A stretch of 64,000 nucleotides of DNA, taken from assembly GCA_015662595.1 (NCBI GenBank), contig DQTV01000045.1, forward strand, positions 2,870 to 66,869, in the 5' to 3' direction. Both the position numbers and the translations under genes were made by a program. The notes under the pieces are model-generated. The model was given only the letters and a program-made list of their open reading frames with translations, was not told where the DNA came from and ran no database searches. Each line of letters opens with the position of its first letter. Positions within the stretch are counted from its first letter, which is position 1. The DNA is from Ignisphaera aggregans. Its GTDB lineage: Archaea; Thermoproteota; Thermoprotei_A; Sulfolobales; Ignisphaeraceae. Shown piece by piece: positions 1 through 64,000 of this stretch.

Positions 1-108
1 AACATACCTCAGTCCGAGTCTGTCAGCAAGCATTCGAGCTAAAGTCGTTTTGCCGCTGCCCGGAGGACCGCTAACGACTATCGTTAATCCCTTCTTAGCT
101 CTGGACAA
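1..108 (-). CDS. cmk: Cytidylate kinase, N-terminal part (gene runs off the window start)
   Basis: Own minus-strand translation gives (TTG)[35 protein letters not shown] with P-loop GPPGSGKT. The TTG at 108 overlaps the rpl34e stop. L34e-cmk adjacency is the usual archaeal order. Confidence 0.6.
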
Positions 109-373
109 TGCTAGACCGCACCGCCTCCTTCAATATCTCTTTCAGACATCTAGCGCATAACACACCGCCAAACATACGTTCAGGTCTCTTCTTAGTCTTG
201 GGCAGTTTTCGACGCTCAGAATCCTTTATTGGTACTCCATTGAGTATCGCACCACAACGACCGCAGCGCATTACCGTATTCTTCCTCCTCTCGTAGTGTA
301 TAACCACTCTTCCACCAGGCGTTCTTCGAATTACTCGCTTCATCGACCTAGATCTGTACATAGGCCTGGGCAT
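95..373 (-). CDS. rpl34e: 50S ribosomal protein L34e (eL34)
   Basis: 92 aa basic protein, [22 protein letters not shown]..., with CGRCG...CARC cysteines. Sits at the distal end of the spc-secY cluster. Confidence 0.9.
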
Positions 374-411
374 AGCGCTTCCCGTAAGCTCTTTGATTAG
401 AGCTGAAACCT

Positions 412-921
412 TTAAGCTTTAGAACGTTCAACAGCCTTGCGAATTTCGTAACTATACCATGGCGAGAACAATAGAAAGATTAGAAACTGAAGCCATACTA
501 CATAGACAGTGCAAGTACTGTCTGACGGTACTTCAAGCGGTACGAACGCTATACACGAACCTACCAAGACTATTACTGGTGAAGCCACACCGATGTGTTT
601 AAAGAGTACGTAGCTAACGGCGAGAGACGAAGCTATGAGTGTTAATAGGAAGACTGTGAATGGGACAATGAATTGCAGTAGGGAGGTCTTAAATAATGAA
701 CTACGTAATCGCTTAACCTGATAACTTGCAATCGCACGTTTTTTACTGCTTATACCGGCTTTCCTAAGCATGCGCTCAACGTGATGTCCACGTTCAGCTA
801 ATCGATATCTCTTAACTATCTTCGCCGTGAGCTTGAGCGCTAAGATATTGAGTGCGAAGCCTATCGCTAAAGCTATTAACGCCGCTATCCTAAAGATCAT
901 ACTCCCGTCCTTACTCTCCAA
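412..921 (-). CDS. Membrane protein, possibly DUF106/EMC3-type (archaeal YidC-like)
   Basis: 169 aa with about 3 hydrophobic helices plus a basic coiled segment ([19 protein letters not shown]). It occupies the slot between secY and rpl34e where DUF106 proteins normally sit. Family assignment is from context only. Confidence 0.4.
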
Positions 922-2299
922 GCAACCTCTTCAACGCTGGATACATCTCGAGCGTCCTTTCATAGGCTAGTATCTGATAGTAGTTGTAGAGTATTCCGAC
1001 AGCTAATAGCAAACCCGTTCCAGTACCATAAGTGCCAAAGATATCGCCAATCAGCGCTATGACCGCTACGAGGATTGAGCTAAAGAATGTCAATGGGTAT
1101 ATGTATCTTGACAGGTATGTGGCTAATAGCTTTGGATTCCTTCTAATCCCTGGAATTTCGAGGCCTGCACGTATTAAGTTCTCTGCCTGTGCCTGTGGAT
1201 TCAATCCAGCAATCTCGATCCATATAAGGCCGAATGCTATGGCCAGTCCAATAAACATCGCTGAGTAGACTACGGATTCTAGCGGACGATATATAAAGCT
1301 ATACAGCGATGGTGGTGTGAGGAAGCTTCTTAAGGTTGTGACCTCTACACCGAACACACGCTCAGCTAGGCTTAAGAATACATTGATGTTTGATATCAGG
1401 ATGGCCGTCAAGAGAACCGGTATGTTCGTTACGTAGAGTAGCTGTAGTGGTATCCTCGATCTTATACCACGTAGTCTCGGACTGGTTATTGGCACGTTTA
1501 TTCTCGAAGAGGTTAGGTATACAAGGAGTACCATGATGATTATGGTCGCTATAAGGCCCATAAACGTTGGGTAGCCATATATGGCTCTATGAACGAACAC
1601 GTACCATACATCGAACGTTCCACTCATTACGCTACTGATTGTGTATGGCACTATGCCGAATATCTCTTTGTGTTCCGGCATCCGAATAGATGCCGATTCT
1701 AAAGGTGAGAACAGGTCTAGGAAGAACGACTGAGCGACGCCTAACAGTATGAATAAGCTGATTCCACTACCGATACCCCAACCCTTTTGAATTGCTTCGT
1801 CTAGCATAACTATGATGATCGCTCCCCATACAAGCTGTAGCAGCACTATTAACTTAATGAATAGCGGTATTTGTGCAGGGTTATACCAGTACACCCCGCT
1901 AATAACAAAGCCTGCCGCCTCAATAAAGCATAGAAGTATTGCTAATCCTTTCGATGCTAAGGTGAACTTCTTTCTGCTCTCAGGGTCTGTTAAATCGATG
2001 TTAACAAGCTTTGCACCTACCAGTATCTGAAGGATTAAGCCAGCCGTTACTATGGGGCCTATCCCAAGCTGTGCTAACGTTCCTTGCCTCATCGCGAGAA
2101 CTATGCTCACTATTGGTGATAGTGGCACTGCAAGCCCGGCTGTTTGAATCCCGTAGAGGGGGGTCGAGGCTAACGCTACATATACGAGAGCAGCTAACAA
2201 AGTGAATAGCAGGCGTTTACCGAGAGGTACGCGCTGTATAGGTCGTGGAGCTGATGGTATTATGAGCCCTATGCGTGCTAGTACATCTAACACACCCAA
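911..2299 (-). CDS. secY: Preprotein translocase subunit SecY
   Basis: 462 aa polytopic protein of about 10 TM helices directly downstream of rpl15. Shows a typical SecY N-terminus and C-terminal YE..L motif region. Confidence 0.95.
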   Translation of the reverse strand: MGVLDVLARIGLIIPSAPRPIQRVPLGKRLLFTLLAALVYVALASTPLYGIQTAGLAVPLSPIVSIVLAMRQGTLAQLGIGPIVTAGLILQILVGAKLVNIDLTDPESRKKFTLASKGLAILLCFIEAAGFVISGVYWYNPAQIPLFIKLIVLLQLVWGAIIIVMLDEAIQKGWGIGSGISLFILLGVAQSFFLDLFSPLESASIRMPEHKEIFGIVPYTISSVMSGTFDVWYVFVHRAIYGYPTFMGLIATIIIMVLLVYLTSSRINVPITSPRLRGIRSRIPLQLLYVTNIPVLLTAILISNINVFLSLAERVFGVEVTTLRSFLTPPSLYSFIYRPLESVVYSAMFIGLAIAFGLIWIEIAGLNPQAQAENLIRAGLEIPGIRRNPKLLATYLSRYIYPLTFFSSILVAVIALIGDIFGTYGTGTGLLLAVGILYNYYQILAYERTLEMYPALKRLLGE

Positions 2300-2457
2300 T
2301 GACGTTGCACCTATTGCAGAGGGTTACAAAATCGGATTATAAAGCGTTATTACTACGTAGATTACGAGGAGCGTGAATACCGAACAAGCCTAGCGAACAC
2401 CGTTGCTAAATACACTACGGATTATCGTAAGCTGAATAACAAAACTACATAACAAAA

Positions 2458-2907
2458 CTACTTACCAACTATAACAACTTCGCCGCCAGCCTTTTCAATC
2501 TTCTCCTTAGCACGCTCACTAACATCGTAAGCTATCAGCTTTATCGGATAGGTTACACGTCCTCCTCCGAGCACCTTTGCTATACCCATCTTCGTAACGT
2601 CGATAACGATTCTGTTACCATCGTAAACGGCTGTACCTGTTCGAACCAAATCTGCTGCTATCTCATTTAATCGACCAACATTAATAGTTGTGACTACAGG
2701 TGTATGTTCGGGACCACGCGGAGTAAATCCTCTCTTACCAAACCAGTCAGGGAAGTACTTCACTACCCATGACCAGTAGTGTTTATGCATACCAGCAGCT
2801 CCAACACCACCCCGAGAACCTGCTTTCCTGTGCTGACCTACGTTACCCCAACCCCTATTCCTATACCCATGCATTTTCCTACTCTTCTTCTCTCTCCTCA
2901 CAACCAT
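2458..2907 (-). CDS. rpl15: 50S ribosomal protein L15 (uL15)
   Basis: RKSRKMHGYRNRGWGNVGQHRKAGSRGGVGAAGMHKH motif. Position L30-L15-SecY. Confidence 0.93.
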   Translation of the reverse strand: MVVRREKKSRKMHGYRNRGWGNVGQHRKAGSRGGVGAAGMHKHYWSWVVKYFPDWFGKRGFTPRGPEHTPVVTTINVGRLNEIAADLVRTGTAVYDGNRIVIDVTKMGIAKVLGGGRVTYPIKLIAYDVSERAKEKIEKAGGEVVIVGK

Positions 2908-2909
2908 GG

Positions 2910-3401
2910 TTAAATCATCCTCCTAATCAGCTCATTTATTGCTGGCCCCCTATAACCTAGCTCACCACCAGCTCCATAGGGTTTCTTCGTACTTCCTTTA
3001 AATCCTCCTCTTGGTGGATGGAGTCTGAATACCGGTTTTATCCCGTAGCTCTCAAGTTTGTGAAATAGCAGCTTGCCCTCCAGCAGCATATCGGCTAATT
3101 CTTCAATAGATGAAAGTTTCAGCTTTCGCTTCACATACTCATCCGTAAGAGGCTTGTTCCCCACTACTCGTCCACGATTACGTAGAAGCTCTATAAGGGT
3201 TTCTCTATCTATCTCGCCCCAAGTGACCCAATCCTTTACCTTGAACAGCATACCCCTAATCGAGGGGGTATCGGGGTACAGTACGCAGTGGAACTTTCTT
3301 ACAAGGCGTAAGAGTCTTAACGTATACTCAATGTCGTAGGGGGTGTCTGGGATTCCGCGTATTCTTATAATTGCATAGAGCGCCACTATATGGTCACCCA
3401 C
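2910..3401 (-). CDS. rpl30: 50S ribosomal protein L30 (uL30)
   Basis: LYAIIRIRGIPDTPYDIEYTLRLLRL N-terminus. Position S5-L30-L15. Confidence 0.9.
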   Translation of the reverse strand: MGDHIVALYAIIRIRGIPDTPYDIEYTLRLLRLVRKFHCVLYPDTPSIRGMLFKVKDWVTWGEIDRETLIELLRNRGRVVGNKPLTDEYVKRKLKLSSIEELADMLLEGKLLFHKLESYGIKPVFRLHPPRGGFKGSTKKPYGAGGELGYRGPAINELIRRMI

Positions 3402-3409
3402 CGCCTTGC

Positions 3410-4054
3410 CTAGCTATGCTTTGACCAATCGTATGGGGTGACAAACCTATTGGTATTTCTTAAGGCTTCGAATACCGCTTTAGCGAAGTTGATAGTGGTT
3501 CTAGTTTCGCCTCGAGTCCAAGTCCATACATCCCTTATTCCAGCGAGTCTAAGCACTGACTTAGCCACGTTGCCTGCTACAAGACCTGTACCAAGAGGAG
3601 CCGGTATCAATTCGACCTCAACGCTCCCCGCCTTTCCCCTTACCCTAAACGGCACAGAATGTGGTTCTCCACATCTACATTCCCAGCTACCACATCCACG
3701 CCTTACGGGAATGATGTTCAGCTTTGCATCGACAATAGCCTTCTCTATGGCTACACGAAGCTGACGAGCCTTTCCTAGACCAACTCCAACAAATCCATTC
3801 TCATTACCTACAACAACCAGTACACGGAAGCGGGAAATTCGCCCGGCATCAGTCATCTTCTGAACAAGTGTGATATCGAGAACCTCATGTCGTAGATCGG
3901 GTAAGAGGACATCAACTATCTCAGGTTCTTTTATAACCCAATTATTTGCAAATATCTGCTCTATAGACGTTATCTTACCCTGCTTCACTAACCATCCAAG
4001 TCTCGTTCTAGGAGTCCATTCCTCGATTGATCGTGATGAGCTCACGCGCCTCAC
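3410..4054 (-). CDS. rps5: 30S ribosomal protein S5 (uS5)
   Basis: 214 aa with the dsRBD-type segment [22 protein letters not shown]. Conserved operon position. Confidence 0.93.
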
Positions 4055-4062
4055 CCCCTACC

Positions 4063-4704
4063 TTACGTTGACTGGTGTAATAGTTCCGAGCCTATATTAG
4101 ATGTTGGAATAGCTGAGTATACCTGGAGGATAAGGTTTTTAACCTGTTCGAAGTGTTTCGGCAAGTCCCTTGGATCGAAACCCTTACTAAGCAGCCCTGA
4201 GAACTGTCTCTGGAACTTAGCTGGATCTGTATTAGCAAGCATCTCAGCATATTTGGCTATTGTTTCACCACGTATCCTTTCCTCTGATGGGATGACCTCT
4301 TCTGAACAGGGGATCTTCATACCTGCATCGATAGCCCCCTTGATAGCTGCAAAGACCTTGGCTCCTTTTGTGGGCCTATGCAAACCTATATCTGGAATCG
4401 CCTCTACTATCCCAAGCTTTACAGCACGTAGCCCAGCAAGTAATCCCGTTAGGTATGCCGCTGGCGTATTCTTCGTCCCTCCCTTCCACCCGAAGTACTT
4501 AACAAGCTCACGACTGTGCGCAGCCACGAGAGTGTAGTCGCCTATTGGCGTTGCATAGACTACCTGGACTATAATGTACTTGTTAGTTTTTCTAACAACA
4601 AACCGCGGCTTTGCACTTCGAAGCATTTTGTACCTCTTGTAGTAGTTGGTTTTACCTTCTCTTCTCCTCCTCTTCGGAACTTTGTACCGAGGACCGTGAG
4701 CCAT
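4063..4704 (-). CDS. rpl18: 50S ribosomal protein L18 (uL18)
   Basis: [29 protein letters not shown]-terminus. Conserved operon position. Confidence 0.93.
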
Positions 4705-4716
4705 GACTAGACACCA

Positions 4717-5175
4717 TTACTTATAGTCCTGTGGTAGTAGTCCACGATCCTTCATATACCTCTTTAGGGAAGCCAAGCTATCGAATGCGCCGCCCTTAGC
4801 CATCATGTAAAGCTTCCTATACGTCCTCCTATCAATTATACCGTGGTCTCTGAGCCATCGTAAGAACCTGCGTATCTTCCTTATGGTATTGACCCACTTC
4901 TCCTTCCTGTCCTCTCTAGCATTCTTTGATCCTTTCCTTCTTCCCGGACCTCTTCGTCTCCCCTTCTTACGCTGCTCATGGCGGATTCTCCACCGTCCTC
5001 TACTATTGCTATGAGGAGGCTCAACGCTTATCACACCGTCCTTAATAAGCCTCTTTATATCCTCACGAGTAACGGCGCTAGCAACACGGTCTAACTGCTC
5101 TGGATCAAATCGTATCCTTGTTTCTCCAACACCTAGTATTTCAGCAGCTAGCCTACGCTGGTACCTTAAGTCCAT
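4717..5175 (-). CDS. rpl19e: 50S ribosomal protein L19e (eL19)
   Basis: MDLRYQRRLAAEILGVGETRIRFDP followed by an Arg/Lys-rich middle section. Conserved operon position. Confidence 0.93.
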   Translation of the reverse strand: MDLRYQRRLAAEILGVGETRIRFDPEQLDRVASAVTREDIKRLIKDGVISVEPPHSNSRGRWRIRHEQRKKGRRRGPGRRKGSKNAREDRKEKWVNTIRKIRRFLRWLRDHGIIDRRTYRKLYMMAKGGAFDSLASLKRYMKDRGLLPQDYK

Positions 5176-5194
5176 GGCCTACTACCTCAAAGAG

Positions 5195-5638
5195 TCATGC
5201 ATTCGCAACCTTAAAGCCTTTCTCCTTAGCTAACCTAATTAACTCAATCCTCTTCTTGAGCCCTACTCTAGACGATATGTAAACTATGTGTTTCGATGGA
5301 TCTAGTTTTTCCAATTCTGCAGCGCTAGTTATGGTTACGGGTATTAAGCCTGATGGATGTAGAAATCGAAGTTCGGTGGGTAGAGCGTAGCTTGCAGAAG
5401 CCATCGGTGGATATCCCTTGAGTTTGAGCCTCATCTTATTATCTTTTCCACGCGGTCTCTTCCACTTCAAATTGTTCTGAAACTTAATGAACTTCCACCA
5501 TAACCATCGTAGAAACTCAGGCTTCTTACGCTTAAGTTTGAGCTTCCTAAGACCGATCTTACGCAAGTTCTCCTTGTACTCTAAAATCTCCTCCCTTTTC
5601 TCAATAAACTGAGATATCTCATTCTTCTCAACGCTCAT
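5195..5638 (-). CDS. rpl32e: 50S ribosomal protein L32e (eL32)
   Basis: KWKRPRGKDNKMRLKLKGYPPMASASY...LHPSG motif. Lies between L6 and L19e. Confidence 0.9.
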   Translation of the reverse strand: MSVEKNEISQFIEKREEILEYKENLRKIGLRKLKLKRKKPEFLRWLWWKFIKFQNNLKWKRPRGKDNKMRLKLKGYPPMASASYALPTELRFLHPSGLIPVTITSAAELEKLDPSKHIVYISSRVGLKKRIELIRLAKEKGFKVANA

Positions 5639-6204
5639 TCTGCTGTCCCTCGCTCATATATGTATATCCCGTCAACAAAGACTCGCCTATCCTTATCTTT
5701 AACCTTCGTCGCTTGTTCAATGTTAGCAGCTGTTTGTGCCACGGCTTCAAGATCTATGCCCTCTATGATAATGTCCCTTCCTTTGACAGTGATCTTAACG
5801 TCTCCAACAATCTTCGCCCTCCTAGGCGCCTTCTCTCCCAAGAAGTTCTCAATCAGAACTTCACGACCTACGACTCTAACCGTTGCCGGGAAGTGCGTCG
5901 TGATTATCTTGAGCTTGTACCTCCAACCCTTAGTAACGCCTATGATCATGTTCTCGATATGAGCTGCTATCGTTCCCACTAATGCCTTTTTACGCCTATC
6001 TGCAAAGTATGCTTCGACAATGACCTTACTATCCTCTTTTCTAATCAGAACACCCTTAGCATGTGAAAAATCGCGTTCAAGTTGCCCCTTAGGGCCTCTA
6101 ACTCTAACTTTCAATCCCTCGATCTCCACACTTACGCCCGAGGGTATATCGACCTCCTGAACTATGTGTACAGCCTTAGTCATAAACACCGCCTCAGTAT
6201 ACAT
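5635..6204 (-). CDS. rpl6: 50S ribosomal protein L6 (uL6)
   Basis: Two-domain L6 pattern ([24 protein letters not shown]). The true start is possibly the internal ATG at 6183. Confidence 0.93.
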
Positions 6205-6595
6205 ACGCTAGCAAGACACCGCCAATTCGTCTCTCAATCGCCTCCCTATGAGACATCACACCCTGGGATGTGGATATGATTAGTATGCCTATGTCCCTTG
6301 AGGGTAGGAATCTTCTTAGCCAGTGAGGCATCGTTACGAGCTCTCTGTAAGTAACGGGCCAGCGAGGTTTAATGGCTCCAGCCTTATTTATCCTACCTAA
6401 TAATTGAACGACTATCTTACCCCAACGACCATCGTCAACATACTCAAACTCTCCTATGTAGCCATATCGCTGCATCACCCTCAAGACCCTGATTATAAGT
6501 TTTGAAGCTGGCCATATCACAACCTCGCTTTTCCGCCTCATCTCGGCATTTGTTATCGCTGCAAGCGCATTAGCTAAAGTGTCCATCATCACCAT
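6194..6595 (-). CDS. rps8: 30S ribosomal protein S8 (uS8)
   Basis: [20 protein letters not shown]-terminus and C-terminal GGVLLAYVY. Confidence 0.93.
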
Positions 6596-6611
6596 GGCTT
6601 AGTCACCATAC

Positions 6612-6776
6612 CTAGTTGTACTTCCTAAATCCGAGAGCAAAAGCGACCTCGCGGAAGCATTGCCTACACAGGTATAGGCCATACTTTTGTATTACAGCAT
6701 CTCTAGAGCCACACCTTCTACAAACTTGTACTCCTCTACCATACTTACGCTCTGCAGGAGGTCTATACTTACCCAT
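6612..6776 (-). CDS. rps14: 30S ribosomal protein S14 (uS14, zinc type)
   Basis: Absent from the ORF track (54 aa). Own translation: [54 protein letters not shown]. It has CxxC...CxxC and lies exactly between rpl5 and rps8. Confidence 0.85.
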
Positions 6777-6808
6777 GGTATCACCCAGCTCCGTACACTA
6801 CCGTGTAA

Positions 6809-7447
6809 TTATTTAGGTACTATACGTACACCGAATAAGAGCTCTAACATGAGCATGGATTCTTCAGGGGTTACTCGGTGCCTTTTCGGTATTGAAAGCC
6901 TTTTACAGCGTCTTCGACGCATAACACGGAAACCAGGTCTTTCAAGCGTCAAAGCTACGTCCATACCGAAGATCCCCAGCTCAGGGTCATACTTAACGCC
7001 TGGCAATAGTATATGCTCTCTTATACCGAAAGCTACATTGCCATAGGGATCGAAGCTGCTCTGCTTAAGAGTGTAATTTATGGCGTAGAATGCCTTCTTT
7101 AAGAACTCAACAGCTTTAGCACCTCGCAGAGTGACTACAGCTGCGATAGGTTGTCCTCGGCTAATCCCAAACTCCTTGATTGTCTGTTTAGCACGGCGTA
7201 TCGATGGTTCTTGACCTGTTAGCATGCGAAGAACTTTAACGGCTTTTTCAAGTCTTTCACTACTACCACCAACACTGATATTTACTGTAACCTTAGCAAT
7301 GCGGGGTACGAGCATTGGATTATTTCGCCATTTTTCAAGAATCTGCTTAACCACTTCCTGCGGTAAAATACTGCTAGTGAAGTGTTCAGGGATCTCGCCA
7401 AGTGTTATCATACCATTCCTGATAACAGCCAGGCTACTCATGATCAA
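6809..7447 (-). CDS. rpl5: 50S ribosomal protein L5 (uL5)
   Basis: NPMLVPRIAKVTVNISVG motif. Position S4e-L5-S14. Confidence 0.93.
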   Translation of the reverse strand: MIMSSLAVIRNGMITLGEIPEHFTSSILPQEVVKQILEKWRNNPMLVPRIAKVTVNISVGGSSERLEKAVKVLRMLTGQEPSIRRAKQTIKEFGISRGQPIAAVVTLRGAKAVEFLKKAFYAINYTLKQSSFDPYGNVAFGIREHILLPGVKYDPELGIFGMDVALTLERPGFRVMRRRRCKRLSIPKRHRVTPEESMLMLELLFGVRIVPK

Positions 7448-8193
7448 TCCCTCAACTTTATCACTGGCTTATCTTTACCCACAACAAATACATAGCTGAG
7501 AATAGTTTGGAAACGGTGACCTTCATCATCCTCTAAAGTTACGAGAGTTCTTTCCCTACCCATACCTTTCTGAACCTCAACGATTCTACCAAATCTACCA
7601 ACGTTTCGACCACCTATGACCACAGCATAGCTACCAATTTCAAACGGTATATGCATAACAATCTCCTGTGATGGTACCTTGATCAGTAGGCTATCCATAG
7701 TCTTGAAGACATCTTCTTCAGGTTTGGTAGGATTGCTTACCCTAATCAGTATATTACGGCCATCATGTAGGTTGAGCTGTATATGACCACCCTTTACAGT
7801 GGTCTTGTTCTCTATTCTAACAAGTTTGAGATTCGCTTCGTCTTTGGGTATCCTGATAGGCCATAGATATTTCGTCGGGTATGGTACCATGCGATAATGC
7901 TCATCGATATCGGGAAACGATATCACATCCATCAAGCCTACTGGAAACTTATAGTTTTTCCTTGGAGTACCGTCGATCCATACCTTACCCTCAACTATTA
8001 TCCTACGAGCTTCACGTGCCGTCTCCGCATAACCAAACACATCCCTAATGAGTACTAACAACGGTAGAGAGCGCTCAATAGGATGAGGACCTGGACAAGG
8101 CTTTACTACCCATTTGTATTCTTTCCTAAGTATAGGCCAAAATGCTGGAGCAGCCAGCCTCTTTAAGTGACGAGACCCGCCCATCTTGGCCAT
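7444..8193 (-). CDS. rps4e: 30S ribosomal protein S4e (eS4)
   Basis: MAKMGGSRHLKRLAAPAFWPI N-terminus, 249 aa. Conserved operon position. Confidence 0.93.
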   Translation of the reverse strand: MAKMGGSRHLKRLAAPAFWPILRKEYKWVVKPCPGPHPIERSLPLLVLIRDVFGYAETAREARRIIVEGKVWIDGTPRKNYKFPVGLMDVISFPDIDEHYRMVPYPTKYLWPIRIPKDEANLKLVRIENKTTVKGGHIQLNLHDGRNILIRVSNPTKPEEDVFKTMDSLLIKVPSQEIVMHIPFEIGSYAVVIGGRNVGRFGRIVEVQKGMGRERTLVTLEDDEGHRFQTILSYVFVVGKDKPVIKLRD

Positions 8194-8211
8194 AGCTCAC
8201 ACCGCACTACT

Positions 8212-8682
8212 TTATTGTGTCGTCGATTGAGCTGCGGATTTTAAGGCTTCATCAAGAAGCTTCTGCTGCTCTTCATTAAGAGGTTTAGCCAGACCCTTCT
8301 TGACGAGCTCTTTTCGTGCTGCAAGCCTACGCTCAATTATTTTTCTGCGAACCTCATCAATCTCACCAAGCTTCACAATCATTACCTTGGATGGGTGGAT
8401 CGGGTAGTACCTCTCAGTTCCATCAGCTTTCTTAACCGTTACACCCTCAACATATATTGCCACGCGCTTAAGATCGACCTTAACGACTTTACCCTCGTGA
8501 CCTTTCCAATCACCCCTCATTATCCGTACAACATCACCTTTGCGTACAGGTAGACGCTTTATCCCAAGCTCCTTCCTCAACTCAGGCGAAAGAGGTGCGT
8601 TAAGTAGGTGCCAGCGTAGATGTAGAGGTAGGTTAAAGAACACCTTGCGCTGTTTTCTTGGCTGTCGAGATTTCAGCTCCAT
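8212..8682 (-). CDS. rpl24: 50S ribosomal protein L24 (uL24)
   Basis: KOW motif [24 protein letters not shown] with a long Lys/Glu-rich C-terminal tail. Confidence 0.9.
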
Positions 8683-8691
8683 AACTCACAC

Positions 8692-9117
8692 CTAGACTAT
8701 GATTGTGGCTAGATTAGCTATCTGTGACCACCGTTCAGCGGCCTCTCTTGCAACTGGGCCTCTTATCTCTTTACCTTTTGGCATACCCTCGGGAGTAACG
8801 ATGACACAGGCATTGTCTTCGAACGCAACCCATGTACCATCCGGTCTTCTGAAGGGCTTCTTCTGCCTTACTATAATAGCTCTAACTACCTGGCCCTTCA
8901 TATCGGGGGTTCCTTTCTTCACAGTCACTACAACCATATCGCCAACAGTTGCATAGGGTAGTCTCCTAAGGCGTGTTTTTACCTCTGGTACGCCTATCAC
9001 GACTACCTCCTTAGCACCGCTGTTATCAGCTACAACCAGTCTCGTACCCACCTGAATTCCTGCCACTCGTCTACGACGTGAAAATGCTGCGCCGATCTTT
9101 GCTCTCTTAACACCCAT
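8692..9117 (-). CDS. rpl14: 50S ribosomal protein L14 (uL14)
   Basis: [23 protein letters not shown] motif. Confidence 0.95.
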
Positions 9118-9139
9118 AATCTCTCAGCCTCTGACCAAC

Positions 9140-9538
9140 TTACTTCTTCTCTTCTCCTCGCTTTAATACCCCTAAAACAACGAAAGCAACGCTCTTAGCT
9201 AACGGTCTAGTCTCGCCAATGAGCACTATGTCGCCCTCCTTAGCATTTATACACGGTGGATTGTGTGCATGTATCCTACTGCGCCTGCGCTCATACCTCA
9301 TGTACTTTCGTACCCATACCAGATATTCACGCTCAACAACAACAGTACGCTGCATCTTTGCCTTCACAACCTTGCCTACAAGAAGTAGTCCACGTACTCT
9401 AACCTTGCCATGCCAGGGACACTTTTTATCGTCACACACAGTCTTTGGAGGTTCTAATCCCGGATAGCGTATCCCTATATCCCTAACCCTTACGTTCTTG
9501 TCGCTAGTTGTACTCATTCTCATCACCGTATTCCACAT
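9140..9538 (-). CDS. rps17: 30S ribosomal protein S17 (uS17)
   Basis: CDDKKCPWHGKVRVRGLLLVGKVVKAKMQRTVVV motif. The start is more likely the ATG at 9517 (MSTTSDKN). Confidence 0.9.
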   Translation of the reverse strand: MWNTVMRMSTTSDKNVRVRDIGIRYPGLEPPKTVCDDKKCPWHGKVRVRGLLLVGKVVKAKMQRTVVVEREYLVWVRKYMRYERRRSRIHAHNPPCINAKEGDIVLIGETRPLAKSVAFVVLGVLKRGEEKK

Positions 9539-9823
9539 TCAAGAGCGTCTAAACTTTACCCTTTTAACTCGATCTTCTGGACGACCCACTATTAAGCTTC
9601 CATCAACATCGACTTCCAGACCGCTTGGTAGTCGAAACCTAAAGACTCCGTAAAGTTTGGGTATACGCTTATCCCCTTCTCTGGTTCGTATCTTCAATGT
9701 ATACCTAGTTTCATCGATGACAATACCCCGAAGCCCGACAAGCGTAGGATCGCTATGCAGTATCACCGTGACTTCTAAGCCTATCAGTTCGTGATACACT
9801 ATATTCTCCGCACTATGCTTCAT
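9539..9823 (-). CDS. rnp1: RNase P protein component 1 (Rpp29/Pop4 homolog)
   Basis: 94 aa Sm-like protein (ELIGLEVTVILHSDPTLVGLRGIVIDETRYTLKI) in the conserved slot between rpl29 and rps17. Confidence 0.8.
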   Translation of the reverse strand: MKHSAENIVYHELIGLEVTVILHSDPTLVGLRGIVIDETRYTLKIRTREGDKRIPKLYGVFRFRLPSGLEVDVDGSLIVGRPEDRVKRVKFRRS

Positions 9824-9878
9824 ACCATACCACGATATGGGGCATAGCCTTTATGAACGGTGCTGACCAATTCGAAGA

Positions 9879-10115
9879 TTACTTTCTACCTCTTTCCTTC
9901 TCTTTCTTCTTCTCCTCGTTGATTATGGTAAGTATACGAGCGATATTCTTGCGGATTATGCGTATCTTAGCAACATTGGTTAGGGTACCTACCCTTGCTT
10001 GTTCTCTCAACCTAGCAAGCTCCATACGCAATTCGGAGAGGAGCTTCAACCTTTCCTCGGGGCTCATAGCTCTAATCTCATCCGGTTTTAGTGGTCTATC
10101 ACTCATACGTACCAC
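9879..10115 (-). CDS. rpl29: 50S ribosomal protein L29 (uL29)
   Basis: LKPDEIRAMSPEERLKLLSELRMELARLR helical motif. Lies between rps3 and rnp1. Confidence 0.85.
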   Translation of the reverse strand: MVRMSDRPLKPDEIRAMSPEERLKLLSELRMELARLREQARVGTLTNVAKIRIIRKNIARILTIINEEKKKEKERGRK

Positions 10116-10137
10116 CTACTACAGAGCATGTTATTCA

Positions 10138-10803
10138 TTAACTGGAAGAGGTTTTCTGCGACTGTTCTTGTCCTACCATGAGTTCTGGGAACTTCTCCTT
10201 CACCTTTTCTGGTGGGAGTATCTCAACGTAATCAGCAGTGATTCCAGGCTTGGTGATGAGAACCTCTATGCCATAAACACCGGGCTTGAGTAATACGTGT
10301 GCTACGGCTCTATCCACAAGCTGCAGACTTTGCTCACCAGATTTGTACACCTTACCTGCACGTAGCTTCTCATATCTCGCTCTCTCGGTTGTAAGCTTAC
10401 CGCTTATCACGATCTCACATCCAACAGCACCAGCATTCATGACTCTTCTAAGAGCTATGTAGCCAGCACGACGGAAGTGTATACCTCGTTCCAATGCTAA
10501 CGCTATGTTAAAGGCCACAACACGAGCGTTAAGGTCTGGGTTCTCAACTTCAACTACTGTGATTTGCGGGTTCTCTATATTGAAAAGCTTTTCAAATACT
10601 GCTTGTAGTTTTCTAAGGTTTTGACCTCTGCGTCCTATGATCATGCCAGGCCTTGCTGCATATATTATTATTCGGGTAGCTAGAGGCGTGCGGAGGATGT
10701 CTACACCTGCGTAACCAGCACGCCAGAACTTACTCGCTAGATACTCGTCTATAGCAACTCTCTGAATGCCGTGCTCGATAAAGTACCTCTTTATGTTGAC
10801 CAT
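10138..10803 (-). CDS. rps3: 30S ribosomal protein S3 (uS3)
   Basis: 221 aa with KH-domain segment (IIIYAARPGMIIGRRGQNLRKLQ). Conserved operon position. Confidence 0.93.
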   Translation of the reverse strand: MVNIKRYFIEHGIQRVAIDEYLASKFWRAGYAGVDILRTPLATRIIIYAARPGMIIGRRGQNLRKLQAVFEKLFNIENPQITVVEVENPDLNARVVAFNIALALERGIHFRRAGYIALRRVMNAGAVGCEIVISGKLTTERARYEKLRAGKVYKSGEQSLQLVDRAVAHVLLKPGVYGIEVLITKPGITADYVEILPPEKVKEKFPELMVGQEQSQKTSSS

Positions 10804-10809
10804 AAGATC

Positions 10810-11292
10810 TCACACCTCAGCTACAATAACCTCCACAGATGCGTGCGATCTAAACCAAGGTGTAAGACGTCCAAAAGCTCTAGGCATCCACTTCTTTAAA
10901 TAAGGCCCTTTATGCGCCGCTATATGCACTATCCTGAGACGATCAACGTTTAACCCCTTATTACTAGCGTTGTTCTCAACGTTTTCGAGAAGCTTAAGTA
11001 TGTACTTTGCCACCTTTACAGGATATCTACCGATAGGCGTTTTCCACTTACTCCAACGTGTAGGTAAGCCAGGCTTATGAGCTATACCGAGCTTGTAACG
11101 GGTATATGGAACAGGCTCTTTTAGTTCAATAACACGCTTAAGGAATTCCTTCGCTTCTCTAAGCATCATACCCCTTATGACCTTGCAGACTTCGTAAGCC
11201 TCCTTATACGATATAGGAGCATCTCTTATAACAGCTCGAGCTGAGCGTTCCGGATCTATGTTTTTTAGATGGGGGTATCGCCACACTGGCAT
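10810..11292 (-). CDS. rpl22: 50S ribosomal protein L22 (uL22), first gene of this operon block
   Basis: 160 aa, ARAVIRDAPISYKEAYEVCKVIRGM. A GGTGAT Shine-Dalgarno sequence lies 7 nt upstream of the ATG. Confidence 0.93.
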   Translation of the reverse strand: MPVWRYPHLKNIDPERSARAVIRDAPISYKEAYEVCKVIRGMMLREAKEFLKRVIELKEPVPYTRYKLGIAHKPGLPTRWSKWKTPIGRYPVKVAKYILKLLENVENNASNKGLNVDRLRIVHIAAHKGPYLKKWMPRAFGRLTPWFRSHASVEVIVAEV

Positions 11293-11382
11293 GCGTTAAC
11301 ATCACCGCTTTGAACGCCTTTACTATCTAACCTCAGTGCTCTTTCATTAAGCTAGATTAAAAGTGTTCGTAAGACCTTTGGG

Positions 11383-11436
11383 TCAGAGGCGGCAGGCACG
11401 ATCACCTATCACCCCTTAATCCCGAGACTTCATCCC
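11383..11436 (-). ncRNA. Candidate C/D box sRNA overlapping the stop codon of the upstream HAD gene
   Basis: Minus strand reads GGGAUGA(C, 1 mismatch)-24 nt-GUGAUCG(C')-12 nt UGCCUGCCGCCU-CUGA(D). A 5-bp terminal stem pairs UUGGG (11440-11436) with CCCAA (11382-11378). No clear D' box. The guide is GC-rich within an AT-rich spacer. Confidence 0.35.
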
Positions 11437-12065
11437 CCAAGCTCTTCGACTAGTTGGTAAAGGTCTCTTAAGTACTTTCCGCACCTACTCCGCCTATCGA
11501 TAACTATAGCCTTTATTCCGAGCTCTCGAGGTATAGCGCCGTCATACAACGGATCGTCTCCTACATGGAGAAGCTCTGTAGGCTTAATCCCTAAGTCTCT
11601 GAGCATGTAGATATAGAACTCCCTATCCTTCCTTGGGACCCTGAGATCGTCAATGCACGAGTACACTCGCTTAATGCACTTACCGATTGTGGGGTATTTG
11701 TCCAAGAATTTGAGTACCATGCTCCTCGGGGTATTAGTAGCTATCACTAGCGTATAGCGCGTGGCAAGCATGGGTATGAGTTCTAAGGCATCGCCATACA
11801 CCTCAGCTATCGAGAGCGATTCATGTATTGCATCCTCAAGCAGATCTTCTACTCCAAAGCGTAGCGCCCAGTACTGTGGTAAGTACCACTCCAACGTGTT
11901 ACGAGAAACCGTTTCGTAAGCACGCTCGACGAACTTCATAGCTTCGTATAAAGGTATCTTTTCAAGCTTGGCTATCCTACGTGGCAATGCAACAAACCAG
12001 AAATAGTCTATAAAGTCTTTTGGCGCTATGACACCGGCGAAATCTAAAGATAGTACACGCAACAT
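11430..12065 (-). CDS. HAD-superfamily hydrolase
   Basis: N-terminal LSLDFAGVI (motif I-like) and C-terminal LHVGDDPLYDG (motif IV-like). 211 aa. Confidence 0.6.
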   Translation of the reverse strand: MLRVLSLDFAGVIAPKDFIDYFWFVALPRRIAKLEKIPLYEAMKFVERAYETVSRNTLEWYLPQYWALRFGVEDLLEDAIHESLSIAEVYGDALELIPMLATRYTLVIATNTPRSMVLKFLDKYPTIGKCIKRVYSCIDDLRVPRKDREFYIYMLRDLGIKPTELLHVGDDPLYDGAIPRELGIKAIVIDRRSRCGKYLRDLYQLVEELGG

Positions 12066-12143
12066 TAATGCCTTCCCTAATCAGTTAACAGTCTAATTGA
12101 GAGCTTCAAAGCCCTTCTTATCATGGCTTACGAAAGCAATACT

Positions 12144-12151
12144 TTATAAAT
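12144..12151 (+). promoter_or_regulatory. TATA box for rtcB
   Basis: TTTATAAA lies about 35 nt upstream of the ATG at 12184. Confidence 0.4.
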
Positions 12152-12183
12152 CTGATGATTCATAAGATGTACTGGGTCATACT

Positions 12184-13629
12184 ATGGCTCCACCGCTGAA
12201 AAAGATTAACGATGTCACATGGCTCATACCGAAGGACTACAAGAAATGTATGCAGGTTGACGCTATAATATTTGCTGATGAGTTTCTGTTGAATAAGATG
12301 CGTGAGGACGCAACGTTAGAGCAAGCAGCAAATGTTGCATGTCTACCTGGTATACAGGTGGCTAGCTACACTCTTCCCGATGGTCATCAGGGTTACGGAT
12401 TCCCCATAGGTGGAGTTGCTGGATTCGATGTTGAGAACGGCGTCGTGAGTCCAGGAGGCGTTGGATACGACATTAACTGCGGTGTACGCGTACTACGAAC
12501 AGATCTAACATTAAACGATATAAAGCCTAAACTTAAAGAGCTTGTTGAAGCGCTATTCAGAAACATACCAAGCGGTGTCGGCGCCACAGGAAAACTCAGA
12601 CTAACAGTTCAACAGCTAGATGAAGTGTTAGAGGAGGGAGCACAGTGGGCCTTACGCCAAGGCTATGCTACTGAGTTCGATATTGAACACACAGAATCCA
12701 AAGGTAAATTACCTTGGGCAGACGCCTCAAAGGTCAGTAGACGTGCAAAAGAGCGTGGAGCGCCACAACTTGGAACCTTAGGGAGCGGTAACCACTTCCT
12801 AGAAATACAAGTAGTTGACAAGATATACTTGCCGGACGTGGCGAAGAAGATAGGTATATTTGAGGAGGGCCAAATAACATTAATGGTACATACGGGTTCA
12901 AGAGGTTTAGGTCATCAGGTAGCCAGCGATTACCTAATGATCATGGAGCGCGCTATGAGAAAGTATGGCATTAATCCGCCAGATCGAGAACTTGCAGCGG
13001 TTCCGTTCAATAGTCGTGAGGGTCAGGACTACTTCAGCGCTATGGCTGCAGCAGCTAACTACGCGTGGGCTAATAGACAGGTGATAACTCACTGGGCTCG
13101 TGAGACATTTGCTAAGGTGTTTGGCACCGATCCAGAGCATCTAGGAATAAAGTTGATCTATGATGTGGCTCACAACATAGCCAAGGTTGAAGAGCACGAG
13201 ATCGGAGGTAAGAGGTACAAAGTTGTCGTACATAGGAAGGGCGCCACACGAGCCTTCCCACCAGGGCACCCTGAAATTCCTGCTGATCACCGCGAATTCG
13301 GACAAATAGTGCTCATTCCAGGAAGTATGGGTACAGCAAGCTATATAACAATACCAGGTCCCAAAGCCCACGAGATATGGTGGTCTGCACCTCACGGAGC
13401 TGGACGTTGGATGAGTAGAGCGGCTGCCGTCAGAAAGTACTCACCACGTCAAGTAATAGAAATGCTTGAAAAACGTGGAGTACTCGTAAGAGCCGCAACC
13501 GTACGAGAATTGGCAGAAGAGACTCCCGATGCGTATAAAGATGTTGATAGAGTTGTCGATGTGGCTACGAGGGCTAACATAGTTAGACCTGTTGTTAGAC
13601 TACGTTCAATAGCTGTTATCAAAGGTTGA
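12184..13629 (+). CDS. rtcB: RNA-splicing ligase RtcB
   Basis: 481 aa with GYGFPIGGVAGFD, DINCGVR, GSGNHFLE and HSGSRGLGHQ-type motifs (HTGSRGLGHQV). No intein. Confidence 0.95.
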   Translation: MAPPLKKINDVTWLIPKDYKKCMQVDAIIFADEFLLNKMREDATLEQAANVACLPGIQVASYTLPDGHQGYGFPIGGVAGFDVENGVVSPGGVGYDINCGVRVLRTDLTLNDIKPKLKELVEALFRNIPSGVGATGKLRLTVQQLDEVLEEGAQWALRQGYATEFDIEHTESKGKLPWADASKVSRRAKERGAPQLGTLGSGNHFLEIQVVDKIYLPDVAKKIGIFEEGQITLMVHTGSRGLGHQVASDYLMIMERAMRKYGINPPDRELAAVPFNSREGQDYFSAMAAAANYAWANRQVITHWARETFAKVFGTDPEHLGIKLIYDVAHNIAKVEEHEIGGKRYKVVVHRKGATRAFPPGHPEIPADHREFGQIVLIPGSMGTASYITIPGPKAHEIWWSAPHGAGRWMSRAAAVRKYSPRQVIEMLEKRGVLVRAATVRELAEETPDAYKDVDRVVDVATRANIVRPVVRLRSIAVIKG

Positions 13630-13640
13630 GGACTGAAACA

Positions 13641-13648
13641 TATAAAAG
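13641..13648 (+). promoter_or_regulatory. TATA-like box upstream of the GC-rich hairpin
   Basis: TATAAAAG is centred about 26 nt upstream of 13670-13672, just before the hairpin. Confidence 0.35.
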
Positions 13649-13664
13649 TTCTAGGTGAATAAGA

Positions 13665-13670
13665 TTTTTT
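13665..13670 (+). terminator. Oligo-T tract downstream of rtcB
   Basis: A T6 run lies 36 nt after the rtcB stop. Archaeal terminators are oligo-T tracts. Confidence 0.4.
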
Positions 13671-13673
13671 GCA

Positions 13674-13735
13674 GGGCCGCTCGGGGCTCGTAGCGCTTTA
13701 CATACCCCATCCGGCATTATATCCCCGAGCGGCCC
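13674..13735 (+). ncRNA. Unclassified stable hairpin RNA (13-bp perfect GC-rich stem, 36-nt loop)
   Basis: GGGCCGCTCGGGG (13674-13686) is perfectly complementary to CCCCGAGCGGCCC (13723-13735). It is followed by G-ACA and preceded by a TATA box. It lies in a 335-nt gap with no coding gene. Confidence 0.3.
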
Positions 13736-13963
13736 GACAACCCAATTCCAGAACCGAGACATGTACAAACGCGTTCATGTACCGGGCTACGGGAAGAATC
13801 TTGGCATCTGTTGCGTGTCCCCATAGTGCCATTGCTGCACACAACTGTACAGTAACTGTAACTCTGGTTCTAATCACCGTTGACTGGCATGTTGTCACGG
13901 GTCTCTGCTTAGCATTGCTAATACTAGGTATCGCCATAGGCTTCATGCTAAGGCAGCGTATGT

Positions 13964-14569
13964 TCAGAGTACGTGCCTCCAGCGATGAAGGACGTCTTCT
14001 AAAGTAATACCTACCTTATCAAAGCTTTTGCGGCATAACAATACGGAGAAGCAATGTTTAGCTAATCTAGGTAGTTTCTCAAGGTCGCAACGCCGCAAAA
14101 TCATAGCCTTAGACACAATGAACCTCTCGTCTCCGGAGACTACGGTCCTTAAATATGACCTTAGAGCCTCGACTTCCTTTGCGCTAGGCAATAGTGCTGA
14201 GATACACCCTCGAGAAACTGAATACATGATCGGTATACCGAATCTCTTAACCATCTCAACGAGGTATAGTCTATACCCTTTCCTAACATCCTTAGGCTCT
14301 ATTACCGCAACTCCTATACACTTATCGTGCTCCTCTTCGCATTCATCTACAATCTTTAACAACATAGCACTACCACCTAACCGCTCAATAAGCATCGTAA
14401 AGAGCTGTGCTTTCCCTCGATCAACGCTCTCAAAAACACCGCGACACACCATCTGCATCTTGAGCCCCTCAATCACCCTATTAACAATCTTAATAGATTT
14501 CGGAGCTGAAACCATTAGAACAAGGTATCGATCCACGGTGATGTACCCTGCCCTGTAAGTACGCTGCAA
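13964..14569 (-). CDS. Hypothetical protein (weak resemblance to the L7Ae/L30e fold)
   Basis: 201 aa ORF. Segments RGVFESVDRGKAQL...IVDECEEE and VEMVKRFGIPIMYSVS are reminiscent of L7Ae (ERGKAKLV...LCEEKGIPY). By-eye impression only. Confidence 0.45.
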   Translation of the reverse strand: MQRTYRAGYITVDRYLVLMVSAPKSIKIVNRVIEGLKMQMVCRGVFESVDRGKAQLFTMLIERLGGSAMLLKIVDECEEEHDKCIGVAVIEPKDVRKGYRLYLVEMVKRFGIPIMYSVSRGCISALLPSAKEVEALRSYLRTVVSGDERFIVSKAMILRRCDLEKLPRLAKHCFSVLLCRKSFDKVGITLEDVLHRWRHVL

Positions 14570-14598
14570 GAACTATCTTAAAGCTCTATTTTACGGAG

Positions 14599-15333
14599 TT
14601 GTACTCGAGAGTCGTCAAGTACTTCTTAAAGCATCTCATAATCTCAATCCCATTTAACGATACAACTCTTCGCTTTCTGATACCAACTAAGTGGGTACCC
14701 CAAATATTTAGAAACCTAGATCATGTTTTAGTTAGCTGCGACTACTTTAAGTTAGCGTATGCAACTCCTAAGCGAGGATACATAGTCTTAGACATCGGAG
14801 CTTTTATAGGGTTCTACACCATAGCAGCTGCCTATCTTGTCGGTAAAGAAGGAAAGGTGTACGCTGTTGAGCCTAATCCAGAAGCTGTATCGCTGCTAAT
14901 CACAAATATCAAACTCAACAAGGCAAACAATGTCAGGCTGTATCCTGTAGCTATATCAGATAGAAATAAAGTTTTAGAATTGTACATCGGTTACTACGGT
15001 GCTGTAAGCTCAATTATTGGTGAACATACCTCAAAATACGGTGGTATTGAAAGAATACACAAAGTCAAGGGCATTACATTAAGCACGTTACTTAAACACA
15101 TAGGCATTATCGATGTATTAAAGATCGATATAGAAGGGCTAGAAGATCGAGTTCTTAGAGAAGCTAAGGATGAGCTTTGGAGAGTAAGAAACATTGTCGT
15201 CGAAATACATAGCGATGTAGTGAATGCGTATGATATCGAGACACTTCTTCACGAGGCAGGGTTCACAAGGTTAGTCGTGTATACTGCCAGCGATATGCCA
15301 GAACAGATTATAGTCTACGGTACCAGAGCGTAA
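14599..15333 (+). CDS. FkbM-family SAM-dependent methyltransferase
   Basis: VLDIGAFIGFYTIAAA (SAM motif I), VYAVEPNPEA and LKIDIEGLE, typical of the FkbM family. Confidence 0.7.
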   Translation: MYSRVVKYFLKHLIISIPFNDTTLRFLIPTKWVPQIFRNLDHVLVSCDYFKLAYATPKRGYIVLDIGAFIGFYTIAAAYLVGKEGKVYAVEPNPEAVSLLITNIKLNKANNVRLYPVAISDRNKVLELYIGYYGAVSSIIGEHTSKYGGIERIHKVKGITLSTLLKHIGIIDVLKIDIEGLEDRVLREAKDELWRVRNIVVEIHSDVVNAYDIETLLHEAGFTRLVVYTASDMPEQIIVYGTRA

Positions 15334-16227
15334 CTCGACATCAATACACCTTCCATGAATTTCAAGGCAGCGACGTACAATGTCTATTCTAAGCTTCACA
15401 ACATTGCGACACTCACTATCTGTAGGTATGGACAGCAATGCTTTTTCACCATCGAAGAGTATCTTCGAATTGCAAACATACTCTGTACCATTCCTCAACG
15501 TTCTATAAATCGCAACATCTATTTCCTGCACCATTTCTCCGAGAGGTTGAATCTCGATAGTACATCTATGTAGTTCGGCTTTCAAAGCATAACGTTTCAA
15601 AACCTTATTGAGTATAGATATGGAGGCTGAGCAGCTAAGTACATAATTATTGTCAAAACTTTCAATGGATTCTAGTATCTTCCTGCCTAAGTATATCAGA
15701 TCGCTAATCTTGACGTTATCAATAGCATCACGTTCTACGCGTTTACTCGTCACGATATGCAATCCTTCATATCTACTTAGCAGTGCATAGAGTGTAGCAA
15801 CGGCTTCGTATCTTAGTGGTTCAATCCCTAGAGTTTTGATTTCAATAACTTTGAGAGACTTGTGAGTAAGCTTTTTCAACGATTCGAGCATACGCTGATG
15901 GAACGGAACTATAACTAGGACTTCATTATTTAGCGTAGTAGATAGCTTATCTATAGAAATACCACTGTTGGTAGAGACTACGAGAGCTGTGTCAGCACTG
16001 AGATTACGTAGAACATCATCAACCCTTGCTGCTATGCTTACAAGAGCTCGAAACACACGTACCGGAATTCTACTGTATTCAATCACACGTCTATAATCTA
16101 CATCGCTGCTAACAATATAAAACTTAAACCTTGGACCAAGATACGTGTATAGGAACCTTAGTATGGTTGCCACATCGAACGCTGAACCTCCTAAGCATAC
16201 TACATGTACGTTAGGTGTAGACCTCAT
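15271..16227 (-). CDS. Hypothetical protein, possibly SIS-fold (PGI/PMI-like)
   Basis: 318 aa. VVCLGGSAFDVA and ALVVSTNSGISIDKL loosely resemble SIS-domain GMGGS and SYSGNT motifs. Low certainty. Confidence 0.35.
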   Translation of the reverse strand: MRSTPNVHVVCLGGSAFDVATILRFLYTYLGPRFKFYIVSSDVDYRRVIEYSRIPVRVFRALVSIAARVDDVLRNLSADTALVVSTNSGISIDKLSTTLNNEVLVIVPFHQRMLESLKKLTHKSLKVIEIKTLGIEPLRYEAVATLYALLSRYEGLHIVTSKRVERDAIDNVKISDLIYLGRKILESIESFDNNYVLSCSASISILNKVLKRYALKAELHRCTIEIQPLGEMVQEIDVAIYRTLRNGTEYVCNSKILFDGEKALLSIPTDSECRNVVKLRIDIVRRCLEIHGRCIDVELRSGTVDYNLFWHIAGSIHD

Positions 16228-16711
16228 AGTCTTCTACCATCCTAAGGATTATGAAAATGTACGAGACGTTATATGTGTAGCAAAGAGTTTAGGTATTTCG
16301 AAAATCGCCATAGTTAAGAGGCCAGGGATAGAATGTTCGCGCATCACGGTATGGGGAGTACGATTATTCGATTCCCTAGATGACGTAATTAAAGCCTACC
16401 AAGGATTGAAGTACATAGTGCTAGAAACTTATGGGTTTAGTGATATGTCGCTATTACGAAATTCTTGTGGAAAGCGTTTGGGAGTAATTCTAGGAGCCGA
16501 AGACTATGGTATTCCACGACACATTGTAGAGTCTATCCCGGATAAACTAATCATTAGGTTGCCCATGAAGGTTGCTAGCGCTAGTTACAACGTCGTTACA
16601 GCATTAGTCATACTACTTTACGAACTCATGAAACAGTGTGCTTCTCAAGCATGCGTATCAATGTCCACCTCTTTTCTAAATCGAGTAGAAACGTACGTAA
16701 ATCCTCGATAA
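16163..16711 (+). CDS. SPOUT (TrmH/SpoU-type) RNA 2'-O-methyltransferase
   Basis: C-terminal LGVILGAEDYGIPRHIV...IRLPMKVASASYNVVTALVILLYEL knot motifs. The only in-frame starts are GTG 16145 and ATG 16163, so the 5' end overlaps the divergent gene. Confidence 0.65.
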   Translation: MVATSNAEPPKHTTCTLGVDLIVFYHPKDYENVRDVICVAKSLGISKIAIVKRPGIECSRITVWGVRLFDSLDDVIKAYQGLKYIVLETYGFSDMSLLRNSCGKRLGVILGAEDYGIPRHIVESIPDKLIIRLPMKVASASYNVVTALVILLYELMKQCASQACVSMSTSFLNRVETYVNPR

Positions 16712-17282
16712 CCTTTCGCATCACATCAACCTTATGCCTTAATCCCGGTACTAAAGCTTCCGGATAATCAAGTTTCCTAACCTCATTGTATATCCACTCC
16801 ATTAATTGCAGCAGTTTTTGTGCATAGCTGTAGTCATCTCTACGCATCGCATCTATAGCCATACGTTTAAGCTCGCCAACAAAGTCGCATAGCCCATTCA
16901 AATATGGGATATAGTGAAATCCGAGGTCACTAAACGTTGGTATGTCACCGCTAGAGACGAGACGTAGCAACAGTGTTGCCTCTATAAACTCTGATAGAGC
17001 ATTGTTGATTATCCCACTATATTTAAGCTCTGGATGAGATTCAACGAGCTGCATAACATTTCGTACTAAGTCCTCAGCTCTCTTTAATGACTCTCTCGCC
17101 TTCTCAAGATCTCCCGTATGTACATACGTAATGACATCTCCTGAAAGCCTTATTATATCACGTGAAATTCTTATTATTTCCTCCCGTACAGAATCCTTAA
17201 CCTGCAATATTCTCTCAATCTCTTCGACGCTCTTTTTCACAGCCTCAAAAAGACGTTCAAGATTTATCTCAGCTCTTGACAT
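16626..17282 (-). CDS. Translin-family protein
   Basis: 218 aa all-helical. YLNGLCDFVGELKRMAID and GLRHKVDVMRKVIEDL match the archaeal translin pattern. Confidence 0.65.
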   Translation of the reverse strand: MSRAEINLERLFEAVKKSVEEIERILQVKDSVREEIIRISRDIIRLSGDVITYVHTGDLEKARESLKRAEDLVRNVMQLVESHPELKYSGIINNALSEFIEATLLLRLVSSGDIPTFSDLGFHYIPYLNGLCDFVGELKRMAIDAMRRDDYSYAQKLLQLMEWIYNEVRKLDYPEALVPGLRHKVDVMRKVIEDLRTFLLDLEKRWTLIRMLEKHTVS

Positions 17283-17337
17283 AGCATGACACCGTATCTA
17301 GTATGCATGCGAAACTATGTAAAGTATTTATGAAGTC

Positions 17338-17416
17338 CCGTGTCGCCCCCCTTGAGAACCCGCATGCATGGTCGCCAATGGCTCATCCAACTTATGCGGG
17401 CCGGCGCGCGGGGGGC
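17338..17416 (-). ncRNA. Candidate H/ACA-type guide sRNA (single hairpin)
   Basis: Minus strand: lower stem GCCCCCC/GGGGGGC. Internal loop GCGCGCCGG / UUCUCAA. Upper stem CCCGCAU/AUGCGGG. Apical part GGAUGAGCC-AUU-GGCGACC carries tandem GA motifs. An ACA box (17343-17341) lies 15 nt 3' of the upper stem, and a TATAAAA box (17438-17432) lies about 25 nt upstream. Confidence 0.4.
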
Positions 17417-17431
17417 TCACGTTTGAGCCGA

Positions 17432-17438
17432 TTTTATA
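17432..17438 (-). promoter_or_regulatory. TATA box for the H/ACA-like RNA
   Basis: TATAAAA on the minus strand, centred about 25 nt upstream of the first stem nucleotide (17416). Confidence 0.35.
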
Positions 17439-17454
17439 GTCGGGAATAATAAGG

Positions 17455-17462
17455 TATATATA
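17455..17462 (+). promoter_or_regulatory. TATA box for the leaderless phosphoribosyltransferase gene
   Basis: TATATATA centred about 27 nt upstream of the GTG at 17485. Confidence 0.4.
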
Positions 17463-17484
17463 CGTTGGTAGCTTCGTTAAAGAG

Positions 17485-18171
17485 GTGTTGTGTGTGCCTC
17501 GTATACCTGTAAGGTTAGTTACATGGGAGGAAATCGTAGAGTGGAGTAGAGGATTAGCAAAAAGGATAGAGGAACAGGGATATCAACCAGATGTAGTGAT
17601 AGCCATAGCGCGTGGCGGATTCGTTCCAGCTAGACTTATATGTGATTTCCTAGGGGTAGAGAATTTGTTGTCAATTCAATCCCAGCACTGGACCGAAGCT
17701 GCTATGAAGGGTGAGCGAGCAGTAATAAAATTCAAGTATACAATTGATTTAAGAGGAATGAAAGCGCTTCTTGTCGATGACATTGTTGATACCGGTGACT
17801 CGATGATATTAGCAAAGGAGTTCATAGAGCAGAACTGGAAACCAGACGTACTAAAGACTGCTGCATTGCAGTGGATCTCATCGGTCGCGAAAATAAAACC
17901 TGATTTCTATTACATTGAGGTGAAGGAGTGGGTCTGGTTCCAGTATCCATGGACACGGCTTGAGGATACAGTACAGTTCATAAAGAGGATGCTAACTGAA
18001 GAAGCCAGAAGCGGTAAGACTGCTTGGAAGATAGAGGAGATTAAGGAGAAGTTTAAAGAATGGTACGGTATAATGGTTGAGGACCAATACTTCCTAAAGG
18101 CGCTTGAAATTTTGATATCAAAAGGCATGCTAAGAGTGAAGGACGATACATATTACGTTGTACTAAAATGA
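17485..18171 (+). CDS. Purine phosphoribosyltransferase with C-terminal extension
   Basis: PRPP-binding motif ALLVDDIVDTGDSM and N-terminal VIAIARGGFVPARL. 228 aa. Confidence 0.75.
   Translation: MLCVPRIPVRLVTWEEIVEWSRGLAKRIEEQGYQPDVVIAIARGGFVPARLICDFLGVENLLSIQSQHWTEAAMKGERAVIKFKYTIDLRGMKALLVDDIVDTGDSMILAKEFIEQNWKPDVLKTAALQWISSVAKIKPDFYYIEVKEWVWFQYPWTRLEDTVQFIKRMLTEEARSGKTAWKIEEIKEKFKEWYGIMVEDQYFLKALEILISKGMLRVKDDTYYVVLK
18163..18169 (+). promoter_or_regulatory. TATA-like box for the C/D sRNA at 18189
   Basis: CTAAAAT, overlapping the end of the upstream gene and centred about 23 nt before the C box. Confidence 0.3.
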
Positions 18172-18182
18172 TCTGCTAGATA

Positions 18183-18893
18183 GTGAGTATGATGAATAGT
18201 ACGGGTACTGACCATGTGATGAAGCGGTTCTCGACTGAGCTAACATCATGTAATGAGAAGCTGGACTCTGTACTGTTTAGCGAGCCAAAGAAAATTCTTA
18301 TATATGGTCGTGCAGCTTCTGGAAAAACTAACTTCATTCTTAACGTGATAAAATGTTCCATATCGAAAGCTAGAGAGACACACGACCTTTACCGAACACT
18401 ATTCGTATACATAAGTACTGAAGGCCCTAACTACATTGAGAGAGCGGAACAGCTTGGACTACTTGACAGTGAGAATGTCTTGTATGCGGAGGCTCTAGAT
18501 ACCCTACACTTGATAAGCTTGATTAGCACCCTTATCAGAACCTCATTGATAAGCCGTGTAGCTATGATAGCTATTGATAGCATAAATTTTCATTATAGAG
18601 TCGAAGCTTCATCGATAGATGAGACGAAAAGATTTGTTACGTTGCTTACTCTACTCGATGTAATATCGTCAAACGGTATATGGGTATTAGCGTCAGCCCA
18701 GATTCGGGAGGCAGTTAATAATATCGATGACCTGACACACATAGAGCCTTCGGGATTTCAATACTTAGAACCTTGGGCAGATGTTATAGCCCGTATTGAG
18801 GTGCTGCATCAGCATCGCATTCTTATAGTAGAGAAACCAAAACACTTAGAGATACCCTTTAGCATAGTTAAAGAGGGCATTGCATGGCACTAA
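18183..18893 (+). CDS. RadA paralog / KaiC-like ATPase (aRadC-type)
   Basis: Walker A YGRAASGKTNF and Walker B-like VAMIAIDSI. Possible starts are GTG 18183, ATG 18189/18192 or ATG 18219. All of them overlap the C/D sRNA. Confidence 0.6.
   Translation: MSMMNSTGTDHVMKRFSTELTSCNEKLDSVLFSEPKKILIYGRAASGKTNFILNVIKCSISKARETHDLYRTLFVYISTEGPNYIERAEQLGLLDSENVLYAEALDTLHLISLISTLIRTSLISRVAMIAIDSINFHYRVEASSIDETKRFVTLLTLLDVISSNGIWVLASAQIREAVNNIDDLTHIEPSGFQYLEPWADVIARIEVLHQHRILIVEKPKHLEIPFSIVKEGIAWH
18189..18238 (+). ncRNA. C/D box sRNA (canonical double-guide architecture)
   Basis: AUGAUGA(C 18189-95)-12 nt AUAGUACGGGUA-CUGA(D' 18208-11)-4 nt-GUGAUGA(C' 18216-22)-12 nt AGCGGUUCUCGA-CUGA(D 18235-38). All four boxes are perfect and both spacers are exactly 12 nt. 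Confidence 0.75.
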
Positions 18894-18940
18894 TGCTTTG
18901 TCCATATCTTTAGCCCTTACAAGACTCATCTATATAGAGT

Positions 18941-19147
18941 CTATTGACCTTCAGCTGTGTAGCCACTTTGCGACTCCAACTTCATTACAATATGAGGATA
19001 CTTAATCATCACTCTGTACTTGACGTATTTGTCTTCGGGGGAGAATCTATGTGGGTGTGCGACAACAGTGTCAGAACCACATTGAGGACACTTGACTTTA
19101 AGAGTATACCTTCCACAGGTAGGACATTTCCTTATCTTCCACTTCAT
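18941..19147 (-). CDS. nop10: H/ACA RNP protein Nop10
   Basis: [41 protein letters not shown] zinc ribbon. The ATG overlaps the aIF2-alpha stop (TGATG). Confidence 0.85.
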
Positions 19148-19971
19148 CAAGCTTTACCTACTTCTTCACGTTTAAAGTTATATACATCCAGGCCTAGTTC
19201 TCTTGAAAGCTTTTCAGCTTTCTTTAATATTTCGGAAAGGATCCTCTCAGCTACCTTATAATCAGCACTTTCGATCTCTATCTGATACCTTGGTGCGCCA
19301 ACGGTGTATATACGCAAGGTGGTATGGCTATATGGTATCTCAACGGACTCGAGCTCGGATAGGAACTTCTTTATTCTTTCAACACCATCTGGCTTATAGC
19401 TTTGGATCTCAAAGTATCCCCGGATCTTAACTTTCTTGATCTCTATATGTCGTCGCGCTTCATCATATAGAGGGCCTATCCACTCTTCAGGAAGACCTAC
19501 ATTGCGAAGTACATCAGGTCCCTGAATAACACACTCTTCGAATATGGATAGTACATCAGCAAATGCCTTGTATAATGGGGACCACACACGCTCATATGCC
19601 TCCTCTAAGCTCTTACCCAGTTTTTTAGCTGCAAGCTCAATTATTTTCTGCGCTTTCTGATTCCTTTTCCATCGCATCATTCTAACTCTTCGCTCTCCCT
19701 CACTTACCCTCTTTATCGATATGTCTATCTGTGGTGGATGCTTCTTCTTGTCTACGCGTATCACTTTCCCTACAACAATCTGTCCTTCTCTCAATACAGA
19801 TCTTATATCCCTTACATATCGCGTACTAACTTCACTCCATGGGATAAAAGCTTCTAAATTTTCAAATTCTTCCAGATCCGCATATGCACCATACTCAAAA
19901 ACTCTCTTTATCCTAGCTATTACCAGCTCTCCTACTTCAGGCAGATCTCTACGTTTAAAAACCAAACTCAC
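19147..19971 (-). CDS. eif2a: Translation initiation factor aIF2 alpha
   Basis: N-terminal S1 domain ([23 protein letters not shown]), 274 aa. Conserved L44e-S27e-aIF2a-Nop10 operon. Confidence 0.93.
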
Positions 19972-19995
19972 TGAATACCACCGCTACTTCAATGC

Positions 19996-20196
19996 TTACC
20001 CTAAGATCTTTACTATCTCTCCAAGTATCTTAGCCTTACCTCCAGTAGGTATTACGAGCTGTTCTCCACATACTAAACATCTTACAGGAAACGTTGCATG
20101 ATCAAATATTACTTGCTCATTACCGCATTTAGGACAGCGAACTCTAACGAATCGACTCTTAGGTTCTGGGATCAGGATTTTACGCTTTTTAACCAT
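19996..20196 (-). CDS. rps27e: 30S ribosomal protein S27e (eS27)
   Basis: [30 protein letters not shown] zinc ribbon. Confidence 0.9.
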
Positions 20197-20200
20197 GACA

Positions 20201-20491
20201 TCACCTCGCGACGAGCTCGTACCTCTTCATCCGTATACCCTTACGGTGCTGGATATATCCACACTGTGTACATTTTAACTTTAACACAACTTTCTTAGTG
20301 ACTTTAGCAAATCGTTTCTGTTCAGGTTTCCTCTTAGATCCGTAACCCTTTAGCTTCCTGAGGTATCTGCGCTGACCTTGCGCTAAGGTTCGCCTCTTCC
20401 CGTGCTTGTATATGGATACCGTATGTACGGTGTGGGTTCGACATCGAGGACAGTAGGTCCTTATGGTCTTAGGTATTTTCAATCGCACCAC
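20201..20491 (-). CDS. rpl44e: 50S ribosomal protein L44e (eL42)
   Basis: [20 protein letters not shown]...LKCTQCGY motif. Confidence 0.9.
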
Positions 20492-20544
20492 CTCAATTCT
20501 TCACTACACGCCTATTAACACAGCTATACCGAACCATTTTAAGC

Positions 20545-21036
20545 CTAGATAAACATTAGCGGCTCGACAAAACCTGCTAATGTGTATTGAAACGCTTCAA
20601 CGATATCAAGTAAGACGACATATCCAGGAGTTAGGATGGAGTTACGATAATAAAATCCCTTTCTGACCTTGCATAGCACCTTCATATCAAGAGTTCGAAC
20701 GCCGTACATGACCATGCCTAGATATAGCCCCACAGCCTTTTCAATCAGTGCATGAAGAGCTTCATCAAATGACTTATCTTCACATTTCGATCCCTCCAAC
20801 GCCTTTATCACCCTTAAACGCAGTAATCTGTCCATAACCTTCCTAGTTATATCCTTTGACTTTGAACATACTTCTTCACTCAACTCTTTTCTATCACTAG
20901 ATCTACACCACAACTCCATTCTTATGTTGTCTAGAAAGATTTTATTGATCTCATCGCGAGGTATGGCACTAAGCTTCATACGCTCCATTATCTCATTGAT
21001 AATGATCCTCCATATTGTATCCATAGTCTTTCTCAC
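20545..21036 (-). CDS. Possible GINS subunit (Gins15/51-like)
   Basis: 163 aa helical protein translationally coupled to priS (4-nt overlap). In Sulfolobus, gins15 sits beside priS. No sequence motif was verified. Confidence 0.35.
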   Translation of the reverse strand: MRKTMDTIWRIIINEIMERMKLSAIPRDEINKIFLDNIRMELWCRSSDRKELSEEVCSKSKDITRKVMDRLLRLRVIKALEGSKCEDKSFDEALHALIEKAVGLYLGMVMYGVRTLDMKVLCKVRKGFYYRNSILTPGYVVLLDIVEAFQYTLAGFVEPLMFI

Positions 21037-22214
21037 CTCTTAATTCCAACGATCTTAGCTACTCCTTTAAGAACAAAGTACAAGGCATAGGCCCCCTCAA
21101 GAACCACCTTATCACCTTGATTAAACTTGAACCTTCTATCTATAACTATGATCTCCGGCAGCTTAACCAACATTACAATCGAAAACGTAACGTTATTGAA
21201 GGGGCTCAGAACCGCAGGATCAAGACTAAAGTTAGAGATATCAAGATCGTTGATAGGCATTACTAACCAGCCGGACTTCCCATTAATACTCATTGGTACC
21301 CTAATGAGTCTAGATGTATCTATTGTCACCTTTTCATCCACATGAACTACAGCCTCTGAGAAAGCCTCATCAATTAGTCTATTGATTTCATTAGCGTATC
21401 TTGATATCGTTGACACATCGATATACCAACTTCGACCTAAGATGAAGTCCCGGAGTTGAGGTTGTGAGATCCTTGATGCTAAGTATCTGGCGATCCGTCT
21501 CCTAACCCCACCATCGGTAATGCGAGGTGGTAATGTCAAGATCCTATTCTTACCATGCTTTATCACCCTTATTTTCAGATCATCAATGTTTACCTGACTA
21601 AGCTTCAGGTAGTCAATAATTTCGCGTCGTGCATCAGCGGGCATCAGAGCTTCGTCATTCGAAAGCTCTACAACAATGTGAAAACCTCTATGACCTGAAA
21701 ATGCAAGCTTTATATTGGTGTACCCCAGATCATGCTCTAATACATCAATTAGTTTAAGCACTTCGTGCTTAGCCATATCTATGCATGAGGGCCCAATATG
21801 GTCGAAGCGTGATAATTTTGAACCGCAGTACGGACACGTCTTGACATCCGTGTCCGTTGAGATAAAGCCGCACGATCGACAGTACCATAATTCAATTCGA
21901 TCAACGCATTTTGGTATGTGATCGGCATCAATATCGAACACTAGATCGCTACCCATCCATCCTTTCTCACTCATAGTAGTATTTCCTGGCTCCCTATATC
22001 TTGCAGAGGAGTAGTATAGATGTAAAGGTACATTCGTTACTAAGTACTGTTTAAGCTCTGAAATTGAAGAGAATGAAAGGTGCCTTACGTATGTTTCTAC
22101 ACCAATGGGTTGAATAGCAAATTCTCTAACATAGAAGTCCGAAGGTAAGTCCAGTGAGGCGCGAATATAGTAATCTCTAAACAAGGCCTTTAAAATGCTT
22201 AGGCTTTCCTTCAT
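21033..22214 (-). CDS. priS: DNA primase small (catalytic) subunit PriS
   Basis: Catalytic SDLVFDIDADH motif and a CRSCG...CPYCG zinc knuckle. The likely start ATG at 22214 (MKESLSILKALF) shares one nt with the pcna stop. Confidence 0.85.
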   Translation of the reverse strand: MKESLSILKALFRDYYIRASLDLPSDFYVREFAIQPIGVETYVRHLSFSSISELKQYLVTNVPLHLYYSSARYREPGNTTMSEKGWMGSDLVFDIDADHIPKCVDRIELWYCRSCGFISTDTDVKTCPYCGSKLSRFDHIGPSCIDMAKHEVLKLIDVLEHDLGYTNIKLAFSGHRGFHIVVELSNDEALMPADARREIIDYLKLSQVNIDDLKIRVIKHGKNRILTLPPRITDGGVRRRIARYLASRISQPQLRDFILGRSWYIDVSTISRYANEINRLIDEAFSEAVVHVDEKVTIDTSRLIRVPMSINGKSGWLVMPINDLDISNFSLDPAVLSPFNNVTFSIVMLVKLPEIIVIDRRFKFNQGDKVVLEGAYALYFVLKGVAKIVGIKR

Positions 22215-22975
22215 CACTCGACACGCGGTGCTACATAGACCTTTAGTAACGCGCCTGAAGACAGCTCCGCATCGATTTCGCAAGGCATATCAGGACTCAA
22301 TTTAAATGTTACCGTCTCACTAAGCCTAGCCACCTTAGCTATGAACTCAAAGTATTCAAGCGAGTATGTATTGGCGAATTGCGGTGGATCAGAGGGAGGC
22401 TGATAATCTATTAGAGTACCTGTCGTGGGACTAAACACCATCTCAATCTCTCCTAACTCTGAAGATGCTATCAAGCTCATGCCCTCCTGATCAACGCTTA
22501 TCTTTAGAATTTCGCCAGCCTCACTTAGTATGGATAGCGCCGAGGCTACAGAAGGACCTAAAGTCTTTGCTTGTACCTGAAGTTCGAGACTCAGCTCAGG
22601 AATTTCCTCATACTTGGTCGCTAGCAGTGGCATTGTAAAGCATCTTTCAACACCGCCTTTGGACACCAAACCAAAGGTCAGTCTACTACCATCACTTCGC
22701 AACACTAGCCTATCATTCTTTGTTGCACGTCTAAGAGCCTTTGATGCCAATTCAAGATTTATCGTTATCACCGTCTCCTCCTCAACGTGGTACTCATCGA
22801 ACGCTGTACGAGGAATTATAAAGTCTACCATCATGACATGGCTTGGATCCATAGCCTTAAGTCTCAAACCCTCATCTGGATGAAGCTTTATCCCCACAAC
22901 ATCAAGATAGTCAGCCAAGCCTCGAAGTACATAGCGCCATAAACGGGCATCAGCAAATCTTAGCTCAAGTACCAT
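22214..22975 (-). CDS. pcna: DNA polymerase sliding clamp PCNA (paralog A)
   Basis: 253 aa, typical archaeal PCNA length and N-terminus (FADARLWRYVLRGLADYLD). Forms a pcna-priS-gins operon as in Sulfolobales. Confidence 0.85.
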   Translation of the reverse strand: MVLELRFADARLWRYVLRGLADYLDVVGIKLHPDEGLRLKAMDPSHVMMVDFIIPRTAFDEYHVEEETVITINLELASKALRRATKNDRLVLRSDGSRLTFGLVSKGGVERCFTMPLLATKYEEIPELSLELQVQAKTLGPSVASALSILSEAGEILKISVDQEGMSLIASSELGEIEMVFSPTTGTLIDYQPPSDPPQFANTYSLEYFEFIAKVARLSETVTFKLSPDMPCEIDAELSSGALLKVYVAPRVE

Positions 22976-23079
22976 GGCTTCTGAGCACCCTAGTTTTAGT
23001 TACTTAATCCAAGGATTAAAATGTGTGCACCTAAATACCGTGCACAGTTTTAGCATTGTGATTTGGGGTGATCGGATAG

Positions 23080-23481
23080 TTGTACGAGGAGATAGTGAAG
23101 GTGGATTCCAAGGGTAGAATCACCATACCTGCAACCCTTAGATTGATATTAGGCATAGAGGAGGGATCAAAATTGCTATTGATTGCGGATCCCGACAGCA
23201 TGAAGATAGAGATAAAGGTGGTTCCCCAAAACATTGTGATTGAGAAGCGTGTTATAAATGAAAACGAATTGATAGAGTTTCTGTCTAAACACATCACAAT
23301 GCTATATGCATTGAGCTGTCATCGCATATCGGAACACACTTTTCAATGCAGATTAGCAATATCAGAACAACGCACTCATCCTACAATTAACGCCCTTGAG
23401 AGGTTGGGAGAGAATGGTACATTTAATGATAAAGAGGGGCATATTCATAGTAGGTGGAATTACACTGACTTCGGAGGCTGA
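23080..23481 (+). CDS. AbrB/SpoVT-domain protein with uncharacterised C-terminal half
   Basis: N-terminal VKVDSKGRITIPATLRLILGIEEGSKLLL swapped-hairpin motif. Confidence 0.6.
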   Translation: MYEEIVKVDSKGRITIPATLRLILGIEEGSKLLLIADPDSMKIEIKVVPQNIVIEKRVINENELIEFLSKHITMLYALSCHRISEHTFQCRLAISEQRTHPTINALERLGENGTFNDKEGHIHSRWNYTDFGG

Positions 23482-23998
23482 CTGTACATCGCTATTAATT
23501 AGATTGCCTGACCAAGACGATAGCTATGTATTGCTAGGTGTGGGAAGCGGTAACGCCACCGAAATGCTCTTAAGGAATATAATTGAATTGGGGGTTTCCA
23601 TCAGAGCTGTTAAGTATATAGTAATACCTTACCCATCACGTTGTTTAGCTGGTGCTTGTCGTCAATTTAAGGAGCTTTTTCCAGAAATCCACATAGTTGC
23701 TCATCCTCAATACGCTCCACTGCTACGTAATGGTGTTGGTATAGAGAACGACGCCTATCCACCTTGTCCAGTATCGTATGTTACGGATACTATGTCCGTA
23801 GGGAGAGCAAGGATTAACCTTATCCCCTTAGAAAATTGTATTGGACTTAAAGTTGTATTGTATAAAGATAATATGCCTTACCTTTCATTAAGTATCGTTT
23901 CGATTAAGAAGCTTGAACTCTGTAAGAATCTTGAAGAATTTAGATCGAGCAAAGTTGTGTGCTTAGCTGAAAGACCGATATGTATTCAAGGGTACTAA
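23396..23998 (+). CDS. Hypothetical protein, metallo-beta-lactamase-like pattern lacking the HxHxDH ligands
   Basis: The pattern matches MBL spacing: SYVLLGVGSGNA...IRAVKYIVIPYPSRCLAGAC...IHIVAHPQ. The His/Asp motif is replaced by PYPSRC. Confidence 0.4.
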   Translation: MRGWERMVHLMIKRGIFIVGGITLTSEADCTSLLIRLPDQDDSYVLLGVGSGNATEMLLRNIIELGVSIRAVKYIVIPYPSRCLAGACRQFKELFPEIHIVAHPQYAPLLRNGVGIENDAYPPCPVSYVTDTMSVGRARINLIPLENCIGLKVVLYKDNMPYLSLSIVSIKKLELCKNLEEFRSSKVVCLAERPICIQGY

Positions 23999-24013
23999 GC
24001 GAATCTCATCATA

Positions 24014-24811
24014 GTGGGTAGGAAGCGAATGTTGCTTAAGCGGGTATTTGTTGGTTGTTGTGGTTTCCCTGTTAGTAGGAATAGATATTTTACTGAATTC
24101 AAACTTGTTGAACTGCAAAACACCTTCTATGATTTACCATCAGAATCAGACGCTACCTCATTGAGAAATGCCGTTCCAGCAGATGCCGTATTGACAATGA
24201 AAGCTTGGCAAGTCATTACGCATCCAGCTACAAGCCCTACATGGAAGAAGATGAAAAACAAACCTGAAGGAGATTTAGAGAAGTATGGGTATCTAAGGCC
24301 TACTAAGGAGAATTTGAGAGCTTGGGAGAAAACAGTAGACATCGCTAAGATATTACGCGTACGCGCAATAGTCTTACAGACACCCCCGAGTTTTAGATTC
24401 AGCGAGGATAACCTACAAAGTGTAATCAAATTCTTTGAACAAGCATTAAGCATAGCTCCACGGGACATGCTAGTGTGTTGGGAGCCGCGTGGTGACTGGA
24501 ACCTTCATCGCAATGCACTAAAACAAGTAATTGAGCTAGGTATCGTTCACGTTGTTGATATACTCAAAAACGATCCTATAGTCGATGTTACAGGCATATT
24601 GTATGTTAGACTCCATGGTCTAGGCAAAGGCGAGGTCAATTACCGTTACAAGTATACTGATGCCGATTTAGAAAACTTGGTAAACAAGGTTCTAGGCTAT
24701 AGCAATTCGGTACACGAAGCTTACATTCTCTTCAACAACATATACATGTTTGACGATGCGTTGAGGTTCAGACATAAACTCAAAGCGGTGCTGCAGGACA
24801 TAGTTACTTAG
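24014..24811 (+). CDS. DUF72 (UPF0759) family protein
   Basis: VGCCGFPVSRNRYFTEFKLVELQNTFYDLP N-terminus is typical of DUF72 TIM-barrel proteins. Confidence 0.7.
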   Translation: MGRKRMLLKRVFVGCCGFPVSRNRYFTEFKLVELQNTFYDLPSESDATSLRNAVPADAVLTMKAWQVITHPATSPTWKKMKNKPEGDLEKYGYLRPTKENLRAWEKTVDIAKILRVRAIVLQTPPSFRFSEDNLQSVIKFFEQALSIAPRDMLVCWEPRGDWNLHRNALKQVIELGIVHVVDILKNDPIVDVTGILYVRLHGLGKGEVNYRYKYTDADLENLVNKVLGYSNSVHEAYILFNNIYMFDDALRFRHKLKAVLQDIVT

Positions 24812-24832
24812 GTATTCGTTATCACCTAAAGC

Positions 24833-25594
24833 TCAAGCTCGTGGAGCTATCCACACAACTATTTTACCACCACCACTCAGTTCAAGCTCAACCTTCAAAG
24901 GTTTGTCAGGACCGAAGGCCAAGGTGCACTCCTCTGCTAGATCAAGGATTTTAGTCAATACCTTTAAATGATCGACACTATACCGTACACTAACATTGCT
25001 AACTGTAGCCTCGATATAGCTTAAAGGTTTGAATTGCTTTAACTCTGTTCTGTACTCTCCCAGCTCACCAAAGGAGAGAACTCTTAATGCATTGAGATCA
25101 GATATGTACTGAAACGTTACTTCATCGCCAACTATCGCCGCATCTTTAATTATAGTAGCGAGCTCGTCTGTGGGTAATCTAGTTACTACCTCTAACTCGA
25201 TATCTAGCCCACCAAGACGTTGATACGATATCTCGCTTAGGGAAACCATGTATTCACGCTCAACATTCGTACGTACATTAAACACCCTTATCTTCAGCTC
25301 TCTAGATCCTGCTGTGTATTCAAACGTAACCTTATCTCGCTTAGTCGCTCTTTTGAAGGCTCTGACAAACTCATCCTTTTGAGCAATAATATTAGTTTCT
25401 TCTGTCAGTGTATACTCTTCGAAGGTTGATGAAGGAAGTTCGACAAGCAGCATAACAGCCTTATCGGGACTAAGTCCCTCAATAATGAAGCTCTCTGGAG
25501 AGAAGATAAGAGGTACCTCCTCAAGCACGGCAGAAGCTGCTTGAGCAATCTTCTTGAGATTGGCGCCTATAGGATAAGTTGCTCTCAAACTCAT
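24833..25594 (-). CDS. pcna: DNA polymerase sliding clamp PCNA (paralog B)
   Basis: 253 aa, same length and architecture as the first PCNA and clearly divergent from it. Crenarchaea carry multiple PCNA paralogs. Confidence 0.85.
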   Translation of the reverse strand: MSLRATYPIGANLKKIAQAASAVLEEVPLIFSPESFIIEGLSPDKAVMLLVELPSSTFEEYTLTEETNIIAQKDEFVRAFKRATKRDKVTFEYTAGSRELKIRVFNVRTNVEREYMVSLSEISYQRLGGLDIELEVVTRLPTDELATIIKDAAIVGDEVTFQYISDLNALRVLSFGELGEYRTELKQFKPLSYIEATVSNVSVRYSVDHLKVLTKILDLAEECTLAFGPDKPLKVELELSGGGKIVVWIAPRA

Positions 25595-25668
25595 TCTACC
25601 ACCAGTACTTACTAACAGCTTACAGGAGATAAAAGGAGGTACAGAAATAGCATTAGCGGGACAACATT

Positions 25669-26040
25669 ATGAAGGCCCAGATATCTGAAGTCATAGGTCA
25701 ATACATAGCCGTGAAACTTGATGCCGAGGGAGCAATAAAGTTACTCGAAACCCTCAGAGCGAAACTTGGGAAAGGCGGAGAGGATGTTGACGACGCAATA
25801 AGAATGATACGTAATTTTGATGCCTTCTATGATTTCATGCGCAAAAAGTTTAAAGAGTATTTAACTCCGAAGAAGAACTTGTCCGATATGATTAAAGGCC
25901 TCGTCATTGTAGATAAGATAAAGCTTATCAAGGAGAACGATACAAAGTACGTCGTTATCCTCTTCGACCGTTCTATAAGCAAGGGTGATGTTCTTGCTGT
26001 TCTCTCTGAGTTAGGGTACGAGATAGAAACATCGAGCTAA
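25669..26040 (+). CDS. Hypothetical protein
   Basis: 123 aa ORF with good coding appearance. No recognisable motif. Confidence 0.45.
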   Translation: MKAQISEVIGQYIAVKLDAEGAIKLLETLRAKLGKGGEDVDDAIRMIRNFDAFYDFMRKKFKEYLTPKKNLSDMIKGLVIVDKIKLIKENDTKYVVILFDRSISKGDVLAVLSELGYEIETSS

Positions 26041-26321
26041 CTTCTCCTCCGCCGTCTCACACCCTGAGCTGAAATAGCAGGAACAAGCTCTGATATTATC
26101 TTTCTCGCTTCCTCAATGGATACGACACCTGATACCAACTTATCCCACAGCTCGGACCTCCGTAACATCATATCAATGTCGTTTGGATCCAGCTCCTTTA
26201 CATCAACTACCTCCTCATCGATATTGTATTCTTCGCTACTCTCATCACTCCTTGTTTCACCTTCATAAGTTGACGCTTCAAGCTCTTCCTCGGAAATCAT
26301 GGTACCAACCTCATACCCCAA
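26037..26321 (-). CDS. rpo13: Probable RNA polymerase subunit Rpo13
   Basis: 94 aa with an acidic N-terminus, core LDPNDIDMMLRRSELWDKLVSGVVSIEEARKI resembling Sulfolobus Rpo13, and an RRRRRS tail. Confidence 0.5.
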   Translation of the reverse strand: MGYEVGTMISEEELEASTYEGETRSDESSEEYNIDEEVVDVKELDPNDIDMMLRRSELWDKLVSGVVSIEEARKIISELVPAISAQGVRRRRRS

Positions 26322-26355
26322 CTTGAGTGTGGGGAGTATAGAACGCTAATTAACT

Positions 26356-27066
26356 TTACACTACAATAGTTGGACCTGATGGAATTAAACCGGTTATGAT
26401 TAAGGACGACGGTCTGATTATACAGCCACGTAATAGGTTACGAAGCATCAACAGTACACATATAGTACTAGCTAGGCCTGCTGAAAGTAGGGGATTCGGA
26501 ATCGGTAACCGTAGAGTATACATAAGCATGTAAAGCCACATCAATGATATTGCGTATATTGTACAAACATAGCATGTAAGCAGTTCCAACACTCTTCGTC
26601 TCCTTATTATGTTAATAACGTTGATTTTAACACAATACTTAAATCTCATCTCTATATTGTGTATCCTAATGTTCAAGCCTAGCAATCCCATCAATTTTAG
26701 CACGATGAAGAGCGTAAGAATAGACATGAACATGTATATCAACGCAATGATAAAGTCAAAAGACATTGTGTATATAAACAGCGTTTCAAGTAATACCATG
26801 TACCTTCGATTTAGAACTACGTTTCTGAACGACTCGATAAGACACAATACAAAGAGGGTGAACAGTGCTGAAATGCTGTTCATTATCCTATATATAATTG
26901 ATTGTATAAACCACCACGAAGACATGAAAGTTCCTGAAATTGAGTGTAGCGTTGGAGCTGTGTTTGTATAAGGCCATACGCTTAATAATACCGTATATAT
27001 TAGGACCCCTAACACTGCGTTGAACAACGTGACAAGCATCCACATGATATCCTTTAAGCGCATCAT
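26356..27066 (-). CDS. Polytopic membrane protein (6-7 TM), unknown function
   Basis: 236 aa, very hydrophobic, visibly AT-rich codon usage. Divergent from the Lhr helicase gene. Confidence 0.55.
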   Translation of the reverse strand: MMRLKDIMWMLVTLFNAVLGVLIYTVLLSVWPYTNTAPTLHSISGTFMSSWWFIQSIIYRIMNSISALFTLFVLCLIESFRNVVLNRRYMVLLETLFIYTMSFDFIIALIYMFMSILTLFIVLKLMGLLGLNIRIHNIEMRFKYCVKINVINIIRRRRVLELLTCYVCTIYAISLMWLYMLMYTLRLPIPNPLLSAGLASTICVLLMLRNLLRGCIIRPSSLIITGLIPSGPTIVV

Positions 27067-27146
27067 GGTCTATCAACGTCTATAGGGCGTGATACGAGGT
27101 ACACTCTCTGCGTACTCCAGTGAAAATATGAGGAGGAATCAAATAA

Positions 27147-30062
27147 ATGAGCTGCGGCACGTCTACCACGTTGACAAGACAAGCACTTGAGATGTATACG
27201 CTGCTTGGTTTTAAAGAATTAACAGAGATCCAAAGAAATGCTCTTAGACCCTTACTAGAGTCAGAATTGGACGTCTTACTCATCGCTCCTACGGGGAGCG
27301 GAAAAACCGAAGCCGCTTTAATTCCATTGATTGTTCGTATAATCATGAATCGGCAAGTAAAAGGTGTGAAATTGCTTTACATAACTCCTCTTAGAGCACT
27401 GAATAGAGATATCCTCGAGCGTATTACTAAGATAGCCGCTAGGGTTGGTCTGAGTGTGGACGTATGGCATGGAGATACACCGCATGAGCGTAGAAAAAGG
27501 ATCCGTGAACATCCTCCTGACATACTGATAACTACGCCAGAGAGCCTTCAATACCTGTTGATAAATGAAAGAATTGTGGAACACTTTAGGACACTATATG
27601 CGATAATAATCGATGAAGTGCAAGAGTTGGTTGAGAATGAGCGAGGTGCTGAACTTGTATGTGCTTTAGAAAGACTTGACTATAGATTGGGGAGGCATGT
27701 AAGGAGAATTGCCCTTTCGGCTGCTGTGGGAGATGAGAACACTATAGCTCAATACATATTTTCAAAACGTCCATATATAGTCGTGAGGAGCTATGTACAG
27801 AAGCAATACGATATCAAAGTCATTAGTTACGATATCTCTCATACCATTACCAAGCCATCGGAATTTCTACTAGCTATACCAATAGTAGTGTCGGTACTTA
27901 AAGATATTCTGGAAAACCATCGACAGGCATTGTTGTTCGTCAACACGCGTATCACTGCTGAGGCATTAGCGTACTACCTATCGAAGGCACTACAAAGCGG
28001 CACAATACAAGGAATCAACATAGCAGTACATCACGCTTCGCTATCACGTGCAGTTAGAGAAGAGGTAGAAAGATCTCTTCGTCAAAGAATACTAAACTTA
28101 GTAATTGCGACCTCAAGCTTAGAAATGGGGATAGATATAGGCAGCATTGATATAGTGTTACACCTTTACTCTCCACGGCAAGCTAAACGCCTTGCACAGC
28201 GTGTTGGACGTGCAGGCCATCGATGGAATACTATATCTAAGGGCATAATCATAACTCCACCCCTAGTTACAGAGATATTCGAATCTTTAACATTAGCTCG
28301 AAGAACCGTGGAGAGAGATTATGAGCCATTAACTGAGAAGATCGCTCCTCTTGATGTGCTAGCACACCAGATTGTGGGAATAGCGCTTGAGTATGGTAAA
28401 GTGGGTATCGACACCCTTCTCAATATCTTAAGACGTGCACCACCGTTTAGCGAACTATCTGTACATGAACTAGAGGAGGTCATAGAGTTCCTATGTTCTT
28501 TAAACCTAATAAAGCGATACAATGAATATATTGAAGCGACTTCTCGTGGAAAGCTTTATTACTTAACGACAACACCGATAGTCGAGAGTAAGCATTACAT
28601 AGCTAAATCAATTATTGATGGGAGGGTTGTGGGAGTTCTAGATGAAGAGTTCGTAGCCACATGTAATGAGGGTGATATACTTGTACTCGGAGGTAACGTA
28701 TGGAGGTTAGTTTCTCTCGATCTTGACAAAGAGGAGATATTGTTAGAACCTGTAACGAACCCAAGCGAGATTAAGATACCGCACTGGGTTGGTGAAAATA
28801 TTCCCGTTGATTGGCGTGTTGCACGTGAAACGTGCTCATTAATAAGGAGGTTTTGCACCTTAGACGAGGCAAAGGCTGTGCAAGTGCTTAAACGCTACTT
28901 TGCAGATGACAAACTAATTGAGTACTTGCTCAGTATACGGAAAGAAGTATGTAGAGTTTATCCACGGGACAACGAATTTGTTATTGAGATTGTTAAAGGA
29001 AATGCGAATGTTCTCGCAGCTTTCTACCACTGTCAGGGCTCTAAAGTCTCTGAAACTCTTTCCCTACTCCTAACCAGACTCTTTCGTAAGAGTGGGGAGA
29101 AAGTCTATGGTTACAAATCACATCAACTAGCATCGGTTCTGCTATTGGGACAAACATTGGGTATTAATACGATTAGGAAAGTTATTGCAGATCTTGCAAG
29201 GCTTGGTAAAGACGAAATCGTTAAAATTCTAGAAGACGAATTGAAGGAGACACCAATATTTAAGTGGCGCTTGTTAGCTGTAGCCAAGAAGTTGGGTATG
29301 ATATCAAAGGATGCCAGCTTACGTGAACTCAAAAAACATGCAGAGGCGTTACGCAATGTTAACATTGTCGTGAAGGAAGCATTACGGGAACTCATTAGTG
29401 AGCGTCTTGATATCGATACCACTATGAATCTACTCGATAAAATTAAATCGAGACATATTCGAGTTAAGGTATACGTTGCTAATAAACCCTCGAGATACTT
29501 AACCGAAATATTGTCTTTGACGCCATTCATTGAGCTTAGAACCGCGACCTCTGTCATAGATGATATAATTCGCGAATCAATCAAGCGTAGGCTATTAGAG
29601 CGCGAGATTACCCTGTTCTGCTTATCCTGTCTAAATTCATGGAACACAAAACTCTCTTCACTACTGAAGGACACAATTGATGAGCTAAACGCAATCCATA
29701 TATCAAAACATAAGATAAGTTGCCCAATCTGCGGTTCCCAAACTTTAACACTTATTAACAACAGGGATGAGATTCCCGTACTCAGGTCAGCTTTAAACAA
29801 GCTCAAAAAAGGTCTACGTGATCCTTCACAATATACAGATGATGAAAGGCGTATACTGAAGAGGGCTCAGACTATAGCGAATCTTATCATGGACTATGGT
29901 GTATTCGCATTAATAGCGTTACAGGGTAAGGGTGTAGGACCTGAAACTGCAAAGAGAATTCTAGCACGAGCATCCACATTCAACGATTTGATAAAGTTGA
30001 TTTACGAAAGTGAGAAGGAGTTCTTGAGAACGTATCATTACTGGAACCGCACTTCAAAATGA
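27147..30062 (+). CDS. lhr: Lhr-type large SF2 DNA/RNA helicase
   Basis: 971 aa. Q motif and motif I TEIQRNALRPLL...LLIAPTGSGKTEAAL. Motif II IIIDEVQEL...ERGAELVCALERL. SAA(V) motif III, HHASLS, QRVGRAGH motif VI. C-terminal CLSC...CPICG zinc ribbon. GAGGAGG Shine-Dalgarno sequence upstream of the ATG. Confidence 0.85.
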   Translation: MSCGTSTTLTRQALEMYTLLGFKELTEIQRNALRPLLESELDVLLIAPTGSGKTEAALIPLIVRIIMNRQVKGVKLLYITPLRALNRDILERITKIAARVGLSVDVWHGDTPHERRKRIREHPPDILITTPESLQYLLINERIVEHFRTLYAIIIDEVQELVENERGAELVCALERLDYRLGRHVRRIALSAAVGDENTIAQYIFSKRPYIVVRSYVQKQYDIKVISYDISHTITKPSEFLLAIPIVVSVLKDILENHRQALLFVNTRITAEALAYYLSKALQSGTIQGINIAVHHASLSRAVREEVERSLRQRILNLVIATSSLEMGIDIGSIDIVLHLYSPRQAKRLAQRVGRAGHRWNTISKGIIITPPLVTEIFESLTLARRTVERDYEPLTEKIAPLDVLAHQIVGIALEYGKVGIDTLLNILRRAPPFSELSVHELEEVIEFLCSLNLIKRYNEYIEATSRGKLYYLTTTPIVESKHYIAKSIIDGRVVGVLDEEFVATCNEGDILVLGGNVWRLVSLDLDKEEILLEPVTNPSEIKIPHWVGENIPVDWRVARETCSLIRRFCTLDEAKAVQVLKRYFADDKLIEYLLSIRKEVCRVYPRDNEFVIEIVKGNANVLAAFYHCQGSKVSETLSLLLTRLFRKSGEKVYGYKSHQLASVLLLGQTLGINTIRKVIADLARLGKDEIVKILEDELKETPIFKWRLLAVAKKLGMISKDASLRELKKHAEALRNVNIVVKEALRELISERLDIDTTMNLLDKIKSRHIRVKVYVANKPSRYLTEILSLTPFIELRTATSVIDDIIRESIKRRLLEREITLFCLSCLNSWNTKLSSLLKDTIDELNAIHISKHKISCPICGSQTLTLINNRDEIPVLRSALNKLKKGLRDPSQYTDDERRILKRAQTIANLIMDYGVFALIALQGKGVGPETAKRILARASTFNDLIKLIYESEKEFLRTYHYWNRTSK

Positions 30063-30065
30063 CGC

Positions 30066-30072
30066 TATATAA
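30066..30072 (+). promoter_or_regulatory. TATA box for the three-gene membrane operon
   Basis: TATATAA centred 27 nt upstream of the ATG at 30096, consistent with a leaderless transcript. Located 4 nt after the helicase stop. Confidence 0.5.
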
Positions 30073-30095
30073 GGGTGTAAATAGGTCGGGGGTCA

Positions 30096-30368
30096 ATGGA
30101 TATCGTAATGCTAATTAAGGACCTGATCGCAAAAGCTGTGGTAGTAGCTTGGTTCCTATTCCTACTGACATGGATAATAGGTTGGGCAATCAAGGGAGCG
30201 CCAATACCTATTGGCAGAGCTCGGCGGATAGGTCAAGGTATGGTAGAGGATGCTGTATGGGGAGCTTTCTGGATAGCTGTAGGCTCAGCATTATTCTGGC
30301 TAGTAACATATATAGCTAGCTATCTTGGGCAGACATTTCCACAACCACCACAGCCACAATTACCTTAA
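30096..30368 (+). CDS. Small 2-TM hairpin protein, VirB2/CedA1/TedC-like pilin candidate
   Basis: 90 aa. Two hydrophobic helices (AVVVAWFLFLLTWIIGWAI and AVWGAFWIAVGSALFWLVTYIASYL) flank a basic loop KGAPIPIGRARRIGQG. PQPPQPQLP tail. Confidence 0.45.
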   Translation: MDIVMLIKDLIAKAVVVAWFLFLLTWIIGWAIKGAPIPIGRARRIGQGMVEDAVWGAFWIAVGSALFWLVTYIASYLGQTFPQPPQPQLP

Positions 30369-30392
30369 ACGAGGCCTTTAGCTAAGCCTTAG

Positions 30393-31775
30393 GTGTTCAT
30401 TGTGCATTACCTACTAATCGTGGCCTACTACTTATCGATTCTTACATTCTATCTAGGTGCGTTGATGTATTTGCTACCCATCCCGTTAACTGGGCTTAAA
30501 CGATGGGGGCCTAGGCTTATTAGTGATGCTCTTTTTATTTTAGCACTGTCTATATCGATAGGCTCAATCTTCTCCTTCGCAGATTTTCTAAGAACAACTC
30601 TGGGAGGTGATTGGCAACACTTCCTCTCGTTTTTGAAGGGATTAGTAATCCAAAATACATTCACTTTGATAGTGCTGTCTCAAGCGCAATATATACTCTC
30701 AAAGTTTGGTCTATCAAAGGTGCTCGGGATAATAACACAAACAATTTCATACTCTCTCTATGTACTACTCATGTTCTACATCTTAGCATTGATAATAAGG
30801 TCTGCCTATGGGGTCATAGCATCTCTAGGCATAGCTTTGATGGCTATACCCTTCAGAATCGCTAGAAGTGCCGGAGCATTCCTGCTTGCACTTTCAATAG
30901 TCTTCTATATAGCATTGCCCCTCTATCCTGGATTCGTTGACTTGCTATTAACAGGGCATGCATATTCGCATCAGAACAGCATCATAATATACGGACGTAT
31001 TATCAATGAAGACAATACCGTACTGAACTCTGGTTTCCTCACTCTGGAACTAAAAGATTATACTAATGAGAACAAAATTTATTTGGTACCGATCACAAAT
31101 GGGGTTTTCTACATATTTGACTTGCCTAAGAACATTAGCCTGAACTCAAAGATCACAATATTCTATGACGTTACAGGACATCTATTCTATACAAACATAA
31201 CTAATATATCCCTACATCAGCTTTGCAATACATCTACTACCTCACGATATTTTTGGCTATGCGAAATCTCTGTTTTAGTTCGAGGAGTGCTATACTACGA
31301 TGACGGTATAACACTGCACGTAAACCCGTGGCCAGAGAAGAAATATGTGATATATAATCCTCATGACAATACAATCAGAGTTGACGTGAGCTGTGCTGAC
31401 TGTGAACTCTACATATCTTTCGTAAATTCTAGGGTTCCGAGTGCTGTGTGCATAGACAGTCAGTGTAAAGATATTCGCGAATTTATAAGGTATTGTTGGC
31501 AATGGTATGTATTAGATGGGTGTACAGCCATTATCAGTATTAGTGGAAACCATACCGTGTTAGTTAAGCTCAATAGTGCGTCTTCAGAGCCCATACTAAT
31601 ATTGTCGATGATTAGCAAGCTCCGCTCTACCACACACATATCGCCATTGGAATTCATAGCTCGACTAATATATGTTCAGTTAATTAGCGCCATTCTGTAT
31701 CTAGCATTATTATTAAGCATAACCCTTGGTTTAGCTCGGCTACTTGGCGGCACCTCAAGGTTTAGGGTGATATAG
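30393..31775 (+). CDS. Polytopic membrane protein with Cys-rich ectodomain, CedA/VirB6-like candidate
   Basis: 460 aa. About 6 N-terminal TM helices, then roughly 220 aa of beta-type region with 9 Cys and at least 5 N-x-S/T sequons, then a C-terminal TM anchor. Lies 24 nt after the pilin-like ORF. Confidence 0.4.
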   Translation: MFIVHYLLIVAYYLSILTFYLGALMYLLPIPLTGLKRWGPRLISDALFILALSISIGSIFSFADFLRTTLGGDWQHFLSFLKGLVIQNTFTLIVLSQAQYILSKFGLSKVLGIITQTISYSLYVLLMFYILALIIRSAYGVIASLGIALMAIPFRIARSAGAFLLALSIVFYIALPLYPGFVDLLLTGHAYSHQNSIIIYGRIINEDNTVLNSGFLTLELKDYTNENKIYLVPITNGVFYIFDLPKNISLNSKITIFYDVTGHLFYTNITNISLHQLCNTSTTSRYFWLCEISVLVRGVLYYDDGITLHVNPWPEKKYVIYNPHDNTIRVDVSCADCELYISFVNSRVPSAVCIDSQCKDIREFIRYCWQWYVLDGCTAIISISGNHTVLVKLNSASSEPILILSMISKLRSTTHISPLEFIARLIYVQLISAILYLALLLSITLGLARLLGGTSRFRVI

Positions 31776-31776
31776 T

Positions 31777-31953
31777 TTGAATACATTGAAACGAAACACA
31801 ATACTTTTCCTCTCCTTCATAACGATATTACTGCTTATCATAGCATTTAGCAAAGGTATCACGTTAGCCGAGGCGTTAATGTATGCTATAGCTATAGTAT
31901 TAGGCATCCTCCTCATAGTCACGTTACACGATGTAGAAGATCAGAGGTTTTAA
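31777..31953 (+). CDS. Small 2-TM protein (58 aa), CedA2-like candidate
   Basis: Below the ORF-track cut-off. Own translation from TTG 31777: LNTLKRNTILFLSFITILLLIIAFSKGITLAEALMYAIAIVLGILLIVTLHDVEDQRF. Starts 1 nt after the preceding stop. Confidence 0.35.
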   Translation: MNTLKRNTILFLSFITILLLIIAFSKGITLAEALMYAIAIVLGILLIVTLHDVEDQRF

Positions 31954-31982
31954 CCTATTACCTATGGTTAAGGAAGACATTA

Positions 31983-32318
31983 CTATACCTCTATTATTTC
32001 GACTTTGGACCATATGATGCCCTTACTGACATCATCTAAACACTTGTCGATATAGCTTTTCAAATCTCTTAAGTCTATAGCGCTTTCCTGAGGCACGACC
32101 TTAATGTATATGAAGTTAGGGACTACGAGACTACGCTTCACCTCAATGTGACAGTTAATACCTTTCGATGTAAATACGCTATTCAGTTTTGATAGTATCT
32201 CCTCTAACAGCTCCTCATTCCTTAGTATTATGAACAGATTTAGGTATCGTTGCCGTTTTGCGCTGCCGTAGCCCATACTAATGCCTTGCACCTCTCTAAG
32301 CGTTTCGTCGTATTCCAT
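31983..32318 (-). CDS. Hypothetical protein
   Basis: 111 aa ORF, convergent with the membrane operon. No recognisable motif. Confidence 0.45.
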   Translation of the reverse strand: MEYDETLREVQGISMGYGSAKRQRYLNLFIILRNEELLEEILSKLNSVFTSKGINCHIEVKRSLVVPNFIYIKVVPQESAIDLRDLKSYIDKCLDDVSKGIIWSKVEIIEV

Positions 32319-32412
32319 AACCTTTTGTTAGACTACAACCACATGTTTAACGATATGCAACAGCAATTTATAGGTTACTCTATCACTACTTTTTGGAATG
32401 CGAGGATTTATC

Positions 32413-32460
32413 ATGCTGAGGGGTGCAAACGCTGAACACATGATGACCATACCCGTCTGA
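32413..32460 (+). ncRNA. Weak C/D box sRNA candidate
   Basis: AUGCUGA(C, A4 to C mismatch)-12 nt GGGGUGCAAACG-CUGA-4 nt-AUGAUGA-10 nt CCAUACCCGU-CUGA. The C-box defect and the 10-nt spacer lower confidence. Confidence 0.25.
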
Positions 32461-32508
32461 GACAGCTACATAACTACGCTATTATGCCACGTTATATACA
32501 ATAAGTAA

Positions 32509-32560
32509 TCAGTTAGGGGATCCTCACATCACGAAATTCAGCACTCGGCAATTTCATCAT
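32509..32560 (-). ncRNA. C/D box sRNA
   Basis: Minus strand: AUGAUGA(C 32560-54)-12 nt AAUUGCCGAGUG-CUGA(D')-5 nt-GUGAUGU(C')-13 nt GAGGAUCCCCUAA-CUGA(D 32512-09). A TTTATTAA box is centred about 28 nt upstream of the C box. Confidence 0.6.
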
Positions 32561-32586
32561 TGTCGAGAGTCTTATTCTGCATCATG

Positions 32587-32596
32587 ATTAATAAAC
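32587..32596 (-). promoter_or_regulatory. TATA box for the C/D sRNA at 32560
   Basis: Minus-strand GTTTATTAAT. The predicted start is 3-5 nt before the C box. Confidence 0.4.
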
Positions 32597-32794
32597 TCTC
32601 ATAAGTTTCGATATACGAGTTTGGTAGGTAGACATGGGCGGTAGACAAAGAACAAGTCTATTCTTGGGCATAGAAAAGTCCAGTACGTCTACTACAGAGC
32701 AAAAGAGTGAAAAGAAAGAGAAGAAAAAGAAGAAGTAGAACCGTAAAGCCTTACCATGAACCTCTTCAAATGGCCTCCACCAAAAAGGAGCTGC

Positions 32795-33676
32795 ATGCTT
32801 AAAATCCTTGTCCCTATCTCAACTGTTTCAATAAAGCAAAGCCAAGTATTAAGATTAATAACCATATGGGAAATTGCTAGAGCTGCTGCAATTGTTAGAT
32901 GTACACACCTGCTTTTTTATAAGGATCTGGAGGTGAAAGACCGTGAGATTGTAACGCTTATTGAGAAAACCTTGCGCTACCTCCTAACACCACCATACCT
33001 TAGAAAGAAGGTCATACCTTTGGACCCACAACTCCGTCTCGTTGGTATACTCAATCCTCTCGCGCTTCCAATTCATTACAGAAGAGACGATCCAGTCTTG
33101 GGTTCTGTACGATTAGCATTAATTGAGTTGAAGAATGATACTGTTGTGGCCCATATTGGAACCGATAAACCATGTACCATGATCGACGTCAAGGCCTCAG
33201 ATCTTAATCTTGTAAACCCTCTGCAATTTGTTGAAGTAGTATCCCTCAGTCCATTGCTTTGTAAACTGGTACAAGAAGACAATGTAAAGATTTACACGGG
33301 ATTTAAATACCGTTTCTATGACTCGTTGAAAGAGGCTCTATATCAAGAATGTAGAGATAGTGTATTAATTGAGTTCTCTAAGTTTGGAATGGATGCTAAA
33401 AAGGCTTTGCGCTCTCTACGTGCAATAGCAAGTAAGCAGAAAATTAATATTCTGTGTACAGTCTTCGGATCTCCATCAATGGACGCTAGCGAGATCTTAG
33501 CTAAGGAAAATGGTACTGATATCTCCTCTTACGCTAAATCACAGCTTCATGCACACTACCTACGCATAAACGCTGTGCCATATCAGGGAGTTAGATCGAT
33601 CCGTACACACGAAGCGTTATACCTAGCCCTAGCAATACTTAACCTCATACTATTCGATCTCAAAATCTGCTGTTAG
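32795..33676 (+). CDS. SPOUT-superfamily methyltransferase (COG2106/DUF171-like)
   Basis: MLKILVPISTVS...ITIWEIARAAAIVRCTHLLFY pattern. Sits directly upstream of rpl3, the usual archaeal position. The ORF track starts at 32756 and the ATG at 32795 is preferred. Confidence 0.5.
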   Translation: MLKILVPISTVSIKQSQVLRLITIWEIARAAAIVRCTHLLFYKDLEVKDREIVTLIEKTLRYLLTPPYLRKKVIPLDPQLRLVGILNPLALPIHYRRDDPVLGSVRLALIELKNDTVVAHIGTDKPCTMIDVKASDLNLVNPLQFVEVVSLSPLLCKLVQEDNVKIYTGFKYRFYDSLKEALYQECRDSVLIEFSKFGMDAKKALRSLRAIASKQKINILCTVFGSPSMDASEILAKENGTDISSYAKSQLHAHYLRINAVPYQGVRSIRTHEALYLALAILNLILFDLKICC

Positions 33677-33760
33677 TGTTACTGAAAGACCCTTTTGCCT
33701 AACTTTATCTTAGCTTATATACCCGTGGATACTTACATACATTAGCCAAGGAGGCATACC

Positions 33761-34786
33761 ATGGCTCACAGGAAGACGCATGCACCTAGACGAGGAAGTC
33801 TAGGGTTCAGACCGAGGAAACGTGCCAGTAGACTCGTACCCAGAGTACGATCGTGGCCCGAGGTTTCCTTACCTAAGCCTCAATTACTTGGATTCTTAGC
33901 TTACAAAGCCGGTATGACCCACGTATTCATGATCGATGACAGACCCAACACTCCTACATCGGGGAAGGAGGTGTTTACACCGGTAACTATTCTTGAAGCG
34001 CCACCGGTTATACCAATAGCTCTAAGAGCATACCGGCTGGTACCTGGATACGGGTATCTCACGTTAACAGACATATGGATTGAGCCTCCAGAGCATCTAG
34101 AGATATGGCGAAAGGTTCCAACATATAGGGCTACCGAAAACATAGAGTCGAAGATAAAATGGCTTGAGGATAACATCTCTAAGATAGCTAGAATAAGCGT
34201 CATCATCGCTTCACAACCAAAGTTGGTTGGAGGGTTAAGTAAGAAGAAACCCGATTTGGTTGAGATCGCTATCGGCGGCGGTACAATGCAAGAAAGACTT
34301 GAATATGCATGGAAAATCCTAGGAAAGGAGGTTAGTGTTAGAGAGGTGTTCAAAGAAGGACAGTTTGTTGATGTAATTGGGGTTACAAAGGGTAAAGGAT
34401 TCCAAGGAGTTATTAAGAGATTTGGTGTTAAAGAGCTTCCACGATGGCATAAGCATAGAAAGGGGAGTAGGCGTATAGGAAGTAGAAGCCCAACTATAGG
34501 AGCTATGTCTGAAGTTCCACAGCCAGGTCAGATGGGATTCCATAGACGTACAGAATACAACAAGAGAATACTCAAGATAGGTGATAATGGTCTTGAAATA
34601 ACGCCTGCCGGTGGATTCCCACATTATGGCATAGTTAGAAGTACGTGGATCATGTTAAAAGGCACAGTGATGGGACCTCCAAAGAGGCCAATAGTGTTGA
34701 GATGGCCAATCAGGCCTCCTAAGTGGCAACCAAGCGGCCCTCCTGTGATTACTTACATAAGCCTAGAGAGCAAGATTGGTGGGTAG
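33761..34786 (+). CDS. rpl3: 50S ribosomal protein L3 (uL3)
   Basis: [23 protein letters not shown]-terminus. GGAGG Shine-Dalgarno sequence 7 nt upstream. Confidence 0.95.
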
Positions 34787-34787
34787 C

Positions 34788-35606
34788 ATGGTAAAAGCTT
34801 ACATAACTCCACTTCTTCGAGAACCAGGAGAAGTTCCGGTATACAATCTTGATGGATCAATCGTTGATAAGGTTAGGTTGCCAAACGTATTCGGGCTTCC
34901 AGTTAGGATAGATGTGATAAGGCGTGCTGTACACTCAGCCTTGACAGCTCGTATTCAACCAAAAGGCAGAGATCCTCTTGCAGGAAAGAGACGTTGTGGA
35001 GAATCGTGGGGTATAGGTTATGGTCTTGCAAGGGTTCCTCGACTAGATAATGGAAGAGCTGTCTTTGCGCCAAACGTTGTTGGTGGTAGAAGACAGTTTG
35101 CGCCCTCACCTCTAAAGAAAATACATGAAGAGATAAACCGTAAGGAGATGCGCTTAGCGATAATGTCTGCACTTGCCGCTACAGCAATAAGAGACTTCGT
35201 GATTAAACGAGGACATCATGTACCTCCACACATAACGCAGTTACCAGTAGTTGTAGTAGACGACTTTGAAAACATTAAGCGCACGAAGGAGTTACGTCAG
35301 GTATTAGAGAAGATAGGTCTGTGGTCCGACATCTTAAGGGCAGCAGAAAAGACAAGAATTAGAGCAGGTAAGGGCAAAATGCGTGGTAGGAGATATGTAA
35401 CGCCAAAGAGTATATTATTCATAGTGTCGTCGTTAGAAAGCTCCGTTATCAATGCTATAAAGAACTTGCCAGGCTCCGATTACGCAACACCATTCACATT
35501 GAATATCTTAACACTCGCACCTGGAGGACATCCAGGGAGATTAACGGTATTTACACGTAGTGCCTTATCCAAAATAGCAGAGCTATACCCGGTGATTAAG
35601 GCATGA
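34788..35606 (+). CDS. rpl4: 50S ribosomal protein L4 (uL4)
   Basis: The ATG lies 1 nt after the rpl3 stop. VYNLDGS...GESWGIGYGLARVPR motif. Confidence 0.93.
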   Translation: MVKAYITPLLREPGEVPVYNLDGSIVDKVRLPNVFGLPVRIDVIRRAVHSALTARIQPKGRDPLAGKRRCGESWGIGYGLARVPRLDNGRAVFAPNVVGGRRQFAPSPLKKIHEEINRKEMRLAIMSALAATAIRDFVIKRGHHVPPHITQLPVVVVDDFENIKRTKELRQVLEKIGLWSDILRAAEKTRIRAGKGKMRGRRYVTPKSILFIVSSLESSVINAIKNLPGSDYATPFTLNILTLAPGGHPGRLTVFTRSALSKIAELYPVIKA

Positions 35607-35893
35607 GTAAGGAGACGGATCAAGTTAGTGAGCTAGAACGATTGAGCAGGATAATAGTTAGATTCGTGACTACGGAGAAAGCCTATCTATTAGCTGAGAA
35701 ATACAATTATATCACATTGAAGGTAATTAGAAGCGCTAACAAAAGGCAGATAAAGGAAGCTGTTGAAAAGCTGTTCAAGGTGAAGGTAGTTAAAGTGAAC
35801 ACACTGATAGATCGTGATGGGTATAAGAAAGCTTATGTGAAGCTCGCACCTGAGTACAGGGCCATAGAACTTATTGAGAGGGCAGCGAGATAA
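35603..35893 (+). CDS. rpl23: 50S ribosomal protein L23 (uL23)
   Basis: 96 aa, IIVRFVTTEKAYLL...KVKVVKVNTL. Shows a 4-nt overlap with rpl4. Confidence 0.9.
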   Translation: MSKETDQVSELERLSRIIVRFVTTEKAYLLAEKYNYITLKVIRSANKRQIKEAVEKLFKVKVVKVNTLIDRDGYKKAYVKLAPEYRAIELIERAAR

Positions 35894-35913
35894 AACACAA
35901 ATATATTCCGCTT

Positions 35914-36369
35914 TTACTTCAATGCCACGAAGAGGGTACTCCTCGTCGCTTTAAGTCCTGGTTCACCATGTTTAACCATCTTAGTTGTGGGAGCAAATTC
36001 TCCTAAGTAATGACCTATCATTTCCGGTACTATTTTCACAGGAATATACTCTTTGCCATTGTATACGGCAATGGTTAATCCAACCATTATTGGCAATATT
36101 ATCATGTCTCGTACATGTGTCTTTATCACAACCTCTTTACATTCTTCGATAAGCTTTTGACGCGCTTCAAGTATTTTTTCGAGCAGTCTACGTTGCTCTG
36201 GCGTAAATCCCCTCTTTAACGATCTTCTAGCACGAGCTGGCAGTAACTGTACTAACTCATCCATAGGCATTTCTATCAACTCCTCAAGTGTTTTACCTCG
36301 ATACCTAAACTTTTTCCACTCTGGCGGTATGCTCCAACATACCTTACGCTGCGAACTCATGGTATTCAA
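35914..36369 (-). CDS. rps19: 30S ribosomal protein S19 (uS19), inverted relative to neighbours
   Basis: [26 protein letters not shown] motif. Encoded on the opposite strand to rpl23 and rpl2. Confidence 0.9.
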
Positions 36370-36437
36370 CCACCACGTACTTCTTATTTAGATGATTAGC
36401 TTATAATCTTTATTAACCAAATAACATCGGTAAAGCC

Positions 36438-36938
36438 ATGCAGATTTACGTAGTGGTATACTCAGCATTTCGCGATTTCATGGAGTACCGTGAATATTAT
36501 GACCTCATAATATCTGACCAAGGATTATACATGCTTTTATTGGGACGCTTACCACTCGTTTATAAGAAGCATCCTGCGCTGCCAAAGAGAGTGGAGAAAC
36601 AGCTCCTTGAAATAATGAAGTCGCGTAGTCGGGATAAGTATCACGATATGGATACTCTAATGCGTCTTGTCCATCAAAAACGTGCAATGTTTATACCCAA
36701 CGAAAACGTCGTAGGAGTGGTATTGAACGAGGAGGAGATACCAATACCACCAATACTTAGGAAACCTCCCTCAGATCCACGGGAGCCTCCAAAGTATTCT
36801 CAGCGCGTCTTAGCAATAACTACATACTGGAAAGACTCTTCGCAACTACGTTCACTAACGCTGTATACAACCCCCAAAATTAAGGATAAGATTAAGCGGG
36901 GACTGAAAGAGGCTGGATACTATATCAGCATTACTTAG
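36438..36938 (+). CDS. Hypothetical protein inserted between rps19 and rpl2
   Basis: 166 aa ORF. No recognisable motif. Confidence 0.45.
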   Translation: MQIYVVVYSAFRDFMEYREYYDLIISDQGLYMLLLGRLPLVYKKHPALPKRVEKQLLEIMKSRSRDKYHDMDTLMRLVHQKRAMFIPNENVVGVVLNEEEIPIPPILRKPPSDPREPPKYSQRVLAITTYWKDSSQLRSLTLYTTPKIKDKIKRGLKEAGYYISIT

Positions 36939-37002
36939 CAGCTATGTCTAAGTAAGGTTTAAAGTCAGATCAGCTTCAACTACACTCCTGGAGGCTGAGA
37001 CT

Positions 37003-37725
37003 ATGGGTAAAAGAATACTAGTGCAGCGCATGGGACGTGGAAGCCCAACATTTCGTAGCCCTAGCCATAAGAGGGTTGCACCCGCGAAGTATCCTCCACC
37101 TGAAAACAGGTTGCTTAGGGGTGTTGTTGCTGAGCTAGTACATGATCCAGGACGCTGGGTACCCCTTGCACGTATCGTATTAGAGGACGGTAGAGAGTTT
37201 TATAACATAGCTGTCGAGGGATTACGAGTTGGTCAAGTAATTGAGATAGGTCCGGGAGCTAAGCCTACACCAGGAAATGTAATGTTGCTTAGAGACGTGC
37301 CAGAGGGCACACGAGTTTGTAATTTAGAGATACGGCCAGGAGATGGAGGAAAACTTGCTAGAGCCGGTGGAACATACGCTGTAGTTATTGGTAAGACTTC
37401 CACACACGCAATCGTTGTATTGCCGAGTGGTAAACAGAAACTACTTCCACTTGATTGCCGTGTAACTATCGGAGTAGTAGCAGGAGGTGGACGTGTGGAG
37501 AAGCCATTACTTAAAGCAGGCAATGCTTATCACAAGTGGAAGGTGAAGGCACGTAAATGGCCTCGCGTAAGAGGAGTGGCTATGAACGCTGTAGACCATC
37601 CACACGGAGGCGGTTCACACCAGCGTGAGTCCAAACCAACGACAGTTTCACGCAACGCACCTCCAGGCAGAAAGGTTGGTCATATAGCCGCTAAACGCAC
37701 TGGAAGAAAGAAGGGTGCACACTAA
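37003..37725 (+). CDS. rpl2: 50S ribosomal protein L2 (uL2)
   Basis: MGKRILVQRMGRGSPTFRSPSHKR and VAMNAVDHPHGGG motifs. Confidence 0.95.
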   Translation: MGKRILVQRMGRGSPTFRSPSHKRVAPAKYPPPENRLLRGVVAELVHDPGRWVPLARIVLEDGREFYNIAVEGLRVGQVIEIGPGAKPTPGNVMLLRDVPEGTRVCNLEIRPGDGGKLARAGGTYAVVIGKTSTHAIVVLPSGKQKLLPLDCRVTIGVVAGGGRVEKPLLKAGNAYHKWKVKARKWPRVRGVAMNAVDHPHGGGSHQRESKPTTVSRNAPPGRKVGHIAAKRTGRKKGAH

Positions 37726-39146
37726 ACGCCATAGAATTTTCTTAACATGAGCTCAATATTGTTAAATCCTGGTGGGGTCTCAGCAAGAATCCGTGCTCTT
37801 AACTCTAGCTCGTCCAGTACATTGTCTAAGCCTAGTCTTACCGCTATTCTCCTAAGTATGTTGCTGCTATCTATCCTATCTACACCCTTAATATCGTATA
37901 TCAGCGCCCAGCCATCAGCGACACGCTCATAAACGGAGGTTACTACACGTCTAACCTGTTTTCCATGGCGTTGACGGGACACCATGATTAACAGCGCTGT
38001 GTTCAGCGATAGCATAACATACAAATCTCTTGGGAGTAGATTTCGCAAAGCCATTTCAAATTCTTCAGGAGTTGACGCATGAAAGGTAGTAGCAGAGCCC
38101 GCACCTGAAGCTACAGCTCTAACAAGTGCGATTATCTCCTTTCCTCTAACTTCGCCCACTACCAACATATCAGGACGGTATCTCAAAGCCGTTATACAGC
38201 GAATAAACAAATCCTCTGACGACTCACCGTAGAATTGTATGAAACGAGCCCTCGAAGGAAACCTTATCTCTGGTACATCTTGTACAACTATGATCTTCCA
38301 ATTTGGGTTCGTAAGCTGTAGCACCGCATTGAGAAGAGATGTTTTACCACTTCCACTACCACCAACCACAGCATAAAACAGCTTAGCATCGTTCACTAAC
38401 CATAGAAGAGCTGCAAGACGTGGAGTCAAAACTCCTTCCCTAATCATAGTGCCTACATCTATTGGTATCTCGGGAAGCTTCCTTATATCAAATGTAGGAC
38501 TTGAACTTACAGGCTCTCCTAATGTAGCTGAGAAACGATGACCTTCAGGAAGTATTGCATGGACTTCAGGTTTTGCAAGTGAAATTCCTTTACCAGAACG
38601 TAATGCTAACCTCTCAATTATTGCACGCACTTCCTCCTCACTATGAAATACAATGTTGGTGACTAAAGCCTCAAATGCAAGAAATTCACGATGAACAACC
38701 GTTACCGGCCTACGCCAATCAGATAGTTCAATATCCTCAATCATGGGATCTAACATAGGTATCTCGAGAAGGCCGTATCCAAATGAATCGCGACGGATGT
38801 AATACCATAGAGCCTCGAACTCACGTGACAACACCTTATCTACGCCTAACTCTGTAGCGAGCTCATGAATGATCTTTTTCAGATGCTCTTCATTCTCCAC
38901 CCTCATGGTCGATGTATAGAGGTAGTCCATAAGAAGCATGTAGACGTTTTCAGCTTCGGCACTTAATGGCGGTTCATCAATGAGATACCTTGCCACCCCT
39001 GACTTATCTAAACATATTGTAACTTCAGCCAAGCTCACTCTATACTTTCGCAAAATCTCTAAACATACGTTATTTATGTCAGGTGCAGAGATGCGCCTTA
39101 GTACGTGCATTGGGACTGCCCGTCTTCGACGATACAGTGCACTCAT
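37722..39146 (-). CDS. Type II/IV secretion-family ATPase (VirB11/FlaI/PilT-like), no adjacent membrane partner
   Basis: 474 aa. Walker A VVGGSGSGKTSLLNAV, IVVQDVPE, RYRPDMLVVGEVRGKE and a His-box-like TFHAS. The N-domain pattern YLIDEPPLS is typical of archaeal FlaI-type ATPases. Confidence 0.8.
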   Translation of the reverse strand: MSALYRRRRAVPMHVLRRISAPDINNVCLEILRKYRVSLAEVTICLDKSGVARYLIDEPPLSAEAENVYMLLMDYLYTSTMRVENEEHLKKIIHELATELGVDKVLSREFEALWYYIRRDSFGYGLLEIPMLDPMIEDIELSDWRRPVTVVHREFLAFEALVTNIVFHSEEEVRAIIERLALRSGKGISLAKPEVHAILPEGHRFSATLGEPVSSSPTFDIRKLPEIPIDVGTMIREGVLTPRLAALLWLVNDAKLFYAVVGGSGSGKTSLLNAVLQLTNPNWKIIVVQDVPEIRFPSRARFIQFYGESSEDLFIRCITALRYRPDMLVVGEVRGKEIIALVRAVASGAGSATTFHASTPEEFEMALRNLLPRDLYVMLSLNTALLIMVSRQRHGKQVRRVVTSVYERVADGWALIYDIKGVDRIDSSNILRRIAVRLGLDNVLDELELRARILAETPPGFNNIELMLRKFYGV

Positions 39147-39236
39147 TTCACTCCCAAGGTATGCGAGGATTTATAGCGTCACTTAGAAGGAGTGTCAGTT
39201 AATAGGAAGAGGTTAGAATTGATTTACGACCCCGCT

Positions 39237-39283
39237 GGCTCCCCCCTTCATCCTCCTCGGAACCGAGGTGTCTGGGGGGTTCC
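39237..39283 (-). other. GC-rich hairpin between the H+-PPase stop and the ATPase promoter
   Basis: CCCCCC (39241-46) pairs with GGGGGG (39274-79). Inner stem CCTC(39255-58)/GAGG(39265-68) with asymmetric internal loops. No box motifs were found. Confidence 0.3.
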
Positions 39284-39319
39284 CATGATAGTGTTAAAAG
39301 TTTTGTGTGGAACCTTTAA

Positions 39320-41434
39320 CTATATCGGTCTTAAGTAAGCAATTATCGGGACATAAACTGTGGATGCTATAGCCATTAGCTTTATCAAGATGTTGATTGA
39401 GGGACCGGCAGCGTCCTTTAATGGATCGCCAACGGTATCGCCTATCACTGCTGCCTTGTGTGCTTCTGAACCTTTTCCACCAAAGTGACCCATCTCTACA
39501 TACTTCTTCGCGTTATCCCAAGTGTTTCCGACATTACCTTGGAATAGACCTAGCAACAGTCCTCCTGCTACAGCACCTAATAATGTTCCTCCTAATGCAG
39601 CTGGGCCTAGAGTTATGCCTATGATTAAGGGCGCTAAGAGCGCGAGTACGCCAGGCAGGATGAGCCTTCTAAGTGCATAGTACGTCACTATCTGCACTGC
39701 CCTAGCGTAATCTGGCTTCTCCTTCCACTCTAAGATACCTGGCTTCTCCCTAAACTGACGTCTTATCTCTTCAACCAATCTAAATGCCGCTGCTGTGACA
39801 CTCTGAACAACTATGGCTGTGAAAAGTGCCGGAAGGGCTACACCTATTACGATTCCCGATATTAGGTATGGTCCATGAGCCGGGTTACCCACATTGAATA
39901 TTGTATTCATTAGCTTCTCCGGGGATATGCCTAGGTTATGAGCTAACACCGAAACATAGCTAAAGAGAAGCGCTAAGGCTGTAAGTGCCGCTGAGCCTAT
40001 GGCATAACCCTTGGATATGGATTTCATGGTATTACCCGCTGAGTCTAGTTTATCTGCAAGTTCGCGAACACTATCAGGATAACCAGCTTGTTCGGCAAGC
40101 CCAGCTGTATTGTCAACTATTGGGCCGTAAGCGTCTGCGGAAACAACAATACTTGTCATGGAAAGCATCCCTACACCTGCTAACGCTATCGCATAAATAC
40201 CGACAAGCAACATACATCCCGAGGTTGCAAGATTCAAACCTATCATAAAGGCACCAATAGCAGCAAGAGCCACAGTTATTGTAGGTATAAACGTGCTGTA
40301 GAAGCCCATTGATAGACCGCTAAGAATTGTCAATGCGGGCCCAGCACGGGAATACGATGCCACTACCTTGACCGGCCTGTAAAGCGGTGAGGTGAAGTAG
40401 TCAGATGTAAATCCGACAATGCCTCCAGTGATGAGACCAAACACGGTTGCTATCCATGCGTATATCAGGTTTGGCATTACTAGCCTTACAGCTATGAACG
40501 TAATTACCGCTACGCTAACCAAGCTAAGGATTGATACTACTGTAAGCGTTCTTCCTGGATCCTTAAAAGGCGATAACGAAACGAACTGTGAAGTTAATAG
40601 CGTTACAAGCAGCGCTACCCCGGAGAATAGTAGGGGGTAGGCTATCAAGACCTCGCTTCCGATCATTGCCGCGATTACCATAGAAGCCACGATGCTCTCT
40701 ACATAAGATTCGAAGAGGTCTGCACCCATACCAGCACAATCACCAACATTATCACCAACGTTATCGGCTATCACCCCCGGATTCCTAGGGTCATCCTCTG
40801 GAATCCCGACTTCAACCTTACCTACGAGATCAGCACCAACATCTGCTGCTTTCGTATACATTCCCCCACCAACACGAGCAAATAGAGCAACCGTACTAGC
40901 GCCGAAAGCATATCCTAGCAACGACTGCGTAGCCTCCGTGAGTGACTGAGTAACACTCTCAAATACTATGAATAGTATGGCTATGCCAAGTATTCCAACA
41001 CCACTGACGAGAAATCCTGTAATCGATCCTCCACGAAATGCTATTATCAATGCCTTCTTTATCTCTCCTTCAGCCAGAGCGTTCAATACACGGATATTCG
41101 TCAGAATTGCCAAGTACATACCTAACAAACTGACAATTGCCGAACTAAAACTGCCTACCAAGTACGCTAAGCCAATATTTATTAGTAGAGTGTTGTTCCA
41201 GACATGTCCTAATCCGGTAATGGTGAGCCCTATTAGGATAGCTATTGAGAGAATCACACTATACTGAGCCTTCATGTACGCTATTGCAGCTTCCCTTATG
41301 TATCCATGTATCTCAGCAGCTCTATCCATTTTAACTCGACGCTTTAGTATGCTGATAGTGATTAGCACAACATATAGTACGCTAATCAAACCTGCTATAA
41401 GGCCTGTCCGAAGAGCTAGCGCTAGAACATTCAT
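39320..41434 (-). CDS. hppA: Membrane-bound proton-translocating pyrophosphatase
   Basis: 704 aa. GGGMYTKAADVGADLVGKVE, DNVGDNVGDCAGMGADLFESY and IGDTVGDPLKDAAGPSINILIKLM motifs. GNTMKSISKG has Lys at the position that distinguishes K+-independent enzymes. Confidence 0.95.
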   Translation of the reverse strand: MNVLALALRTGLIAGLISVLYVVLITISILKRRVKMDRAAEIHGYIREAAIAYMKAQYSVILSIAILIGLTITGLGHVWNNTLLINIGLAYLVGSFSSAIVSLLGMYLAILTNIRVLNALAEGEIKKALIIAFRGGSITGFLVSGVGILGIAILFIVFESVTQSLTEATQSLLGYAFGASTVALFARVGGGMYTKAADVGADLVGKVEVGIPEDDPRNPGVIADNVGDNVGDCAGMGADLFESYVESIVASMVIAAMIGSEVLIAYPLLFSGVALLVTLLTSQFVSLSPFKDPGRTLTVVSILSLVSVAVITFIAVRLVMPNLIYAWIATVFGLITGGIVGFTSDYFTSPLYRPVKVVASYSRAGPALTILSGLSMGFYSTFIPTITVALAAIGAFMIGLNLATSGCMLLVGIYAIALAGVGMLSMTSIVVSADAYGPIVDNTAGLAEQAGYPDSVRELADKLDSAGNTMKSISKGYAIGSAALTALALLFSYVSVLAHNLGISPEKLMNTIFNVGNPAHGPYLISGIVIGVALPALFTAIVVQSVTAAAFRLVEEIRRQFREKPGILEWKEKPDYARAVQIVTYYALRRLILPGVLALLAPLIIGITLGPAALGGTLLGAVAGGLLLGLFQGNVGNTWDNAKKYVEMGHFGGKGSEAHKAAVIGDTVGDPLKDAAGPSINILIKLMAIASTVYVPIIAYLRPI

Positions 41435-41504
41435 ACCTTAATTCCCGCGAGACAAGATATTAAGTCTCAGAGATATAAACTGTAGTTATTGATTTGGTAA
41501 GGCG

Positions 41505-41524
41505 ATAAAATCTCATAAAATCTC
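41505..41524 (+). promoter_or_regulatory. Tandemly duplicated TATA-like element upstream of tRNA-Arg
   Basis: ATAAAATCTC repeated twice in tandem. The second copy is centred about 30 nt before the tRNA 5' end. Confidence 0.35.
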
Positions 41525-41551
41525 GGTAACGGAAGTGAGTCGAGAAGGCGT

Positions 41552-41629
41552 GGGCCCGTAGCTCAGCCTGGATAGAGCGCCGGCCTTCGGAGCCGGTGGT
41601 CCGGGGTTCAAATCCCCGCGGGCCCGCCA
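41552..41629 (+). tRNA. tRNA-Arg (anticodon UCG), CCA encoded
   Basis: Manual cloverleaf: GGGCCCG acceptor, GCUC/GAGC D stem, CCGGC-CUUCGGA-GCCGG anticodon arm, CGGGG-UUCAAAU-CCCCG T arm, G73, CCA. No intron. Confidence 0.93.
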
Positions 41630-41650
41630 CAAAGTCTCAGGTCTTGTCTA

Positions 41651-41698
41651 TCAGTGCGCGGAGCCTCATCACTGCTCAGCGTCGGCGACTTTCATCAT
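41651..41698 (-). ncRNA. C/D box sRNA overlapping the 3' end of the DUF99 gene
   Basis: Minus strand: AUGAUGA(C 41698-92)-12 nt AAGUCGCCGACG-CUGA(D' 41679-76)-3 nt-GUGAUGA(C' 41672-66)-11 nt GGCUCCGCGCA-CUGA(D 41654-51). All boxes are perfect. The UGA of D' is the DUF99 stop codon. Confidence 0.7.
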
Positions 41699-42287
41699 AT
41701 TTGTGCAGTGTCTTACCTAACGATGATGCAATTCTGTCGGCAACTCTGAGACAGTAAGGTTCGGGGTATATCGATGCATATCGGAAAAAGAGCTTTACTC
41801 CGTTCATTACACTTACACCTATCACCGTAATCCTTACCTCTACTCCCCTCACTGGACTTCTAACTTTGTGTGAAGCCCTATAGGTCTGCTCTATCACTTT
41901 ATACCTGTATTTCCAATCAACGAAATGAGCTCTTAAAGCTGAAAGGACTTTCTTCAAATCTAACTCATGTCTGAAGACCACTATGACTGGTATATTAAGC
42001 ATGTTATGAAGCCTTAATGGGTCTATGATATTGAAACCTGCGTAGGTAACACCATCTAAAAATACCACTTCTAGGTAAGGACCGTATCTACTAACAGCTT
42101 TCTCAACCATTTGCATAGCCTGAGATATAGCGTCAAGCCCATCAATTGTGATGAAAGAGATTAGAACGTCTAAAATCCTACGGTCTACAGTGGTTATTGT
42201 ACCAACAAGTACTGTTTTTCCATAGATCTTCTTGTCCTCAAATGCGAAATAGCCATCATCTAGACCTATCGAGCAATACCTCAACAT
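41676..42287 (-). CDS. DUF99 (UPF0215) family protein
   Basis: N-terminal IGLDDGYF motif typical of UPF0215. 203 aa. Shows a 32-nt overlap with the orc1/cdc6 3' end. Confidence 0.7.
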   Translation of the reverse strand: MLRYCSIGLDDGYFAFEDKKIYGKTVLVGTITTVDRRILDVLISFITIDGLDAISQAMQMVEKAVSRYGPYLEVVFLDGVTYAGFNIIDPLRLHNMLNIPVIVVFRHELDLKKVLSALRAHFVDWKYRYKVIEQTYRASHKVRSPVRGVEVRITVIGVSVMNGVKLFFRYASIYPEPYCLRVADRIASSLGKTLHKYDESRRR

Positions 42288-43467
42288 AAGGATCCTCCTT
42301 TAATGCAGTAAGTAAAGATTCTTCGGAAACTGCTAAGGTTATGATCCTTGTCTTACCATACCTACCCCTGCTAACAACACGCGCGTTTACTATCCCCATC
42401 ATATCTAGCTCGCTTATTATATCGCTAACCCTTCTTTGAGTGACGCTCTCTATATTAAGCTTTGTACATAGGGACTTATAGTGTGCATAGACTTCGCCAG
42501 TAGTAGCTTTTCCACGACTGCGCACAATGTTGTATATCGCTAGAAGTACTAGCTTACCATGTAAAGGCAGAGACGATACTACTTCAACTACACGATCGTG
42601 CTCTATCTCCGTACGGGCCTTATATACGTGCTCAACACCGACGTAATCTGCTCCCTCACGCTCAGCAATTTCGCCTGCAACACGTAGTAGATCAAGAGCT
42701 CTACGTGCATCACCGTGTTCGCGTGCCGCAAGAGCAGCACATAGACTTATCACACCATCACGTACAACACCGGGTCTAAACGCTAGCCTTGCACGATCAT
42801 TGAGGATATCCTCAAGCTGTGAGGCGTTATATGGCGGAAAAACTAGCTCAACTTCACCAAGGCTGCTCCTAACTCTAGGATCTAGATTGTCGACGAACTT
42901 AAGATCGTTCGTTATCCCTATCACTGAAATTTTGGACAGTGAGAGCTCCTCATTAGCCCTTGTAAGTCTATAAAGCAATTCGTCTCCGTGCTTCTTAACT
43001 AAGAAGTCTATTTCATCGAGTACCACAATCATGAGTGTAGCTCTACTATCAAGCGCCTTCATAAACCTCCTGTAGGCTTCAGCTGTTGAAATACCGGTAA
43101 ATGGTAGTTTAAGCCCTACACACTCAGCCAAGCGAAAGATTACCCGGTATGTTGTGTCGTCTTGCCGTGTATTTACGTAGCATACATCGATACTTGTGCC
43201 CAATTCGAGAGCTTTACTCTTTAGTTTCTTCAATACAAACTTCGTAACAGCGGTTTTCCCGGTACCGGTAAGGCCGTATATGAATACGTTGCTTGGTCTA
43301 TAGCCTCTCAACGCAGGTGCAAGTATAGATCCGAGCTTAGCTATCTGCTCCTCACGGTGTGGTAGTTGGTCAGGAATGTAGTCTGGACGTAGAACCTCAC
43401 GATTAACAAAGATCTTGGAGCTCAACGCTTGAGCAAACACCTCCTCAAGTACATCACTAGCCTTCAC
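42256..43467 (-). CDS. cdc6: Orc1/Cdc6 replication initiator
   Basis: Walker A IYGLTGTGKT, Walker B VVLDEID, C-terminal winged helix. The preferred start is GTG at 43467 (MKASDVLEE...REVLRPDYIPD). The ORF-track extension to 43560 looks non-coding. Confidence 0.9.
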   Translation of the reverse strand: MKASDVLEEVFAQALSSKIFVNREVLRPDYIPDQLPHREEQIAKLGSILAPALRGYRPSNVFIYGLTGTGKTAVTKFVLKKLKSKALELGTSIDVCYVNTRQDDTTYRVIFRLAECVGLKLPFTGISTAEAYRRFMKALDSRATLMIVVLDEIDFLVKKHGDELLYRLTRANEELSLSKISVIGITNDLKFVDNLDPRVRSSLGEVELVFPPYNASQLEDILNDRARLAFRPGVVRDGVISLCAALAAREHGDARRALDLLRVAGEIAEREGADYVGVEHVYKARTEIEHDRVVEVVSSLPLHGKLVLLAIYNIVRSRGKATTGEVYAHYKSLCTKLNIESVTQRRVSDIISELDMMGIVNARVVSRGRYGKTRIITLAVSEESLLTALKEDPYVEVLLDRSR

Positions 43468-43591
43468 TATGCTCCACCAGACCCAGGAGAAGCGATAGGC
43501 GGTATAGGCCGTATAAACACGGGGTCTACATCGAACCCCAAGATAAGCTTTAAAGTGCACACCCTCATATGCTTGAGATGAAGCAAAAAGC

Positions 43592-43668
<77 letters not shown>

Positions 43669-43761
43669 CCGCACAATCAAAGAGCGCTATCGTTTCCGAG
43701 CATAATACCCCAGCGTAATCGGCTCGTTTAGGTAAAAATCAGCTGGTCCACCGCCCAAAGG

Positions 43762-43768
43762 TTTTAAG
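43762..43768 (+). promoter_or_regulatory. TATA-like box for the C/D sRNA at 43793
   Basis: TTTTAAG centred about 28 nt upstream of the C box. Confidence 0.3.
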
Positions 43769-43792
43769 CCTTATACTCACTATCGATTATGG

Positions 43793-43848
43793 ATGATGAC
43801 TACACACCCTTTCCTCGATATTGTGGTGAAGAAAGTGGCCAGGGCTGA
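43793..43848 (+). ncRNA. Candidate C/D box sRNA
   Basis: AUGAUGA(C 43793-99)-15 nt-UCGA(degenerate D')-7 nt-GUGAAGA(C')-12 nt AAGUGGCCAGGG-CUGA(D 43845-48). 56 nt total. Lies in the gap between tRNA-Ala and the ahcY 3' end. Confidence 0.45.
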
Positions 43849-43850
43849 CA

Positions 43851-45098
43851 CTAAATCTTCCAGCTTTGAAGGTACTTAACTTGTTTTTCTGTAAGCGTAT
43901 CTATACTTATGTTCATACTCCTCAACTTCAGTTCTGCAACCATTCTATCTATCTCAATGGGAACGTTATACACCTTACGCTCAAGCTTACCCCTATTCTC
44001 AACGATATACTTTACCGACAGAGCTTGATTAGCAAAGCTCATATCCATAACCTCGCTTGGATGACCTTCTGCACATACAAGATTAACTAACCGTCCTTCT
44101 CCAAGCAGATATAGTTTCTTACCATTGCGTAGTGTGTACTCTGTAACACAAGGTCTTACCTCTCTTTTTGATACCGCTATTTTCTCTAAATCAGATACGC
44201 TAACTTCAACATTGAAATGCCCTGCATTAGCAAGCATCGCACCGTCTTTCATAAGCTCAAAGTGTTCGGCTGTGATTACGTCTATGTTCCCTGTAGCAGT
44301 GATAAAGATGTCGCCTATCTTTGCGGCTTCCTTCATCGGCATTACCTCAAAACCATCCATTACTGCTTCAAGAGCCTTTATAGGATCTACTTCAGTAACT
44401 ATCACTCGCGCTCCCATACCACGAGCCCTCATCGCTATCCCGCGACCAACCCAGCCATAGCCTGCAACAACGACAACCTTACCAGCTAAGAGTGTATTCG
44501 TAGCCCTTAGAATACCGTCTATTGTACTCTGTCCAGTTCCATACCTATTGTCAAAGAGGTATTTTGTTAAAGCATTGTTTACCGCTATTACAGGATATTT
44601 CAGCACGCCGCTTCTCTCCATAGCCTTCAATCTTATTACTCCAGTCGTCGTCTCCTCGGTTCCACCCCAAACTCTTTCCGCGATGTTAGGCAGTTTCTCA
44701 TGTAGATAGGCATGCAGATCTCCTCCGTCATCAATCACAACATTTGGTTCCGAGGAGGCTACTTTACCTATAGCCCAAAAGTACTCATCCGTTGTTTCTC
44801 CACGCCATGCAAATACGTTGATGCCTTCCTCAGCTAATGCTGCCGCCACATCATCTTGCGTAGATAATGGATTGCTAGCAGCTAGCCATACTTCAGCTCC
44901 TCCTGCCTTAAGCGTTTCAACAAGTACAGCAGTTTCTTTTGTTACATGTAGCACTGCTGCTATTCTAACACCCTTTAACGGCTTTGATTTCTCAAATTCA
45001 CGCCTTATTAAGTCAAGAACTGGCATGTTACGTCGAGCCCATTCTATCTGTTTACGACCCTGGGGAGCTAGACTAAGATCCTTCACCCTGAACTCCAT
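43851..45098 (-). CDS. ahcY: S-adenosyl-L-homocysteine hydrolase
   Basis: [29 protein letters not shown]-terminus and NAD motif [14 protein letters not shown]. The start is taken at ATG 45098, and the longer ORF-track N-terminus is unlikely. Confidence 0.93.
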
Positions 45099-45171
45099 TT
45101 GTAACCCCATAAGTATTGAGTCGTTGACTATATTAAATACGTTTAAACGCAAACTCCAGTACTCTATAGCT

Positions 45172-45747
45172 ATGGGTTGGTCCATGGCTAAGCTGGTCAT
45201 ACTGCTAGCGGGTATGCCAGGGGCTGGAAAGAGCGTGGTGAGTTCGTTAGCAAAGGATATGGGGATTCCTGTAGTGAGCATGGGGGATATCGTAAGGGAA
45301 GAGACGGAACGACGAGGTTTAGAGCCTTCAATGGCTAATATGCTTCGCGTAGCCGACGAGTTAAGACGAGTCTACGGTCCGCACGCTATAGCTTTACTGA
45401 CTTTGAAGAAGTTGCGTGACATCTCTACGTGCATCATCATAGTTGACGGAGTACGTAGTATAGAAGAGGTTGAGTATTTTAAACAGAATCTGGACTGTGA
45501 GGTGATGATCCTTGCCATACACGCTTCTCCGAGAACAAGATTTGAGAGATTGATAAAGCGTGGAAGACCAGACGACCCTAAAAGCTGGGATGAATTTCGT
45601 AAACGTGATATGAAAGAGTTAGCATGGGGTTTGGGAAACGTTATTGCTTTAGCAGACATTATGGTGGTCAATGAAGGTAAATTAGAAGAGTTCATAAGCA
45701 CCGTTAGAAACATACTTCGCCAGGTGTTAAGACAGTGGTGTACATAA
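45172..45747 (+). CDS. P-loop nucleotide kinase-like protein (UPF0200 family)
   Basis: [12 protein letters not shown]-loop and DGVRS..EV motif. The start is ATG 45172 or 45184. The upstream part of the ORF-track frame is antisense to ahcY. Confidence 0.6.
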
Positions 45748-46175
45748 GAGCTGAGGTAGAGATACGACCTACTGAAGATGAAAATAAGGTATTGAAAGCA
45801 TTGAAGAACATCATCTCTACCAATAGTATTAGGATAGTGGATGCAGGCCGAGGCTTTAAGATAGCAATTGCCGAAAGCAACGATATATCAGCGCTGCTCA
45901 AATTATATGAACTCTTTAGAAAACAGCGCATCCTAGACACTGCAAGGAACATAATGTTAAGAAACGCGAGAAACGGTGTTTTAACCTTGCAATTAAATAA
46001 ACAGGCTGCTTATCAAGGCGTTGTGAGTTTTGTAGATCACGAATCAGAAAGTCAATTAGGTGCCATTACAGTTACTATATCGAGCGAGAAGCTTGATGAG
46101 ATAATAGACTGGTTGGCACCGCGTACTGCTCATGGTAAACCCCTTTGGGAGCGTGAAGCACCTAAAGATGTATAG
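45735..46175 (+). CDS. UPF0201/COG1931-type putative RNA-binding protein
   Basis: 146 aa, VEIRPTEDENKV...DWLAPRT pattern. Adjacent to and overlapping the UPF0200 gene, as in many archaea. Confidence 0.5.
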   Translation: MVYIRAEVEIRPTEDENKVLKALKNIISTNSIRIVDAGRGFKIAIAESNDISALLKLYELFRKQRILDTARNIMLRNARNGVLTLQLNKQAAYQGVVSFVDHESESQLGAITVTISSEKLDEIIDWLAPRTAHGKPLWEREAPKDV

Positions 46176-46251
46176 GCTTTAACGGCTATACATCGACACT
46201 ACAGTAATACAACAACACAACAGCATCGAGACTTAGAGTTTGAGTAGTAAT

Positions 46252-47088
46252 TCAAACCATAGCTAAGGGTATGTACATGAGGTCCCTCGCTAAAACTATC
46301 TGTCCGCTGAATACAGTTCTCGCCTGTTCTAAACAGTCGATTAAGTCTTTGTCGTTATATCTAGAACTAAAGTGCGTTAGTATGAGTAGCTTTGATCCGA
46401 GTTCTGAAGCAAGCTGAGCTGCATCAACGCATGTTGCATGCCCGGTAATTCGTGCGCGCAACTCCTCAAATTTAGTAAATGTAGCCTCGTGCACTATGAT
46501 GTCGACCCCTATACTCTTCAACAACCGTCTACATTGATCATCACAGGTACCATTTCCGGAGATGAAGATGTGCAGTGGCTCTGATTTTTTAGGCCTCCTT
46601 GCTAGCTTTATAACATACCCATACGACTCCACATCTCCATGCTGAACACGGATCGGCATGAGCGCCAGAGACTCATCGCCAAGGACTAAAAACCCCTTAT
46701 TACCAATGCTATCAACGGAATTACATGTTATTAAATGCTGATCAACTTCTGTGCTAACAACCTGTGCATATGCTTCGAGAACATTACATAGAGATCTGGG
46801 AGCTAGAATGCGGATACTCTTCCTCAGATTCTGGGACCTCACACGCAATGCAAACGATTGAAGCAATGGAAATAGTCCAAAAACGTGGTCTCCATGAATA
46901 TGTGTTATTGCAATAGCACTCAATTTAACTACATCAATCCCAGCTTGTTGGAGTCGTATTTGTGTTGCTTCACCACAGTCAACAAGAACTACGTCTTTCA
47001 AACCCAATATTAGGATGGATTGTGTATATCTATGAGGTGTTGGTATCGAAGCAACCGAGCCTAGTACAACGAGAGCTGGCCTCCTCAC
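46252..47088 (-). CDS. rnz: Ribonuclease Z (tRNA 3' endonuclease), MBL fold
   Basis: VLVDCGEATQ...ITHIHGDHVFGL (HxHxDH) and a C-terminal LILTHFSSRY motif. Confidence 0.75.
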   Translation of the reverse strand: MRRPALVVLGSVASIPTPHRYTQSILILGLKDVVLVDCGEATQIRLQQAGIDVVKLSAIAITHIHGDHVFGLFPLLQSFALRVRSQNLRKSIRILAPRSLCNVLEAYAQVVSTEVDQHLITCNSVDSIGNKGFLVLGDESLALMPIRVQHGDVESYGYVIKLARRPKKSEPLHIFISGNGTCDDQCRRLLKSIGVDIIVHEATFTKFEELRARITGHATCVDAAQLASELGSKLLILTHFSSRYNDKDLIDCLEQARTVFSGQIVLARDLMYIPLAMV

Positions 47089-48086
47089 GCATATCGCACC
47101 ACGTAGATAACTCTAGTTAGAGCTCCATGTACCCAGTCAAGATGTTTCTCCACAATTTCAAACCCGCTTCTCTCAAGCTTATTTGTAATCAGTGCATCGA
47201 GATTTAAAGGCACTGCAAAGACCATATAACGCTTTGGCTTTAGCGTTTCTTGAGCTCTATCTATAAACTTAATCAACAACTTTGAAAGCGTGTAGCCCTG
47301 AGGTATACTCTGTCTTCCATACGGCGGGTCCGTGGCGATACCATCGACGGCCAGAGTCCTAAGGGAAAGCATCGCTGCATCACCCTCAACGATCTCAACC
47401 AAAGACTCACAGCTGTAACTACGAATGTTTATACTCGCTCCATGAACCATCCTACTATCTATGTCAATACATATGCATTGAAGCCCCATAGAACAAGCTT
47501 CCAATGCGAATCCTGCGACACCACAGAAGGGATCTAACAATAACTCCCGTTTTAAACTACTTAGACGAGCCAAGTTGACGTACACTCGTGCAAGAAGGGG
47601 TTTCATCGTTCCTGGACGATATACAGGACGTTTATGAGGCTCTCGATCACTATAATCAGATAGGCGTCTCTCAGCCATCAGCTCGTAGATTAGCACTATA
47701 CCTCCCACAAACACTAACTTCAATACTTTATCGCATTCCTTAAGCTTACCCCAACGTTTAGAGGTCCTCAACAAGCTTGATACATCATATGGAGCTTTGA
47801 ACCCTCGAAGATACTCAATATCTACACATCCATCATACGTCTGTATAAACTCCTTCACTGTCGCAACATCGTCTGCTGAGGTCATGCTTATCAACAGTCC
47901 GTACTCCTTCACTAACGCTAATCGCGACATCAGAACCTTTAGGTCTTCAACACCACCTTCAAGAATCACGTATTCATCCAATCTATCTACAAACCTTATA
48001 TTGATAGGCTCAGCGTCTATGACGGCTTTGAGTTCGGATAGAGGTAGAGAGGCATGCTCATTTGAAATCCTCGCTACAAATAGCAT
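47085..48086 (-). CDS. THUMP-domain tRNA (guanine-N2) methyltransferase (Trm11 / archaeal Trm-G10 type)
   Basis: N-terminal THUMP-like half, then LDPFCGVAGFALEA (SAM motif I) and IATDPPYG (motif IV). Confidence 0.7.
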   Translation of the reverse strand: MLFVARISNEHASLPLSELKAVIDAEPINIRFVDRLDEYVILEGGVEDLKVLMSRLALVKEYGLLISMTSADDVATVKEFIQTYDGCVDIEYLRGFKAPYDVSSLLRTSKRWGKLKECDKVLKLVFVGGIVLIYELMAERRLSDYSDREPHKRPVYRPGTMKPLLARVYVNLARLSSLKRELLLDPFCGVAGFALEACSMGLQCICIDIDSRMVHGASINIRSYSCESLVEIVEGDAAMLSLRTLAVDGIATDPPYGRQSIPQGYTLSKLLIKFIDRAQETLKPKRYMVFAVPLNLDALITNKLERSGFEIVEKHLDWVHGALTRVIYVVRYA

Positions 48087-48095
48087 TACACACTA

Positions 48096-48974
48096 CTACC
48101 TCTTAATATAGCTCGCTAACAGTTCTCCAATGTCAACAATGTGTAGCCACTTTGGTGGGTTAACGTGTTTGATTGTGTTAGCCGTTATAAGCATCTCTAT
48201 ACCGGACCTCTCAATTATTTCGATTGCCTTACCAACCAACAATGCATGGCTTACAATTGCGTACACCTTCGCAGCACCGGCTCGATATAGTGCTTCAACA
48301 GCTTTTGCAAGGGTACTGCCCGTACTAACGATATCGTCTACTATAACCACAGACTTGTTTTTCACATCCAGGTACCTTTCATCAACTCTTATCTCTCCTG
48401 TTATCCTATCCCTGAACTTCTCTAAATAGTCGAATTCCACTCTAAACTCTTCTGCTAACTTTTGCGCTCTATGGAGAGCACCTTTATCCGGAGCTAACAC
48501 AAAGTCAATTCTAAGTCCACATTTACGAGCTAGATAGCCATGCGGAATGATGTTCTCTAACTTAAAACCTAGTTGTCTAAAGGGTTCCTCACTATGCACA
48601 TCAACTACGGTAAGCCGATCAATTCCAAAAATACCTTTTAGGGGTTCATAGAGTGCTTTCACACTGATGGGCTCTCCCTTTAAAAATCGCTTGTCCTGCC
48701 TTGCATAAGCTACATAGGTAAGTATAACCTGTTTCACAGATGCTCCATTCCCTTGCAGCGCTTCTAGTGCTAAATAAAGCTCTACTAGCTTCCTATCTTG
48801 ATCAGGGTACAAAGACTGTATCACTATGACTTCTGCACCTTCACACTCAGGAATTCTCAGATATTGCTCCCCATCAGGGAATACTTTGTAAGCCATATCT
48901 AGACGTTCAATTCCTTTCTTCTCTAGACTTGCCACCAAACCGTGATCAACTCCGCTTAGAGCTAAAAACTTCAA
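48096..48974 (-). CDS. prs: Ribose-phosphate pyrophosphokinase
   Basis: VVIVDDIVSTGSTL PRPP loop and N-terminal FPDGE motif. Confidence 0.9.
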   Translation of the reverse strand: MKFLALSGVDHGLVASLEKKGIERLDMAYKVFPDGEQYLRIPECEGAEVIVIQSLYPDQDRKLVELYLALEALQGNGASVKQVILTYVAYARQDKRFLKGEPISVKALYEPLKGIFGIDRLTVVDVHSEEPFRQLGFKLENIIPHGYLARKCGLRIDFVLAPDKGALHRAQKLAEEFRVEFDYLEKFRDRITGEIRVDERYLDVKNKSVVIVDDIVSTGSTLAKAVEALYRAGAAKVYAIVSHALLVGKAIEIIERSGIEMLITANTIKHVNPPKWLHIVDIGELLASYIKR

Positions 48975-49164
48975 CTTTGACCCCCTAAACGTTATACACC
49001 AGCCATTAAATTGTTATTCTATCCATCACCAGCTTCAAAACACTCGAAAACGAGTCCTACTCTATCTTACTTCATAAAGTTGAAGGCTTATACCCTGTAG
49101 TGCTACTACTACAAGATCATTAAGCTTACATACTAAGTCCTCAATAAGTACGAATGAGTAGGGT

Positions 49165-50046
49165 ATGCCACATTTACACAAAATTGAAGCTAACGAACCC
49201 TCACCCGCATCTGTACTCGCTACCGTTTGCGACCGTATACCCCTATCCCTCTTCTGCCCAGGAGGCCTCGCCATTGTTATAAACTTCGTTGGATGTCTAT
49301 GCAAATGCGATGTTGAACGATGTCCCTGGGACGCAAATTTAGATCCTCGAAGTGTGCGCATAACTAGATTATCTTCTCAGGAGATTTCATCCTTAGTCTC
49401 TAGGTATAGACCTGATCTAGTATTCTTTCACGGTGCTGAACCATATCTCTATAACGCTTTTCCACATCTAGTCAAATCATTGAGCGGAGTTAACATCGGA
49501 GTTAAAGTATGTGCAAGAATGTTACCTAAGTTTCTGAACTACTATAACAAGTTTCTACAGGAGATCCAATACATAGTTCTTCTAATAGAGATTATAGATC
49601 TTAATGACGTTGAAATCTTAAACAATCACCTGGATGTGCTTTCAAGCTCAAAGTTTATCTTTGAGTTCGCAGTTTTAGCTGAAGATCAGGTTAAGCTTCA
49701 TCAGATGATGTCCCGTATAATCAACGTCATTACAACACACGGACTTAATTCTGTAGCCATAAACCTTGTCCCAACCTCTGCCCGTCTTTCAGAAGAACAA
49801 GTACTTCATCTTGTTACAACATTTAGAGAAAAATTTACCCACATATATGTCCCTTCGTCATACATATCAGAGCTTGCATCAGTCCTCTGTCATAAATGTC
49901 GACTACCCATTGTTGTACGGCGAAACTATACAGTCATAAAATTAAATGTTGGAGAGCAGGGCACGTGCAAATATTGTCATTCAAAGGTATTAACTTGTGT
50001 AGCCCGACATAAACTACGGATACCACTGGAAGAGGTCATTCGGTGA
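49165..50046 (+). CDS. Hypothetical Cys-rich protein (radical-SAM-like N-terminal segment, non-canonical motif)
   Basis: CPGGLAIVINFVGCLCKCDVERCPW resembles activase-type radical SAM N-termini but reads Cx3Cx4C. C-terminal CHKC...CKYC pair. Confidence 0.4.
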   Translation: MPHLHKIEANEPSPASVLATVCDRIPLSLFCPGGLAIVINFVGCLCKCDVERCPWDANLDPRSVRITRLSSQEISSLVSRYRPDLVFFHGAEPYLYNAFPHLVKSLSGVNIGVKVCARMLPKFLNYYNKFLQEIQYIVLLIEIIDLNDVEILNNHLDVLSSSKFIFEFAVLAEDQVKLHQMMSRIINVITTHGLNSVAINLVPTSARLSEEQVLHLVTTFREKFTHIYVPSSYISELASVLCHKCRLPIVVRRNYTVIKLNVGEQGTCKYCHSKVLTCVARHKLRIPLEEVIR

Positions 50047-50054
50047 GCTAACCA

Positions 50055-50840
50055 ATGTATTACATATTTGTATTGGGTCCCGCAGGTTCAGGGAAGTCAT
50101 ACCTTACATCAGCGCTTGTAGAATGGTTAAGAGATCACGGAATGGATGCTATTGCAGTTAACTTAGACCCTGCTGCTGAATGGTTACCTTACGCTCCAGA
50201 TGTCGATATCCGTGATTATGTAACAGTGACTGAAGTGATGAGAAAATACAATCTGGGTCCGAACGGAGGGTTAATAATGGCTGTAGATCTTACAGTGAAC
50301 TACATACCCAAGATAAGAGATGAGATTGAAGAGTACAGACCTAACTACGTGATAGTGGATACTCCGGGCCAAATGGAGATCTTCGCTTTTCGTGCTTCTG
50401 GACCTACCATAATAGCGGGCCTCACATCGGGCTCTAAATCGGTCGCAATATTTTTAATAGACAGTTATTTAGCTACTAGACCAGGGCCGTTACTATCAAT
50501 GTTCTTTCTGGCTTTATCTGCAGCCTTATATCATAGAATACCTCAGCTAACAGTGTTAAGCAAGGCTGATATCCTGCCTTCCGAAACAATTGATAGGATT
50601 AGGAATTGGATCGAAAACCCCGAACTCTTTGTTCAAGAACTTAAACATGATATCCGGGCCCTTCATAGCTATATAGACGTGGAATATCTCATAGAATCAT
50701 TCATTCGGCCATTACTATCTGAATTAATACCTGTCTCCGCAATAACAAATACTGGTCTTGATGAGCTGTATGCTGCAATTCAGCGCGTTCTTGCTGGAGG
50801 CGAAGACTATCTAACAGAAGAGCCTAGTGAAAAGCTTTAG
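50055..50840 (+). CDS. GPN-loop GTPase
   Basis: VLGPAGSGKS P-loop, NLDPA, GPNGG (GPN loop) and DTPGQME. Confidence 0.85.
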   Translation: MYYIFVLGPAGSGKSYLTSALVEWLRDHGMDAIAVNLDPAAEWLPYAPDVDIRDYVTVTEVMRKYNLGPNGGLIMAVDLTVNYIPKIRDEIEEYRPNYVIVDTPGQMEIFAFRASGPTIIAGLTSGSKSVAIFLIDSYLATRPGPLLSMFFLALSAALYHRIPQLTVLSKADILPSETIDRIRNWIENPELFVQELKHDIRALHSYIDVEYLIESFIRPLLSELIPVSAITNTGLDELYAAIQRVLAGGEDYLTEEPSEKL

Positions 50841-50876
50841 CAGAGAGGTATAGAGGTTTATACGTGTGAAGCTACA

Positions 50877-51758
50877 ATGTCAGATATTGAACAGCTTCAA
50901 TCAACGCTCACCTCTATTCGCGAAGAGATTGTTTCACTGCTTGAAAAGAGGAGCAAAATCTTAGAAGAATTGCAGAATATTCGAAGCGTTATAGCTTCAA
51001 GAATTGCAGCTATACGTGCCATAAGGAATGAGCTCCGAGATCTTAGGGAACGCCTCAACACATTACGCAGTAAGGTTAATGATCTACGCGCTAAACGTAA
51101 TGAGTTAAAAAGTCTATTACAACAGCTATGTATAAGAAGATCGGAGCTTTACCGATCGTTAAAAGCAAGGCATAGGATCTCAGCTAATATTGATGAGTTA
51201 CGAAAGAGAATAGAAGAGCTTGAATGGCAGTTAATGACAACGCCGAATCTCGATTTAGAGACGGAGAAGCAGATAGTGAACGAAATTGCCTCGCTGGAAC
51301 GCAAATTACGTCAATGTTTACACTCACAAAGGGAACTCTCTGAAAACCTACGCGAATACGAAAACTTGTTGGCCAGGATAGGTAGTGTAAGGGAGGAACT
51401 TTCTAAGATTTCTAGCGATATTGATGCGATTCTTAAAGAGATTGCGTCCTTGCAAAAAAAGCGTGTAGAGCTTAAGAATCAGCTTGAGACGTTAGTAAAT
51501 AACTTACAAGACCTTAAGAAACATCGCGACGAGCTTAAACAGACATTGCATGAGATAAACACTAGAATTGCTGAACTAAAACAGCAGTATAATCGTATAA
51601 TGACACAGCTAAGGAGAATGAGTGAGAGCATGGAGTTGCAGAAGTTAACACATATAATTAAAACTAAACAAAAACGTGCGCTTGAGAAAATGGAGCGCGG
51701 AGAGAGGCTCACCATGGAAGATCTGTACTTCATCTTTGGTGTCTCACAACATGAATGA
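50877..51758 (+). CDS. Archaeal coiled-coil protein (COG1340-like)
   Basis: 293 aa of almost continuous heptad-type Leu/Glu/Lys/Arg repeats. Confidence 0.55.
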   Translation: MSDIEQLQSTLTSIREEIVSLLEKRSKILEELQNIRSVIASRIAAIRAIRNELRDLRERLNTLRSKVNDLRAKRNELKSLLQQLCIRRSELYRSLKARHRISANIDELRKRIEELEWQLMTTPNLDLETEKQIVNEIASLERKLRQCLHSQRELSENLREYENLLARIGSVREELSKISSDIDAILKEIASLQKKRVELKNQLETLVNNLQDLKKHRDELKQTLHEINTRIAELKQQYNRIMTQLRRMSESMELQKLTHIIKTKQKRALEKMERGERLTMEDLYFIFGVSQHE

Positions 51759-52818
51759 TCACACAGCTGCACAGCGTCTCCTAATCCTATACGTGGATTT
51801 CGATGACGACCTTGGTCTATGCGGTATAAATACGCCCGTAGTAGGCGTTGAGCATGTTATCGATACAGCTATGAAATTTGCACTTTGTAAACCTTCAGAT
51901 TCGGATTTAAATGCCCTCTTCTATGCTATAAAGGTGTATAACTCGCTAAGGGACCAAGGTAACGATGTAGAGATAGCTATTGCGACTGGCGCAAGAAATG
52001 AGCCTAAATATATGGCGTCTATAAAATTTTCGAATGCTTTAGATGAGATAAAGCGTAGAACAGGAGCGAATAGAGTATTGGTGGTATTAGATAGCGTAGA
52101 AGATGAACATGCAATCCCTTTAATTGCACAGCGTTTCAACATTGTGGGGATCGAGAATGTTGTTGTTGAGCAGCCCAGATCAATAGAAACCTTCTATACA
52201 TCGCTACTTAGGATCGGGCGCAAAATACTGAGTGAGAGCAAATATGCTCGCATTGTGCTTGGATATCCAGGGTTTGCATTACTGATCTTCACCATTCTAT
52301 CGCTTTTTAACCTAACGCATCTAGCACTGTACACACTGCTAATCTTTGTATCCATGCTAATGATAGTAAGAGGCTTTGGGCTCTTTGAATATGTAAAAGA
52401 GTTGACTCAGCGGCCCTTCAAACCCTTAGTCCTTGGCCTAACGGTGTTCTTGCTAAGCTTATCCCTATACTTAGGATATCTGGAAATCATGAGTTTGACA
52501 ACAAGTCAAGAGCTTCAACCTTTTAAAGCGATTGCTATAGCCATACAGGATCAGTCACACTTAGCATTTTTAGCCATTGCAGTACCGATAATCGTGAAAC
52601 TATTTCGTGAACTCTATGAGAAGCAACATCGATACCTCATACTCAGAATAGCTTTCTTGACGGACCTTCTCTTAGCATACGTATTGATACAGAACATAGC
52701 CTTGATCATGCGAATGGGTATTGAAGCGAGCATATTTGCGGTTACGAATTCATTAGTGGTCGTAATAGCGATGATAGTGCTGACGGCCATTTCTGAAGCT
52801 GTCGTACGCAAAGGTTAG
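51751..52818 (+). CDS. DUF373-type membrane protein
   Basis: Soluble N-domain LILYVDFDDDLG followed by about 6 TM helices. The ATG at 51751 overlaps the upstream stop. Confidence 0.55.
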   Translation: MNDHTAAQRLLILYVDFDDDLGLCGINTPVVGVEHVIDTAMKFALCKPSDSDLNALFYAIKVYNSLRDQGNDVEIAIATGARNEPKYMASIKFSNALDEIKRRTGANRVLVVLDSVEDEHAIPLIAQRFNIVGIENVVVEQPRSIETFYTSLLRIGRKILSESKYARIVLGYPGFALLIFTILSLFNLTHLALYTLLIFVSMLMIVRGFGLFEYVKELTQRPFKPLVLGLTVFLLSLSLYLGYLEIMSLTTSQELQPFKAIAIAIQDQSHLAFLAIAVPIIVKLFRELYEKQHRYLILRIAFLTDLLLAYVLIQNIALIMRMGIEASIFAVTNSLVVVIAMIVLTAISEAVVRKG

Positions 52819-52822
52819 ATTA

Positions 52823-53674
52823 CTATCTCCCAAACCTTCTTTCACGACGCTGATATGCACGTATAGCTCTTAACAAGTCGATTTTACGGAGTTCAGGCCA
52901 TAGAACGTCACAAAAATAGAGCTCGCTATAAGCGATCTGCCACAGCAAGAAGTTACTTATTCTCATCTCCCCAGCTGTTCGAATGACTAGGTCTGGTTCT
53001 GACAGTTCGCTAAGGTGAGAGGTGCTTAAGTATCTCGATATTAAGTATTCGTCTATGGCTTCGGGAGAGATGCGTCCTTTAATCAAGTCGTTTGCTAACA
53101 TCTTAATCGCTTCAACAATTTCTTGACGACCACCATAACATAAAGCAATATTCAGAAATCTCTCATCAAACCCAGACGTGATTTGTTCAAGCATAGTAGC
53201 GTAGTCTCTAACCTCCTTAGGCACAAGTTCAAGTTTTCCTATTACCTTAACGCGAATTCTATACTTGTATATCATATCCGAATTCAATAGTTCTTTAAAG
53301 CCTCGCAATGCTAATTTGAAAAGATTTTCACGTTCTTCCAAGGACCTATATAAACAGTTCTCATACGACATTGCATAAACCGTTACTACTCGCACACCCA
53401 AATCGAAAAGCCACTGAATAACCTCACGCAGTCTCTCATATCCATGGACGTGACCTTCGGTAACATTCAGACCCTGTTTTCGTGCCCAACGTCTATTGCC
53501 ATCAGGTATTATGGCTACGTGTCTTGGCATAGGACCATTCTTTATCTGATTGTATAACCACCGTTCATAGATTCTGTAGAGCTGGTTAACTATTGGCGTA
53601 ACTATTTTCTTGACTAGATCTATGCGCGAAATAGCGTAGATCAGGTCTACAAGTTTGTTTAATAGTTTCTCCAT
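52823..53674 (-). CDS. uppS: Undecaprenyl (tritrans,polycis) diphosphate synthase, cis-prenyltransferase
   Basis: PRHVAIIPDGNRRWA and RTAGEMRISNFLLWQIAYSELYF motifs. The ATG at 53674 is preferred because a GAGGT sequence lies 8 nt upstream. Confidence 0.9.
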   Translation of the reverse strand: MEKLLNKLVDLIYAISRIDLVKKIVTPIVNQLYRIYERWLYNQIKNGPMPRHVAIIPDGNRRWARKQGLNVTEGHVHGYERLREVIQWLFDLGVRVVTVYAMSYENCLYRSLEERENLFKLALRGFKELLNSDMIYKYRIRVKVIGKLELVPKEVRDYATMLEQITSGFDERFLNIALCYGGRQEIVEAIKMLANDLIKGRISPEAIDEYLISRYLSTSHLSELSEPDLVIRTAGEMRISNFLLWQIAYSELYFCDVLWPELRKIDLLRAIRAYQRRERRFGR

Positions 53675-53713
53675 CGCCAATACCTCTCTAAGCTTCGATG
53701 TACATAGCGAAAA

Positions 53714-53720
53714 TTTATAA
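53714..53720. promoter_or_regulatory. Shared palindromic TATA element between divergent uppS and rps8e
   Basis: TTTATAA reads as a TATA box on both strands, about 26 nt from plausible start sites of both genes. Confidence 0.35.
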
Positions 53721-53756
53721 GTGAAGCCCATATCCTCTATGGGTTAGGATGCGAGA

Positions 53757-54143
53757 ATGGGCGTTTATCAAGGAAACGACTTAAGGAAAATAAGTGGGGG
53801 GAGGAAGAGACCGCATAGAAAGCCGCGAAAGTATGAGATGGGTAGCTATCCCACGGATACGAAGGTAAGTGATAAAGACGTCAGAGAATTGGATAGAGTT
53901 TTTGGAGGAAATTATAAAGTTCGTTTAAAGTACGCAGCGTATGCAAATGTAGTAGATCCTGAGAAAGGTGTTGCAAAGAAGGTGCGCATACTTCAGGTAT
54001 TGCAAGTACCTGCTAATCCGGAATACGCTCGGCGAGGTATAATAGTTAAGGGCTCGATAATATTGACGGAGTTAGGCAAAGCTATAGTTACATCGAGACC
54101 AGGTCAGGACGGAGTTATAAACGCTGTGCTAATTAAGGAGTAG
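53757..54143 (+). CDS. rps8e: 30S ribosomal protein S8e (eS8)
   Basis: [30 protein letters not shown]-terminus. Confidence 0.9.
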
Positions 54144-54192
54144 ATCGACTTGTTTTAAGCGACAACTTTAAAACGCTAACATAGCTAAGACC

Positions 54193-54501
54193 ATGAGTAA
54201 AGAGGTTCGTGAACGTGAATATGTAGTTTGGCCTCAATATTTTGATTGTGATCTGAGTCGAAAATATGGAAGAAAGGTATCTCGAGAGCTATGTGTGTCG
54301 AAACCGAGCATCAAAGAGATTGAATTAGCATGTTTAGAGCTAGGTTTTGAGTGTAGAGTTAACGACAGTAAGCTCTATCCCAGAAGCTGGTTTGTAACGA
54401 GAGGGTGCGTATATATACGTTGTAATACCTCAAAATCATCGTTACTCAAACTACTTGCAAAAAAGTTGCAGGAGATACGTCAGAAACGTGGAGCTAAATA
54501 G
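54193..54501 (+). CDS. srp19: Signal recognition particle protein SRP19
   Basis: VVWPQYFDCDLSRKYGRKVSREL motif, 102 aa. Confidence 0.85.
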   Translation: MSKEVREREYVVWPQYFDCDLSRKYGRKVSRELCVSKPSIKEIELACLELGFECRVNDSKLYPRSWFVTRGCVYIRCNTSKSSLLKLLAKKLQEIRQKRGAK

Positions 54502-54680
54502 GCTAATGTATGGTTTTATATGCTACGTATTATGAAATGTAGATTTAATATACGTAAGCATACTGCTCTATGAAGGGCAAGCAGTTCACATGCTACGTCG
54601 GCATACAAGCTCTTACTATACCCCATGGCAATGTACCCTATATGTATTTGCTCACAGTGAGGAATACTATTAGATAGTGG

Positions 54681-54995
54681 TTGCCGATAGGTGATCTCAT
54701 GGTCTTAAAGACTTTGGGTCCCGTTATCCATGTAACTCCATCAAGATTAATAATCGTTAGATTAAGTAACCCAACAGAGCTTCCACCTTTAAGATGCGAA
54801 GTGGTTGACGCTAATAATGAGCTTATTGGACATGTAATTGACATCATAGGACCCGTCGGATCGCCATACGCTGTTGTTAAACCTGCAAAGCTTTCCATAC
54901 TATCATTTGTAAAACCATCAACAGTACTTTTCTATCGATATTCTAGGGCTGGGAAAACACAGAGGAGATCACGACGAAAACAGAAACGTGGATAG
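54681..54995 (+). CDS. gar1: H/ACA RNP protein Gar1
   Basis: LGPVIHVTPSRLIIVRL...ELIGHVIDIIGPVGSPYAVVKP barrel motif. The start is possibly ATG 54699. Confidence 0.8.
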   Translation: MPIGDLMVLKTLGPVIHVTPSRLIIVRLSNPTELPPLRCEVVDANNELIGHVIDIIGPVGSPYAVVKPAKLSILSFVKPSTVLFYRYSRAGKTQRRSRRKQKRG

Positions 54996-55875
54996 GGTGA
55001 TAGATGTGGCGGAACAGTGTGTCAACGTAGTGTTCGATAAAGAGCGTGGAGAGCTCATCTGCGTAGACACCGGTGAAGTCTTGACCGAGCATTGGATTGA
55101 GTTGGGTCCTGATTGGCGAGCTTATAATGGAGAGGAATGGTTGAGACGTGCTCATGTTGGAGCTCTTACCCATACGGTTCACGACTCTGGATTAATAACG
55201 GAGATTGATCTTACTGTTAAGAACTACCGAGATAAGTTAAAGTACGTAAAATTACGTCAACTTCAACGCAAGATAAGAATTGACAAGGATGAAAAACGGT
55301 TGGTAGAAGCTCTTGCATATATGAACCAGCTATGTGCTATCCTAGGACTGCCAGATCATGTGAAGGAAACAGCTGGAATAATAATTAAGCACATGTTTGG
55401 ATCGCTCACACTCAGGTATAGCAAGCTAAAGGTATACGTTTTAGCCGCCGTGATATATGCGGCTAAGATTCATGGGATTCCCATACGCGCTAAAGAACTG
55501 TTACCAAAGTTCGGCATAAGCGAGGATGAGTATTGGAAGGCACTCTCCGACCTGAACTTCAGGGCGAAGATACCGAATATAAAAGCATATCTTGACCCTC
55601 GAGCGTTCCTACCCTCAATAATCTCTAATCTTGGACTGAGTCAGAAGGTGTATTTACTTGCATCGATGATCATAGACGTCATGAAAAAACGCGGATATAC
55701 GGAAGGTAAAGATCCTGCAGGTATTGCAGCCGCGGCTGTATACGTCGCATCGATAATAACAAACGAAAAGCGTACCCAAAAGCATGTAGCGAAAGCTGCT
55801 GGTGTGACTGAAGTTACGATAAGGAATAGGTATAGGGATATCGTTGACAAGCTTTATATCGAGATCAATGTCTAA
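54988..55875 (+). CDS. tfb: Transcription initiation factor TFB with degenerate N-terminal zinc ribbon
   Basis: GPDWRAY B-reader region and two cyclin repeats ending in TEVTIRNRYRDI. In the ribbon segment only C11 and C25 remain (EQCVNVVFDKERGELICVDTG). Confidence 0.85.
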   Translation: MDRVIDVAEQCVNVVFDKERGELICVDTGEVLTEHWIELGPDWRAYNGEEWLRRAHVGALTHTVHDSGLITEIDLTVKNYRDKLKYVKLRQLQRKIRIDKDEKRLVEALAYMNQLCAILGLPDHVKETAGIIIKHMFGSLTLRYSKLKVYVLAAVIYAAKIHGIPIRAKELLPKFGISEDEYWKALSDLNFRAKIPNIKAYLDPRAFLPSIISNLGLSQKVYLLASMIIDVMKKRGYTEGKDPAGIAAAAVYVASIITNEKRTQKHVAKAAGVTEVTIRNRYRDIVDKLYIEINV

Positions 55876-56004
55876 GCTTCAAAAATTCTTACGTATGTTC
55901 AGTCCTATGGAGGTTTTCTCGTTTTCAATACCACACCTTATTAGCTTACTCGTAATAGTTTACATTGGAAGTAGCGAAGACTGTAGCTAACTAGGTGTGC
56001 CGAC

Positions 56005-56439
56005 ATGGGCTCTACCGATCTTAATCTAGCTCCAGAGGAGCAGCTAGTGTACGAAGTTATAAAACGTGAAACTGAGCGCCATGGAGGGATATTTCAGACT
56101 AAACTAAAGGAGCTATCAGAACTCAAACACCTAGAGCCTCAGCGAATAGCACGAATTGTGTTAAAACTTGCACGACAAGGATTGATTAAACGTCAGTTGG
56201 TTTCTAACAATGATCGCTCCATGTACTTCCTACAAGCTATAACAAAGGCTGAGACTCGATCTCTAAGCACTAACTTAGCATTACCAATAAGGCTGGACAC
56301 CGTACTCCACATCCCCTGTTTTGCTTGTCGCGAGCTAGAACGCTGTAACGAAGGTGGATACCCTTCACCTTCACGATGCTCAATACTAACAAAGTTCTTG
56401 ATTTCTAAAGCAACGGGTTTACTAAGATCTACGCCTTAG
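56005..56439 (+). CDS. tfeB: TFE-beta-like protein (RPC34-type winged helix plus 4-Cys domain)
   Basis: EQLVYEVIKRETERHGGIFQTKLKELSEL...LIKRQLV winged helix. C-terminal CFAC-x5-C-x11-C cluster. Confidence 0.5.
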   Translation: MGSTDLNLAPEEQLVYEVIKRETERHGGIFQTKLKELSELKHLEPQRIARIVLKLARQGLIKRQLVSNNDRSMYFLQAITKAETRSLSTNLALPIRLDTVLHIPCFACRELERCNEGGYPSPSRCSILTKFLISKATGLLRSTP

Positions 56440-57632
56440 GGTTTAAGTACGTTAACACATTCCCTCACGACTCCATAAGGTGCCTCAGTAACAACACCAT
56501 CTGGATAGACATGGCTTCGCGCTGCTCTAAAACCTACTTCTCTAAGACATGAAACAACACGCTCGGGTGACGGCATATTTCTCCGTAAAGCCCGAGCTAT
56601 CGCAGAAACGCGATATAGTTTACCTTCTGCCTCAGCCTCTTGACTTAAGCGTAGAGCTAATTTCTTCGTTTCTACAGCAAAGACCTCATCACTGCTTACG
56701 ATATCGCATACCTTCATCGTCACCTCCTTATCTCTAATGCTACAAATCCATGTAAACCTAGTTAGAGAGAGTTCTGAGCCACAGATAGGACATTTAGTGA
56801 CGCTTTGCATATCGATAGCGGTGAAATATTCTACAAATCCACATCTGTCGCAAATAACGATAGAGCCTATACACTTAGAAAGCAGCTCATTAGCACGAAG
56901 ACCACCCTCAGCTATACGAAGATATACCCTAATGTAATGGCGAGAGTAGTAGGCAACTAGCGGAATTATTACCTTATCTATCTTAGCTGCTTCGCGAGCT
57001 AGAAACGCAAGTAAGTTACGTATGGCTACCTCTTTCGATATTATATTCTTTCTCCCTATCACACCATACCTTCTATATAGTTTTTGGGGGTATTTACCTT
57101 CCAATGGTGCGAGGTCCGTTGCTGTAAATGCTATATACCCTCCGTTTCTGATAGTATATAGCGCAGCAAATGCAAAGGGAGCTGGGCTTCCGAAAGGATC
57201 TATATCTATGTATTCTATCTTAGCTTTTTGACGAAATAGCGAGAAAAGTAGCTCATTAGCATCTGCATGCAAAGCCTTTACTTTTGACTCAACGTTGTTA
57301 AGCCTTATGTTGATGTTCATTATGTTAACTGCATACTCATCAATATCGCCCATTACGACCTCTGATATCTGAGGAACTTCCAAAGCTATACGAATTCCTC
57401 GTACTCCAGTGCTTGCTAAAGGATCTACAACCAAGCGTAGTGTTCGGCTTTGCGAGGCCCAGCGCAGAAACGCTATTGCGATATCACGATTCTCAACCAT
57501 AACCGGGTTATAGAAAACTGGAGCCCAAGCCGGTTCATAAACGCCATCCTCACGTTTATAGAGTTCGGGATTAGGTAGACACAAAACAGCTCGACCTTCA
57601 CGACAAACTTTGAAGCCTTCAGGACAGCTCAA
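56436..57632 (-). CDS. trm1: tRNA (guanine26-N2)-dimethyltransferase Trm1
   Basis: FYNPVMVENRDIA, VVDPLASTGVRGIR and IDIDPFGSPAPF motifs, plus CDRCG...CPICG zinc site. Confidence 0.88.
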   Translation of the reverse strand: MSCPEGFKVCREGRAVLCLPNPELYKREDGVYEPAWAPVFYNPVMVENRDIAIAFLRWASQSRTLRLVVDPLASTGVRGIRIALEVPQISEVVMGDIDEYAVNIMNINIRLNNVESKVKALHADANELLFSLFRQKAKIEYIDIDPFGSPAPFAFAALYTIRNGGYIAFTATDLAPLEGKYPQKLYRRYGVIGRKNIISKEVAIRNLLAFLAREAAKIDKVIIPLVAYYSRHYIRVYLRIAEGGLRANELLSKCIGSIVICDRCGFVEYFTAIDMQSVTKCPICGSELSLTRFTWICSIRDKEVTMKVCDIVSSDEVFAVETKKLALRLSQEAEAEGKLYRVSAIARALRRNMPSPERVVSCLREVGFRAARSHVYPDGVVTEAPYGVVRECVNVLKP

Positions 57633-57658
57633 TATCTCGCAAACCCGCTAACGGTTAT

Positions 57659-58216
57659 TTACATGCCCTTACGTAGAAGCTTCACTATTTCATCTCGTAA
57701 GAAACTTCTATTCTGCTCAGTCACTGTTATCATCTCAGCACGTTTCTCACGTAATATCTTCAGAATTTCCTGATCGCTAAGGTTTCTATGGACTACTATA
57801 ATTGCTGTATCAGCGTTTTTAAGAGCCTCAATAATGCCCTGACGAAGTCTTGGAAGTGAGAGCTCCATAGGGCCTATCTCATCTATTGCTAAAAGCGCTT
57901 TTTCACATTGTGGCTTTCTCAATGCTTCGATACCTACGCTCTCAGCATCTCCAACAACAATATACCTGCCTATCCTCTTGTTTGTTAAACTTATCGAGGT
58001 TCCGCACTGATCTATGAATTCGCGAACTATTGCAAGCCAAGCACTTCTGCCGCTTCTCAAGTCTACGATTTTAAACCCTACTCTACGTCCAGATACTCTA
58101 ACCTCAGGACAATAGAAGCCGTAAATAGCTATCCCCTCCTTCTTAAGCTCTTCCACCACGCTAAAGAATAGAGTAGTTTTGCCGACTCCTGGTCTTCCAG
58201 TTAAAGCCACTATCAA
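57659..58216 (-). CDS. Nucleoside-triphosphatase THEP1 family
   Basis: LTGRPGVGKTTLF P-loop and LAIDEIGPMEL Walker B. 185 aa. Confidence 0.8.
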   Translation of the reverse strand: MIVALTGRPGVGKTTLFFSVVEELKKEGIAIYGFYCPEVRVSGRRVGFKIVDLRSGRSAWLAIVREFIDQCGTSISLTNKRIGRYIVVGDAESVGIEALRKPQCEKALLAIDEIGPMELSLPRLRQGIIEALKNADTAIIVVHRNLSDQEILKILREKRAEMITVTEQNRSFLRDEIVKLLRKGM

Positions 58217-58225
58217 TATCTCCTC

Positions 58226-59251
58226 TTACCTCTTTGGAGCATTTTGCACCTCACGAATTATGTTGTTTATCTCGGAGTAGTTATAAAGTTCAAGATATTT
58301 TTCTATTTCATCGCGTATCTCAGCTCTATCCCTAGCCTTATTATCCACAAGTACTGCAATTGCACGACCTTTAAAGGCTTCAGCCAATTTTGCTGTTTCA
58401 CGACACTTAACTACTACGGATTGAAGGTTCTCATCACTTATTAGTGTAAGAAACCATCTTGCATCGCCATACCGCAACACGATATCGCTTGGCATCAAAT
58501 CGAAAGCCTCGGCTTCAAGACCATGCTTAATAGCCTCCACTACAAGTTTATGTTTATGGTTATCCCGATCAACAACCCTCGGCTCACTTGCAGATACGGT
58601 ACGTGAACTGCGACCAATACGTTCAATAAATATATTGACATCCTCTAGAACTAATTCAAACTCCTCACCAAAAACTTCAAGGAAACGTTCCGCAACTTCT
58701 ACACTCATGTCGATTTTGCCTTGTTCATACTCGTATAGGGCCTTTATGCTTACACCAACCTTCTGAGCTAGTTGTGAAAGGCTTAAACCACGACGTTCTC
58801 TAAGCTCTCGCAATTTCATGCCATCTATCTTAACGTAGAAGAGACCATTCCTTTCGTAAATACAAACCTTAGAACCTCTTACTAAATTATACAATGTTTT
58901 GTAAGATACAATCCCTATTTTATCCCGGGTATAGAGAATACCATCGATCAGCTCTTCACGATTAAGGTACTTAGCTATAACAAGCGATGATGTATCTAAT
59001 ACCTCTGTTGCACGTTTAAGTTCTGCAAAGTCCTTACGTCTTGACGAAACTCTATCTGTAATTCTTATCAATACATTCACATCCTCATATCGTGCAACAA
59101 GATCTAAGGGTCTTCGTGTAGCTTCGGGGTACTCTATGCTAACAATGTCTCGGAGACCTAAGCGTTCAAGCACATGTTTAATACGAGCTCTTTCACTCTC
59201 TAACATTGTTGTATTATCCCTGGGCGTCACAGCTCGATCTGAATCAAGCAC
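58226..59251 (-). CDS. Archaeal HTH (XRE-type) transcriptional regulator, COG1395-like
   Basis: Central LRELRERRGLSLSQLAQKVGVSIKALYEYEQGK helix-turn-helix flanked by uncharacterised N and C domains. 341 aa. Confidence 0.6.
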   Translation of the reverse strand: MLDSDRAVTPRDNTTMLESERARIKHVLERLGLRDIVSIEYPEATRRPLDLVARYEDVNVLIRITDRVSSRRKDFAELKRATEVLDTSSLVIAKYLNREELIDGILYTRDKIGIVSYKTLYNLVRGSKVCIYERNGLFYVKIDGMKLRELRERRGLSLSQLAQKVGVSIKALYEYEQGKIDMSVEVAERFLEVFGEEFELVLEDVNIFIERIGRSSRTVSASEPRVVDRDNHKHKLVVEAIKHGLEAEAFDLMPSDIVLRYGDARWFLTLISDENLQSVVVKCRETAKLAEAFKGRAIAVLVDNKARDRAEIRDEIEKYLELYNYSEINNIIREVQNAPKR

Positions 59252-59346
59252 TCCAACACTTAATAATAGATTTTGATTCCATTTAAAAATTTACATAAGC
59301 AATAACTTAGGCATTAACATTGCTATGTCGTAGTTGGAATGTCAGC

Positions 59347-60084
59347 TCATCTCTTTCTATGGAATATGGCATAAACCATCGCGTGATCTCTATCAAAAGG
59401 CTCGAGATGTACTACATCTACTATCTCAAATCCCCTCTCCTTCAATGTATCGATCTCACGTTTATATACCTCACTAGGCTCAGCCGTAACATCAATGCTT
59501 CGTGCCTTAATCGCCAACAACAGCCATCCGCCATCTTTAAGGAACATATCCGCATTGTCTGCAACTAGTCCGGCTTGCTCTGGCTGAGCTACGTCTGCAT
59601 ATATTCCATCAACTGTTTCAACTATACTTCTATACTTCTTCGGGATGCGAGCATCTCCTAACACAGGTATTACGTTGGGTCTGTCATCTGCAACTGCTAC
59701 AAGCTCTCTCATTACACGTGGTGCGAATTCTACAGCGTAGATGCGCCCTTTCAAGCCTACTATATCAGACACATGACTTACGGTAGTCCCTGAACCAGCT
59801 CCAAGGTACAAGATCTTCTGACCCACAGTTATGGGCAGCTCCTTCAATCCTTTAATTAGAGCTGCCGCTAGTTTACTTCTGTAAGCGTTCCATTCTCTAT
59901 ATTCAACTCCCTCCCATTTGTATAAATGCTCGCCGTAAACCCTCTTCCCGGGAACTAGATTCTTCGTTGCTAATCTACTACTCCCATCATCTAGTTCCAC
60001 TACATACACATTTTTGTACTTTGGATGCTCATAGACATTAACTACCGAAGACATATCCTCACCCACTACTATAACAATCCGCAC
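59347..60084 (-). CDS. flpA: Fibrillarin-like rRNA/tRNA 2'-O-methyltransferase
   Basis: [22 protein letters not shown] motif and [10 protein letters not shown]. The start is possibly ATG 60054. Confidence 0.93.
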
Positions 60085-60103
60085 ACTCAGAGCTTAAGTA
60101 TTC

Positions 60104-61327
60104 TCAACGCTTTCTTCCACGTTTCCGCTCCTTCTTTTCTTCGCGTTTCTCTCTCTTTGGAGGTTTGGGATAGAGCTTCTTTATCTCTTCAATACGTTCC
60201 ATAAGCCTCTTCTTCAACTCATCACCTATGTACCTACCGGTAAAGTAGTCGACTCTAGCAGCTATCGCAAGCTTTGTTGCTAATGCTCGTGCAATCTTAC
60301 CTCTTTGCCATCTGGGGGAGCGTCTGATCTCTGGGAATTGGAATATCACACCGTGTTTAGGTGGTTTACCGCCAGTTCTAAGGGCTCTAAATAGAGCTTT
60401 CTCAGCTCCAAGCACCTGTATGGTGCTTGCTGGAAGTCTTGCCAACTCCTCTAGGCTTCCAGCTAAGCTTAACAACCTCGCACCTAACAATGGACCAACA
60501 AGCGCCGTTACGTTGGGCGCTACCTCCTTCATTACCTGTGATATGTAGCTAGTGAGTTCTTGTCTAAGCGAGTAAAGATCTAGCCATATATTTGCAACCT
60601 TCTGAATTACTTTGAGATCCATCTCCGAAAGATCTGCACCAATACTCTTCTTAGCGACTTCAGCTATTCGCTTAGCTCGCCCTTCTGGAATACCAAGCTT
60701 AGTCAGAGTCTCAACATCCATATAGTCGCGCAGACCTACATAGGCGACTATCTTGGTATACTCATGGTGTTCTCGAACAATATCGTCAAGTTCTGGAAAG
60801 TGTATGCTAAACCATTCCCTTAGCCTCGCAGCAAACAGATTTAGCGTCTTGTCTATATCATCTACAGCTCTAATTGCCTGGATTGCTAACAGATCCCTCT
60901 TTTGAGCATAACGTCGCAGTTTTCTCCTGGTAAGCTCAAGACTTAGTTTATGTACGAACTCGTTGTACTCATCCTCATTCTCAACAAATTTCAACTCCAC
61001 AGCAATAGACGCTAACTGCGATCTAAGCTTAACTATAGGCTCAGCACCGGACACTACCTCTATTTGATATCCCTTCTCTATGAATACCTTACCTATGTCA
61101 GGATCCTCAATTACTATGGTATGAGCTTCAGGCTTAAACTTTTCACTAAGTTTTGCTGCTAATTCTCGCAATGCTGTTGTTGGACTTCCATTTTCTAATG
61201 TGACAAGCTCCTCAACAATCTTACCTATGTCTTTGGGATACAGCACATAGTCAATTATTTTACCACTCTCATCAAGTGCAAACGATCCTATAAATGTATC
61301 AGCGACATATAGCTTCGAACTCATCAC
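60104..61327 (-). CDS. nop5: C/D box RNP core protein Nop5 (Nop56/58)
   Basis: Nop domain LGAEKALFRALRTGGKPPKHGVIFQ and a KKE-rich C-terminal tail. nop5-flpA operon. Confidence 0.93.
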   Translation of the reverse strand: MMSSKLYVADTFIGSFALDESGKIIDYVLYPKDIGKIVEELVTLENGSPTTALRELAAKLSEKFKPEAHTIVIEDPDIGKVFIEKGYQIEVVSGAEPIVKLRSQLASIAVELKFVENEDEYNEFVHKLSLELTRRKLRRYAQKRDLLAIQAIRAVDDIDKTLNLFAARLREWFSIHFPELDDIVREHHEYTKIVAYVGLRDYMDVETLTKLGIPEGRAKRIAEVAKKSIGADLSEMDLKVIQKVANIWLDLYSLRQELTSYISQVMKEVAPNVTALVGPLLGARLLSLAGSLEELARLPASTIQVLGAEKALFRALRTGGKPPKHGVIFQFPEIRRSPRWQRGKIARALATKLAIAARVDYFTGRYIGDELKKRLMERIEEIKKLYPKPPKREKREEKKERKRGRKR

Positions 61328-61456
61328 GTCACACCTTTCTCGTAGTAGCTTCTTAAAACTAATATATAGCCCTTAATTAACATCGTTAACCAACGGTGGC
61401 TAGTAACTTTAAAAGCAGTAGTATAGAAGTAGGTCGTGTAGAGCCGGTGACTATTC

Positions 61457-61654
61457 ATGCCATCCCACGGATCACTAACAAAAGCAGGTAAGGTTAGAAA
61501 CCAAACTCCAAAGATACCCCCAAAACCCAAGCGTAATCTTGTTCCCAGAGTTAGGAATAGACGTGAGTATTGGATAAGGCAACGTAAGGCACAAGGACTG
61601 CCTGTTCCACCTGTTGTACCGCCATCGTCTGTGCCAAGGAAACGTCAGGCATAA
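61457..61654 (+). CDS. rps30e: 30S ribosomal protein S30e (eS30)
   Basis: [28 protein letters not shown]-terminus. Confidence 0.85.
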
Positions 61655-61830
61655 GTACCAATCCAGTTCTTTTAGAACAATACGATGCCAACCTAAACCT
61701 CAACTTCTTTGTTGCTATGATATTTGCCTATTGAGCATGGAAAGGCTGTACTGAAGCGCATCTAGGGTATGGCAATACCATTACTAGACTTAAAGCCCCG
61801 GAGCCTCTACCATTAGTATGGCGCTTTGGT

Positions 61831-63780
61831 ATGAGAAGTGCCTTAAGGATACCGGAGAATTTAGACTATAAAGCTCTTGAATTAAGGGTTGGATTTGAAA
61901 TTCATCGACAGCTGGATACTAAGCATAAATTATTTTGCAATTGTCCAACAAAGCTCGTATCAGAACGTGAACTAGCAGCGGCACCCAGATTTAGGAGATA
62001 CCTTAGAGCTACACGAAGTGAGTTAGGTGAAGTTGATGTGGCAGCAGCCTTCGAGGAACAGCGTAAGCGAGTATTCGAATACATTGCCCCTCCGTCAGCT
62101 TCGTGCCTTGTCGAGCTAGATGAGGAGCCACCTCACGAGCTTAATCGTGAGGCTCTAGCCGTAGCTATCGCCATAGCTAAGGCCTTTCATGCGAGGCTAG
62201 TCGACGAGATACACGTGATGAGGAAGATTGTCATTGACGGCTCGAATACAACAGGATTCCAGAGAACGGCAATAGTGGCTGTAGATGGCTATATTGATGA
62301 TGAGGAGGGACCCGTGAGGATTCAAACGATAGCTTTGGAAGAGGATGCTGCAAGAAAAATTGAAGAACGTGATGGTTTAGTGGTCTATAGCTTAGATAGG
62401 TTAGGAATACCCTTAATCGAAATATCTACGGCTCCAGATATAAGGAGTCCTCAGCAAGCTAAACGCGTAGCTGAAAAAATCGGGTTGGTGCTTCGGTTAA
62501 CAGGTAAGGTTAAGCGCGGTATTGGAACAGTGAGGCAGGACATTAATTTATCTATAAGAGGTAGTCCAAAGGTTGAAATTAAAGGAGTTCAGAGGCTAGA
62601 GCTCATACCCAAGGTTATAGAGAATGAAGTACGTCGATTATATGGTCTCCTAATGATTAGAGATGAACTACAGAGACGCGGCGTAAAAGCAGATGACGTA
62701 CTTAAACAAGAGCCTATTGACGTAACTGAGATCCTTAAGGAGTGTCCTAGTAAGTTACTTAAGAACGCTGTAAAGCGTGGAGCAAGAATTTATGCCATTA
62801 AATTACCCAAATTTAGTGGCCTTCTAGGCGTTGAACTTCAGCCGGGAAGACGCTTTGGTACAGAGCTTGCTGACTACGCTAAACAGTGGGCTGGGGTTCA
62901 GGGGATAATACACAGTGATGAGCTTCCAAATTATGGAATAGACGAACCATACATCAGCAAACTACGTGAGGTGCTATGTGCGAGCGATGAAGACGCATTT
63001 GTACTCATAGCTGACGAACCCTCAAAAGCAAAATATGCGCTTGAAATTGTTCGTTGGCGTGCAGCCATGGCTATCAATGGAATACCTAAAGAAACTAGGG
63101 CAGCAAACGACGACGGTACAACACGTTATCTAAGGCCTCAACCAGGCGCTGCCAGGATGTATCCTGAGACAGATGTTCCTCCCGTAAGGATAGACGAAAA
63201 GTTGTTAGAGGAAGCCTTGCGCTACGTACCTCCGGATCCCAGTGAGAAGATTCGTGAACTGATCTCAAAGTACGGACTAAGTTATGACCTTGCAAAACAG
63301 ATAATCACGAGTGATTACATGCAACTCTTTGAGACGATGGTAAGTAAATACGGTATTGACCCTACCCTTGCAGCTTCGATATTCACTACACTTGCAGGCG
63401 AATTACGAAAGGAAGGGCTAGATATAGACTCAATAGACGATGAATCGTTCATGATACTCGCTGAAGCGCTTTCTCGTTACGGCTTACCAAAGGATGCTGT
63501 TCTCATATGCCTTAAGGAATTGGCTCGAGGAAGAAGATTTAAAGATGCTGAAACAATGATTAAGGAGTTAGGGCTTACCAAAGCTTCAGAGAGTGAGATT
63601 CGGCACGTAGTGCGTGAAGTTATTGAGACTTATCGAAGTGAGATTTCACAACGTGGAGAGAGAGCATTCTCCTTCATTATGGGCAAGGTTATGGCGCGCT
63701 TACGCGGTCGTGCAGATGGGAGAGTTGTAGCGTCAATAGTCAAAGAAATGCTGAATACGATACTTAGGTCCACATCGTGA
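61831..63780 (+). CDS. gatE: Glutamyl-tRNA(Gln) amidotransferase subunit E
   Basis: 649 aa, LRVGFEIHRQLDTKHKLFCNCPT N-terminus and archaeal GatE insertion domain. Confidence 0.93.
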   Translation: MRSALRIPENLDYKALELRVGFEIHRQLDTKHKLFCNCPTKLVSERELAAAPRFRRYLRATRSELGEVDVAAAFEEQRKRVFEYIAPPSASCLVELDEEPPHELNREALAVAIAIAKAFHARLVDEIHVMRKIVIDGSNTTGFQRTAIVAVDGYIDDEEGPVRIQTIALEEDAARKIEERDGLVVYSLDRLGIPLIEISTAPDIRSPQQAKRVAEKIGLVLRLTGKVKRGIGTVRQDINLSIRGSPKVEIKGVQRLELIPKVIENEVRRLYGLLMIRDELQRRGVKADDVLKQEPIDVTEILKECPSKLLKNAVKRGARIYAIKLPKFSGLLGVELQPGRRFGTELADYAKQWAGVQGIIHSDELPNYGIDEPYISKLREVLCASDEDAFVLIADEPSKAKYALEIVRWRAAMAINGIPKETRAANDDGTTRYLRPQPGAARMYPETDVPPVRIDEKLLEEALRYVPPDPSEKIRELISKYGLSYDLAKQIITSDYMQLFETMVSKYGIDPTLAASIFTTLAGELRKEGLDIDSIDDESFMILAEALSRYGLPKDAVLICLKELARGRRFKDAETMIKELGLTKASESEIRHVVREVIETYRSEISQRGERAFSFIMGKVMARLRGRADGRVVASIVKEMLNTILRSTS

Positions 63781-63883
63781 TTCTGGATCAGGTTTTATCC
63801 TCCTGGTCTAGGACTCATCACCATGTTCAGCGCCGGAGGTTTCAGTCATCGTAAGACTCTATCGATATGCGGTAGATAAGCCT

Positions 63884-64000
63884 ATGCACGAATTCGTAAA
63901 TGTAGAGTTATGGAGGAAGTGGCGTGAGGAAGCCTATGCACGTTTCAAAAGTGATATTGAGATAGGGTACGTCGACACTGATATTGTGGATCTAATCGAG
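63884..64000 (+). CDS. taw3: Possible tRNA wyosine-derivative methyltransferase Taw3 (TYW3-like), N-terminal fragment
   Basis: Own translation: MHEFVNVELWRKWREEAYARFKSDIEIGYVDTDIVDLIE. It matches the TYW3 N-terminal pattern (F..K......G.VD..I..L) and runs off the window. Confidence 0.35.
   Translation, partial: MHEFVNVELWRKWREEAYARFKSDIEIGYVDTDIVDLIE

Follow-up and report, generated by a model that had tools for sequence, protein, structure and literature searches.

The three-gene block at positions 30096-31953 of the window (the whole 64,000-nucleotide stretch of DNA that was analysed) is most probably (probability about 0.85) the membrane module, comprising the pilus and channel part, of the Ced system for crenarchaeal exchange of DNA. 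Ced is a domesticated type-IV-secretion-like machine through which chromosomal DNA is imported from neighbouring cells (PMC9905601). It is related to the conjugation systems of bacteria, and among archaeal machines that import chromosomal DNA it alone has been characterised. Sulfolobus genetics and the structure of the A. pernix pilus have led to a description in which oligomers of CedA serve both as the channel through the membrane and as the platform for pilus assembly, CedA1 is pulled out of the membrane and forms, together with lipids, a polymeric VirB2-like pilus, the CedB and CedD ATPases drive pilus assembly and DNA translocation, and the imported DNA serves recombinational repair. The locus described here, whose genes are labelled 'hypothetical protein' in public records, joins this known system and extends it to an uncultured lineage related to Ignisphaera (Desulfurococcales), and the ectodomain carried by its CedA is an under-described feature of the whole family. 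The features of the locus are as follows.

27147-30062, forward strand: Lhr-type DEAD/DEAH helicase, 971 aa (Pfam DEAD, Helicase_C, WH_Lhr and DEAD_assoc)

30060-30062, forward strand: TGA stop codon of the Lhr helicase (read from the sequence)

30066-30072, forward strand: TATATAA, putative TATA box and promoter of the ced operon (box read from the sequence)

30096-30368, forward strand: cedA1, VirB2-like pilin of 90 aa, a two-helix hairpin with a basic loop and without a signal peptide (NF041797, PDB 8DFU)

30393-31775, forward strand: cedA, polytopic VirB6-like channel/platform protein of 460 aa with a GTG start (NF041796, alignments, AlphaFold2)

30393-30968, forward strand: membrane core of CedA, aa 1-192, with a CedA1-like hairpin (aa 1-69) and six predicted TM segments (invariant columns, hydropathy, positive-inside counts)

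30969-31637, forward strand: ectodomain of CedA, aa 193-415, two tandem beta-sandwich modules predicted to be extracellular (AlphaFold2, sequons, topology)

31644-31751, forward strand: C-terminal TM helix of CedA, aa 418-453, followed by the basic cytoplasmic tail GGTSRFRVI (AlphaFold2 model, conservation)

31766-31770, forward strand: GGTGA, a putative Shine-Dalgarno-like motif 6 nt 5' of the ORF3 TTG (motif read from the sequence)

31777-31953, forward strand: ORF3, a 58-aa two-TM hairpin with a TTG start in the position of CedA2 (position, topology)

The identity of the block is carried by its first two genes. ORF1 had been predicted to be a 90-aa hairpin, with a basic loop between two hydrophobic helices, and to resemble VirB2-like pilins; both the features and the resemblance were found. 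It scored 100.6 bits against the NCBIfam CedA1 model NF041797 (cut-off 100; E 3.6e-29), and its residues 2-78 matched the Aeropyrum pernix Ced pilin solved by cryo-EM (PDB 8dfu_B) at E 1e-21. Since this alignment begins at residue 2, ORF1 has no signal peptide; the MD(I/V) start of CedA1 is kept in relatives. The suspected similarity of ORF2 to CedA was likewise borne out by a match of residues 1-186 to positions 1-192 of the 259 in NF041796 (E 2.4e-37). Its score of 129 bits lies below the equivalog cut-off of 330, as do the scores of all long-form CedA, the model having been built on the short Sulfolobales-type CedA. A pilin-like N-terminus has been described for CedA (PMC9905601), and when the PDB was searched with the CedA family profile, the N-terminus matched the CedA1 pilin 8DFU at E 0.003 and nothing else was matched. 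Judged by sequence, ORF1 is the CedA1 pilin and ORF2 is CedA. Forty CedA homologues were retrieved, the closest being 81% identical (P0002, on a metagenome contig) and 59% identical (NCBI MAG GCA_054008095.1), and the ORFs are conserved among Ignisphaera-type genomes at 37-81% identity.

In the AlphaFold2 model of ORF2 (pLDDT 83.5), aa 2-192 are helical, aa 197-393 have an all-beta structure, and aa 418-453 form the C-terminal TM helix. Hydropathy and the positive-inside rule favour seven TM segments, six before the ectodomain and one after it, and K+R counts across 80 CedA fit an arrangement with the N-terminus out, seven TM segments, the ectodomain outside and the C-terminus in, the tail having a family mean of 3.2 K+R. 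The model shows aa 108-151 as a single continuous helix, for which the seven-TM topology requires a turn near aa 134-138. Conserved motifs of the core are LPIP..K.W.P and PFRIAR..GA, and L440, G452, G453 and R458 are conserved at the C-terminus. The length of 460 aa and the sequon-rich, beta-type ectodomain given in the original prediction thus stand, while its count of six TM helices plus an anchor fits less well than seven TM segments, and its label 'Cys-rich' applies to this sub-lineage only.

The TATATAA box begins at the fourth nucleotide past the helicase stop, with its centre 27 nt 5' of the cedA1 ATG (30096), and the three genes are separated by gaps of 24 nt (cedA1 to cedA) and 1 nt (cedA to ORF3). 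This placement and spacing, as well as the earlier description of ORF3 as a 58-aa, TTG-start two-TM hairpin, were reproduced from the sequence. Relatives keep a TATA-like box about 24-33 nt 5' of the cedA1 ATG, and a TTTATAA-like A/T-rich box stands at the same distance from an ATGGAT start in 11 related loci. The distance of 27 nt between box centre and ATG implies an mRNA with a very short leader or none, and the operon would be transcribed in this form from its own promoter. No RNA genes were found in or beside the block, either by Rfam on 24000-40000 or by a tRNA scan of the whole window.

Gene order supports the same identity. The order cedA1-cedA-small gene is conserved in dozens of genomes, the Ced locus has the gene order seen here in about 80 genomes, and cedA1 and cedA are adjacent in all loci with both ends present. 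The series Lhr, cedA1, cedA, small two-TM gene and, further 3', ribosomal protein L3 recurs in MAGs of several genera as well as in I. aggregans DSM 17230, which settles in the affirmative whether the three genes and the helicase are syntenic in relatives. An association with an S-layer or transporter locus, raised beforehand as evidence against a DNA-transfer module, was not seen, the neighbours being the helicase, an RNA methyltransferase and ribosomal proteins. Lhr lies directly 5' of cedA1 in Ignisphaera-type loci, in the short-form clade described below and in one Pyrodictium MAG, and 2.3-3.8 kb 5' of cedA1 in other Desulfurococcales; its position near cedA1 is conserved, and it may be a Ced accessory.

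The third gene is less readily assigned. In most loci an ORF of 50-66 aa with two helices comes after cedA, and those of the Sulfolobaceae in this position match the CedA2 model NF041798. ORF3 gave no match to NF041798 or to other families at E values up to 1, and an hhalign comparison of the Ignisphaera-type small ORFs with Sulfolobaceae CedA2 returned a probability of 1.8%. Homology between ORF3 and CedA2 may be undetectable because the proteins are tiny and hydrophobic, and CedA2 has been noted as not conserved (PMC9905601). ORF3 is the CedA2 equivalent by position and topology, with sequence homology undetected in these comparisons; the predicted cedA1-cedA-cedA2 arrangement thus holds for order, position and topology and does not extend to CedA2 sequence homology. 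The equivalent gene is not called in the I. aggregans genome.

The best-studied relative is the Ced system of Sulfolobus acidocaldarius and Saccharolobus islandicus (CedA, CedA1, CedA2, CedB and CedD; saci_0567-0569, saci_0748 and saci_0667), whose CedA1 and CedA core are homologous to ORF1 and ORF2. It shares with the present locus the order cedA1, cedA, small two-TM gene, the pilin-like N-terminus of CedA, and ATPase genes that are unlinked from the membrane operon, as none is near here. In contrast, Sulfolobaceae CedA is 259-268 aa long and has a loop of 26-36 aa where the present CedA has a beta-domain of about 225 aa, the Sulfolobaceae small gene matches the CedA2 model whereas ORF3 does not, and Sulfolobaceae loci, unlike this one, have no Lhr directly 5' of cedA1. 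UV induction and DNA import have been demonstrated only in Sulfolobales. With the Aeropyrum pernix Ced pilus (CedA1 APE_0220a, PDB 8DFU), ORF1 shares an alignment of 77 residues that takes in the basic loop, and a signal peptide is absent from both. Among the loci that were fetched, those with a CedA1 nearest to APE_0220a (56-65% identity) all have a long-form CedA. A. pernix belongs to a different family-level lineage, and the length of its own cedA is taken from these relatives, in which CedB usually comes directly after cedA and the small two-TM gene is absent.

The original prediction had spoken of a module that was 'Ced/Ted-like', and of the two names the first was upheld by the CedA1 and CedA profiles, the match to 8DFU and the gene order. 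In Ted of the Thermoproteales (TedC, TedA and TedB; PDB 8DFT), as here, a VirB2-like pilin adjoins a VirB6-like polytopic protein (PMC9905601). However, TedC has a cleaved Sec signal peptide whereas ORF1 has none, Ted loci have VirB4, ParA, HerA and Rad50 genes nearby and this locus does not, and Ced and Ted components have no recognisable sequence similarity, with ORF1 and ORF2 matching the Ced models directly. Membership of the CedA1 family, the lack of a signal peptide and the lack of a VirB4-like gene in the window thus rule out Ted.

The feature that sets this CedA apart from the published description is its ectodomain. Modelled alone by AlphaFold2, it is all-beta with pLDDT 87.6 and pTM 0.85. 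All 8 Cys and 5 N-x-S/T sequons of ORF2 lie within the beta region. Across the family there are 1.68 sequons per 100 aa of ectodomain but 0.29 per 100 aa of Lhr, a cytoplasmic protein encoded in these same genomes, and the observed mean of 3.8 compares with 2.08 expected from shuffles. C278/C290 is the sole Cys pair conserved across the Ignisphaera clade. A zinc site formed by the CxxC...CxxxxC cysteines (C334/C337 and C353/C358) was considered and set aside; extra disulfides are more likely, since these cysteines stand in adjacent pairs, occur only in this sub-lineage and lie in a domain predicted to be extracellular. Foldseek searches with the whole model and the ectodomain against the PDB, and with the ectodomain against BFVD, gave only a generic beta-sandwich likeness (TM-score at most 0.34), the weak neighbours being Gram-positive pilins, SlaB, teneurin and carboxypeptidase-regulatory-like domains. 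Pfam searches with 16 ectodomains gave no consistent match, the best being that of one member at E 0.03, and neither Pfam nor Foldseek detected a lectin-like or other specific adhesin fold.

This domain is far from peculiar to the locus. Species-representative genomes yielded 80 distinct CedA genes, of which 67 had a homologous insert; an iterative profile search using the inserts alone joined all of these. The insert was missing only in the Sulfolobaceae and one small clade of Desulfurococcales; with 67 of 80 carrying the insert, the short Sulfolobus CedA is the exception. A search of 1.84 billion representative proteins with the ectodomain profile matched essentially only CedA-sized proteins. 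In a neighbour-joining, midpoint-rooted tree of the TM core, the short-form Desulfurococcales clade falls inside the long forms, and its synteny is unchanged; in this clade the ectodomain has evidently been lost secondarily. The ectodomain was probably lost in Sulfolobales as well, which a tree built and rooted in this way can only suggest. The ectodomain would then be ancestral in CedA, and the picture of CedA as a bare channel of 6-7 TM segments, which derives from Sulfolobales, appears atypical. The accessible Ced literature makes no mention of the domain. The idea of an undescribed variant thus proves half right, as the ectodomain is absent from the published description of CedA and is not rare.

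Some VirB6-family proteins, called 'extended' (e.g. TraG of the F plasmid), bear large extracytoplasmic domains for mating-pair stabilisation, and these are the closest functional analogy to the CedA ectodomain. The bacterial T4SS (VirB2; VirB6/TrbL, e.g. TrwI of R388, PDB 7O3V) shares with Ced a two-helix, lipid-binding pilin and a platform protein with a pilin-like N-terminus (PMC9905601). The bacterial systems export, whereas DNA transfer by Ced is reported as import, and the sequence of the CedA ectodomain is unrelated to proteins outside CedA. ORF2 gave no match to Pfam TrbL/VirB6 at E values up to 1, and with the complete ORF2 model as query the first 50 Foldseek matches included no VirB6 chain. 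The published link between CedA and VirB6 is itself an indirect one, made by HHpred from TedA to VirB6 and then from CedA to TedA (PMC9905601).

From its topology and by analogy, we propose that the ectodomain, probably N-glycosylated, would form an extracellular collar or stalk over the CedA channel, between the membrane and the S-layer. Such a collar could support or gate the base of the pilus, or touch the partner cell, and the domain may replace the periplasmic T4SS parts VirB5, VirB8 and VirB10 of bacteria, which are missing in archaea. A bolder version, which we put forward tentatively and regard as rather doubtful, would make it an ancestral, CedA-specific module that was overlooked because Sulfolobales lost it and that in most Ced archaea connects the channel, as a glycosylated collar or stalk, with the S-layer or the partner cell, in place of periplasmic T4SS parts or of Ups-type recognition, with Lhr as an unrecognised processing factor for transferred DNA. 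The domain offers a handle on how the Ced pilus or channel crosses or docks at the S-layer and contacts the donor cell, and on possible links with the neighbouring Lhr and with whether Ups pili are present.

Readings other than a working Ced module were weighed chiefly on the ATPases and the neighbourhood. A six-frame search found no CedB/HerA-type ATPase anywhere in the 64-kb window, in agreement with the original prediction, and no CedD gene was found there either. CedB (NF041017, 277 bits) is directly 3' in about 40 other long-form loci, whereas neither CedB nor CedD was found within 10 kb of about 17 Ignisphaera-type loci, a contrast that would suit a decaying or incomplete remnant which has lost CedB and CedD and no longer makes a working DNA-transfer machine. 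Protein-database searches for an Ignisphaera CedB, run with the CedB of locus L005 and an 18-sequence CedB alignment, returned only close relatives of the query; limited by their word index, they are uninformative and no evidence of absence. The supplementary files of the 2025 Ced papers make no mention of Ignisphaera. Against decay, the three ORFs are intact and conserved at the identities given above, with invariant motifs and the promoter box kept, which indicates purifying selection; furthermore, CedB is unlinked in the Sulfolobaceae too, where the system is functional (in S. acidocaldarius, saci_0748 as against saci_0567-0569; PMC11823120). For this last reason the lack of CedB in the window does not refute the Ced reading, and we consider a remnant highly improbable. 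For a functional Ced module, CedB and CedD of this organism would be encoded elsewhere in the genome, and ORF3 would work with CedA as its small membrane partner, in the role of CedA2.

Among the genes of archaeal conjugative plasmids are some for VirB4/VirD4-like proteins and for polytopic membrane proteins, and the block might be part of an integrated conjugative plasmid or mobile element with T4SS-like transfer genes of its own, and not host Ced. That Ced itself is thought to be a domesticated T4SS (PMC9905601) makes such an origin imaginable, but the locus lies between conserved Lhr and ribosomal L3-L4-L23 genes, with the core genes for PCNA, primase, SecY and RtcB around it, and I. aggregans and several MAG genera share this arrangement. 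Moreover, the window holds no VirB4/HerA-type ATPase, the closest tRNA genes are more than 9 kb off, and a scan of 10 large ORFs of the window gave no match to an integrase family. An integrated conjugative element, which we rejected because the core synteny is conserved and ATPase genes are missing, is barely conceivable here. It is also unlikely, though less remotely so, that a T4SS-like pilus or channel of this kind serves another task, such as DNA export or conjugation, adhesion or protein secretion, with the ectodomain as an adhesin or species-recognition receptor in an Ups-like role. Directionality and UV induction have been shown only in Sulfolobales (PMC11823120, PMC11868833), CedA1 and CedE of Sa. 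islandicus contribute to export as well, and some crenarchaea have Ced without Ups (PMC9905601), while short CedA occurs in the Sulfolobaceae, an Ups-bearing lineage, and the ectodomain has a weak structural likeness to surface pilins, to adhesins and to SlaB of the S-layer. However, the genes are orthologous to Ced by sequence and synteny, and the ectodomain has no detected lectin-like or specific adhesin fold, so that Ced remains the preferred reading.

With respect to the start of cedA, homologues of ORF2 begin at the equivalent of residue 4-5, and an in-frame GTG at 30402 has a GGTG 6 nt 5' of it; this codon, giving a protein of 457 aa, is more likely to be the true start than the GTG at 30393.

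Re-reading of the sequence bore out the coordinates and features that the original prediction had assigned to this block.

Features of the ced block, with positions in the window
27147-30062, + strand: Lhr-type helicase gene, stop TGA at 30060-30062
30066-30072, + strand: TATATAA box, its centre 27 nt 5' of the cedA1 ATG (30096)
30096-30368, + strand: ORF1, 90 aa, ATG start
30393-31775, + strand: ORF2, 460 aa, GTG start as listed
31777-31953, + strand: ORF3, 58 aa, TTG start

The intergenic gaps were 24 nt between ORF1 and ORF2 and 1 nt between ORF2 and ORF3, whose start is preceded by GGTGA, 6 nt upstream. A second in-frame GTG in ORF2, at 30402, is preceded by GGTG, again 6 nt upstream, and since aligned homologues begin at the equivalent position, 3-4 residues after the listed start, the true start of ORF2 is probably 30402 and not 30393. 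A TATA-like box 24-33 nt 5' of a conserved cedA1 ATGGAT start was present in eleven relatives.

None of the three proteins matched Pfam-A. ORF1, however, matched the NCBIfam model NF041797, 'DNA import protein CedA1', with 100.6 bits (E 3.6e-29) against a curated cut-off of 100 bits, and when compared with all PDB sequences it gave one match only, chain 8dfu_B (E 1e-21, residues 2-78, basic loop included), the pilin of the Aeropyrum pernix Ced pilus solved by cryo-EM as 8DFU (PMC11823120). As this alignment begins at residue 2, ORF1 was taken to have no signal peptide. In contrast, TedC, the pilin of the Ted system, is processed (PMC9905601), which sets Ced apart from Ted and counts against the Ted alternative that had been left beside a Ced-like reading. 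The Ced-like reading itself was supported by the matches of ORF1 to CedA1 and 8DFU and of ORF2 to CedA, and we put the probability that the block is a Ced system at about 85%. The locus is a further member of the known system and not a new kind of system.

Residues 1-186 of ORF2 matched positions 1-192 of 259 in the NCBIfam 'CedA' model NF041796 (E 2.4e-37); the score fell under the equivalog cut-off of 330 bits, and the model of the paralogue CedE matched more weakly than that of CedA. A profile of 40 CedA homologues matched 8DFU through its N-terminal 67 positions (E 0.003), reproducing the published homology of the CedA N-terminus to CedA1 (PMC9905601). The AlphaFold2 model of ORF2, built with 40 homologues (mean pLDDT 83.5), was helical over residues 2-192 and all-beta over 197-393, followed by a short helix (401-412) and a long transmembrane (TM) helix (418-453). 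Hydropathy gave seven hydrophobic segments. Across 80 family members, mean K+R was 2.8, 1.1, 2.0 and 3.2 in loops 28-41, 100-109 and 153-161 and in the C-terminal tail, against 0.2-0.5 in the alternate loops. This fits a predicted topology with the N-terminus out, seven TM segments and the C-terminus in, and would place the beta-domain (the ectodomain, residues 193-415) outside the cell. In the model, residues 108-151 form one unbroken helix, whereas the seven-TM topology requires a turn near 134-138.

In most loci the cedA stop lies only a few nucleotides from the start of a small ORF (50-66 aa) that encodes two hydrophobic helices. In Sulfolobaceae the ORF at this position matched the CedA2 model NF041798; ORF3 and its Ignisphaera-type counterparts did not, and profile-profile comparison of the Ignisphaera-type ORFs with Sulfolobaceae CedA2 gave a probability of 1.8%. 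ORF3 thus counts as a genuine conserved gene that corresponds to CedA2 in position and topology, with homology between the two unproven. The small gene was absent from Acidilobaceae, Caldisphaera and Thermodiscus loci, where CedB directly follows cedA. In the complete I. aggregans genome (CP002098) a 61-aa two-helix ORF after cedA (locus L001, 11388-11573) is absent from the called genes, and public records give both cedA1 and cedA the label hypothetical.

An initial homologue search returned Ignisphaera CedA proteins of ~455-468 aa, including Igag_0132 of I. aggregans (41% identity, annotated hypothetical), together with forms of ~280 aa lacking residues ~195-410. One genome per GTDB species was then scanned, giving 80 loci; with five loci from exact-protein look-ups, both sources yielded 80 distinct CedA sequences. 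The long form, with an insert of 224-262 aa, accounted for 67/80 (447-501 aa), and the other 13 were short: nine came from Sulfolobaceae (259-268 aa) and four from MAGs belonging to a single Desulfurococcales clade (~281 aa). Iterative profile searches using insert sequences only, seeded from the Ignisphaera clade (E <=1e-3, nominal one-million database), connected every one of the 67 inserts but no short loop, and the inserts thus represent a single homologous domain. In a neighbour-joining tree of the TM core (230 columns) the short Desulfurococcales clade was nested inside Ignisphaera-type long forms, with exactly the same synteny, and had therefore lost the ectodomain; Sulfolobaceae formed a single clade nested among long forms, in a weakly rooted tree. 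CedA was long in every fetched locus whose CedA1 lay nearest the A. pernix pilin (56-65% identity). The ectodomain, which had been thought unusual, is real, but most family members carry it.

The domain-only AlphaFold2 model (pLDDT 87.6, pTM 0.85) consists of two beta-sandwich modules, ~197-267 and 288-393. All eight cysteines and all five N-x-S/T sequons of ORF2 fall within residues 247-386. Sequon density was 1.68 per 100 aa in ectodomains, 1.8 times the shuffle expectation; in Lhr, a cytoplasmic protein taken from the same genomes, it was 0.29, under its own expectation. The C278/C290 pair is kept throughout the Ignisphaera clade. The other six cysteines (aa 334-377; window 31392-31523), in adjacent CxxC, CxxxxC and Cx8C pairs, occur only in this protein, in the 59%-identical relative L003 and, in part, in L017; they are probably lineage-specific extra disulfides, a metal site being the alternative. 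Pfam gave no consistent match to ectodomains, and Foldseek gave none with TM-score >0.34, either for the ORF2 model or ectodomain against PDB or for the ectodomain against BFVD; the neighbours, generic beta-sandwiches, came from surface proteins (Gram-positive pilins, the S-layer protein SlaB, teneurin, carboxypeptidase-regulatory-like domains). A profile of 16 ectodomains found only 24 proteins among 1.84 billion representatives. Most were CedA itself (447-482 aa, matched at ~190-410), five shorter ones (303-333 aa, most of the profile covered) are probable partial CedA, and the few others were very large proteins in which short stretches matched weakly and repeatedly.

The analysis itself shows what the genes are, how they are ordered and conserved, and the domain architecture and predicted topology of their products. 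In the known system CedA makes up the channel or platform and CedA1 a VirB2-like pilus that contains lipid; CedB and CedD supply the power, and the DNA taken in serves recombinational repair (PMC9905601, PMC11823120, PMC11868833). Any specific role for the ectodomain is doubtful: it might sit between the membrane and the S-layer as a glycosylated collar or stalk, or offer a surface for contact with the partner, and might have been lost where other structures may take over, such as Ups pili in Sulfolobales. The Ced papers describe CedA as a 6-7-TM protein (PMC9905601, PMC11823120), and the accessible Ced literature, which excludes the 2016 original (where the length difference may be shown), makes no mention of an extracellular domain; no paper combining 'Ignisphaera' and 'CedA' was found. 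Being undescribed there and almost exclusive to CedA, the ectodomain is worth recording.

As had been predicted, the 64 kb encodes no VirB4/CedB-like ATPase: a six-frame search, run both with a profile of CedB and with sequences of CedB and CedD, gave no match. The ORFs of at least 398 aa besides Lhr and CedA were SecY, RtcB, PriS, a FlaI/BasE-type ATPase, H+-PPase, Orc1, AhcY, Trm1, Nop56 and GatE. In ~40 long-form loci CedB lies 0-200 nt 3' of cedA or the small gene (277 bits against NF041017 in L005), and a second, CedD-like HerA/VirB4-type ATPase is often found divergent beside an Lhr helicase. No such ATPase occurred within 10 kb in ~17 Ignisphaera-type loci or in 8/9 Sulfolobaceae loci; the ninth (L060, Acidianus) has CedB ~5.3 kb downstream. 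Unlinked, essential CedB and CedD are known in Sulfolobales (PMC11823120). The window, I. aggregans and several MAGs have one gene order in common, namely Lhr, cedA1, cedA, the small gene, a convergent small ORF, an RNA methyltransferase and L3-L4-L23, so the three genes and the helicase are syntenic in relatives. The locus is chromosomal and core, and this recurrence excludes a mobile element origin.

Linkage of an Lhr-type helicase with the ced operon recurs in divergent Desulfurococcales (the window; L001, L003, L004, L005, L023, L034, L055, L083). The helicase lies directly 5' of cedA1 in Ignisphaera-type loci, the short-form clade and a Pyrodictium MAG (L083), and 2.3-3.8 kb upstream in other lineages, with the CedD-like ATPase divergent beside it. 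A literature search found no paper tying Lhr to Ced; the helicase might be an unrecognised accessory factor that processes the transferred DNA, or the linkage might be no more than retained synteny. Divergent from Lhr is a 236-aa polytopic membrane protein (26356-27066, -) with no Pfam or NCBIfam match, sitting where other lineages have CedD-like ATPases; similar-sized proteins, matched by position and size alone, are called in I. aggregans (L001 5956-6618) and L003 (5962-6669). A 111-aa ORF without family match (31983-32318, -) converges on ORF3; its position is taken in L001, L003 and L004 by called ORFs of 79-97 aa, and the I. aggregans counterpart shares the C-terminal motif V(E)(L/I)IEV. 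Between ribosomal protein L2 and H+-pyrophosphatase lies an orphan FlaI/BasE/T2SSE-type pilus-assembly ATPase (37722-39146, -; 474 aa; best NCBIfam match BasE, 250 bits, far under cut-off); no membrane partner gene is adjacent, and Ignisphaera-type contigs keep the ATPase close to the ced locus. An Orc1/Cdc6 gene (42256-43560; NF001625, 509 bits) has tRNA-Arg (41552-41629) on one side and tRNA-Ala (43592-43668) on the other, and a replication origin may lie near it.
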